This document shows, in pieces, positions 1 to 37,861 of a stretch of DNA of 37,861 bases. The notes beneath the pieces are model-generated. The model saw only the letters and a program-made list of their open reading frames with translations, was not told where the DNA came from and did not search any database. Both the position numbers and the translations under genes were made by a program. Source of the stretch: a bacterium (lineage in GTDB: Bacteria; JACRDZ01; JAQUKH01). The DNA lies in NCBI GenBank assembly GCA_028719205.1, contig JAQUKH010000026.1, positions 1 to 37,861 of the forward strand, in the 5' to 3' direction. The stretch's first letter is position 1. Each line of letters begins with the position of its first letter.

Positions 1-1
1 C

Positions 2-325
2 AGGGTTTTAAGTTATTTAAGAGGCGCGACATTGCTTGAGGTTGAGCCAAAGACAGGCCGGACCAACCAGATAAGGGTCCACCTGGCGTTTATCGGCCAC
101 CCGCTTGTCGGAGAACGCAAATACGCGATTGCTAAAGATTTCTCCGTGAAATTCAGAAGGACCGCGCTTCACGCCGAAACAATATCCTTCCGCCACCCCG
201 TAACTAACAAAATGTTATTCTTCAAAACCCCATTGCCGGAAGACATGAAAAACTTTATTCAAATTCGCCAAATTTCCGGCACTAATGAACATGTTAAAGA
301 CACTAAAGGGCCCGATAAATCCTAA
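2..325 (+). CDS. RluA/RluD-family pseudouridine synthase, 3' part (truncated by window start)
   Basis: Motifs [21 protein letters not shown] and [12 protein letters not shown]; the frame is open back to base 2. Confidence 0.9.
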
Positions 326-357
326 AGCAGTCAAATTCCAATTTATTATAAAAATTT

Positions 358-387
358 AAAGCCGCATTTTTTTATGCGGTTTTTTTA
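358..387 (+). terminator. Intrinsic terminator
   Basis: GCCGCAT-TTTTTT-ATGCGGT hairpin followed by a T-run, 35 bp after the stop codon. Confidence 0.8.
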
Positions 388-400
388 TGTGAAAATATCG

Positions 401-461
401 ATGTAGTATAAACAAACAAACACTTGACAGATAATACTACATTTGTTATAATATGAACAAA
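401..461 (+). promoter_or_regulatory. Sigma70 promoter with candidate autoregulatory operators
   Basis: TTGACA (424-429), 17 bp spacer, TATAAT (447-452) with an extended TG. Inverted repeat ATGTAGTAT (401-409) / ATACTACAT (434-442), and TTTGTT...AACAAA around the -10. Confidence 0.8.
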
Positions 462-475
462 ATAAGGGGGAATCT

Positions 476-1270
476 GTGGATAATTTTAATAAAAAATTAG
501 GTATAAAAATTAAGAAACTTCGTGAGGGGGAAAAACTATCTCAGGAAAAATTGGCAGGCCTGCTAAAAATAAACAGGATATCTCTTTCTCAGATAGAAAC
601 CGGTGAGCGGAAAATAAGCGCCGAAGAAATAACAAAGCTTTCCAGAATTTTCAATGTTGCGACGGATATCCTTCTTGATCTTGAAAAGGATGCTAAAGTG
701 ACGCTTGAAAAAAGGAAAGAAAAAAACGAGAAACCGAAACAGGAAATGAGAATAAGTGTTCCGCAGAAAAATCTTACAAAGTTTAAGGAGGTTTTGCTTT
801 ATATCCTTAATAAAGTAGGCTCAAAACCGAATATCGGCGAAACGGTTATTTATAAGCTTCTTTATTTTGTGGATTTTAATTTTTATGAAAAATATGAAGA
901 CCAGTTGATAGGTGCAACCTATATTAAAAATCATTTTGGGCCGACTCCGAAAGAGTTTAATGAAATTATAAAAGATATGGAGGGAAAAGACCTCTCAAAG
1001 GTTGAAGATAAGTATTTCCAGTATCCTCGAAGAAAATACCTTCCGCTTCGAAGACCGGATATGACAAAGTTAAAAGGCCATGAAATTGAAATGATAAATG
1101 AGGTGCTTGATAGATTGTCCGACATGAACGCATCAGAGATAAGTGAATATTCTCATAAAGACGTTCCCTGGCTGACCGCCGAGGATGGGCAGGTAATAGA
1201 TTATGAGGCCGTTTTTTATCGTACGCCGGATTATTCAGTAAGGAGTAACAGTGGGAAAGATATTCAATGA
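476..1270 (+). CDS. XRE-HTH plus Panacea (DUF4065/SocA-like) antitoxin
   Basis: N-terminal XRE HTH (LSQEKLAGLLKINRISLSQIETGERKI). C-terminal KLLYFVDF...FGPTP...ISEYSHKDVPW is typical of Panacea. GTG start after AGGGGG. Confidence 0.85.
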   Translation: MDNFNKKLGIKIKKLREGEKLSQEKLAGLLKINRISLSQIETGERKISAEEITKLSRIFNVATDILLDLEKDAKVTLEKRKEKNEKPKQEMRISVPQKNLTKFKEVLLYILNKVGSKPNIGETVIYKLLYFVDFNFYEKYEDQLIGATYIKNHFGPTPKEFNEIIKDMEGKDLSKVEDKYFQYPRRKYLPLRRPDMTKLKGHEIEMINEVLDRLSDMNASEISEYSHKDVPWLTAEDGQVIDYEAVFYRTPDYSVRSNSGKDIQ

Positions 1271-1631
1271 AATAAAAAAACTTACTGAATTCGAGAATGA
1301 TTTTAAAAAGCTTTCAAAAAGATTTAGGACACTGGATGAAGATTTGGAAGTGTTTATTGATAAACAATTAAAGCTTTACCATAAATTAGGCATTGATAAC
1401 AATGGAATATTCCATATATCTAATATGGACATAAATGCTCCCAAAATATACAAAGCCAAAAAATTTGCCTGTAAATCATTAAAAGGAAAAGGTGCCGCAA
1501 GCGGGATAAGAATTATTTATGGGCATTATGAAAAGGAAGATATTATAGAGCTTGTTGAGATTTATTTTAAGGGCGATAAGGAAAATGAGGATAGGGAGAG
1601 GGTTTTGAAATATTATAAGAAAGTATCATGA
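1251..1631 (+). CDS. RelE/HigB-like toxin
   Basis: 126 aa basic protein overlapping the antitoxin; FENDFKKLSKRF...KGKGAASGIRIIY...VEIYFKGDKEN. Confidence 0.75.
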   Translation: MGKIFNEIKKLTEFENDFKKLSKRFRTLDEDLEVFIDKQLKLYHKLGIDNNGIFHISNMDINAPKIYKAKKFACKSLKGKGAASGIRIIYGHYEKEDIIELVEIYFKGDKENEDRERVLKYYKKVS

Positions 1632-2209
1632 AATTTAACCCCGATATTCATCGTAGGCGTTCTATTAGGTTAAAAAATTATGATTATTCACAGGGTGGGG
1701 CGTATTTTGTAACAATTTGTACTAACGGTAAAGAATGTTTTTTTGGTAATATTATTGAAAACAAATTGGTATTAAATGAAGCCGGTGAAATGGTAAATGA
1801 ATGGTTTATCAAAATACAACAAAAATTTTTAAATGTAAAAATTGATGAATTTATAATTATGCCCAATCATTTTCATTGTATTATTTGTATTGTAGGGGCA
1901 GACCCATGTGTCTGCCCTAATGATACGGGTGAAAATATAAAGGGCGAACACATGGGTTCGCCCCTACCTCGGATCATCCAATGGTTTAAAACAATGACAA
2001 CAAATTCATATTTAAAAAATATTGAATTAAATAAATGGCAACCGTTTGACCGCAAATTATGGCAGCGCAATTATTATGAACATATTATTAGAAACGAAAA
2101 AGAGTTAAATCGGGTCAGAGAATATATAATTAATAACCCCGTTGAGTGGAATTATGATGAAGAAAATCCGGCTAATTTTATTCCAACCCAAGCGGCGCCC
2201 ACATCGTAA
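1628..2209 (+). mobile_element. REP-associated tyrosine (HUH Y1) transposase, RAYT/TnpA(REP)
   Basis: HRRRSIRLKNYDYS, YFVTICT, HUH motif MPNHFH, WQRNYYEHIIR and YIINNP; ATGA overlap with the toxin stop. Confidence 0.9.
1892..1967. repeat. Inverted pair of GTAG-type REP hairpins inside the RAYT gene
   Basis: GTAGGGGCAGACCCATGTGTCTGCCC (1892-1917) and GGGCGAACACATGGGTTCGCCCCTAC (1942-1967). Confidence 0.85.
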
Positions 2210-5078
2210 GAGTCAAAGTTCCTTCGCCTTTTTTGTCTAATCCTCTCGCAACTCCGATATTTATTGTTAAAGGGCTAACAAATCCGAAGGTTAGATCAAA
2301 CCGGAGTTCCGCGCCGATACTGCTGTTGAGATCTTTTATCCTGAAAGTGTTGTCCCACGCGTTTCCGGTTTCCGTAAAAACCGCGCCATGAAGTTTTCTC
2401 AGGTAGAATGGTTTTGTATCAAAACCCTTGTCGTAATATTTTATAGGGAACCTGTATTCAAGGCTTGCGAGAGAAACTTTTTGTCCCCTAAAGCTATTTT
2501 GCGGATATCCTCTCAGATATACCGACTCATTATCAGCGGAGATATTTATATTACCCGGAAAATCTCCTCCAAGCTGAAACGCGCGCTGGGGAATTATTTC
2601 TCCCTCCGAGCTGCCAAAAAAGGATCTTACCTGTAGAATATGATGTTTCCACGGCATATTAATGTATTCATGCCAGTCGGCGGTATATTTATTAAAATTA
2701 AAGTCACTCCCTATTTTTTTATCATTCCGTTCAAATCCGAAATCCAAACTCCGTCCGTGTTCAGGGCTTATGGAAAGGGTGTAAGTTTTCGAATTGTTAA
2801 AAGCATAGTTTACCCTGCCTGACGCGAGATTCCCTTCCGCGGGGAAGGTTCCTGAAGACCCTGTCAAACTTGCAATATCTGAAAGATGAGAAAACTCCTT
2901 CCACCTGTAACCCAATGTCAGTTTCTGTTGTGAGTTTACTTTAGTGAACGGGACAATTGCCGAAAGAGTGAATATTTTTTCTTTTTCAGTATAATCTCTG
3001 GTTTCAGTTGAGTCTGTAAAAAAGGCGCCGTAGGTGACATCATTATCAGATGCCTGCAAGCGGATCGTGGGATATAAGCCGTCATAAAAATAATCAAGGT
3101 CATACCATAACCGTCCTTTTTTGGGGCCATAAGAGGCTATTATCGAATACTTATGTATATCAATAACGTCGCGCCCGGTTGTCATTGCCCCGAAGAATGT
3201 ACCGCTTTCTTTATTGTATCCAAACCATGGAAGCCAGAACCGCGGCAGGATCGTACCTGCCGAACTGTATTTTTTTGTTTTAATTTCTACAGGCGTGTCT
3301 TTGCTTTCTCTTTTTGGATATGGATCATTGTATGGTTCTGCCGGCTTCCAGGAAGCAGGATCCAGAGGCATTAAATGGATATCAAAGCCTTTCGAACTGT
3401 AGGATGAAAACGCGATTGTCTTACCGTCAGGCGAAACGGAGGGGCAAAAGGCCCCGCCCAAAACATTGGTTATCTGAAAGAGTTTTCCTGTTCCGGTTTC
3501 GTATGAATATAGGTTATTTATCCCTGTGCGGTCGGATGCGAATATGATATATTTCCCATCAGGGCTCCATGAAGGAGAACTGTCAACCGCCCTGTCGTTT
3601 GAGATCTCTGAAAGCTTTTTGCCCTGAGCATCAAGTATCCATATATCAATATATCCCCCGGAACGGCGGATGCTTACAGCGATCTTACTTCCGTCCGGGC
3701 TCCAGCGCGGAAGATTATATAAGACGTCACCGGGTTCGGTTAAATAAGTAATTTTATCTTCGGGAATGAGATTTTCCACGCTGATATCAGCTACTGCGAG
3801 CCTTGTTCTCTCCGCTTTATACACGGAAAAAATAAGTTTTTTGCCATCAGGAGACGGAGCCGGGTCATAGGCGTTGAGCAGGCGGGTTAATCTTATTTCT
3901 TTTTTTTCTTTCAGGCTGAAAAAATATAAGTCATAATACGCGGTATTGTTCCTGTGAAGGTCATTCTTTGTGTAATAAAAACCCTTTCCGTCAGGAGCCC
4001 ATGCGGCATAGGCTGAAGCTCCCGGCAGGTTATTATCGATGACCTTGGTATCTTTTTTATTTTCCAGGTCAAAGATATAAATACCCGGGGATTCGTCAGC
4101 GTTAGATGAGAGATAAAGAATAGTTCTACCGTCAGGTGAGAATAAAGGGTATTGATTAATATAACCTCTTTGCGTGACAGCTTGTGAACCTGTTATTCCT
4201 TTAACTGAAATTTCTTCTTTTTGTTTTTGATATTTTACCTTCAGTTCTTCTGTCCAGCCGTTCCATAGGTCCTTGTAGCTTTTACCTAAAACCTGTTTTC
4301 CGGTTGATTCCACAAGGAAAGGGAAACTTCTTCCGCTGTAAGCGATACTGATGTCCGCGATCTTTTCCCTGCCGTATTTTTCCTCCAGAAATTTTAAAAA
4401 TGCCGAACCAAAATAATATGGGACAATACTTCCGGGCCATGAATCAACGGTATATACCGATAATTGTCCCAGCGTCGGGAAATTATTTTCTAAAGCCGCG
4501 GTCCTTACGATCATCTCTCTTTGCGGTAAGCTGAATTTACCTCCGGTAGAAAACTCTGAATCTTCGTAGCTAGCGAGCCCTTCGATCATCCAGACAGGCT
4601 GGATCTGGTTTGGAAAATAAAACCTTCCAAAAATATTTTGAATGGTTTTAGGTAAACTGTAAACCATGTCAAGCTGGAGCACATGCGTGTATTCGTGCGT
4701 TATAACCACCTTCAGCCAGTCTTCATAAGATTCATTGATTATTTTTTCGGCGTATGGATTTGAAAAATACAAATTTATCCAGCTGTAATACATCGGGGAA
4801 GTTACGCCGTACGAGCTCAAAGCGTTATCAACTGATATTACCATGTTGGTTTTTTCTTTAGGAACCCATTTTATTTTGTTTATCAGGTTGTTATGGACTG
4901 TCTCCGCGATATTGGCAATTTTCTTCGCGATCTCTTCCCCGCCGTTATGGTAATGGATCAGAAAATGTTCGGTTTCGATAGTATTCCATTCATATGAAGG
5001 GTCATATTTAGCGAAAACTGTTCCGGTATAAATCAAAAATATGATCATTAAAACGGCTTTTGTTTTTTGCATATGCAT
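2178..5078 (-). CDS. Outer-membrane protein: gluzincin metallopeptidase, TolB/PD40 propeller and Omp85 (BamA/TamA-like) barrel
   Basis: Signal peptide; HEYTH...WMIEGLA; repeated PxWSPDG(K/S) PD40 units; LRGYP, LEYRFP, SIGAELR barrel motifs. Confidence 0.8.
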   Translation of the reverse strand: MHMQKTKAVLMIIFLIYTGTVFAKYDPSYEWNTIETEHFLIHYHNGGEEIAKKIANIAETVHNNLINKIKWVPKEKTNMVISVDNALSSYGVTSPMYYSWINLYFSNPYAEKIINESYEDWLKVVITHEYTHVLQLDMVYSLPKTIQNIFGRFYFPNQIQPVWMIEGLASYEDSEFSTGGKFSLPQREMIVRTAALENNFPTLGQLSVYTVDSWPGSIVPYYFGSAFLKFLEEKYGREKIADISIAYSGRSFPFLVESTGKQVLGKSYKDLWNGWTEELKVKYQKQKEEISVKGITGSQAVTQRGYINQYPLFSPDGRTILYLSSNADESPGIYIFDLENKKDTKVIDNNLPGASAYAAWAPDGKGFYYTKNDLHRNNTAYYDLYFFSLKEKKEIRLTRLLNAYDPAPSPDGKKLIFSVYKAERTRLAVADISVENLIPEDKITYLTEPGDVLYNLPRWSPDGSKIAVSIRRSGGYIDIWILDAQGKKLSEISNDRAVDSSPSWSPDGKYIIFASDRTGINNLYSYETGTGKLFQITNVLGGAFCPSVSPDGKTIAFSSYSSKGFDIHLMPLDPASWKPAEPYNDPYPKRESKDTPVEIKTKKYSSAGTILPRFWLPWFGYNKESGTFFGAMTTGRDVIDIHKYSIIASYGPKKGRLWYDLDYFYDGLYPTIRLQASDNDVTYGAFFTDSTETRDYTEKEKIFTLSAIVPFTKVNSQQKLTLGYRWKEFSHLSDIASLTGSSGTFPAEGNLASGRVNYAFNNSKTYTLSISPEHGRSLDFGFERNDKKIGSDFNFNKYTADWHEYINMPWKHHILQVRSFFGSSEGEIIPQRAFQLGGDFPGNINISADNESVYLRGYPQNSFRGQKVSLASLEYRFPIKYYDKGFDTKPFYLRKLHGAVFTETGNAWDNTFRIKDLNSSIGAELRFDLTFGFVSPLTINIGVARGLDKKGEGTLTLTMWAPLGLE

Positions 5079-5170
5079 TTTATTATATCAGAAAAATCTT
5101 GACAATAATCGTTATTTCCATAATATATTATGATCTGGAAAAACATAGTTTATGGAAGGAGCCTCGATCA

Positions 5171-6454
5171 ATGGAGAATGGCAAACGCCCTAAAGTGGTC
5201 ATTGTGGGAGCCGGTCTTGGAGGCATATGGGCGGCAAAGGTTTTAGCTAACGCGCAGGTGGATGTACTGCTGATTGACCGCAATAATTATCATACTTTTC
5301 TTGCCCTGCTTTATCAAGTCGCGGCGGCGGAACTTCAACCTGAAAATATAATATATCCGATCAGAAAGATCATCAGGGAATTGCCGAATGTGTCTTTTTT
5401 AATGGCTGAGGTCGAGAACATCGATTGTGAAAAAAAACTCGTAAAAACCAGCCGTGAAGAAATTGCTTATGATTATTTGATCTTAGCGGCAGGGAGCGAT
5501 ACTAATTATTTTAATATTCCCGGTGTGGAAGAATTTTCATTTCCTTTAAAAACGATAGATGAAAGTATTTTTTTAAGGAATCATATAATAAGTATTTTTG
5601 AAAGAGCGGTAGAAGAACATGATGAAATAAAACGGAAAAAAATGCTGAGTTTTGTCATTGTCGGAGGCGGTGCTACCGGGGTGGAATTCAGCGGTGCTTT
5701 AAGTGAATTAGTTCACAGGTTATTGTTGAAAGATTATCCGATGCTTGATATGTCTTTAGTGAAAGTATATCTTCTGGAAGCTTCTGACAGATTATTATCC
5801 GCAATGCCTGAAAATTGCCGCGATTACACAGCAAAACATTTAAAAATGATGGGCGTAAATGTCTATTTTAACGCTTTTGTGCAGAGAATCACGAAGGACG
5901 AGGTTTATCTGAGGGATGGCGGATTAATACAAACAGAAACAGTAGTTTGGGCGGCAGGTGTCTGTGGCGTTTCTTTCGCGAAAAAATTGGAATTAAAAAA
6001 GACTCCTGATAATAGAATAAATGTGCTTCCCACGCTTCAGACGGTTCATTATGAAAATATTTATACGGCTGGTGACCTGGCATATCTTATTGATGAGGAG
6101 GTCGGAAGGCCATTCCCAATGGTCGCGCAGGTAGCCTTACAGCAGGGGGCACTCGCGGCAAAAAATATTATGCGTCATTTAAACGGAGAGCCTTTAGAAT
6201 CCTTTAAATATAATGACCTCGGGTCAATGGCAACTATCGGCCGTCATCTGGCGGTGGCAAAAATAGGCAAAAAGACATATACAGGTTTATTCGCGTGGCT
6301 GTTATGGCTGGTTGTGCATCTTATCAGGCTGGTCGGATACCGTAACAGGGTAATTGTATTTATTAACTGGATGTGGAATTATTTTATTTATGAACGCGCG
6401 ATCCCGCTGATCTATCCATCTAAAACTGCGCCAAATTCAAAAAAAAATATCTAA
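5171..6454 (+). CDS. ndh: Type II NADH:quinone oxidoreductase (NDH-2)
   Basis: GAGLGG and GGGATGVE Rossmann motifs, LLYQVAA, AQVALQQG, GSMATIGR. Start placed at ATG 5171 after AAGGAG. Confidence 0.88.
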   Translation: MENGKRPKVVIVGAGLGGIWAAKVLANAQVDVLLIDRNNYHTFLALLYQVAAAELQPENIIYPIRKIIRELPNVSFLMAEVENIDCEKKLVKTSREEIAYDYLILAAGSDTNYFNIPGVEEFSFPLKTIDESIFLRNHIISIFERAVEEHDEIKRKKMLSFVIVGGGATGVEFSGALSELVHRLLLKDYPMLDMSLVKVYLLEASDRLLSAMPENCRDYTAKHLKMMGVNVYFNAFVQRITKDEVYLRDGGLIQTETVVWAAGVCGVSFAKKLELKKTPDNRINVLPTLQTVHYENIYTAGDLAYLIDEEVGRPFPMVAQVALQQGALAAKNIMRHLNGEPLESFKYNDLGSMATIGRHLAVAKIGKKTYTGLFAWLLWLVVHLIRLVGYRNRVIVFINWMWNYFIYERAIPLIYPSKTAPNSKKNI

Positions 6455-6544
6455 CTTAATTTACGGTGATTTCCAAATTCCGGAAGGTAAACTGTGCTAT
6501 TATATTTAAAAGGCTGCCTCAGGATATTTTATTTAGGAGATAAA

Positions 6545-7366
6545 ATGAAAAAATATTTATTATTTACTTTTTTGGTTTTGGCTTTAACATCAAATTCTTT
6601 CGCGGAGGAAACTCTTTTGATTTTTGCCGGCGCGGCGAGTAAACCTGTCCTCGAGGAAATTAACAAAAATTTTGAAAAAGAAAATAATATTAAGATAGAA
6701 ACAAGTTTTGGCGGGTCGGGGGGTATTCTTTCCCAGATGAAACTGGCGAAAAAAGGCGATCTTTATATTCCAGGGTCATCGGATTTTATGGAAAAAGCAA
6801 AAAAAGGCAACCAGGTTTTACCGGAGACAGAAGAGATAATCGCGTATTTAATTCCGTCTATTTGTGTCCAGGCCGGAAATCCGTTGAAAATAACAGGTGT
6901 TGATTCTCTGGTTGGAAAGGATATTAAGCTTGGAATTGGTGTCCCCGGGACCGTGTGCGTCGGGTTATATGCCGTTGAGATAATTGAGGGAAGCGGTTTA
7001 AAAGAAAAAATAAAACCTGAGATTGTTACTAACGCGGAAAGCTGTGAAAAAACCGCTTCGCTTGTCGCGATGAAAAATGTTGACGCGGTTTTCGGATGGA
7101 GTGTTTTTGAAAACTGGATTCCGGATAAAATAAAATCCATACCGATCGAACCGAAATATTTTAAACGGATTGGATATATCCCCGCGGCGGTTTCAGTATA
7201 TTGCAAAAATAAGGAATTAGCTGTAAAATATATCAAATATTTAAAAGCTTCGCGGTCACAGGAAATTTTCAGGGAAAGCGGGTATATAACAGCTCCGGAA
7301 GAACTTAATAAGAATTATCCCGGTGTTAAAATCGGCGGTAGTTACTTATTGCCGGATGGATGGTAA
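6545..7366 (+). CDS. modA: Molybdate/tungstate ABC transporter substrate-binding protein
   Basis: Signal peptide, FAGAASKP, FGGSG, GDLYIPGS. Start placed at ATG 6545 after AGGAGA. Confidence 0.85.
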   Translation: MKKYLLFTFLVLALTSNSFAEETLLIFAGAASKPVLEEINKNFEKENNIKIETSFGGSGGILSQMKLAKKGDLYIPGSSDFMEKAKKGNQVLPETEEIIAYLIPSICVQAGNPLKITGVDSLVGKDIKLGIGVPGTVCVGLYAVEIIEGSGLKEKIKPEIVTNAESCEKTASLVAMKNVDAVFGWSVFENWIPDKIKSIPIEPKYFKRIGYIPAAVSVYCKNKELAVKYIKYLKASRSQEIFRESGYITAPEELNKNYPGVKIGGSYLLPDGW

Positions 7367-7388
7367 GACATGAAAAGAAGAGACACTA

Positions 7389-8186
7389 ATGAATAAATTT
7401 AAAGAAAAGGCCTTTGATATCTTTGTTTTAAGTATTCTAGGCCTTTTGGTTTTATTTTTTTTATGCCTGTTTTTTTCACAAAGCGCGTTTTTCTCTTTTT
7501 CCGCTTTTTTTACGATCCTTTTTTCGAAGGAAATCTTATTTTCGCTGGGCCTTAGTTTTTTTACCGCGACAGCCGCGAGTATTGCCGCGAATTTTATAGC
7601 GGTCCCTTCGGCCTACGCGCTTTCCCGTTATAATTTTATGGGGAAGGATATTATTGACACGATTATCGATATCCCGATCCTTCTTTCCCCTGTTGCTTTG
7701 GGGACTTTGATATTAATGTTTTTCAGCACAAGAGCCGGAACATTTATCCAGAATAACTTCGTTGATTTTGTTTTCAGTGTGAAGGGAATAATCCTGGCGC
7801 AGTTCACCGTGACCGTCGCGCTGGCTGTAAAAATTTTGAAGTCTGTTTTTGACAGTATAAATCCGCGTTACGAATCAGTGGCGCGGAGCCTTGGAAGCAG
7901 CAGGACGGCGGCATTTTTCAAGGTGACCCTTCCTATCGCGAAAAACGGGATCATGACATCATTTATTCTCACATGGGCGAGGGCACTGGGAGAGTTCGGC
8001 GCGTCAGTAATGGTCGCGGGCGCGATGAAGGGGAAGACAGATACCCTGCCGGTAGGCATTTATTTGAGCCTGGCGTCTTTTGACCTTGAAAAGGCAGTGG
8101 TTCTCATTACAATCCTGATTTTTATCTCAGTTGTTATTCTCATGATCTTTAAGAAGATGGTTAAAAAAGAGGGTTGGCATATTTAA
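7389..8186 (+). CDS. modB: Molybdate/tungstate ABC transporter permease
   Basis: Multiple TM segments; DIPILLSPVALG, EAA-loop YESVARSLG, WARALGEFGAS. Confidence 0.88.
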   Translation: MNKFKEKAFDIFVLSILGLLVLFFLCLFFSQSAFFSFSAFFTILFSKEILFSLGLSFFTATAASIAANFIAVPSAYALSRYNFMGKDIIDTIIDIPILLSPVALGTLILMFFSTRAGTFIQNNFVDFVFSVKGIILAQFTVTVALAVKILKSVFDSINPRYESVARSLGSSRTAAFFKVTLPIAKNGIMTSFILTWARALGEFGASVMVAGAMKGKTDTLPVGIYLSLASFDLEKAVVLITILIFISVVILMIFKKMVKKEGWHI

Positions 8187-8187
8187 A

Positions 8188-9279
8188 ATGTTAGAAATTA
8201 AAGATTTACAAATAAAAATAGACAATAAAATTTTATTTAATGTGAATTTAAACATAAATAAAGGTGAATATTTTGTTCTGCTTGGGCCCAGCGGAGTGGG
8301 AAAGACGCTTCTGATAGAGACCATTATTAATTTGCGTAAGCCTTACAAAGGGTGTGTTTTATTAGACGGGAAGGACGTCACATCGTTATCGCCGGAAAAC
8401 CGTCCGGTCAGTTATCTTCCCCAGGACTCTTTTCTTTTTCCTCATCTTGGAGTAAAAGATAATATTTATTTTGGCGCGAGAGAGCGAAAGATTCCCGTTG
8501 CTGAACAAAATAAACGATTCGATGATCTGGTCTCTGTTTTAAATATTAAAAATATAATAGGCCGTGATGATGTGCGGACTTTGAGTTTGGGTGAACAGCA
8601 GCGTGTCGCGCTGGCCCGCGCGCTTATGGTCAAGCCCGAAATACTTTTTCTGGATGAGCCGTTTGCCTCCGTTGATGAATATCAGAAAAGGATCCTGCAG
8701 TTGAAATTAAAAGAGATAAACAGGCTGTTTAAAATAACCATTTTCCATGTTACCCATGACCGTGAAGAGGCGTTCATGCTGGGAGACCGCCTGGCGATAA
8801 TGATCGATGGAAAAATAAGGCAGATCGGCGCTCGTGATGATATCTATTACCATCCCACCTGTATTGAGGTTGCCAGGTTTATGTTGAATCAGAATATTTT
8901 TTCAGGGAAGATTCTTGAAGTTACCGGCGAAGAAGCAAATATTGAGATCAAAAAAGGGCTTATTTTAAAGGCATTAAACAGGAGTAAAAAATTCAATGCC
9001 GGGGATCAGGTATATTGCGGTATCCGTCCGGAAGAAATTGCCGTTATCAGGCCGGATCGTCCGCTTAAACCTATGTTACAGGATAATCTTGTGAAAGGTG
9101 AAATATCGGAAATATTTGAAAAGGGCGGCAACCACATACTTATTTTGAAACTTTTAGATAAAGATCCGGATATTGAAGTTGTGATCCCTAATTGCGCTTA
9201 CCGCGACATGGAAACAGCGGTCGGGAAAATAATAAGTGTTTGCCTGAAAAAAAACTCAATATGGATCCTGACGAAATAA
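8188..9279 (+). CDS. ABC transporter ATPase with C-terminal TOBE region (ModC/WtpC-like)
   Basis: Walker A GPSGVGKT, signature LSLGEQQRVALARAL, Walker B LFLDEP, HVTHD. Confidence 0.88.
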   Translation: MLEIKDLQIKIDNKILFNVNLNINKGEYFVLLGPSGVGKTLLIETIINLRKPYKGCVLLDGKDVTSLSPENRPVSYLPQDSFLFPHLGVKDNIYFGARERKIPVAEQNKRFDDLVSVLNIKNIIGRDDVRTLSLGEQQRVALARALMVKPEILFLDEPFASVDEYQKRILQLKLKEINRLFKITIFHVTHDREEAFMLGDRLAIMIDGKIRQIGARDDIYYHPTCIEVARFMLNQNIFSGKILEVTGEEANIEIKKGLILKALNRSKKFNAGDQVYCGIRPEEIAVIRPDRPLKPMLQDNLVKGEISEIFEKGGNHILILKLLDKDPDIEVVIPNCAYRDMETAVGKIISVCLKKNSIWILTK

Positions 9280-9311
9280 AAAAACGGAAAGGCTAAAAAG
9301 GAACAATTAAA

Positions 9312-10289
9312 ATGAAAAGAAAAAAGATTATATTATCGATAATATTTATTTTAATATTCGAACCTTTAGCCTTTATTTATGCTCAATCCAGGGTGACAGG
9401 TTCAGCAGAAGAAGCGTCAATCCGTGATGGAAGAAAACCGGTAAAGCTCTTAAAAATGTTTGGACAGGGCCAGTTTAATTCAATTAATAATATTTATGTT
9501 TCGCCTAAGGGCATAATTTATATTTCTGACGCAAGTGATTGTACCGTAAAGGCTTTTAATATGCGCAATGAATTTTTATTCAGTTTCGGACAGGTATCAG
9601 GATCTAAACTCCAAAGCATTATGGAACTCAGCTCGGATAATGACGGTAATGTTTATGTGGCGGATTATGATCAGGATCTTGTTAATGTTTATAATTCTAA
9701 CGGGAAATATCTTTTTAATATTAAACCGGAAACTGAAATGCAGAAAAAACTTAAGGGCAGAGGAGTTTCCGGTATGGCGGTTAACAGCAGGAGAGATATT
9801 TATATTGCTGACAGCGCGAACGGGCGTATTGAGGTCCGGGATATTAATTTAAAGTACAAATATCAGATAGATATATTTAAAAATAAAGACGGAAAAAAGC
9901 TGGAGCTTATTTCACCGGCTCATCCAAGGATAAACAGCCATGATGAGCTTTATGTTATAGACCCATTGATCAGTAGTGTTCATTGTTTTGACGCGAGAGG
10001 CAATTATTTAAGCAGTTTCGGGACATATTTATCCGCGCCTTCAGGTTTGGCTATTGACAGGTATGACAGGGTATATGTTATAGATATGAGATTCTGTGCT
10101 GTGCTGATCTATGACAGGGAAGGAAAATTTTTATACGCGTTAAGCGATGAAAACGGGAAAGAAATTTATTTACCTTATCCGACCGGTTTGGCAGTAGATA
10201 ATAATGGTTATATTTACGTAGGTTGTAATGACGGAGGCTGGGGTGTTAAGGTTTTTAAATATATACCGGCATGGGGGGAAGGGAAATGA
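9312..10289 (+). CDS. Exported NHL-repeat six-bladed beta-propeller protein
   Basis: Signal peptide; repeated PxGLAxD...YVxD...(V/I) units. Confidence 0.85.
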   Translation: MKRKKIILSIIFILIFEPLAFIYAQSRVTGSAEEASIRDGRKPVKLLKMFGQGQFNSINNIYVSPKGIIYISDASDCTVKAFNMRNEFLFSFGQVSGSKLQSIMELSSDNDGNVYVADYDQDLVNVYNSNGKYLFNIKPETEMQKKLKGRGVSGMAVNSRRDIYIADSANGRIEVRDINLKYKYQIDIFKNKDGKKLELISPAHPRINSHDELYVIDPLISSVHCFDARGNYLSSFGTYLSAPSGLAIDRYDRVYVIDMRFCAVLIYDREGKFLYALSDENGKEIYLPYPTGLAVDNNGYIYVGCNDGGWGVKVFKYIPAWGEGK

Positions 10290-13198
10290 TATATAAAAAG
10301 AGAGGTATTTATCTTCCCGTTTTATTTTGTTTGATATTTTTATCAGGGATAAACAACGTTTACGCGGAAATAATTAACAGCCCGCATGACTTAATTGCAT
10401 GGTTCAATTATTCTACCGTCAGTTCAGGGCAAACAGGGATATGCAGTTTTTGTCATTATCCGAGTGGAGGCGGCGCGCATTTTTTTGTTAATGGAAGAGG
10501 AAGTGATACAGCTAAAATATACGGAATAGTTGCTGAAATGTGCTGGAAATGCCATGGAAATAATCTATATCTGGGCAGGAATGAACCTGTGGTTTATAAC
10601 GAAATTTTTAAAACTATGGACAAAGATCACGCGCCTTTGGATTCACATCCAGTCAGGGGGATAAGTTCCAAAAGTAAGCCTGAAGTATTAAAAAATACTT
10701 ATATCCCGGCAAAGCTGGATTGGCCATGGACGGAAGGCTGGGACAGCGGAAGGGCGGATAGAGATATAGAATGTACTACCTGCCATAATGTTCACGAATG
10801 GAATTCAAAATGGGATACTCCTGACGGAAAGAGAAAATTTTTAAGGGCTCCGGTTTATTATGAATCAGCGGGTATCGGATATGATTTCTGTGTAAACTGC
10901 CACTTTAACAGGGAGAGTGACACAGCAAAAAACAATATAGGGCATCCTGTAGGACTGAACGCGAAATTTTCAAATTCCACAACCGGTATAATAATGAAAG
11001 ATACTACGGGTATGATAAGGTTATACAAAGATGATGTAATCATCTGCCGGACATGTCATATAACTCATGGCGCGGGAAATAACAAAAATGCTGATTTATG
11101 TGATAGATGCCATATTAAAGAGTCTATCCGGGGAAAAGATATATTATTTACTAAACAATTAGCTCATTCGTCAGATTATAATTCAACATTAATTTTAAAT
11201 GATAACGGGATACAAAAAGTCAAACCGTTGGAACTGAATTGGGAATTGCTGAACGCGTCCCGGGAAGGTAACATTGAAGCCGTAAAAACATTATTGGAGA
11301 AAGGTGCTGATGTAAACTCGAAAGATAAAGATGGAAATACTATTTTACATCGCGCGGTTTGGAGCGGCAACAGCGATATGGTAAAGGTCCTGCTGGACAA
11401 GGGCGCGGATATGAAGGCGCGGGACGAAGATGGAGAAACAGCATTATTGAACGCGGCCGGGATGGAGTTTAAAGCGGATATAGTGAAAATTTTGCTGGAT
11501 AGGGGCGCTGATATTAATATAAAGAACAAATATGGCAGAAATGTTCTTATGTTCGTGGCAGGAAAAAATAATAATGATATATTAAAAACTTTACTGGCCA
11601 AAGGCGCGGATGTAAATGAGACAGATAGTAATGGAGCTACCGCTTTGTTTTACGCGGCTTCGAGCGGCAATGCTGATACTATAAAAATATTATTGGAAAA
11701 AGGCGCGGATATAAACGCGAAAGATAAAAACAAAGTTACAGCTTTAATGCTTGCGGCAAAAAGGAGTAATATTGATGTTGTAAAAGTTTTACTTGATAAC
11801 GGCGCGGTTATGAACGCGAGAGATGATGATGGAGCTACAGCCATACTGTCCGCCGCTGATAATAGAGATCAAAAAGATAATAATATCCAGATCGTGAAAA
11901 TGCTGCTGGAAAAAGGCGCGGATATAAACATAAAAAGTAATGATGGTAAAACTGTTCTTATGTGCGCGGTCCAAAGAGGGTATACTGACCTGGTTAAAGT
12001 TTTGCTTGAAAAAGGCGCGGATGTAAACGCGGAAGACAGTATTGGAGCTACTGTTTTATTCCATGCTGTTTGGAACGGGGGAATTGATATAGTCCGGATC
12101 TTAATAGAAAAAGGAGCGAATGTAAACGCGCAAAATAATAACGGAGTGACTGTTTTAATGCGCGCTATTGAATCGGGACATACCGATATAGCGAAAATAT
12201 TACTGGCCAAAGGCGCGAGTGTGAATATAAAAGATAATAACGGAGCTACTGTTTTATTACACGCGTCCTGGAACGGTAATATTGATATGATAAAAATATT
12301 ACTTGGTAAAGGCGTGGATGTAAATTTAAAAGATAAAAACGGGGTAACAGCTTTATTAAACGCGTCTTTTAAGGGTGAAACTGAGGTGGTTAAAATCTTA
12401 TTGGATAATGGCGCGGATATAAAAGCTAAAGGTAAAGACGGATTCACGGCCCTGTTATACGCGACAAAAAGGGGTAATACCGATACTATGAAAGTTTTGC
12501 TCGCCAAGGGCGCGGATTTTAATATAGCTAACAGTGAAGGGAAAAATATTTTAATGTACGCGTCAGAAATGGGTTATACGGATATTGTAAAAACCTTATT
12601 GGAAAAAGGCGCTGATGTGAACGCGAAAGATAAATACGGCGTTACGGCTTTAATGCTTGCTTCAGAAAGCGGTTATAATGATATAGTGAAAATTTTACTG
12701 GAAAAAGGAGCGCAGGATAAGGCAAAAAATAAGAATGAAAATACAGCCTTGTTGAGCGCGGTTGAAACCGGCAATATCGATATTATGAAAGCCTTACTGG
12801 AGAAAAACGCTGATGTGAATATAAAAGATAAAAATGAAGTAACTATTTTAATGCGCGCGGTTGAAAGCGGCAATATAGATATTGTGAACTCTTTACTGGA
12901 AAAAGGCGCGGATATTAACGCTAAAGATAAAGACAGCGTTACGGCTTTGCTGCTCGCGGTTGAAAGGATCTATGATGATATTATGGAAGCTTTACTGAAA
13001 AAAGGCGCTGATGTAAACGCGAAAGATAAAGACGGAGTGACTGTTTTAATGCGCGCGGCTGACAGGGGAAAAATTAATACGGTTAGGTCCTTGCTTGAAA
13101 AAGGCGCGGATATGAAAGCAAAAGATAAAAACGGTTTAACGGCTTTTAATTACGCGGAAAACAGGCATGATAGCGATATTATGAAAATATTGAGATGA
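10286..13198 (+). CDS. Exported hexaheme c-type cytochrome fused to 20 ankyrin repeats
   Basis: Signal peptide; CSFCH, CWKCH, CTTCH, CVNCH, CRTCH, CDRCH; then 20 GxTAL...LLEKGADVN repeats in one open frame. ATGA overlap with the NHL gene. Confidence 0.88.
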   Translation: MIYKKRGIYLPVLFCLIFLSGINNVYAEIINSPHDLIAWFNYSTVSSGQTGICSFCHYPSGGGAHFFVNGRGSDTAKIYGIVAEMCWKCHGNNLYLGRNEPVVYNEIFKTMDKDHAPLDSHPVRGISSKSKPEVLKNTYIPAKLDWPWTEGWDSGRADRDIECTTCHNVHEWNSKWDTPDGKRKFLRAPVYYESAGIGYDFCVNCHFNRESDTAKNNIGHPVGLNAKFSNSTTGIIMKDTTGMIRLYKDDVIICRTCHITHGAGNNKNADLCDRCHIKESIRGKDILFTKQLAHSSDYNSTLILNDNGIQKVKPLELNWELLNASREGNIEAVKTLLEKGADVNSKDKDGNTILHRAVWSGNSDMVKVLLDKGADMKARDEDGETALLNAAGMEFKADIVKILLDRGADINIKNKYGRNVLMFVAGKNNNDILKTLLAKGADVNETDSNGATALFYAASSGNADTIKILLEKGADINAKDKNKVTALMLAAKRSNIDVVKVLLDNGAVMNARDDDGATAILSAADNRDQKDNNIQIVKMLLEKGADINIKSNDGKTVLMCAVQRGYTDLVKVLLEKGADVNAEDSIGATVLFHAVWNGGIDIVRILIEKGANVNAQNNNGVTVLMRAIESGHTDIAKILLAKGASVNIKDNNGATVLLHASWNGNIDMIKILLGKGVDVNLKDKNGVTALLNASFKGETEVVKILLDNGADIKAKGKDGFTALLYATKRGNTDTMKVLLAKGADFNIANSEGKNILMYASEMGYTDIVKTLLEKGADVNAKDKYGVTALMLASESGYNDIVKILLEKGAQDKAKNKNENTALLSAVETGNIDIMKALLEKNADVNIKDKNEVTILMRAVESGNIDIVNSLLEKGADINAKDKDSVTALLLAVERIYDDIMEALLKKGADVNAKDKDGVTVLMRAADRGKINTVRSLLEKGADMKAKDKNGLTAFNYAENRHDSDIMKILR

Positions 13199-13201
13199 AA
13201 T

Positions 13202-13510
13202 ATGAGTCAAAATAAAAAAATCTGCAATCAATGCGGGAAATGCTGCGAAGGGGCATTTTTTCTTATTGATGATGCCTACACGGAAGGCGGATTAGACCAT
13301 CTTGAATGGGCGCGGAACCACGGCCTGAAGACCGTCTTCAGGGAAAATTCCGAAGGGAAAAGGCTTTGGGGAATAGAACTGGATACGCCCTGTAAATATT
13401 TGCAAAAAAGCGCGGACGGGAAATCGTTTTGCGCGATCTATGAAAACCGCCCCAAAATGTGCAGGATCTACACCGGAGAAAAAGAATTTCCTGATTGCGG
13501 ATATAAATGA
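13202..13510 (+). CDS. YkgJ-family CxxCxxCC cysteine-cluster protein
   Basis: CNQCGKCC...CKYL...CAIYENRPKMCR. Confidence 0.88.
   Translation: MSQNKKICNQCGKCCEGAFFLIDDAYTEGGLDHLEWARNHGLKTVFRENSEGKRLWGIELDTPCKYLQKSADGKSFCAIYENRPKMCRIYTGEKEFPDCGYK
13476..13510 (+). repeat. Direct repeat A, copy 1 (3' end of the YkgJ-family gene)
   Basis: GAGAAAAAGAATTTCCTGATTGCGGATATAAATGA; 34/35 identical to 17132-17166. Confidence 0.95.
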
Positions 13511-13548
13511 GCTGCCTACCTGGCAAAAAAATCCATAGGATATAAAAC

Positions 13549-16500
13549 ATGAAATTTTCGAATAAAAACTTATTGCTTTTAAATGGTATAGTTTTATTGA
13601 TTTTATGTTTACATTCGTATTCAACGGCTATAGAGTTTAACTCTGGTTTAATATCCGCGGCGGAAAAAGGTGATATTAATACAGTTAAGCAGTTGTTAGA
13701 TCAAGGCGCGGATATAAACGTGAAAGACAGGAATGGTATTACCGCTTTGATAACAGCGGTATGGAATAGTTATACAGAGATAGTAAAGCTGCTGTTAGAA
13801 AAAGGCGCGGATGTGAACGCGAAAGATGATTATGGCCGGACTGTTCTGATGAAAGCGGTTGAGGATGGAAATATAGAGATAATAAAACTGTTAATGGATA
13901 AAGGCGCGGATATAAACAAAAAAGATATAGATGGAAATACTGCTTTGATATTAGCGGGAAGTTTTAATCGCCTGGAAGCAGTAACACTGCTGCTGGAAAA
14001 AAACGCTGATATTAATATTAAAAATGACGAAGGTTTCACAGCCTTTACATGGGCGTCTGAAGGAGGTTATATAGAAATAGTAAAGGAATTGCTGGAAAAA
14101 GGCGCGGATGTGAATGCGAAAACAAAGGATGGTTTTACTCCTCTTATGTTCGCGGCACGGGAGAGCCATATAGAGGTATTAAAGTTATTGCTGGATAAAA
14201 AAGCGGATGTGAACGTACAGGCAAAAAAAACCGGATTTACAGCGCTGATGTTAGCGGAAGAAAATGGTTTTAATGAGGGAGTAAAACTGCTGTTGGAAAA
14301 AAGCGCTAATGTAAATGCTAGAGATAATGCCGGTGTCACTGCCTTGATGAAAGCGGCAGAGAAAGGGAGTACAGAAATAGTAAAGTTACTGTTGGAAAAA
14401 GGCGCGGATGTAAACGCCAAAGATAATAGCAGTGTCACAGTTTTAATAAAAACGACAGAGAGCGGGAGTGCGGAAATAGTGAAATTACTGCTGGAAAAAG
14501 ATGCGGATGTAAATGTAAAAACAAAAGATGGCGGTTTTACCGCTTTGATGGAAGCGGCAAAGAAAGGCCAAATAGATATAGTACAGCTTCTACTGGAAAA
14601 AGGCGCTCATGTAAACACAAAAGCAGATAATGGTCTTGCTACCGCTCTGATCTACGCGGAAAAAAATGGCAACAAAAAAATAGTAAAATTGCTTAAAGAA
14701 GCGGGAGCCGCGGAGGCTAGTGCCAATAACCCCCCTGATCTAATATCCGCGGCGGAAAAAAATGATATAAAAACAGTTAAGCAGTTGTTAGATAAAGGCG
14801 CGGATGTAAATGTGAAAGATAAATATGGTTTCAATGTTTTGATAAAAGAGGCGGGGAGCGGTCATACGGAAATCGTAAAATTATTATTGGAAAAAGGCGC
14901 GGTTGTAAACGCGAAAACAAAAGGCGGCTATACTGCCCTGATGGCGGCGGCAGAGCAGTATAATAATACTGAGATCTTAAAAATGCTGCTGGATAAAGGC
15001 GCTATTATAAACGCGAAAACGGATAAAGGCGATAACGCTTTAATATACGCGGCAAGAGAGGGGCACACGGAAATAGTAAAAATATTACTGGCCAAGGGAG
15101 CGGATCTACACGCGAAAGACAAATATGGCCGTACCGTTCTGATGGAAGTGACAGATAGGGGTTATAAAGATATATTAAGGTCATTGGAGAATAAAGGAAC
15201 GGATATGACATCTGATATTACTGCTTTGGTGAACTCGGAATGGAATAACTACATGCAAATAGTAGAAATATTGTTGGATAAAGGCTTGGAGGTTAACGCG
15301 AAAACAAATTCCGGTTTTACCGCTCTGATGGGAGCGGCAAGGAATAGTAATAAGGAGATAGTAAAACTATTACTGCGTAAAGGAGCGGATGTAAACGCGA
15401 AAGATAAGGAAGGAAAAAATGTTTTGATGTCCGCGCTGGGCCGTGAGGGAAGCCGGACAGAAATAGTAAAATTATTACTGGATAAGGGTGCTGATGTGAA
15501 TGATTTAAAGAAAGAAGATTTCACGGCCTTTATATGGGCGTCTGAAGAAGGTTATATGGAAATAGTAAAGAAAATGCTGGCAAAAGGCGTGGATGTGAAT
15601 GTAAAAACAAATGACGGCTTCACTGCTTTGATGAAAGCGGCAGAGAAGGGGCGTACAGAAATAGTAAAACTGTTGTTGGAAAAAGGCGCGGATGTAAACA
15701 CGAAAAAAGATGACGGCCTTACTACCGCTCTTATGTACGCAAAGGAGCATGGGCACGAAAATATAGTAAAAATGCTAAAAGACGCCGGAGCTGAAGAAAC
15801 TATTGTTAATAGCGGCCCGGATTTAACATCCTTGAAGGAAAAAGGTGATATAAATAAAGAAGAACTGGTTCCGGCAAAAGCCGCGGTTATAAACGCGAAA
15901 GACACAGAGGACACTAACGCTCTGATAATTCCGAAAGTATTGGAGGAAGAAAATGTTGATATTAAGGTTCTGGCTGAAGGAAATAATACCTTTGCTGTTA
16001 ATTTATATAACCGGCTCAAAATTCAGGATGGGAATTTATTTTATTCTCCTTATAGTATTTCAACCCTGCTTGCCATGGTTTATGCCGGCGCCCGCGGAAA
16101 TACTGAGAAACAGATAGCTGAAACTTTATCCTTTCCATTTAACCGTGAACAATTTCATCCGGTTTTTGCGGGCATCATGAAGGAGTTGGGCGCGGCGCGA
16201 GGAGATAACAAAATGGAACTAAGGATGTCCAATGGCCTCTGGGTACAGAAGGATCATGTTTTTCTTAAAGAATATCTCGATTTAAATAAAATGTATTATG
16301 ATGCTGAACCGTACAATGTGGATTTCAGGAATAATGGCGAAATAGCCCGCCTGAAGATCAATAAGTGGGTGGAAGATGGAACGAAAAATAAAATTAAGCA
16401 TTTAGTCCCGCCTGGAATGATCAATTCTAATACAAAATTTATTTTAACCAACGCTGTTTATTTTAAAGCCGGATGGCTGCGCAGGTTTGGGAAAAATATT

Positions 16501-17118
16501 ACAAAGGATGCACCCTTCAAACTTCCTTCAGGAAAAAATATAAATGTGAAAATGATGTCCGGGTACGGAGAATATGAATATGGAGAAAATAATAATTTAC
16601 AAATTTTAGAAATGCCTTATAAAGACAGTGATATATCAATGATCGTATTACTGCCAAAAAAATATGATGGTTTAATGGAGACAGAAAAAATAATAAATGA
16701 TGCAAATATTAAAGAATGGATAAGTTCTCTGGAAAAGAAAGACGTGAATGTTTTATTACCGAAATTTAAAATAACTTCCAGCTTTAACCTTTCACAGTTT
16801 CTTATTTTAATGGGAATGAGTGACGCGTTCAATTTATATAAAGCTGATTTTTCAGGGATAGCGGATTTTTCTAAAATGGATAGTACAAATAACTTATTTA
16901 TATCAGAAGTAATTCACAAAGCCTTTATAGATGTAAATGAAGAAGGTGCTGTTGCCGGAGCCGCGACTTACGCGGATATGACGGAAGGAGGTATATCCAA
17001 AGATGCACCGGTTTTCAGAGCGGACCGTCCGTTTATATTCCTGATACGCGATAATTGGTCGGGAAACATTTTATTTTTAGGCAGAGTAACTGACCCAAAT
17101 GTTTTTTTAGAAGAGTAA
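13549..17118 (+). CDS. Exported ankyrin-repeat protein (22 repeats) with C-terminal serpin domain
   Basis: Signal peptide and ankyrin repeats; serpin from about 15961 (NNTFAVNLY, NLFYSPYSI, INKWVEDGT, NAVYFKAGW, HKAFIDVNEEG, FRADRPFIFLI, LFLGRVTDP). Confidence 0.9.
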   Translation: MKFSNKNLLLLNGIVLLILCLHSYSTAIEFNSGLISAAEKGDINTVKQLLDQGADINVKDRNGITALITAVWNSYTEIVKLLLEKGADVNAKDDYGRTVLMKAVEDGNIEIIKLLMDKGADINKKDIDGNTALILAGSFNRLEAVTLLLEKNADINIKNDEGFTAFTWASEGGYIEIVKELLEKGADVNAKTKDGFTPLMFAARESHIEVLKLLLDKKADVNVQAKKTGFTALMLAEENGFNEGVKLLLEKSANVNARDNAGVTALMKAAEKGSTEIVKLLLEKGADVNAKDNSSVTVLIKTTESGSAEIVKLLLEKDADVNVKTKDGGFTALMEAAKKGQIDIVQLLLEKGAHVNTKADNGLATALIYAEKNGNKKIVKLLKEAGAAEASANNPPDLISAAEKNDIKTVKQLLDKGADVNVKDKYGFNVLIKEAGSGHTEIVKLLLEKGAVVNAKTKGGYTALMAAAEQYNNTEILKMLLDKGAIINAKTDKGDNALIYAAREGHTEIVKILLAKGADLHAKDKYGRTVLMEVTDRGYKDILRSLENKGTDMTSDITALVNSEWNNYMQIVEILLDKGLEVNAKTNSGFTALMGAARNSNKEIVKLLLRKGADVNAKDKEGKNVLMSALGREGSRTEIVKLLLDKGADVNDLKKEDFTAFIWASEEGYMEIVKKMLAKGVDVNVKTNDGFTALMKAAEKGRTEIVKLLLEKGADVNTKKDDGLTTALMYAKEHGHENIVKMLKDAGAEETIVNSGPDLTSLKEKGDINKEELVPAKAAVINAKDTEDTNALIIPKVLEEENVDIKVLAEGNNTFAVNLYNRLKIQDGNLFYSPYSISTLLAMVYAGARGNTEKQIAETLSFPFNREQFHPVFAGIMKELGAARGDNKMELRMSNGLWVQKDHVFLKEYLDLNKMYYDAEPYNVDFRNNGEIARLKINKWVEDGTKNKIKHLVPPGMINSNTKFILTNAVYFKAGWLRRFGKNITKDAPFKLPSGKNINVKMMSGYGEYEYGENNNLQILEMPYKDSDISMIVLLPKKYDGLMETEKIINDANIKEWISSLEKKDVNVLLPKFKITSSFNLSQFLILMGMSDAFNLYKADFSGIADFSKMDSTNNLFISEVIHKAFIDVNEEGAVAGAATYADMTEGGISKDAPVFRADRPFIFLIRDNWSGNILFLGRVTDPNVFLEE

Positions 17119-17131
17119 GCATGAGCACTGA

Positions 17132-17166
17132 GAGAAAAAGAATTTCCAGATTGCGGATATAAATGA
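17132..17166 (+). repeat. Direct repeat A, copy 2 (orphan YkgJ-family gene tail before recN)
   Basis: GAGAAAAAGAATTTCCAGATTGCGGATATAAATGA. Confidence 0.95.
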
Positions 17167-17178
17167 TAAAATACAGCT

Positions 17179-18846
17179 ATGTTATCCCAGCTTAAAATAC
17201 AAAATTTCGGATTGATAGATTCGCTTGCGATAGATTTCTCGGATAAATTAAATATATTTACGGGAGAGACCGGCGCGGGGAAATCTATTCTTATTGACGC
17301 GCTGCGTTTTTCACTGGGGGAACGTTTAGACAGTTCCCAGGTTCGTGACGCGGATAAGCCCTGTGCCGTTGAATCCGTTTTTGAACTTACGGATAAATTT
17401 CTTAAAGAGACACCTGCTTTTTCTGAATATATTTCCGATGAGGACCCGCTTCTTATTATAAACCGCACGTATCTTCCTGACGGCCGCAACAGGATCAAAA
17501 TAAACGGATTTAACATAACGGTTTCGCAGTTAAAAGAGATCGGCAATCATCTTGTTGATTTTCACGGGGCGAACGACCACCAGATGATCCTGGCGGAGGA
17601 ATCGCACATAAAGATCATCGACAGGCTTTCTGACCTTGCAGCGGAAAAAGATGAATATGCCAAAAAATATGCCGGATATTTAAATCTGCAAAAAGAACTG
17701 GATGAATTGCGGGCTTCTTCAAAGAACCGTGAGCAGGACGAACAGCTTCTAAAACATCAGATAACGGAACTGGAACAGGTTACGCTTGATGAAGCTAACT
17801 ACAGGAATATTCTGGAAGAACGCGCCCGCATGAATAATTCCGAAAAATTATACGAACACGCCGGTGAACTGGTTAAGATCTTTGAAGATGAAGAAACCGG
17901 CCTGGATAAACTGATCACGCAGGCGTTCGGCCCGATGAAGGCATTGAATAATCTGGATAAGGGAACAATTAATTTTATGGAAGTACTTAAAAATATGCAG
18001 GAAGAGGCACAAGGATTATCGCACGATCTTTCCAATTACCTTGACAGTCTTTCCTTTAACCCTGATAAAACAAAAAATATAAATTCGCAGTATGATTCCT
18101 ATTATGAAATATTAAGAAAATACGGCCCGGCATTGGAGGACGCGGAAAAAATATACGAGTCGGCGAAGAAAAAATATGAATTGTTAGTAAATCTGGAATA
18201 TAACGATTCAAAATTAAAAGAAGAAATACAGGCACTTCGGAACGAACTGAAAAAGATCGCGGATAAAATAACAGCGAAACGCAATAAAACATCAAAATTT
18301 TTAAAAGAAACAATTGAAAAAGAATTAAAAGAACTGGGCATTAAAAATATCCAATTTGAAGCAAGGATCGATAAGATTGATTTTACCGATAAAGGGCAGG
18401 ACAGGGTTGTTTTTTACATGAGCCCGAATATCGGCGAGGAATTAAAACCTCTGGCGCAGATAGTCTCGGGCGGAGAGTCGGCAAGAGTGATGCTCGCTAT
18501 AAAAAAAGCGTTGACCAAAGTAGACCCGATCCCGGTTCTCGTTTTTGACGAGATAGACGCGCAGATCGGAGGCCGGCTTGGGGACATCACAGGCAAAAAA
18601 CTCAAAGAGCTTTCGGACAACCGACAGGTAATACTTATTACGCACCTTCCACAGATCGCCGCGTTTTCCGACCATCATTTCAAAGTCACAAAAAAAGTTA
18701 AAGACAACCGCACGATAATAAACGTGGACCTCCTTGATAAAACCGCTCGCGTGGAGGAATTGGCGAAAATGATGAGCGGGGAGAAAGAATCTCCGATCGC
18801 GTTGAAGCACGCGAGAGAGATGCTTGGGAGAGTGGAAAATGGATAA
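17179..18846 (+). CDS. recN: DNA repair protein RecN
   Basis: TGETGAGKS, coiled coil, VSGGESARVMLA, LVFDEID, ITHLPQIAA. Confidence 0.96.
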   Translation: MLSQLKIQNFGLIDSLAIDFSDKLNIFTGETGAGKSILIDALRFSLGERLDSSQVRDADKPCAVESVFELTDKFLKETPAFSEYISDEDPLLIINRTYLPDGRNRIKINGFNITVSQLKEIGNHLVDFHGANDHQMILAEESHIKIIDRLSDLAAEKDEYAKKYAGYLNLQKELDELRASSKNREQDEQLLKHQITELEQVTLDEANYRNILEERARMNNSEKLYEHAGELVKIFEDEETGLDKLITQAFGPMKALNNLDKGTINFMEVLKNMQEEAQGLSHDLSNYLDSLSFNPDKTKNINSQYDSYYEILRKYGPALEDAEKIYESAKKKYELLVNLEYNDSKLKEEIQALRNELKKIADKITAKRNKTSKFLKETIEKELKELGIKNIQFEARIDKIDFTDKGQDRVVFYMSPNIGEELKPLAQIVSGGESARVMLAIKKALTKVDPIPVLVFDEIDAQIGGRLGDITGKKLKELSDNRQVILITHLPQIAAFSDHHFKVTKKVKDNRTIINVDLLDKTARVEELAKMMSGEKESPIALKHAREMLGRVENG

Positions 18847-20653
18847 AATTTTTTTTAAGAATAATTATGTAATATTGAAAATAATTTTTTTAATATTGAC
18901 ATTCCAGTCAGCTATTTATTCAAATCCTCTTGAAAATTGGCAATGGAGAAAACCTGCGCCAACCGGAGCAGATTTAAAAGAAATCGTATTCGGGAAGGAT
19001 ATTTTTGTGGCTATTGGAGAAGGAGGAACAATAATTACCTCTTCGAATGGTGTAAACTGGGTAGTTAGAAAATCCGGAACCTTTGAGGATCTTAATAAAA
19101 TAATATATGAAAATAATATTTTTATAATTGCCGGCAATAAAGGTGTATTGCTCAAATCGTTTGATGGAATTAATTGGGAAAAAAAGGAAATAAATATAAA
19201 TGAAAATTTAGAGGGAATTGCCTGCGGAAAAGATAAATTTGTTGTGCTGGGCCGGGAAGGGACTATTCTTGAATCTTCTGACGCAATCAATTGGAAAATC
19301 AAAAAAATAGAGATAAATAAGATAAAAGACTATGAGGATGAAAATATATATTATAAAGATATTGTTTTTTTGAAAGACAAATTTATAGTAATAGGCGATA
19401 TTGGCATTTCATCAGGTATTGTTCTTTACTCAAACAATGCAGAAGAATGGACTATTAATAAGGATTTAAGTTTAAAAGATCTTATATATAAAATAGTATA
19501 TATTAATGATAAATTCGTAGCATATGGCGGTTACCGGAGTTATATTTCAACATATTATTCAGACGACTTTATGAAATGGAATAGCGGGGATTCGGAGTTT
19601 GGTTATTTTGGTTCAATCATTAGAGTTAATGATTCTTTTTATGGGGTTGCAAGCACTGAAATAACAATTTCAAATGACTGCATTAATTGGAGCGCGATAT
19701 ATAAATGTAAATGGGACAATGAAAGATTGGAGTCAATTGCATATGGCAATAATACTTTTGTTACTGTTGGTGAGAACGGATTAGTAATAATATCGAAAGA
19801 TGGTAAGGCCTGGGAGAAAATATCGTCTGACCGTGAATCAATTATTAATAGGATTATATATAACAATAATTTATTTGTTACAGTCGGTTTTTCAGGATCT
19901 ATCCTTACCTCGACAGACGCGAAGGAATGGATCACAAGAACATCCGGTTTAAAAGAAGCTTTAAGGGATGTTATTTATGCGAACGGTAAATTTATTGCGG
20001 TAGGTGATTCCGGTACGGTTATATCATCATCAGATGGCGTGAATTGGATGAAAATAGAATCAGGGACGGCTGCTAATTTATATAAAATAATTTTTAACGA
20101 TGATAAATTTATAATAATAGGCGGAAATATGTTTGAATTTAAACGTAATAGCGTATGTTTAACTTCAAATGACGGGCTTAAATGGGATTTACTCTGGCCA
20201 AATATTCAATATACATCTGTCTCCTTTATTAATAAGATCTTTATTGAAATAATTAATCATACGTTATATAAATCATCTGACGCGATAAATTGGGTGCCGT
20301 TCTCAATCATAGATAAAGGAAAAATTCCATCAATTGCAAGTATAATTCATGCTAAAGATAAATTTATTGGAATGGGTAGTGATGGAAAACTGTTTTTTTC
20401 ATCGGATGGAAGTTCGTGGAAATATGGACAGAATGAAATAGCGCAGGGTGTAAAGGATTTTTCTGCATTGATATTTCAAAATGAAAAATATTACGCATTC
20501 ACAAAATATGGCCAAATATACAGTTCGGAAGATGGATCTAATTGGTCCGGTATTACATATTTACATTTTAATATTCGCGATATCATATATGCTCAAAAAA
20601 CATTTATACTTGTCGGTGACAAAGGAATTATACAATCAGATATTGTTGAATAA
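18839..20653 (+). CDS. Exported BNR/YCF48-like beta-propeller repeat protein
   Basis: Signal peptide; repeated FVAVGxxGxIxxSxDGxxW units; AT-rich; start overlaps the recN stop. Confidence 0.8.
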   Translation: MDKIFFKNNYVILKIIFLILTFQSAIYSNPLENWQWRKPAPTGADLKEIVFGKDIFVAIGEGGTIITSSNGVNWVVRKSGTFEDLNKIIYENNIFIIAGNKGVLLKSFDGINWEKKEININENLEGIACGKDKFVVLGREGTILESSDAINWKIKKIEINKIKDYEDENIYYKDIVFLKDKFIVIGDIGISSGIVLYSNNAEEWTINKDLSLKDLIYKIVYINDKFVAYGGYRSYISTYYSDDFMKWNSGDSEFGYFGSIIRVNDSFYGVASTEITISNDCINWSAIYKCKWDNERLESIAYGNNTFVTVGENGLVIISKDGKAWEKISSDRESIINRIIYNNNLFVTVGFSGSILTSTDAKEWITRTSGLKEALRDVIYANGKFIAVGDSGTVISSSDGVNWMKIESGTAANLYKIIFNDDKFIIIGGNMFEFKRNSVCLTSNDGLKWDLLWPNIQYTSVSFINKIFIEIINHTLYKSSDAINWVPFSIIDKGKIPSIASIIHAKDKFIGMGSDGKLFFSSDGSSWKYGQNEIAQGVKDFSALIFQNEKYYAFTKYGQIYSSEDGSNWSGITYLHFNIRDIIYAQKTFILVGDKGIIQSDIVE

Positions 20654-20686
20654 AGCTTGAGAAAACAAAGGAACAGGAAAAATCAA

Positions 20687-21937
20687 ATGACGGAAAAAAA
20701 ATTACCCTTTAATAAAAAACAACTTAAAAAGATCATTGAGAAATATTCAACGCCTTTCCATATATATGATGAAAAAGCGATCAGAGAGAACGCCAAAAAA
20801 CTGGCCAGAGCTTTTTCATGGGCTGACAATTTTAAAGAATATTATGCCGTAAAAGCCTGCCCTAATCCATATATCCTCAAGCTTTTGAAAGAGGAAGGTT
20901 TTGGCGCGGACTGCAGTTCCTTTCCGGAGCTTCTGCTTGCTGAGAAAGCGGGGATCAAAGGCGAAAATATCATGTTCACGTCTAATGATACCCCGGCTGA
21001 AGAATATAAAAAAGCCGTGGAACTGGGAGCGATAATTAATCTCGATGATATAACTCATATTGAATATCTTGAGAAAACAGCAGGAATTCCTGATCTCTTA
21101 TGCTTTAGATATAATCCGGGCCCGTTAAGAAGGGGAAACGCGATAATCGGTCAGCCGGAAGAAGCTAAATACGGATTAACAAAAGAACAGCTTTTCGAAG
21201 CGTATAAATTATCCAGGAACAAGGGCGTAAAAAGATTCGGATTACATACCATGATCGCGTCAAATGAACTTAATCCGGATTATTTTGTGGAAACGGCAAA
21301 AATGCTGTTTGACCTGGTAATTGAGATCCGTAATAAACTTGATATCAGGATAGAATTCGTTAATTTAGGCGGAGGGTTCGGCATACCCTATAAACCGGAG
21401 CAGGAGCCTCTGGATATGAAACATATCGCGGATGAAATGAAAAATGTTTACGAGAAAATGATCAAGGCTAACGGCCTTCATCCGCTAAAAATATTCATGG
21501 AAAGCGGAAGGATGATAACCGGCCCATACGGCTATCTGGTAGCAAAAGTCATACACCTTAAAGATACTTATAAAAAATATGCCGGGCTTGATGCCTGCAT
21601 GGCGAACCTTATGCGTCCCGCTTTATACGGCGCTTATCACCATATAACAGTTCTTGGAAAAGAGAATCAGGCTTTAGACCATACTTATGATGTAACCGGT
21701 TCTTTATGCGAGAATAATGATAAATTCGCGATAAACCGCAGCCTGCCAAAGATTGATATCGGGGATACAGTGGTAATACATGACACTGGCGCGCACGGTT
21801 ACGCGATGGGATTTAATTATAACGGAAAGCTCAGGTCCAAGGAACTTCTATTGAAACCTGACGGCAAAATAGAATTGATCAGGCGCGCGGAAACCGTGGA
21901 CGATTATTTCGCGACCCTGGATTTTTCGAAAATATAA
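20687..21937 (+). CDS. lysA: Diaminopimelate decarboxylase
   Basis: TPFHIYDE, PLP lysine in YYAVKAC, NLGGGFG, ESGR, GSLCENND, HDTGAHG. Confidence 0.93.
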   Translation: MTEKKLPFNKKQLKKIIEKYSTPFHIYDEKAIRENAKKLARAFSWADNFKEYYAVKACPNPYILKLLKEEGFGADCSSFPELLLAEKAGIKGENIMFTSNDTPAEEYKKAVELGAIINLDDITHIEYLEKTAGIPDLLCFRYNPGPLRRGNAIIGQPEEAKYGLTKEQLFEAYKLSRNKGVKRFGLHTMIASNELNPDYFVETAKMLFDLVIEIRNKLDIRIEFVNLGGGFGIPYKPEQEPLDMKHIADEMKNVYEKMIKANGLHPLKIFMESGRMITGPYGYLVAKVIHLKDTYKKYAGLDACMANLMRPALYGAYHHITVLGKENQALDHTYDVTGSLCENNDKFAINRSLPKIDIGDTVVIHDTGAHGYAMGFNYNGKLRSKELLLKPDGKIELIRRAETVDDYFATLDFSKI

Positions 21938-22041
21938 TCTTGATAATATAAAATGAACATATCAAGAAAAATAAAAATATTAATGAGTTTAATGATAAAA
22001 TATTATTCAGGCTGTTTATAACAACCCTAAAAGAGAGAAAA

Positions 22042-22140
22042 CCGACTGGCAGTCACCTTTTGTAAAAGATGGTGAAGTAAATGTTGACGCGTATATCGAT
22101 TTCGTTCAGGATTCATAAACTACGCGCCGCGGCCATTCAG
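22042..22140 (+). ncRNA. Candidate structured 5' leader RNA (riboswitch-like three-stem junction)
   Basis: P1 GACTGGC/GCCATTC; P2 TCACCTTTT-GTAA-AAGATGGTGA (GNRA loop); P3 CGCGTA/TACGCG. A GC-richer patch in an AT-rich intergenic region upstream of the subtilase. Confidence 0.5.
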
Positions 22141-22187
22141 AAAAATTATTGATAAAGACATGAAATTGTAAAAAAATGGAGGTTAAA

Positions 22188-23354
22188 ATGAAAATAAAAA
22201 ATGGCGGATTAATTTGTATCCTGTTTTTTGCGATATTATCAGCAGGATTTTCTAATGTTTTCGCTGAAAACACTTTAAGGAAAATTGTTGTGTTTAAAAA
22301 AGGTTTTTCAGACACTTTAAAACAAACGAAACTTGTTGAAGGTTTAAAAGGGATCAAAATAAAAAACCTGAAACTGATCAACGCGATGGCGGTGGAATTA
22401 TCATCAAGCGCGGAAAAAGAGGTCTTAAAGAGGCCTGAAGTTGAAAGAATTGATGAAGACATAATTATTTACACTAGCGGGAAACCTTCTAAACCGCCTA
22501 GTCCACAGCCGGCGGAAGTTTTGCCATGGGGTGTCGACAGGATAAATGCTGAAATGACCTGGAGTATAACAACCGGTTCAGGTATTAAAGTTGCGATCGT
22601 GGATACTGGTATTTTTTTAAATCACCCTGACCTTGTTAATAATATAAAAGGAAATGTTAATACGATTAATCCGGCAAAAGGTGGTAATGATGATAACGGT
22701 CACGGAACACACGTCGCAGGTATAGTTGCCGCAATGGACAATAGCTTTGGTGTAATTGGTGTCGGGCCGAATATCAGCCTTTACGCGGTAAAGGTTTTGG
22801 GCAAGAACGGTACAGGCTGGCTTTCTGATATCATTGAAGGCCTTGACTGGTGCATCAATAACGGGATCAATGTTGTAAATATGAGCCTCGGTTCATCCGG
22901 TGGGAACCAGTCATATCATGACGCGATAATAAGGGCTTATCAGGCGAGGATTGTTCTGGTTGCCGCGAGCGGTAATGAAGGCGGCCCGGTAAGTTATCCT
23001 GCCGTGTATCCCGAAGTTATCGCGGTTGCCGCGACGGATGGATCGGACAATATTGCGAGCTGGTCAAATAGAGGGCCGGAAGTGGACCTGGCCGCGCCCG
23101 GAGTAAATATTTACTCAACATATAAGGACGGTTTTTATAAAACTTTAAGCGGAACAAGCATGGCTTCCCCTCATGTCGCGGGGGCCGCGGCTCTTGTTTT
23201 AACCAGTCCTGTTGGCGCGTACGACGCTAATTTAAACGGAAAATGGGATCCGCTTGAAGTCATGAATAAACTAAAAGACAACGCCGAGAATCTCGGTTTT
23301 TCAACGGACCTGCAGGGTGCAGGATTAGTCAGGCCTGATCTGGCGATAGAATAA
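22188..23354 (+). CDS. Secreted subtilisin-like S8 peptidase with propeptide
   Basis: Signal peptide; triad [25 protein letters not shown]. Start placed after GGAGG. Confidence 0.95.
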
Positions 23355-23362
23355 GGTGAAAT

Positions 23363-23524
23363 ATGAATAATGACGGCATGATACGTAAAGAAGTAGGGCA
23401 TTATAAAAAAGTATCCCCACTGAAAAAGGCCTTTGAATTAAATAAAATGCTGGAAGAACTTCGCGGTAAAAGGGTTGATACAAAAAATGAAAACATTCGA
23501 AAAGTTGTTGGAAAAGTTAAGTGA
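23363..23524 (+). CDS. Small hypothetical protein (53 aa), possibly antitoxin-like
   Basis: AAGGTGA RBS then MNNDGMIRKEVGHYKKVSPLKKAFELNKMLEELRGKRVDTKNENIRKVVGKVK; below the ORF-track cutoff. Confidence 0.45.
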   Translation: MNNDGMIRKEVGHYKKVSPLKKAFELNKMLEELRGKRVDTKNENIRKVVGKVK

Positions 23525-23560
23525 AAATAAAATAAATATTGGTTATTATTTAACGAAAAT

Positions 23561-23628
23561 GTAGGGGCGATTCGAGAATCGCCCTTTTTTATTTGCATTT
23601 ATTTGTAGGGGTTTGATTTATCAAACCC
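23561..23628 (+). repeat. Two tandem GTAG-type REP hairpins; the first may also act as a terminator
   Basis: GTAGGGGCGATTCGAGAATCGCCC (23561-23584) followed by T6, and GTAGGGGTTTGATTTATCAAACCC (23605-23628). Confidence 0.85.
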
Positions 23629-23659
23629 TATTAAAATAATAAGTCACACAAAAGCCCCC

Positions 23660-24180
23660 CATTTTTATAGTAATAAGAATAATTACAAATTATTATAATA
23701 TTAATATATTAAAATAATAATATATGTTAAATAGTATAATAATAATTACATAATTACCTATATAATAAAGTTATTTATATAATAATAAATGTTAATAAAA
23801 TAGTTAATTTACATAGTAACAAATAGTATATTATTAAATATTATTATTTAATAAATCGTAACAACCTATAAATAAAAGATATTTATAAAATAATGCTTGC
23901 TAAATATAAAATATGTATTATATTATTACAATCATTAAATAATAGTATTAATTAAATATAAAAATATAATTTATGTAACTGCTTGTATAATATATCTATT
24001 TATATATTAAATAATTTAATGATAGTAAAGGGTTTAATCATTAGAAAATAGTATTATATTAATTATTCTTATTAAGTAAATGTAACAGTTTATAGATAAA
24101 AGATATTTACGAAAAAAAGATTGACAAATATATTTTAAATGCTATAATTCTTATGTCATATGAAAAAATATTTATTAAAA
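23660..24180. other. Extremely AT-rich non-coding tract with degenerate direct repeats
   Basis: Hand count of 50 G+C in 420 bp (23701-24120, about 12%); AATAGTAT...GTAAC units at 23822, 23941 and 24047. Confidence 0.85.
24121..24148 (+). promoter_or_regulatory. Sigma70 promoter of the island operon
   Basis: TTGACA, 16 bp spacer, TATAAT with an extended TG. Confidence 0.75.
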
Positions 24181-24194
24181 TATGGAGGTAAAAT

Positions 24195-24533
24195 ATGAAA
24201 AAAAATGTTCAAAAGATTGTAGAACAAATTAAAGAGCTTTTAGATCAATTAGCTACAATAGCTGGGGGGCAACATGTTGATAAAAAACTTTTAGTAAAAT
24301 CTGGTTCAGCTACTTCAAAAGGTGCTTCTGGTGCACTTTTATTACTTATAAATGAGGGTTTTTTTGATTCACCAAAAGATTTTAGTTCAATAATGGAAAA
24401 ATTGAAAGAGATTGGACGCTATTATCCCAAACCTACTGTTTCAATGAATTTATTAAATCTTACTAAAAGACGAACATTTAGTCGTCTTAAGAATAATGAC
24501 GTAGCAGGTTGGCAATATACATTAAGAAAATAA
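24195..24533 (+). CDS. Hypothetical protein, probable winged helix (putative defence)
   Basis: GGAGG RBS; LINEGFFDSPKDFSSIMEKLKEIGRYYPKPTVSMNLLNL...WQY pattern. Confidence 0.7.
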   Translation: MKKNVQKIVEQIKELLDQLATIAGGQHVDKKLLVKSGSATSKGASGALLLLINEGFFDSPKDFSSIMEKLKEIGRYYPKPTVSMNLLNLTKRRTFSRLKNNDVAGWQYTLRK

Positions 24534-24549
24534 TTTATGGAGGTATTAT

Positions 24550-24948
24550 ATGAAAGAACACGAAATAATGGAAATTCTAAAACGCATTGATAGACTTGAA
24601 AAAGCTATATTTAGTAGTGAGAAGAAAAAAACAACAGTAAAGGAAAAAAGAGTTTTAGGTAGTGATATTAATTTTTCGCTTAATGAGAGAACATTTGTCA
24701 AAAGATATGCTTGCGATAAAAGTGGCCCCAAAAAACTTACTTTATTGCTTGCCTATTTTACAAAAGGTGCACTTGATAAAAGTATAGAACTTGCTGACAT
24801 AAAAAAACTTTGGAATAAAATGAAAACAAAAACTTTGCTAGGTACATTTAATATGTTTTATACAAGTGAAGCAAAAACAAAAGGATGGATTGATTCAAAA
24901 AAATATGGTTATTATAATTTAACAAATGAATGGAAGAATGTTTTATGA
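24550..24948 (+). CDS. Hypothetical protein, probable winged helix (putative defence)
   Basis: GGAGG RBS; N-terminal coiled coil; LLLAYF...IKKLW...AKTKGWI...GYYNLT pattern. Confidence 0.7.
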   Translation: MKEHEIMEILKRIDRLEKAIFSSEKKKTTVKEKRVLGSDINFSLNERTFVKRYACDKSGPKKLTLLLAYFTKGALDKSIELADIKKLWNKMKTKTLLGTFNMFYTSEAKTKGWIDSKKYGYYNLTNEWKNVL

Positions 24949-25730
24949 ATACTGAGAAAAAAGTAAAAGATTTATTAGCTAATAAATTTGGAATTAGGAA
25001 AATTGATTCATTTGTTAATTATTTATTGTCTTGTGTGCAAAAGTATGAAGAAGGCGATTGGGAAAATTCTTTAATCAATGCAGGTAAATTCGTTGAAGTA
25101 ATAATTAAATTAATATGGATTTATTGTGGTAAATCATTACCCACTAGAGCGAAAGATTTCAAAGCAAGTGTATATGCAGATAAAATAACAAGAGAAGTTC
25201 CAGCCGCAAATGTTCCTGAGGATGCAATACGTATTCAAATACCTCGTGCATGTATTTTTATCTATGATATAACTTCAAATCGTGGGGCTCGGCATGATTC
25301 AGATGAAGTGAATCCTAATGAAATGGATGCTACTGTAGTAGTTTCTATGTGCTCATGGGTAGTTGCTGAACTCATTCGTTTTTCAGCAAAGCAATTAATT
25401 AATATTAATGAAGCAAAAAAAATAGTCGATTCACTAATGGAACGCAAATATCCATTTTTTGAAGAAATTGATGAGAGAGTATATGTTGATAAAGGAAAAT
25501 TTAAAAGTGCACCTGAATGTGCTATTTTAATTTTATATAAATTATATCCACGTAGAATTAACAAAGAAACATTAATAGGCTTTGTAAAACTTCATAATTT
25601 TAGACCTACAGCAATTAAATTCGAACGTTTGAATTCTTATATCGATATTGATAAAAAAGGTGAAATATTATTGCGTGCAACTGGAAGGAAAAAGGCGGAA
25701 CATATTTTGAAACGGGACTCAGGGGGGTAA
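24945..25730 (+). CDS. Hypothetical protein, HEPN/Abi-like helical domain plus C-terminal winged helix (putative defence)
   Basis: AGKFVE...IPRACIFIYDITSNRGARHD...PNEMDA; C-terminal LRATGRKKAE; ATGA overlap with the upstream gene. Confidence 0.6.
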   Translation: MNTEKKVKDLLANKFGIRKIDSFVNYLLSCVQKYEEGDWENSLINAGKFVEVIIKLIWIYCGKSLPTRAKDFKASVYADKITREVPAANVPEDAIRIQIPRACIFIYDITSNRGARHDSDEVNPNEMDATVVVSMCSWVVAELIRFSAKQLININEAKKIVDSLMERKYPFFEEIDERVYVDKGKFKSAPECAILILYKLYPRRINKETLIGFVKLHNFRPTAIKFERLNSYIDIDKKGEILLRATGRKKAEHILKRDSGG

Positions 25731-25929
25731 TAGTCCACTTAGAAAAGATTCTTTAACAAAACGAAATTAATTTTCATTGATGAAACTAAGGAAGTTGATG
25801 GGTTGTTGTTTGAAAAGTTTAATGTGTTTTGGAAAATATTGTTATCAAAATTTCAGAATTATTAAAATTTTATAACAATTACGTAATATTGAATATCAAT
25901 TGTTACAAATTAAAAGAGGGAATTAATAA

Positions 25930-26838
25930 ATGTTTGATGTATTTACAGAAGAAATTGAAGTTACCATAAAAGACGGAATGGCAAATTTATATTGGTACAA
26001 AGGTGATTTGCATAAATCTTGGCTTAGGTCTGGTGTTGATATTGCTCTATGTAATCAAATAAAAAATACGAAAAATGCTGAAGCAAATAATCTAACAAAA
26101 CGTCAACAAATGGACTTGTTGTATCAAACACTGAGAGACAATGATTATAATAGACGATTAGAAATTTCTAGGAATTTTGTCAGAATACTTATTGAACAAA
26201 AAACATTTTCTCCACAAGACCCAAAACACCGAATAGAAATAGCAGAAAAAGCAGCTCTTAAGCTTAAAGATATAATACGAGAACAAGAAAAAGATTTGGA
26301 ATACCAGGAATCTATAAAAAGAAAAGCTCATAAATCAAAAGAGAAAGACTATTATACTCAGCTTCTTGAAATTAGAGATGACTTTGTTTCTGCTCAAGAA
26401 CTGGAACCGCAGCAAAAAGGATATGCACTTGAAAAATTATTTGTAAAACTTATGCAAGCAAGCCAAGTCTTGGTTGAAGAGCCTTTTTGTATAAAGGGTG
26501 AGCAGCTTGATGGTGCCATAAAGCATGATGGACATTATTATTTAATTGAACTTAAATGGACACAATCCAAAGTAGAACCTAAAGATATTGGAAGTTTTTT
26601 TTATAAGGTAGAAGGAAAGTTAGATTCTCGTGGTCTAATTATATCAATGAATGGGTATACAGATGGCGTCATTGATTCTCTCCCTAGAGGGAAAGAACTA
26701 AAAATTCTTTTGATGGATGGTATTCACTTAGCAAATGTTATATATGGGATGTATACATTCCGTGAGCTTTTGGAACATGCAATTAGTCAAGCATCTTTAA
26801 AAGCTAATTTATATTGCAATCATAACTTAAAGGCATGA
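25930..26838 (+). CDS. Mrr-like PD-(D/E)XK restriction endonuclease with N-terminal helical domain
   Basis: GYALEKLF...EQLDGAI...YLIELKW...GLIISMNGYT...LMDG. Confidence 0.8.
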   Translation: MFDVFTEEIEVTIKDGMANLYWYKGDLHKSWLRSGVDIALCNQIKNTKNAEANNLTKRQQMDLLYQTLRDNDYNRRLEISRNFVRILIEQKTFSPQDPKHRIEIAEKAALKLKDIIREQEKDLEYQESIKRKAHKSKEKDYYTQLLEIRDDFVSAQELEPQQKGYALEKLFVKLMQASQVLVEEPFCIKGEQLDGAIKHDGHYYLIELKWTQSKVEPKDIGSFFYKVEGKLDSRGLIISMNGYTDGVIDSLPRGKELKILLMDGIHLANVIYGMYTFRELLEHAISQASLKANLYCNHNLKA

Positions 26839-26844
26839 GTAAAA

Positions 26845-26882
26845 GATGCGAACGTTGTTTTTGTGGGAACATTGCATCCTAC
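26845..26882 (-). repeat. Candidate divergent GTAG REP hairpin
   Basis: The minus strand reads GTAGGATGCAATGTT-CCCACAAAAAC-AACGTTCGCATC (imperfect stem). Confidence 0.45.
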
Positions 26883-27046
26883 ATATACTAACCATTTGTA
26901 AAACAATATGAAAAAAATCAACAATCGTCAAAACAAATTAATTCAAATAAACCCGGTAAAGTATTTCAACAAAGAAAATTTAAAGCTGGCGCAAAAAATT
27001 GGGAGAAGGGCTGATTCAAAACTTGACCGGAGAGGGGTGAAATAAT

Positions 27047-27238
27047 ATGGAATGCCGGATAAATCAAAATACACAAAATTGTAATTGCACATACGAACCC
27101 TGCAGCCGCAAAGGTAAATGCTGCGAATGCCTGGTTTATCACAAAAGGAGTGATGAACTTCCCGCGTGTTTTTTCTCTGCCGATATCGAAAAAACTTATG
27201 ACCGTTCAATTGAAAGATTTTTAAAAATAAAGAAATAA
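27047..27238 (+). CDS. Small Cys-rich protein (DUF6485-like)
   Basis: [22 protein letters not shown]...ELPACFF...TYDRS. Confidence 0.8.
27201..27238 (+). repeat. Direct repeat B, copy 1 (3' end of the DUF6485-like gene)
   Basis: ACCGTTCAATTGAAAGATTTTTAAAAATAAAGAAATAA; 35/38 identical to 29602-29639. Confidence 0.9.
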
Positions 27239-27257
27239 AAAAGCGGACATTTTTATC

Positions 27258-27286
27258 TTGACATATACGCATAGAAGGCGTATATC
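27258..27286 (+). promoter_or_regulatory. Sigma70-like promoter with palindromic operator
   Basis: TTGACA, 17 bp spacer, TATATC; perfect inverted repeat ATATACGC-N7-GCGTATAT (27263-27285). Confidence 0.65.
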
Positions 27287-27296
27287 GTAGTATAAA

Positions 27297-27467
27297 ATGA
27301 GAAAAGAAAAATTAAATTTTAAATACATAAGAGAAAATAATCCAACCGAAATAATTAACAGTGATCTGGTATTTAAGGAAAGCCTGTTGAACATTATTTC
27401 CAGAATTCAGTCTGGAAAAATGAAATGGCATAAAATGTCTGCTGTAAAAGAGGCAATGATAAAATAG
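27297..27467 (+). CDS. Small hypothetical protein (56 aa), possible orphan antitoxin
   Basis: MRKEKLNFKYIRENNPTEIINSDLVFKESLLNIISRIQSGKMKWHKMSAVKEAMIK directly after the operator/promoter; no clear RBS. Confidence 0.4.
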   Translation: MRKEKLNFKYIRENNPTEIINSDLVFKESLLNIISRIQSGKMKWHKMSAVKEAMIK

Positions 27468-27511
27468 TCCATTTTGCTAATTGCGACAGATTTTCTTTAA
27501 TAATCCCCCAA

Positions 27512-27972
27512 ATGAAATCCAAATACAACCCCGATGTACATCACAGGAAATCATCGATGGATTTCAAATAATGCCGAACCATATTCATGGGATTATTATG
27601 ATTAATGTAGGGGCGCAATTCATTGCGCCCTGCCAATCGGTAATTAAACAACAGGGCGGTAAAAATCAGGGCGTGATGAATCACGCCCCTACAATTGGGG
27701 AAATTGTACGTTCGTTTAAGGCACGATGTACCCGTGCGATTAACAAAATTCATAATAATATAGATATACCTGTTTGGCAGCGAAATTATTACGAACACAT
27801 AATCCGCAATGAAATTGAATTAAATTCCATCCGGGAATATATTGTAAATAATCCATTGAAATGGCCGGATGATGAAAATAATCCGGATAACATTATGAAA
27901 TATTATCCGGTTTTAGTGGTAAAATATATAAAAATATTTAATATCACCTGCAGAAAAAATAACAGAAATTAA
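27512..27972 (+). pseudogene. Internally deleted, frameshifted RAYT transposase
   Basis: MKSKYNPDVHHRKS from ATG 27512 is joined out of frame at about 27551 to IDGFQIMPNHIHG...WQRNYYEHIIR...YIVNNP; about 59 codons are missing relative to 1628-2209. Confidence 0.88.
27607..27692. repeat. Inverted pair of GTAG-type REP hairpins inside the RAYT pseudogene
   Basis: GTAGGGGCGCAATTCATTGCGCCC (27607-27630) and GGGCGTGATGAATCACGCCCCTAC (27669-27692). Confidence 0.85.
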
Positions 27973-27976
27973 TCAT

Positions 27977-29614
27977 ATGCCTTTTTCATTTTTTGAAATT
28001 GAAGAGAATAAAAAACGAAAAATATTTTTTCTGTTTATTTTCTTGATTTGTTTTTATTTTATCGGGGCATGGTTATTGAGTGTTGTAATATTCGCGCCCA
28101 GGATACTGTTTTATTCATTCAGGATCTCCTTCTTTTCTGCAAATTATCTTCTTTCTATTTTTTCCGCCGCCTTTATAGCCGCGGTTCTTCACTGGAATAT
28201 TTCCAAAACATACGGCACTAAAAACATAATAAGCATTTTACGCGCGAATCCCCCGGATAAGGAGGATATGTACCACCGGGTGTTCATGAACGTCGTAGAA
28301 GAGGTTGGTATTGCCGCTGGCGGGAGAAAAATAGGCTGCGTAGTGCTTCCGATAATGGGAATGAACGCGTTTTCCGTGGATGATTTTAATAACCACGCGG
28401 TAATCGGCGTGACGGAAGGGCTTCTTTCGAAACTCAGCAGGGCTGAATTAGAGGCGGTTGTCGGCCATGAGGCTGCCCATATTGTTTCTCGGGATACGCT
28501 TTTAAAAACTATTGCGGTATCTCTTTTTTCTGTTTTTGGCGCAGTTTTTGAAAGGATGCGGAAAGCGATAATAATCGGGGTTAATCCGGAAGCAAGGAAA
28601 AAAGAAATTAATCCCCTCGTTCTGCTCATTTATTTAGTTTCAGGTTTCCTTTATTTAATGGGGAAATTTATAAGCATTTTTATTTCGCGGGAATGTGAAT
28701 ACCGCGCGGACGCGGTCGCGGTAAGGCTGGTAAGAGATCCGTTGAGTTTAGCCAGGGCGCTTTACCGGATAAATAAAGGATGGCGGGGAGGAGGTATAGG
28801 TTATGACGCCCTGGAATGCCTTTTTATTACAAACCCGAATTACAGCCGGCTGGATGAAAGCGAAGGATTTTTTGCTGATCTGTTTTCAACTCATCCTCCC
28901 ATAAGAAAGCGCCTGGATGTTTTATTGAATATGGCGCACAGCGATTTAAACAATATGGAAAAAGATATACAGGCCGCCTGTTCCGGGATCGTAAAACCGG
29001 ATGAATTGAAAATTATACCTTTGAAGGAACAAAAATGGTATATTGCGTTAAATGAATGGCAGGGCCCGTTTTCAACAATAGAACTTTTATCTTCGGGATT
29101 ATTGAAAATTGACAGTTTTGTAAAAAAAGAAGGGAATGAAAAGATCTTAATTGCCGGCAGTGAACCGGAGATTGCGGAAGCCGTCCGGCAACTTAATAAA
29201 GGATCCGGCGGATATATCTGTCCGCGCTGTTTTCAGGGCCTCGGAAAGTATTTATATGAAGGGGCGCCTATACATGTATGCGGTTCATGCAAGGGAGAAT
29301 TGCTTGAAGAAGATAAGGTAACGCGTATTTTGGTAAGGGAGAGGCAGGGTTTTTCTGATGAAATCAAAAGAAACGCGAAAATAATAGAGGAATCGGCGAA
29401 AAAAATATTTATCGATAAAAAGGTAAAAATGAAAAATGAATATGCGTGCCCTGGATGTAAAAAGGCCATGTCCCGGATTTTTTACAGCCTTGTTTATCCT
29501 ATCGAAATAGACAGGTGCTTCGAATGTAATTTAATATGGTTTGATAAAAATGAATTGGAAATGCTGCAGTATTTAACAGAAAAATATAGTTCTTCAATTT
29601 CACCGCTCGATTGA
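27977..29614 (+). CDS. HtpX-like M48 membrane metalloprotease with two C-terminal zinc ribbons
   Basis: TM helices, NAF, HEAAH, SRECEYRADA, STHPP; CPRC..CGSC and CPGC..CFEC. Confidence 0.88.
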   Translation: MPFSFFEIEENKKRKIFFLFIFLICFYFIGAWLLSVVIFAPRILFYSFRISFFSANYLLSIFSAAFIAAVLHWNISKTYGTKNIISILRANPPDKEDMYHRVFMNVVEEVGIAAGGRKIGCVVLPIMGMNAFSVDDFNNHAVIGVTEGLLSKLSRAELEAVVGHEAAHIVSRDTLLKTIAVSLFSVFGAVFERMRKAIIIGVNPEARKKEINPLVLLIYLVSGFLYLMGKFISIFISRECEYRADAVAVRLVRDPLSLARALYRINKGWRGGGIGYDALECLFITNPNYSRLDESEGFFADLFSTHPPIRKRLDVLLNMAHSDLNNMEKDIQAACSGIVKPDELKIIPLKEQKWYIALNEWQGPFSTIELLSSGLLKIDSFVKKEGNEKILIAGSEPEIAEAVRQLNKGSGGYICPRCFQGLGKYLYEGAPIHVCGSCKGELLEEDKVTRILVRERQGFSDEIKRNAKIIEESAKKIFIDKKVKMKNEYACPGCKKAMSRIFYSLVYPIEIDRCFECNLIWFDKNELEMLQYLTEKYSSSISPLD

Positions 29615-29639
29615 AAGATTTTTAAAAATAAAAAAATAA
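29602..29639 (+). repeat. Direct repeat B, copy 2 (supplies the M48 stop codon)
   Basis: ACCGCTCGATTGAAAGATTTTTAAAAATAAAAAAATAA. Confidence 0.9.
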
Positions 29640-29713
29640 GAAATATAAAAATTTTCTATCCTGATATATAATAATTATTATTCACAAAAATGAAACAATT
29701 ATACCCGGAGTAT

Positions 29714-30397
29714 ATGAAAAAAACATTTAAAAAGCTCATAATTTTTATTTTAATAGTTGCCGTAATATTACTGGTTGAATATTTATACTTCGGGAATTAT
29801 TTTACGTTAGAAAGCCTGAAAAATGACAAAGATTTCCTGCAAAATTATGTAAGCCAAAATTATTTATCATCCGTTTTTATTTACATAGCAATATACATTC
29901 TTTCAATATCATTTTTTGTCCCGGATACAGCTGTTCTTGTGCTGGCGGGAGGGTATCTGTTCGGTGTAATACCCTGCGCGATCTATGTGAATATTGCCGT
30001 GACGATCGGTTCGGGGATTGCGTTCCTTATTTGCCGGTATCTTTTCGGGGAATGGTGGCAGAAAATATATAAAGACAAACTGGTTGAATTTAATTATGAA
30101 GTGAACAAAAATGGATATTTGTATTTATTGACAATGAGATTAATGCCTGTTTTCCCTTATTTTCTTGTCAATATCCTGGCCGCGTTGACTACAATTCCGT
30201 TTATAACTTTTATCTGGACAACATCCGTCGGTATTTTACCTGGCACATTAATATACGCGTTTGCCGGCAGTCAGTTAAATACTATTTCATCATTAAAAGA
30301 TATTTTTTCGTTAAAGATCATATTTGCTTTTTCAATGTTAGCATTCCTCCCTTTTTTCTGCGCGGAAATAAAAAACCGGATGCATAAAAAAATATAG
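29714..30397 (+). CDS. TVP38/TMEM64 (DedA/VTT) membrane protein
   Basis: LAGGYLFG, MRLMPVFPYFLVN, GILPGT. Start placed after GGAG; 29690 is an alternative. Confidence 0.88.
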   Translation: MKKTFKKLIIFILIVAVILLVEYLYFGNYFTLESLKNDKDFLQNYVSQNYLSSVFIYIAIYILSISFFVPDTAVLVLAGGYLFGVIPCAIYVNIAVTIGSGIAFLICRYLFGEWWQKIYKDKLVEFNYEVNKNGYLYLLTMRLMPVFPYFLVNILAALTTIPFITFIWTTSVGILPGTLIYAFAGSQLNTISSLKDIFSLKIIFAFSMLAFLPFFCAEIKNRMHKKI

Positions 30398-30402
30398 AGA
30401 TA

Positions 30403-31323
30403 TCACGGCGGGCATTCCGCGCAAATCGAACGGAAAAGGCTGGTGGAAAGGTATCGGTCGCCTCGGTCAGGGAGCAAAACTACCACTGTGTCTGACGGGG
30501 AAAGATCAGAAGCTGCGTGTAACGCGGCGCACAACGCGGCGCCGCTGCTCATGCCGGAAAAAAGGCCTTCTTCCAGGGCCAGCCTGTTTGCCATCGCGTA
30601 TGCCGGGCGGTCCTCAACTGTTATTACCCTGTCCAGCCTGGCTCTTTCATATATTTTTGGAACGATGGATTCGGTCATATTTTTTAAACCCTGGATAGCG
30701 TGCCCTTTAATAGGTTCCGCGCCGATGATCTGGATCCTGGAATTAAATTCTTTCAACCTTCTGCCGACGCCCATTAGGGTCCCGGTAGTTCCCATTCCCG
30801 CTACAAACGCCGTTATTTCACCCTTGGTCTGTTTTAAGATTTCCGCGCCGGTCGATTCATAGTGGCTTAACCAGTTATCCGGATTTTCAAACTGGTTGGG
30901 CATAAAATATTTATCAGGATCTTCATTCATGATCCTATGTGCCTCTCTTATCGCGCCGTCCGTACCTTCTTTCGCGGGTGTAAGGACAAGTTCCGCCCCG
31001 TAAGCCAGCAGTATCTGCCTGCGTTCCATGCTTACGCATTCCGGCAGTGTTAATTTAGTTCTGTATCCTTTGCAGGCACAGATCATCGCTAAACCAATAC
31101 CTGTATTGCCGGATGTCGGTTCTAAAATAACCTTTCCCTGTTTCAGAAGCCCTTTTTTTTCCGCGCCGTTGATCATCCATAAAGCCGGGCGGTCTTTAAC
31201 CGAACCGCCGGGATTACTTCCTTCCAGTTTGGCCAGGATCCTCGCGCCTTTTTCAGGTTTGATCCGTTTAAGTTCAACGAGCGGTGTGTTGCCGATAGAT
31301 TCAAGCAAATGAGGAATTTTCAT
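30403..31323 (-). CDS. PLP-dependent cysteine synthase (CysM/CysK family)
   Basis: IGNTPLV, NPGGSVKDR, EPTSGNTG, GMGTTGT, PDRGDRYLS. Start placed at MKIPH after AAAGGA. Confidence 0.93.
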   Translation of the reverse strand: MKIPHLLESIGNTPLVELKRIKPEKGARILAKLEGSNPGGSVKDRPALWMINGAEKKGLLKQGKVILEPTSGNTGIGLAMICACKGYRTKLTLPECVSMERRQILLAYGAELVLTPAKEGTDGAIREAHRIMNEDPDKYFMPNQFENPDNWLSHYESTGAEILKQTKGEITAFVAGMGTTGTLMGVGRRLKEFNSRIQIIGAEPIKGHAIQGLKNMTESIVPKIYERARLDRVITVEDRPAYAMANRLALEEGLFSGMSSGAALCAALHAASDLSPSDTVVVLLPDRGDRYLSTSLFRSICAECPP

Positions 31324-31407
31324 ATTTATCCTTTGATATTTTTCAGGGAATAGTATACACCAGCTTGCCGGTATTTTTCCAGTTAAATGAGCAAATTTAT
31401 TCTCCCC

Positions 31408-31437
31408 TTGACAACTCCTTATTATCACCCATATAAT
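31408..31437 (+). promoter_or_regulatory. Sigma70 promoter for the MFS gene
   Basis: TTGACA, 18 bp spacer, TATAAT. Confidence 0.55.
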
Positions 31438-31467
31438 AATTTATAAATTAAAACTGGAATTATTCAA

Positions 31468-32772
31468 ATGGACCAGGAAAACAATAAAATAAATAAAACT
31501 TTAAAATTTTCATTTTTTGACGGGATATTCGCGAGCCTGATGACCGGTTTTACCAACGATTATTTTGTGCCTTTTCTGCTTGTGATAGGAGGAACAGCGA
31601 GATCGATAGGTATTCTCAGCGCGCTGCCGAATTTATTCGGCGCCCTGGCGCAGGCTAAAACCCCGGATATAGTTGAAAAGGTAAGATCCAGAAAAAAAAT
31701 AATAATTGGATTTGTTTTACTTCAGGCCTTAATGCTGCTTCCGGTCATATTTCTTGATCTCTTCGGAAAACTTAATCAGACATTATTTATTGCCTGTGTG
31801 ATTTTATTCACTTCTTTTAACGCGATCGCCTCTCCGGCCTGGGGCAGTTTAATGTCGGATCTGGTCCATGGGGATAAAAGAGGGTCGTATTTCGGATGGA
31901 GAAATAAAACGCTTGGTTTTATAACCGTTATCGCGAGTTTTGCCGCGGGGTACATTTTATATGTAATGAAAAATATTAATATCTTTGCCGGGTTTATTAT
32001 TATTTTCAGCGCGGCATTTATATTCAGGATGATCTCATGTTATTTTTTAACAAGAATGCATGAACCGCATTGCGAATATAAGGAAAAGGATTATTTTACC
32101 GTATTTGATTTCCTGGCGCGGGCCAGAGAAAGTAATTTCGCGAAATTTGTATTTTTTATTTCACTTATGAGTTTTTCAGTAAATCTATGTTCGCCTTTTT
32201 TTGCCGTGTTAATGTTAGAGGACCTGCATTTCAGTTATCTGATCTATATAATAGTTGTAAGTATGGCGAACCTTACGATCCATTTTATGACCGACCGCTG
32301 GGGCAGGCTGGCGGACAGGACCGGGAACCTCAGGATCCTTAAGTTCGTAACTCCTTTGATCGCGTTAGTGCCTCTATTATGGCTCATTAACCGCAGCCCT
32401 TTGTTTTTGATGGGAGCACAGATCTTCAGCGGGTTCGCGTGGGCGGGTTTTAATCTATGCGCCACTAATTTTATTTATGACGCGGTCAGCCCCGGAAAAA
32501 GGACCAGATGTATAGCGTATTTTAATATGTTTAACGGATTAGCTGTTTGCCTGGGCGCCCTGTTAGGCGGGTTTCTGATCCAGAAACTGCCTCCGCTTTT
32601 GGGATATAAAATTTTAACTATTGTATTGATATCATCTGTTTTAAGGCTTATAGTCGGTATCTTTATGCCGATGATGTTAAAAGAAGTAAAACCTGTTGAT
32701 GAAGTCAGCAATACCGACTTATTTTTCAGTGTAATCGGTATTAAAGCTGTTTTCAGGATAGGGGAGGATTAG
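31468..32772 (+). CDS. MFS transporter
   Basis: About 12 TM helices; WGRLADRTGN motif A. Confidence 0.9.
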   Translation: MDQENNKINKTLKFSFFDGIFASLMTGFTNDYFVPFLLVIGGTARSIGILSALPNLFGALAQAKTPDIVEKVRSRKKIIIGFVLLQALMLLPVIFLDLFGKLNQTLFIACVILFTSFNAIASPAWGSLMSDLVHGDKRGSYFGWRNKTLGFITVIASFAAGYILYVMKNINIFAGFIIIFSAAFIFRMISCYFLTRMHEPHCEYKEKDYFTVFDFLARARESNFAKFVFFISLMSFSVNLCSPFFAVLMLEDLHFSYLIYIIVVSMANLTIHFMTDRWGRLADRTGNLRILKFVTPLIALVPLLWLINRSPLFLMGAQIFSGFAWAGFNLCATNFIYDAVSPGKRTRCIAYFNMFNGLAVCLGALLGGFLIQKLPPLLGYKILTIVLISSVLRLIVGIFMPMMLKEVKPVDEVSNTDLFFSVIGIKAVFRIGED

Positions 32773-32776
32773 ATTT

Positions 32777-33679
32777 ATGAGAACTTTTAAATTAATATTT
32801 TCGCATATCTTAATTTTTTTACTGCTCTCAAACTTCAGCCTTTCCGCGCAGGAAAACCTGATAAATGAAAAGGTTTTTTCTGAAATTCAGCTGGCACAGC
32901 TCCGGTTTCAGCAGGAGTTATCTTTAATACAGGACAAATTACGTGAAGACAACGAACCCTTTTTGCTGATTCACGAGAAAAAAACGAAGGTTTCTTTTTT
33001 ATTGATACATGGTTTTACCGCGAGCCCGTGGGAAATGAGGGATCTGGGGCAGTATTTGCATGGCAAAGGATTCAACGTTTATGGAATGCTTCTTGATGGG
33101 CACGGGACAAAAGAAGAAGATTTATTAAATACAAAATGGGAAGACTGGTCTCAATCGGTTGAGGACGCGTATGAACTTACAAAACTTATCGGGGATGAGG
33201 TAATTGTTGTAGGTTTGTCAACAGGCGGTGACCTTGCCCTGCATTTGGCGGCCGGTAAACCTGAAGTATCCGGTGTGGTTTCACTCGCGAGCGCTATATT
33301 TTTCCAGGATTGGAAGATAAATTTCAGCGGGATAGGAAAATATTTTATGAAATATAATTTCAGGCCGCTGCCTCCGGTATTAAAACACTATTATTATGAG
33401 AACAGGGCGGTATCAGCGATATATGAAGTGTATAAATTAAGCGGTGTTGTAAAAAAAGAACTGAAAAATATCTCGCAGCCGGTTTTGATCATCCAATCTA
33501 AGAATGATGGAACGATCAAACCGGAAAGTTCAGAATATATTTATAAAAATGTAACTTCAAAAAATAAAAAATTGATCTTTTTAGAGAATAGCCCCCACGT
33601 CCTTACCACGATTGAAAATCCTAAGCAAAATGAGGTGTTTGAGACTATTAATTACTGGGTGGAAAACCTTAAATTTTAA
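32777..33679 (+). CDS. Exported alpha/beta-hydrolase (carboxylesterase/monoacylglycerol-lipase-like)
   Basis: Signal peptide; LIHGFTASP, GLSTGG nucleophile elbow, SKND, SPH. Confidence 0.88.
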   Translation: MRTFKLIFSHILIFLLLSNFSLSAQENLINEKVFSEIQLAQLRFQQELSLIQDKLREDNEPFLLIHEKKTKVSFLLIHGFTASPWEMRDLGQYLHGKGFNVYGMLLDGHGTKEEDLLNTKWEDWSQSVEDAYELTKLIGDEVIVVGLSTGGDLALHLAAGKPEVSGVVSLASAIFFQDWKINFSGIGKYFMKYNFRPLPPVLKHYYYENRAVSAIYEVYKLSGVVKKELKNISQPVLIIQSKNDGTIKPESSEYIYKNVTSKNKKLIFLENSPHVLTTIENPKQNEVFETINYWVENLKF

Positions 33680-33737
33680 TCAAAATTCACCTTTCAGAAA
33701 ATATCCCAAATTGCCGATAATACTGAATAATTAGCTA

Positions 33738-35107
<1,370 letters not shown>

Positions 35108-35111
35108 ATGA

Positions 35112-35172
35112 GACCACAACTTAGCAGGCTAAGTTGTCTGGTCGAATTTATCCCGATGTAACATCGGGATAA
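35112..35172. repeat. Two adjacent intergenic palindromes
   Basis: GACC-ACAACTTAGC-AG-GCTAAGTTGT-CT-GGTC and the perfect TTATCCCGATGT-A-ACATCGGGATAA. Confidence 0.8.
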
Positions 35173-35194
35173 TGTTCTCTTTGAAGGAGATTAA

Positions 35195-37597
<2,403 letters not shown>

Positions 37598-37610
37598 ATT
37601 GAGGAGAATC

Positions 37611-37861
37611 ATGTATTCCAAAGGCGAAAGAGTAGTTCCGATAAATATTGAAGATGAAATGCGTAGTTCGTATATTGATTACGCTATGAGCGTTATTATA
37701 GGAAGAGCGTTGCCGGATGTCCGTGACGGGCTGACACCGGTGCATCGCAGGATCCTGCATTCAATGAATGAGGCGGGGATCGTTCATAGTAAACCGTACA
37801 AAAAAAGCGCGAGGGTCGTTGGAGATGTTTTAGGTAAATACCATCCGCATGGAGATATGGC
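37611..37861 (+). CDS. gyrA: DNA gyrase subunit A, 5' part (truncated by window end)
   Basis: [47 protein letters not shown]...[28 protein letters not shown]. Confidence 0.97.

Follow-up and report, generated by a model that had tools for sequence, protein, structure and literature searches.

What would an exported multiheme cytochrome gain from a long ankyrin solenoid attached to its heme chain? This question is raised by a gene in the 37,861-nt window, the whole stretch of bacterial DNA analyzed here (contig JAQUKH010000026.1). In this gene (10286..13198, + strand; 970 aa, ~103 kDa for the mature protein without hemes), an earlier note made from the letters alone had described one open frame with a signal peptide, six CXXCH motifs, and then 20 ankyrin repeats, and we found all of these by sequence inspection, Pfam searches, repeat register, and AlphaFold2. 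The open frame spans 10271/10286..13198 on the + strand, and the ATG at 10286 is preceded by the purine-rich GGGGGGAAGGGAA. This ATG shares an ATGA overlap with the TGA stop of the preceding gene (9312..10289, + strand), which encodes a 325-aa NHL beta-propeller (Pfam NHL, E = 1e-13) with a Sec signal peptide. The claim that the two genes are translationally coupled was thus upheld. The predicted signal peptide of the cytochrome (residues 1-27; 10286..10366, + strand), read from the sequence as MIYKKRGIYLPVLFCLIFLSGINNVYA/EI, shows n-, h-, and c-regions of the Sec type and a predicted cleavage site at VYA/EI. The mature start x-I-x-x-S/T-x-H-D is found in 26 of 26 aligned homologues. No lipobox, transmembrane segment, or known anchor domain that could serve as an attachment point was found in the protein by sequence or Pfam.

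The six CXXCH motifs are located at residues 53, 86, 163, 202, 254, and 272. The first four (nt 10442-10456, 10541-10555, 10772-10786, and 10889-10903, + strand) belong to an OmcE-like tetraheme unit (residues 28-206; 10367..10903, + strand) with H34, H65, H121, and H170 as candidate distal histidines. The unit is followed by a heme 5/6 extension (10904..11185, + strand), defined by alignment to a family of 14-heme cytochromes, with candidate distal histidines H220, H261, and H294. The heme 5 motif CRTCH (nt 11045-11059, + strand) is common to this 14-heme family. The heme 6 motif CDRCH maps to nt 11099-11113 (+ strand), exactly where the note had placed the last CXXCH; it is present in this protein alone, is absent from all aligned relatives, and may lack heme binding. 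Residues 28-316 contain eight non-proximal histidines for six hemes, which is enough for the axial ligands; together with the export signal and several CXXCH motifs, this is the combination by which c-type multiheme cytochromes are recognized. In the 26-sequence family alignment, H34, H121, and H170 are conserved in all members and H261 in 25, and the columns C254/C257/H258/H261 are nearly invariant. Since the five shared heme motifs and these four histidines are (nearly) invariant, the heme motif and histidine pattern is, judging from the alignment, far beyond chance. Two Pfam models gave marginal matches for which no single stretch passes alone, namely, Paired_CXXCH_1 (PF09699; 28.4 bits against a gathering cut-off of 20.6) and MtrC/MtrF domain II/IV (PF22113; 32.5 bits against 30). 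The AlphaFold2 model of the heme domain, built without hemes, has a pLDDT of 42.

The resemblance to OmcE-like, paired-CXXCH cytochromes that the note had pointed out was strengthened by these Pfam scores and by profile comparison with solved structures. OmcE is a tetraheme cytochrome nanowire subunit (Geobacter sulfurreducens, PDB 7TFS; Desulfuromonas soudanensis, PDB 9YUQ). A family profile of 26 sequences matched the OmcE filament subunit 7tfs_A (E = 4e-30; profile positions 11-200 on chain residues 9-231), the second OmcE nanowire 9yuq_N (E = 7e-27), and OmcS (E = 1e-14); the match of the single sequence to OmcE was marginal (E = 0.011). The OmcE alignment runs from the S-x-H-D motif through heme 4; it includes all four heme motifs and, of the four conserved distal histidines, three (H34, H121, and H170). 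By these matches, the N-terminus clearly belongs to a multiheme cytochrome. The motif order is the same as in OmcE (S/T-x-H-D, CXXCH, CXXCH, D/S-H-P, CXXCH-x-V-H, F-L-R, and CXXCH), and at the profile level the four CXXCH motifs have the conserved order and spacing over the whole subunit.

Several features are unlike OmcE. One source (PMC13712944) describes four further conserved heme-coordinating histidines in the OmcE family, one of which is replaced here. This histidine, located after heme 1 in CXXCH-x-P-H, is kept in OmcE and in 23 of the 26 family members but is missing in this protein (CHYPS; the next histidine is H65), in its same-genus orthologue, and in one other protein, so that the ligation of heme 1 may be altered. 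An x-H-F-F histidine was gained in both ankyrin fusions and occurs in no other family member. Furthermore, OmcE is a stand-alone protein of ~230 aa (~220-230 aa in the family) that ends after heme 4 and polymerizes, whereas the chain here continues with heme 5, the sixth CXXCH, and an ankyrin array of 654 residues. According to the same source, OmcE gene clusters contain beta-propeller lipoproteins (PMC13712944). A propeller gene likewise adjoins the cytochrome gene in this window, but the propeller has no lipobox cysteine and no large beta-barrel gene is adjacent. A PD40 and Omp85-like protein is encoded 5 kb from the cytochrome gene on the other strand.

The heme module groups with ~950-aa, 14-heme cytochromes that share a homologous N-terminal five-heme module and an upstream NHL gene (C42:8001-10853, P0004, P0005, P0006, and P0008). 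One of these is a paralogue in the same genome (contig C42:8001-10853; 950 aa), with an NHL gene directly before it. The heme module shares 47% identity with the N-terminus of this paralogue and 37-43% with P0004-6, and the NHL genes preceding the cytochrome-ankyrin gene and the paralogue are 45% identical. In an IQ-TREE phylogeny of 28 heme modules, with heme counts taken separately from the sequences of the members, the fusion, P0003, and P0002 form a 100/100 clade nested within a 99/96 clade. The six other members of the latter are five 14-heme proteins (943-969 aa) and P0007 (344 aa, five CXXCH). The phylogeny thus places the origin of the heme module inside the 14-heme clade, and the ankyrin repeats, found here instead of hemes 6-14, appear to have taken the place of the distal nine-heme part. 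The stem of the fusion clade is long (0.95 changes per column), which could reflect relaxed constraint or a new function. A segment of ~30 residues before heme 5, present in the 14-heme cytochromes and in all six other aligned relatives, has been deleted from the 20-repeat fusion. Clusters of a kind similar to the 14-heme cytochromes are the NHL-associated outer-membrane cytochromes of Desulfovibrio ferrophilus IS5, a species for which NHL propellers next to outer-membrane cytochromes have been described (PMC5815863).

Conservation of the fusion extends to a second species. In the same-genus genome G004, an NHL gene is followed directly by an orthologue (G004:C127:8018-9568) that encodes P0003, a protein annotated only for its ankyrin part (NCBI "MAG: ankyrin repeat domain-containing protein [bacterium]"). 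The two fusions are 51-55% identical and share the signal peptide, five CXXCH motifs, the shifted x-H-F-F histidine, and the match between their first two ankyrin repeats and C-terminal caps. P0003 differs in having six repeats rather than 20, in lacking the sixth CXXCH, and in keeping the ~30-residue insert. The NHL genes of the two loci are 64-68% identical, and the one in G004 contains an in-frame TAA; either the NHL partner is dispensable there or this is an assembly error.

Family similarity ends at a junction or linker (residues ~301-316; 11186..11233, + strand), after which the ankyrin array begins. The array (residues 317-970; 11234..13195, + strand) was detected by Pfam Ank_2 (E = 2e-200) and by Ank (E = 6e-140, with 19 separately scoring stretches). 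The 33-residue register gives 20 repeats, from R01 (317-349) to R20 (950-970), and AlphaFold2 modeled 20 helix pairs (residues 314-969) with pLDDT of ~60-85. The array has a pI of ~6.0, a single cysteine (residue 560), and no CXXCH. In Foldseek, the modeled arm best matched the 24-repeat solenoids of ankyrin-1 and ankyrin-B (E ~1e-15), so that Pfam, register, AlphaFold2, and Foldseek agree on a tandem 33-residue solenoid of the ankyrin type. Compared with the membrane-binding domains of these two proteins (PDB 8CS9 and 4RLV), the arm is likewise a long uninterrupted solenoid and shows 28-29% identity over ~700 columns. However, its repeats read T-A/V-L-M/L without the canonical T-P-L-H, and TM-scores are low (0.25-0.32) because the modeled superhelix differs. 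Moreover, ankyrin-1 and ankyrin-B are cytosolic proteins of eukaryotes with membrane proteins as ligands, whereas the fusion protein is bacterial and exported. Membership among the Legionella Dot/Icm ankyrin effectors (NCBIfam AnkY, AnkH, AnkG, and others) was rejected; all matches to these models were at the repeat level, and the best reached 298.7 bits against a cut-off of 600.

Taken together, we propose that the protein is a Sec-exported short heme wire whose ankyrin arm makes it an adaptor, and we give this reading about an even chance of being correct. The wire would consist of an OmcE-type tetraheme core, the family-conserved fifth heme, and the lineage-specific sixth CXXCH. Its ancestor would have been a ~950-aa, 14-heme cytochrome of extracellular electron transfer; the gene pair of NHL propeller and cytochrome would have been duplicated, and the distal nine-heme part then exchanged for ankyrin repeats. 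The cytochrome-ankyrin protein would be made together with its NHL propeller, and its heme module probably docks where the 14-heme paralogues do, in the electron-transfer machinery of the envelope. The ankyrin solenoid has no cofactor and therefore could not carry electrons; it probably binds a protein partner or an envelope scaffold. In this way, five or six hemes through which electrons enter or leave would be tethered by the adaptor to a partner other than a cytochrome. The domains, the homology, the origin inside the 14-heme clade, the conservation of the fusion, and the pairing with NHL were observed directly in the analysis; the heme loading, the location in the periplasm or at the surface, and the binding by the arm, including the docking or spacer role suggested in the note, are predictions.

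Alternatively, the arm may be a passive spacer, ruler, or solubilizing device without a specific ligand, its length tuned by repeat number, and would serve only to stabilize the heme head or to keep it a fixed distance away from its anchor. We consider this possible but rather unlikely. Congeners that share the first two repeats and the cap have either six or 20 repeats, a variation more easily explained by a tunable arm than by a single long binding groove of fixed size. The internal repeats are near consensus and ~40-44% identical to repeats of the three other ankyrin proteins in the genome, and tandem DNA units of the array match at 67-79%, which indicates that the array expanded internally in the past; these observations also favor a spacer. 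However, a spacer needs an attachment point, and the protein offers none of the anchors sought above. In addition, long ankyrin solenoids such as those of ankyrin-1 and ankyrin-B, for which structures have been solved, are protein-binding platforms.

The OmcE-like unit could instead make the protein a terminal subunit (a cap, tip, or anchor) that plugs into the end of a heme wire of OmcE-type units. The wire would be formed by the 14-heme paralogues or their polymer, the arm would fasten its end to the envelope or a target, and the shifted histidine after heme 1 would let the unit accept the chain without extending it. We regard this as unlikely, and a more specific version, in which the protein is the missing end piece of OmcE-type wires whose relocated inter-heme histidine caps or starts the chain while the 20-repeat arm fastens the end, as slightly more doubtful still. 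In favor of a terminal role, the alignment of the unit to the OmcE filament subunit runs over the full length, only the two ankyrin fusions and a single further protein have lost the CXXCH-x-P-H histidine, and the gained x-H-F-F histidine is unique to the fusions. We take the equivalent CXXCH-x-x-H histidine of OmcS (His16) to be the one donated to the neighboring subunit. In addition, Petersen et al. (2026) state that the proteins at the anchor and tip of OmcE filaments are unknown and name as the thing to look for an OmcE-like protein in which the histidine or heme content is altered (PMC13712944). On the other hand, the genome contains no stand-alone tetraheme cytochrome of OmcE size, and the full-length unit matches in it are three C42 cytochromes and this protein. 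We know of no precedent for polymerization of 14-heme proteins, and the closest relative, P0002, keeps the P-H histidine.

The neighborhood bears on the possibility that the cytochrome part is a relic, i.e., that a decaying or merely carrier heme domain is attached to an exported effector- or adhesin-like ankyrin protein acting on other cells or proteases. A small, putatively Zn/Fe-chelating protein of the CxxCxxCC type, which lacks a signal peptide (13202..13510, + strand; PF03692, E = 2e-9), begins 3 nt past the cytochrome stop; no such ORF follows the orthologue in the last 360 nt of G004:C127. It is followed by an exported 1189-aa protein of ankyrin repeats and a C-terminal serpin (13549..17118, + strand; Ank, E = 6e-155; Serpin, E = 1e-115, residues 811-1183), a second protein combining an ankyrin arm with a functional head. 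A loose ankyrin motif (at least three matches) found four ORFs in the genome, all Pfam-confirmed and with signal-peptide-like N-termini; besides the fusion and the serpin-headed protein, two are ankyrin-only. In favor of the adaptor reading, the arm looks like a reusable module. These exported ankyrin proteins, the long stem branch, the lost ~30-residue segment, and the loss of one conserved distal histidine are consistent with a relic. Nevertheless, we consider it highly improbable: at 51-55% identity, neither species has lost any of the five ancestral CXXCH motifs or H34, H121, H170, or H261, the translationally coupled NHL partner is retained, and the Legionella-type effector models score far below their cut-offs. 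An assembly chimera of a cytochrome gene and an unrelated ankyrin gene, which the repetitive array might suggest because repeat cross-matches yield many spurious contig joints, is almost certainly wrong, since a 17,651-nt Logan contig (from another assembler, possibly of the same sample) covers 9979-13600 with no differences or gaps, the independent same-genus genome has the same junction, and GC is uniform across the gene (0.385-0.395).

The fusion is rare. Among 67 HMMER relatives of the heme module, from 1.84 billion representatives, one has the fusion, and it was found in none of 63 loci of species genomes. Our literature search found no description of the fusion, and together these results argue against an architecture that is already common and characterized. 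The statement in the earlier note that this architecture was unfamiliar holds in these respects, but it has to be qualified by another ankyrin and multiheme cluster in the ESM Atlas. This cluster comprises 446-aa bacterial proteins, most commonly from Acidobacteriota, all 93 of which (100%) carry Pfam Ank, Ank_2, and Cytochrome_C554, an architecture of the same kind. By language-model features, no other cluster is nearer, with scores of 0.89 for residues 1-450 of the 20-repeat fusion (P0001) and 0.90 for P0003 and with 118-125 of 256 features shared, below the usual level for one family. It is not among the 67 HMMER relatives, and the fusion described here is restricted to a single genus within an uncultured lineage.

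The host genome appears equipped to use such a cytochrome. At least 44 of its ORFs have three CXXCH motifs or more, with a maximum of 37, and it also encodes five genes of the cytochrome c assembly family and Omp85/BamA together with three secretins, which indicate a diderm envelope.

Known long-range extracellular electron transfer relies on cytochrome nanowires and on porin- or propeller-associated multiheme cytochromes. How the ends of the wires are anchored, capped, or joined to non-cytochrome partners is described as an open question in one source (PMC13712944). This gene may be regarded as a natural experiment, in which an OmcE-type module was apparently cut from a 14-heme wire and given a large, predicted protein-binding arm, with the propeller partner retained and the fusion conserved in two species. 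If found, the partner of the arm would reveal what such heme wires plug into. If the end-piece reading is true, cytochrome nanowires would have their first candidate for an anchor or tip protein, and an ankyrin solenoid would for the first time be seen to position a redox wire outside the cytoplasm. Because ankyrin repeats are already an established engineering scaffold, the fusion may also offer a natural design by which short heme wires could be tethered to proteins of choice.

The gene at 10286-13198 (+) encodes P0001, an exported 970-aa protein in which an OmcE-type module with five or six hemes is fused to a 20-repeat ankyrin solenoid; the fusion is conserved and is co-encoded with an NHL propeller. 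It occupies a single open frame (10271 or 10286 to 13198). The ATG at 10286 follows a purine-rich stretch and overlaps, as ATGA, the TGA of the gene directly upstream, which encodes the exported NHL propeller (9312-10289, +; Pfam), so that translational coupling, as proposed in the earlier note, is plausible. Read from the sequence, the N-terminus is a typical Sec leader (KKR, hydrophobic core, VYA/EI). A lipoprotein anchor was rejected on the same reading, since VLFC at residue 15 is not a lipobox. The six CXXCH motifs of that note (residues 53, 86, 163, 202, 254, and 272) were recovered, the last exactly at nucleotides 11099-11113, and its signal peptide and count of 20 repeats also hold. 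Pfam matches included Ank_2 (E = 2e-200) and Ank (E = 6e-140), together with weak but above-threshold matches to Paired_CXXCH_1 and the MtrC/MtrF domain. In a promoter/terminator scan, sites were no more numerous than in shuffled sequence (47 vs. 36.9 ± 6.3 and 12 vs. 10.3 ± 3.0).

A phmmer search of 1.84 billion representatives with the heme module found 67 relatives at E ≤ 0.001, five of which reached E ≤ 1e-30. These five are P0003, the orthologous fusion in the same-genus genome G004 (C127:8018-9568); P0002, the closest relative (301 aa), whose gene may be cut off because its longest contig has only 1713 nt; and three 955-969-aa proteins, each bearing 14 CXXCH. The single sequence of P0001 matched OmcE, the tetraheme nanowire subunit of Geobacter sulfurreducens, only marginally (E = 0.011). 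In a profile-to-PDB sequence search, a family profile built from 26 of these sequences matched the OmcE filament subunit (7tfs_A; E = 4e-30), the OmcE nanowire of Desulfuromonas soudanensis (9yuq_N; E = 7e-27), and OmcS (E = 1e-14). Because the aligned stretch begins at the S-x-H-D motif, ends at the fourth CXXCH, and so covers the whole OmcE chain, residues 28-206 can be assigned by sequence as an OmcE-type tetraheme unit, in agreement with the resemblance to OmcE and paired-CXXCH cytochromes noticed previously. Heme 5 (C254) is common to the 14-heme family, whereas the sixth CXXCH (CDRCH, 272-276) occurs in this protein only in the alignment with its relatives.

The heme region has eight non-proximal histidines for its six CXXCH. 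H34, H121, and H170 are invariant in the family alignment, and H261 is lacking in just one of the 26 sequences. The CXXCH-x-P-H histidine, found in 23/26 family members and in OmcE, is missing in P0001, P0003, and one other protein; an x-H-F-F histidine, 7-8 residues further on, is found only in the two ankyrin fusions. OmcS donates His16, at the CXXCH-x-x-H position, to the neighboring subunit. AlphaFold2 without hemes (residues 1-310, 26-row alignment) gave a model of the domain too poor to be of use (mean pLDDT 42.2, pTM 0.30), and a complex prediction of residues 28-215 with four hemes and the NHL propeller, run without controls, gave a score of 0.01 and a mark of 0.32, a result that weighs in neither direction.

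The genome that harbors P0001 (2.59 Mb, 68 contigs) has at least 44 ORFs with three or more CXXCH, the maximum in a single ORF being 37. It also encodes three secretins, a homologue of Omp85/BamA, and five members of the cytochrome c assembly family. One contig, C42, is occupied over its entire length (1-17417, -; both ends cut) by an electron-transfer cluster. Its eight multiheme cytochromes (CXXCH counts including 14, 5, 8, 14, 15, 14, and at least 10) are accompanied by two NHL propellers, a TPR-AhpC/redoxin fusion, and a TPR/YfiO-like lipoprotein; the contig lacks a barrel gene. One of its NHL genes, 45% identical to the NHL gene of the window, directly precedes a 950-aa, 14-heme cytochrome (C42:8001-10853), the N-terminus of which is 47% identical to P0001. 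In a search of the genome with the unit profile, P0001 and three C42 cytochromes were the only proteins with full-length units. Two giant cytochromes (C12:38726-46306 and C21:29215-33378; 37 and 34 CXXCH) contain many tandem OmcE-like units (13 and 10 profile domains) and represent covalently concatenated "wire" proteins.

Maximum-likelihood analysis of 28 modules (tree midpoint-rooted for drawing only) grouped P0001 with P0003 and P0002 in a 100/100 clade with a long stem (0.95). This clade is nested in a 99/96 clade with six other members, namely, five 14-heme proteins (943-969 aa) and P0007 (344 aa, 5 CXXCH). The fusion is thus derived from 14-heme electron-transfer cytochromes: an NHL-cytochrome pair was probably duplicated, after which ankyrin repeats would have taken the place of the part bearing hemes 6-14.

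The C-terminal arm follows a 33-residue register of 20 repeats (317-349 to 950-970), and a single-sequence AlphaFold2 model has 20 helix pairs at residues 314-969 (pLDDT about 60-85). In structural comparison, the modeled arm matched ankyrin-1 and ankyrin-B best, both solenoids of 24 repeats. Its repeats are near-consensus bacterial ankyrin (G-x-T-A/V-L-M-x-A ... LLEKGADVN), and the array, which has one cysteine and no CXXCH, cannot conduct electrons. DNA units within the arm match at 67-79%, which reveals an older internal expansion. In P0001, repeats 1 and 2 and the C-terminal cap have counterparts in P0003, but the two proteins differ in repeat number (20 vs. 6).

The pairing with a propeller has published parallels. 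According to PMC13712944, every OmcE cluster contains a large barrel together with beta-propeller lipoproteins, and in Desulfovibrio ferrophilus NHL propellers lie beside outer-membrane cytochromes and are proposed (PMC5815863) to stabilize the complex. We consider the chances about even that P0001 tethers a short heme wire to a partner other than a cytochrome, in which case the heme module would keep its place in an NHL-associated machinery and the ankyrin arm would bind a protein or scaffold. The difference in repeat number between the two orthologues favors an arm that is a passive spacer, a reading that we regard as rather unlikely. It is more doubtful still that P0001 serves as a cap, tip, or anchor subunit: the relocated histidine favors such a role, as does the question of such subunits posed in PMC13712944, but the unit-profile search detected no stand-alone OmcE-size subunit in this genome. 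Decay of the heme domain is highly improbable, given that its motifs are intact in two species.

An assembly chimera joining a cytochrome gene to an ankyrin gene is essentially excluded, since a 17,651-nt contig, built from run X1 (possibly the source sample of the assembly) with another assembler, spans 9979-13600 with no differences, a further run of that study yielded two identical pieces, and, more tellingly, G004 has an NHL gene followed by the 508-aa P0003 with the same junction. The junction on which the earlier reading depended is thus spanned in a second assembly. Runs X2 and X3 cover only parts of the window, no RNA data set was among the runs listed as containing it, and GC content is even along the gene.

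The combination is rare. Among the 67 heme-module relatives, only P0003 has ankyrin repeats (its NCBI name is simply "ankyrin repeat domain-containing protein [bacterium]"), and among the six species genomes of the phylum in the collection, the fusion recurs only in G004. None of the 63 loci encoding unit relatives in species genomes of many phyla has ankyrin motifs in the same frame; these loci were found with an alignment query of genome contigs, and a single-protein query gave no relative. The heme region had no match at E ≤ 0.001 among proteins of 533-1698 aa. For residues 150-420 of P0003, all 119 non-query proteins among the 120 listed of 4213 matches are ankyrin proteins, and none has two or more CXXCH. 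As a type, the multiheme cytochrome-ankyrin architecture is not unique: the ESM Atlas cluster nearest to P0001 (score 0.89) and P0003 (0.90), which may or may not be related, has 93 members (446 aa, mostly Acidobacteriota), all with Ank, Ank_2, and Cytochrome_C554. Full-text literature searches returned no description of such a fusion in the text they covered; PMC12660748 names ankyrin and multiheme cytochromes only separately, and "NHL" is absent from PMC5566968. P0001 is a new and lineage-restricted form of kinds already known, an OmcE-type multiheme cytochrome with an NHL partner and an ankyrin arm. Separately, in many metagenomic proteins of ~840-860 aa (P0083, P0113, P0116, P0122, P0131, P0149, and others), found for example in Aminicenantes, a beta-lactamase/serine-hydrolase domain (PF00144) is joined to an ankyrin array, another recurrent design of ankyrin arm and enzyme head in uncultured bacteria.

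Several neighbors of the NHL-cytochrome pair deserve mention. On the opposite strand, 5 kb upstream, lies the gene for a 965-aa protein (2178-5078, -) with PD40/WD40-like propeller repeats and, at its C-terminus, an Omp85-like beta-barrel (PF01103, 43 bits, above the cut-off); it is a candidate counterpart of the "large barrel" of OmcE clusters. Upstream of the NHL gene, and separated from it by 32 nt, are the genes of an ABC importer (6494-9279, +), which comprises an SBP_bac_11 binding protein, a permease, and an ATPase with a MalK-like OB tail; since this importer is missing upstream of the orthologue in G004, it probably lies outside the unit. The G004 NHL gene has an in-frame TAA (C127:7512-7514) at a Glu codon of the window gene (…VKP*TGMQKK… vs. 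…IKPETEMQKK…), which reflects a nonsense mutation if it is not an error of that assembly. Mobile or defense DNA may account for two regions: 476-2209 (+), with an HTH and SocA/Panacea antitoxin-like gene, a small ORF, and an IS200/Y1-transposase-like ORF; and a low-GC stretch (24-27 kb, GC 0.26-0.32) with an Mrr-like nuclease gene, near which lies a second Y1-transposase-like ORF (27481-27972, +). The window also encodes an S8 subtilase (22176-23351).

The second gene downstream of P0001 (13549-17118, +) encodes an exported protein of 1189 aa. Its signal peptide is followed by a long ankyrin array broken by short linkers (15 separately scoring Ank stretches in Pfam), and its C-terminal part is a complete serpin domain (residues 811-1183, E = 1e-115); such an ankyrin-armed protease inhibitor is an unusual architecture in itself. 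Recent copying of the P0001 arm from this gene was rejected, the identity being ~42%, as with other ankyrin genes; the arm shares about 38-44% identity with the three further ankyrin proteins of the genome, too little for it to have been copied recently from any of them. A periplasmic ankyrin protein of Pseudomonas aeruginosa, AnkB, supports a heme catalase. All four ORFs with at least three matches to a loose ankyrin motif, P0001 included, are confirmed by Pfam and have signal-peptide-like N-termini, and one carries the serpin head. Exported ankyrin solenoids therefore seem to serve this organism as reusable arms for different functional heads.

Follow-up and report, generated by a model that had tools for sequence, protein, structure and literature searches.

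The locus described here raises the question of how a gene for a large ankyrin-serpin protein came to lie between a YkgJ-family gene and recN, with a copy of the end of the YkgJ gene on either side of it. An earlier note on the same DNA had read the arrangement as a single-gene segment inserted between the two genes and able to excise by recombination between the two copies. The window, that is, the whole stretch analyzed, comprised 37,861 nt (contig JAQUKH010000026.1 of assembly GCA_028719205.1), and all features mapped at the locus itself lie on the + strand. The assembly (G000), drafted from a metagenome in 68 contigs, has a completeness of 92.66% and a contamination of 1.22%. It was compared with two genomes of the same genus, G001 (98% complete) and G002 (92% complete).

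A copied gene tail and an empty site

Upstream of the segment, Pfam searches identified an NHL-repeat gene (9312-10289) overlapping a gene for a 975-aa protein with a CXXCH/multihaem-like N-terminus and about 20 ankyrin repeats (10271-13198). The latter ends 3 nt upstream of the start of the YkgJ-family gene (13202..13510), which is intact and encodes 102 aa, matching PF03692 (CxxCxxCC) over residues 8-92 with 38.3 bits against a cut-off of 23. This protein is 86% identical to its orthologue in G001, and the two genes agree at 261 of 309 DNA positions. On the far side of the segment stands recN (17179..18846; 555 aa; Pfam SMC_N and AAA_23), which shows 82% identity to recN of G002 and 70% to that of G001.

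The left repeat copy (13476..13510, GAGAAAAAGAATTTCCTGATTGCGGATATAAATGA) consists of the last 32 coding bases of YkgJ together with its TGA stop. The right copy (17132..17166) is continuous with a native 12-nt spacer (TAAAATACAGCT, 17167..17178) and recN, and it is non-coding because the YkgJ frame meets a TGA stop just before it, at 17122-17124. The two copies are identical at 34 of 35 positions, and the mismatch divides them into perfect stretches of 16 and 18 nt. The sole difference, T at 13492 against A at 17148, gives CCT or CCA in the YkgJ frame, proline in either case. The earlier note had claimed both the repeat pair and its synonymous mismatch, and both were borne out by direct comparison; the pair also withstood shuffling and an assembly-wide search. 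None of 100 dinucleotide-preserving shuffles of the window contained two or more matches to the repeat at up to 3 mismatches, and a rough analytic expectation puts the chance of a 34/35 match between two 400-nt flanks at about 2e-13. At up to 3 mismatches, the assembly as a whole (2,587,072 bases, 68 contigs) contained no copy of the 35-mer beyond these two, and the 35-mer therefore does not belong to a dispersed repeat family, the origin of the second copy that the note had named as contrary to its proposal. The right copy ends 12 nt upstream of the recN ATG (17179), in agreement with the claim that removal of the segment would leave 12 bp between the YkgJ stop and the recN start.

The boundary of the repeat coincides with the final base of the YkgJ stop codon, which is how attachment sites that leave their target gene whole are arranged. 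At the right junction, a three-way alignment indicated that homology may extend leftwards by a few more bases (CAC.G, one indel). As both junctions have TGAG, the breakpoints can be placed only to within 2-4 nt.

In G001 the site is empty: on contig C31 the YkgJ stop is followed by 13 nt (TAAAATACGTTAT) and the recN start. This junction aligns with the left junction of the window up to the stop codon, and with the right junction from the repeat onward. Each repeat copy matches the YkgJ tail of G001 at 33 of 35 positions, and at the variable position, T in the left copy and A in the right one, G001 carries a third base, G. A serpin search of 41 genomes returned matches in 7, including G000, where there is one such place; no serpin was found in G001, G002 or three genomes of the same phylum. 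The empty site in G001, taken together with the lack of the serpin in the same-genus genomes, places the insertion in the G000 lineage and upholds the earlier proposal of an insertion between YkgJ and recN. The other relative shows neither state: in G002 an ABC-transporter ATPase gene abuts recN, YkgJ is missing, and so is the NHL/975-aa ankyrin block between the ATPase gene and recN. Orthologues of the NHL and ankyrin gene pair sit elsewhere in G001, on contig C127.

Wider surveys concerned the target gene. A genome-collection scan with recN covered 35 loci and revealed a YkgJ homologue within the flanks of none of them, so the YkgJ-recN adjacency is confined to the genus. A metagenome scan for YkgJ relatives yielded 41 loci, the best 35% identical, and no further occupied or empty sites among them. 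Of these, 8 were dropped for having no in-frame stop or less than 300 nt downstream, and a second copy of the YkgJ tail (at least 26 of 30 positions) was seen at 0 of the 33 testable distant YkgJ-like loci. YkgJ tails are therefore no recurrent target in that sample.

Three runs of one study labelled as a landfill metagenome (X1 to X3) were surveyed as assembled contigs at 85% likeness. In X1, possibly the source sample, the whole of 12900-17700 is covered without a single difference by one Logan contig of 17,651 nt; it was built independently, but probably from the same reads as the assembly. From X2 came two short pieces without differences, both within the insert (13645-13818 and 16671-16921), and from X3 a 223-nt recN piece with 14 differences, which represents a related strain. 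The joints listed all fall within or between ankyrin repeats, and none of them links 13510 to 17167, rare excised forms being invisible in contigs. These data bear on whether a segment of another organism was joined to the locus through the shared 35-mer during assembly. A metagenome-assembled draft in 68 contigs, with the completeness and contamination given above, leaves room for such a chimera. We find it hardly credible, since the exact overlaps of 16 and 18 nt are below usual assembly k-mers, the Logan contig agrees throughout (if probably from the same reads), the junctions stand in gene-restoring register, and the serpin part is typical of the genome in composition and codon use.

The inserted ankyrin-serpin gene

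The 3,621 bp between the repeats hold a single ORF, as had been claimed: a 38-nt leader (13511..13548), a gene of 1189 codons (13549..17118) and a 13-nt trailer from the serpin stop to the right repeat (17119..17131). The leader has no counterpart in G001 and contains a small hairpin of 4-5 bp (CTGCC..GGCA) and an AGGA 9-12 nt upstream of the ATG. Because this gap is only 38 nt long, the inserted gene is probably transcribed along with the genes upstream of it. A promoter scan also picked out a promoter-like site, TTTCCA-18-TAAAAT (17143..17172), which has a TG before the second hexamer, covers the right repeat and native spacer, and ends 6 nt upstream of the recN ATG. With 11.4 sites expected from shuffles, the 12 that the scan returned for the region are no more than chance, which leaves a sigma-70-like promoter over the right repeat as a weak lead only.

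According to Pfam, a structure match and its translation, the encoded protein is a predicted exported protease inhibitor in which a serpin is fused to a long ankyrin array. Its N-terminus is hydrophobic and signal-peptide-like. The ankyrin array extends over about residues 30-790 in two similar halves (Ank_2, E 9e-174, 565 bits in 12 stretches); its DNA has a 99-nt periodicity, and its tandem 33-residue repeats score over cut-off (PF12796/PF00023). The C-terminal serpin domain (residues 811-1183) matches PF00079 at profile positions 2-370 of 370 (E 9.9e-116, 387.4 bits against a cut-off of 27). Its best solved relative, 8gxv_A, aligns end to end (E 2.8e-82) and has the hinge EKGTEAAAAT where the present protein has EEGAVAGAAT. 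A full-length serpin domain with a hinge and a reactive-centre loop region makes this a member of the serpin superfamily, similar in its length and small-residue hinge to bacterial serpins with solved structures such as 8gxv.

The databases searched contained no close relative of the gene, the nearest serpin in them being 48% identical; a serpin domain search of viral contigs gave 0 relatives, and a literature search on ankyrin-serpin fusion proteins found nothing relevant. ANK domains were present in 23 of the 119 non-self serpin matches listed, and lay N-terminal to the serpin in all four ANK-carrying proteins checked. Ankyrin-serpin proteins of uncultured Planctomycetota/Phycisphaerae and other metagenomic bacteria thus share the domain order seen here, although the serpins are only 42-48% identical; with 1189 aa, the present protein is the longest among the ANK-carrying serpin proteins listed. 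Composition gave no sign of foreign origin in the serpin part, which stands at the 35th percentile of tetranucleotide distance in the genome and the 85th percentile of 1136 ORFs in codon-usage score, with a GC3 of 0.338 where the genome averages 0.364. The ankyrin part deviates only as the neighbouring ankyrin gene does. This native-like composition points to a donor of similar make-up.

The presence of ankyrin arrays on both sides of YkgJ, 64-79% alike in DNA, and the rearrangements that set the three genomes of the genus apart in this region are compatible with a purely local origin. Of two former YkgJ copies, one might have preceded the ankyrin-serpin gene and the other recN, the DNA from the serpin stop to the last 35 nt of the second copy being deleted later, or the array of the inserted gene might derive from a duplicate of the upstream ankyrin gene. 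Such a local rearrangement is highly improbable in our estimation. The arrays resemble each other no more closely than they do an ankyrin gene on contig C9, and much less closely than the two tails with their 34/35; the inserted ORF has its own signal-peptide-like start; G000 and G001 have a single YkgJ gene each; and the ANK-then-serpin architecture exists independently in the proteins counted above.

Origin of the insertion

Pfam searches detected no integrase, recombinase or transposase in the segment, whose sole ORF is the ankyrin-serpin gene, and its best terminal inverted match, 7 nt, was equalled in 112 of 200 shuffles. PF00589 has three matches in the genome, on contigs C35, C17 and C4, none of them beside the segment.

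The explanation that we favor, and to which we give about an even chance, is that the locus is a fixed scar of the Campbell-type integration of a circle carrying its own YkgJ 3' end. A 3.62-kb segment would have integrated exactly behind the YkgJ stop, upstream of recN, in an Omnitrophota-like lineage. The circular DNA would have brought its own, slightly different YkgJ 3' end, and a single crossover, made by a site-specific integrase from outside the present segment or by short-homology recombination, would have duplicated the shared 35 bp. The left copy would then complete YkgJ, and the right copy would be a non-coding relic through which recN stays attached to the sequence that lay before it originally. 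That there was a circular intermediate, an enzyme and a donor, and that the segment no longer moves, is what we infer from these features. The three bases at the variable site (T, A and G) fit an incoming and a resident copy better than a fresh duplication. The uniqueness of the repeat, the uninterrupted junction in G001, the lack of the serpin in the relatives searched and the end of the repeat on the stop codon also speak for this explanation.

Several observations stand against a Campbell-type origin. The single mismatch between the copies may also have arisen by mutation at a later time, and there is no integrase in or beside the segment. A donor, a circular form or a second copy of the segment was not found in the assembly, the databases or the viral contigs, and the distant nearest serpin and the lack of tail copies at the 33 loci tell the same way. 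The non-coding flanks of only 38 and 13 nt leave little room for integrase arm sites, and they also make a larger element that decayed to exactly one gene look contrived. Measured by the minimal homology in E. coli, a stretch of 35 bp whose perfect runs reach just 16 and 18 nt is short for a RecA-dependent crossover.

It is possible, though unlikely, that both copies stem from the resident YkgJ tail and that one has mutated since. After nicks 35 nt apart, or a fork template switch back by 35 nt, a linear or copied piece of DNA would have been incorporated by end joining or through microhomology. A Ku gene (C22:21011-21553, E 1.6e-42) makes end joining available, and the TGAG at both junctions, with GA/GAGA ambiguous at the right one, could be junction microhomology. 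The lack of a recombinase and of room for arm sites, and a segment trimmed to one gene, agree with such a de novo duplication as well. It sits poorly with the exact position of the right edge: a random break that spares YkgJ has about 13 permitted positions, and this one falls on the last base of the stop. Moreover, the copies already differ, though nothing else suggests great age, and the assembly has no second gene copy to serve as template. Target duplications of known bacterial transposons measure 2-15 nt, far below the 35 nt observed here.

Transposons and insertion sequences do leave a direct target repeat on both sides, as here; apart from its length, the present repeat differs from theirs in that it encloses no transposase and no terminal inverted repeats above chance. 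The window holds two IS200-like Y1 transposase ORFs, of a family that is not known to make target duplications. A flanked ankyrin gene on contig C9 was considered as a further target duplication and rejected, its repeat being a dispersed hairpin family with 5 exact copies and 28 copies at up to 4 mismatches.

The genome contains two other inserts with the geometry of the YkgJ insert. Downstream of a tRNA-Glu gene on contig C4, about 28 nt of its tail recur (27/28) at a distance of 8.8 kb, adjoining a PF00589 integrase ORF; at a tRNA-Leu gene on contig C5, a 1.16-kb insert with one ORF, for a predicted exported protein of 201 aa, and no integrase is followed by a tail copy of 51 nt (49/51), and G001 has the empty site. 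These inserts lend weight to the Campbell-type explanation. They also bear on the reading of the earlier note in its strongest form, a single-gene cassette without integrase that is still mobile and whose movement through the 35-nt sites depends on a recombinase gene located outside it in the cell. The direct repeats resemble attL and attR in restoring the target gene, a relative has the empty site, the tRNA-Leu insert is a second integrase-less example, an intact integrase-bearing element at tRNA-Glu and two more tyrosine recombinases could supply the enzyme, and cis-mobilizable elements (CIMEs) are a class described in PMC5704250. Present mobility is nevertheless very improbable in view of the presence of the 35-mer only twice in the genome, the 0 matches of its 23-nt core (one position free) in viral contigs, the lack of any relative of the cassette found in another context, flanks that are not arm-site-sized, and the 0/33 tail copies at distant YkgJ loci.

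Known systems and wider meaning

CIMEs and decayed integrative elements, as defined in PMC5704250, are stretches of strain-specific DNA between direct repeats derived from the 3' end of their target, with the gene made whole by the left copy, no integration genes left inside and the site empty in a relative, all of which is also found here. The YkgJ insert is unlike CIMEs in its target, a small protein-coding gene instead of a tRNA gene or other described hot spot; in its single cargo gene with flanks of 38 and 13 nt and no recognisable arm region; and in that neither a cognate integrase nor an intact parent element was identified for it. For short-homology integration of the Campbell type, a side product of homology-facilitated illegitimate recombination, PMC3240628 reports that a single crossover of a circle leaves a flanking duplication (56 of 60 clones) without any element machinery, as at this locus. 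The duplications in the 14 clones sequenced there measured 109-950 bp, compared with 35 bp and one mismatch here, where the circular donor is hypothetical.

Integron gene cassettes resemble the segment as single, promoterless-looking genes inserted as a unit. Only 13 nt follow the serpin stop, which leaves no room for an attC site, and no integron integrase was found near the segment. To our knowledge, integron cassettes are never flanked by a copy of a neighbouring gene's tail.

Gene acquisition of this kind is known, and the insertion is a neat though rather unremarkable case of it. Its interest lies in the clarity with which a gene gain can be followed in an uncultured lineage that has hardly been sampled: the exact target, both junctions and the empty site are visible. 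Two inserts of G000, YkgJ::ankyrin-serpin and tRNA-Leu::201-aa exported protein, both empty in the sister species, would fit a class of integrase-less one-gene 'tail-replacing' cassettes, each with a replacement 3' end for its target gene and moved by a recombinase encoded elsewhere. That the lineage harbours such a class seems improbable to us. If it did, tail-replacing cassettes would be a route for shuffling secreted effector-like genes in these bacteria, and mobilisation of integrase-less inserts in trans would add a new twist to the ways in which such genomes gain them. In G001, the other side of the same YkgJ gene is occupied by a species-specific alpha-2-macroglobulin, a different protease inhibitor, so accessory secreted inhibitors may gather at this locus as at a minor hot spot.

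The repeat flanking the insert and the empty site

In the window, which belongs to assembly G000, the YkgJ-family ORF (13202–13510, 102 aa; PF03692, CxxCxxCC, scoring 38.3 bits where the cut-off is 23) is separated from recN by an insert at 13511–17131 bordered by two copies of a 35-mer, at 13476–13510 and 17132–17166. The final 32 coding bases of the YkgJ-family ORF, together with its TGA, make up the left copy. The sole difference between the copies, T at 13492 versus A at 17148, is synonymous in the YkgJ frame (CCT versus CCA, proline in both). The right copy is non-coding, since a stop precedes it in that frame, and ends 12 nt ahead of the recN ATG at 17179. An earlier note had read this region as an ankyrin-serpin gene between copies of the YkgJ tail; the 34/35 match, the synonymous mismatch and the 12 nt that would separate the YkgJ tail from the recN start without the interval were all borne out. 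When the window was shuffled 100 times with dinucleotides preserved, no shuffle gave two matches at ≤3 mismatches, and a rough analytic estimate gave ~2e-13 expected matches as good between two 400-nt flanks. At the same threshold the 35-mer was found in the whole of G000 (2,587,072 bases, 68 contigs, 92.66% complete) only in these two copies, which excludes a dispersed repeat family as its source, the origin of the second copy against which the earlier note had cautioned. An assembly artefact is scarcely credible: exact overlaps between the copies are too short to produce one, and a separately built contig of X1, a metagenome run that is possibly the source sample, spans the region with 0 differences, though probably built from the same reads.

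Comparison within the genus covered two other genomes, G001 and G002. In G001 (98% complete), the YkgJ orthologue (86% identical in protein, 261/309 in DNA) is followed by 13 nt and then recN, an empty site that supports insertion between the two genes. In a joint alignment, the left junction of the window tracks G001 up to the YkgJ stop codon, and the right junction tracks it from the start of the repeat via the spacer (TAAAATACAGCT in the window versus TAAAATACGTTAT in G001) into recN. Both repeat copies match the G001 YkgJ tail at 33/35 each, the variable site being occupied by three different bases in the left copy, the right copy and G001. Of the relatives whose synteny the earlier note had proposed as a check, G001 shows the empty site, and G002 shows neither the empty nor the occupied site, YkgJ being missing there and an ABC ATPase gene adjoining recN. 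The serpin domain had one matching place in G000 and matched 7 of 41 genomes overall, G000 counted; neither G001 nor G002 was among them, nor was any of three searched genomes from the same phylum. The economical reading is that the ankyrin-serpin gene was gained in the G000 lineage; less economically, an older gain may have been followed by precise loss in G001.

Thanks to the duplication, YkgJ stays intact and recN still follows its original 35 nt of upstream sequence. The right copy and the spacer contain a promoter-like site, TTTCCA-18-TAAAAT with TG, from a scan whose total equalled the chance expectation; if real, it would account for tolerance being limited to an insertion with this duplication, and is offered as a lead only.

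The ankyrin-serpin gene and its relatives

The insert of 3,621 bp consists of 38 nt, a single ORF of 1189 aa (13549–17118) and 13 nt. The N-terminus of the predicted protein, a short charged and then hydrophobic stretch, looks signal-peptide-like by eye. It is followed by an ankyrin array in two similar halves (Ank_2, 565 bits; 99-nt periodicity in the DNA) and by a C-terminal serpin domain that is full-length (PF00079, 387 bits, profile positions 2–370 of 370). Over its whole length the domain aligned with 8gxv_A, a serpin of solved structure (E 2.8e-82). Small residues occur in its hinge, EEGAVAGAAT, as in inhibitory serpins, a feature linked to inhibition in this family.

The protein collection yielded no close relative of the gene: among proteins of 653–2081 aa, the best-matching serpin domain is 48% identical. 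The ankyrin-serpin architecture is nonetheless not unique to this protein: among 119 non-self proteins listed, of 334 matches, 23 carried ankyrin Pfam domains, with the array N-terminal to the serpin in all 4 of these that were checked, and several ankyrin-serpin records are labelled Planctomycetes or Phycisphaerae. Sigma-70 family domains (PF04542/PF04545/PF08281) accompany a serpin in many metagenomic proteins of ~650–730 aa, and among the matches listed (P0020–P0120) this fusion was at least as common as ankyrin-serpin. Viral contigs gave no matches related to the insert or the repeat. In composition, the serpin part was typical of G000: it ranked at the 35th percentile of equal-sized windows for tetranucleotide distance, its synonymous-codon score, set against 1136 long ORFs, fell at the 85th percentile, and its GC3 was 0.338 against a genome mean of 0.364. 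The ankyrin part was atypical only in the same way as the neighbouring ankyrin gene, and was 64–79% identical in DNA to other ankyrin genes of G000. Such native-like composition indicates either a compositionally similar donor or long residence in the lineage.

Route of insertion and comparable inserts in the genome

Any route must explain the 35-nt duplication, a right edge exactly at the end of the stop codon, and copies that differ at one site. Events of this kind are known, and the ankyrin-serpin insertion adds a further case. We give about an even chance to a Campbell-type integration, in which circular DNA with its own YkgJ 3' end would cross into the resident YkgJ tail, through an integrase or short homology, and leave the incoming and resident tails flanking the insert. 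The base difference fits copies of different descent, and the gene-restoring register is that of attachment sites; both favour an incoming YkgJ tail. The same register was seen in G000 at a tRNA-Glu and a tRNA-Leu gene. Against this route, there is no integrase near the insert and neither a donor nor a circle is known, the short flanks leave no room for arm sites, perfect runs between the copies reach just 16 and 18 nt, and none of 33 distant YkgJ loci had a tail copy. As an integrase-less segment between attachment-site-like repeats, the insert resembles CIMEs, which PMC5704250 describes as decayed elements that lack the integrase and retain both attachment sites; a single crossover of a circle via short homology yields the same picture of flanking duplication, according to PMC3240628.

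The main rival, held less probable, is a fresh duplication of the target, made where a break was staggered or through a template switch; in its favour, Ku is encoded in G000 and TGAG is common to both junctions. A local rearrangement is improbable. The earlier note had also held that the cassette could excise between the repeats. This is possible in principle, but it finds no support in the read data, which consisted of assembled contigs, and the anatomy does not favour it; a still-mobile cassette is about as improbable as a local rearrangement. No recombinase or transposase domain was found in the insert among Pfam domains, and its best terminal inverted repeat, of 7 nt, was equalled in 112 of 200 shuffles and is not beyond chance.

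On contig C4, in the region 84450–93328, a tRNA-Glu has ~28 nt of its tail copied (27/28) 8.8 kb downstream, and a tyrosine-integrase ORF of 402 aa (91888–93096, minus strand) adjoins the copy; this segment looks like an intact integrative element. On contig C5, the region 50152–51450 (locus L124, 2653–3951) comprises tRNA-Leu(CAA), an insert of 1.16 kb and, behind it, a 51-nt copy (49/51) of the tRNA 3' part, and the empty site is present in G001:C38. The insert encodes one Gly-rich ORF of 201 aa with a hydrophobic N-terminus (50426–51031, minus strand) and no integrase. Such recurrent integrase-less, tail-duplicating inserts in G000 merit attention. An ankyrin gene (48372–50081) lies just upstream of this tRNA-Leu.

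On contigs C7 (28888–29169) and C17 (34633–34929), the last ~24 nt of a tRNA-Leu and a tRNA-Ser, respectively, are copied ~200 nt away, and an identical sequence (CCAGAGGGGCGGAGCCCCTATGGAGAGCG.AGCGAGTTCAA) stands before both copies; this may be a family of small elements, or a module resembling a tRNA, whose end is adapted to one tRNA or another. The hairpin CCCCTCTTTTTTTAAAGAGGGG forms a dispersed family, with 5 copies matching exactly and 28 at ≤4 mismatches (C9, C3, C4, C30, C1 and others), often as inverted pairs ~70 nt apart, and flanks an ankyrin gene of C9 on both sides (68829–68923 and 70991–71098).

The wider locus in the genus

Across the genus the surrounding locus is unstable. The recN of G002 is closer to that of the window (82% identity) than is the recN of G001 (70%). 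In G002, an ABC-transporter ATPase gene (counterpart of window 8188–9279) is followed by 13 nt and recN, the NHL, ankyrin-cytochrome, YkgJ and ankyrin-serpin genes all being missing in between. Since YkgJ-recN adjacency is common to G000 and the more distant G001, we infer a deletion of YkgJ in G002. When G002 locus L020 (G002:C94, 5790–5832) was compared with window 17150–17181 and 9262–9282, the end of the ABC gene resembled that of YkgJ (GAAATAAA versus GATATAAA) and the G002 spacer before recN resembled the YkgJ-recN spacer; speculatively, the G002 state might have arisen from a G000-like arrangement by short-homology deletion. Among 35 recN loci of other species, mostly in records titled Candidatus Omnitrophota and 50–63% identical, none had a YkgJ homologue within the flanks.

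In G001, a gene for a 1586-aa alpha-2-macroglobulin lies directly upstream of YkgJ (L008, G001:C31, 4080–8840, minus strand), and searches with it found no counterpart in G000 or G002; different accessory protease inhibitors, this protein and the G000 serpin, thus lie on either side of the same YkgJ gene in two species. The G001 ABC genes and NHL/cytochrome-ankyrin pair sit on other contigs. In the window (9312–13198), the NHL-repeat gene overlaps a 975-aa gene with ~20 ankyrin repeats and a CXXCH/multihaem-cytochrome-like N-terminus, with Pfam matches near cut-off; NHL and cytochrome gene pairs recur as paralogues in G000:C42, G001:C49 and C127, and G002:C173.

Among serine proteases, a candidate for the serpin is a subtilase (Peptidase_S8, E 2.6e-58) encoded 5 kb further downstream, at 22176–23354. 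Beyond it, the stretch 23500–26900 has a very low G+C content (0.20–0.30 versus 0.375 for the genome) and holds an Mrr_cat restriction-endonuclease-like ORF (25930–26838) along with three ORFs that had no Pfam match. Behind this stretch comes an IS200-like Y1 transposase ORF (27481–27972), a second of which lies at 1628–2209. A SocA/Panacea antitoxin-like gene occupies 476–1270.
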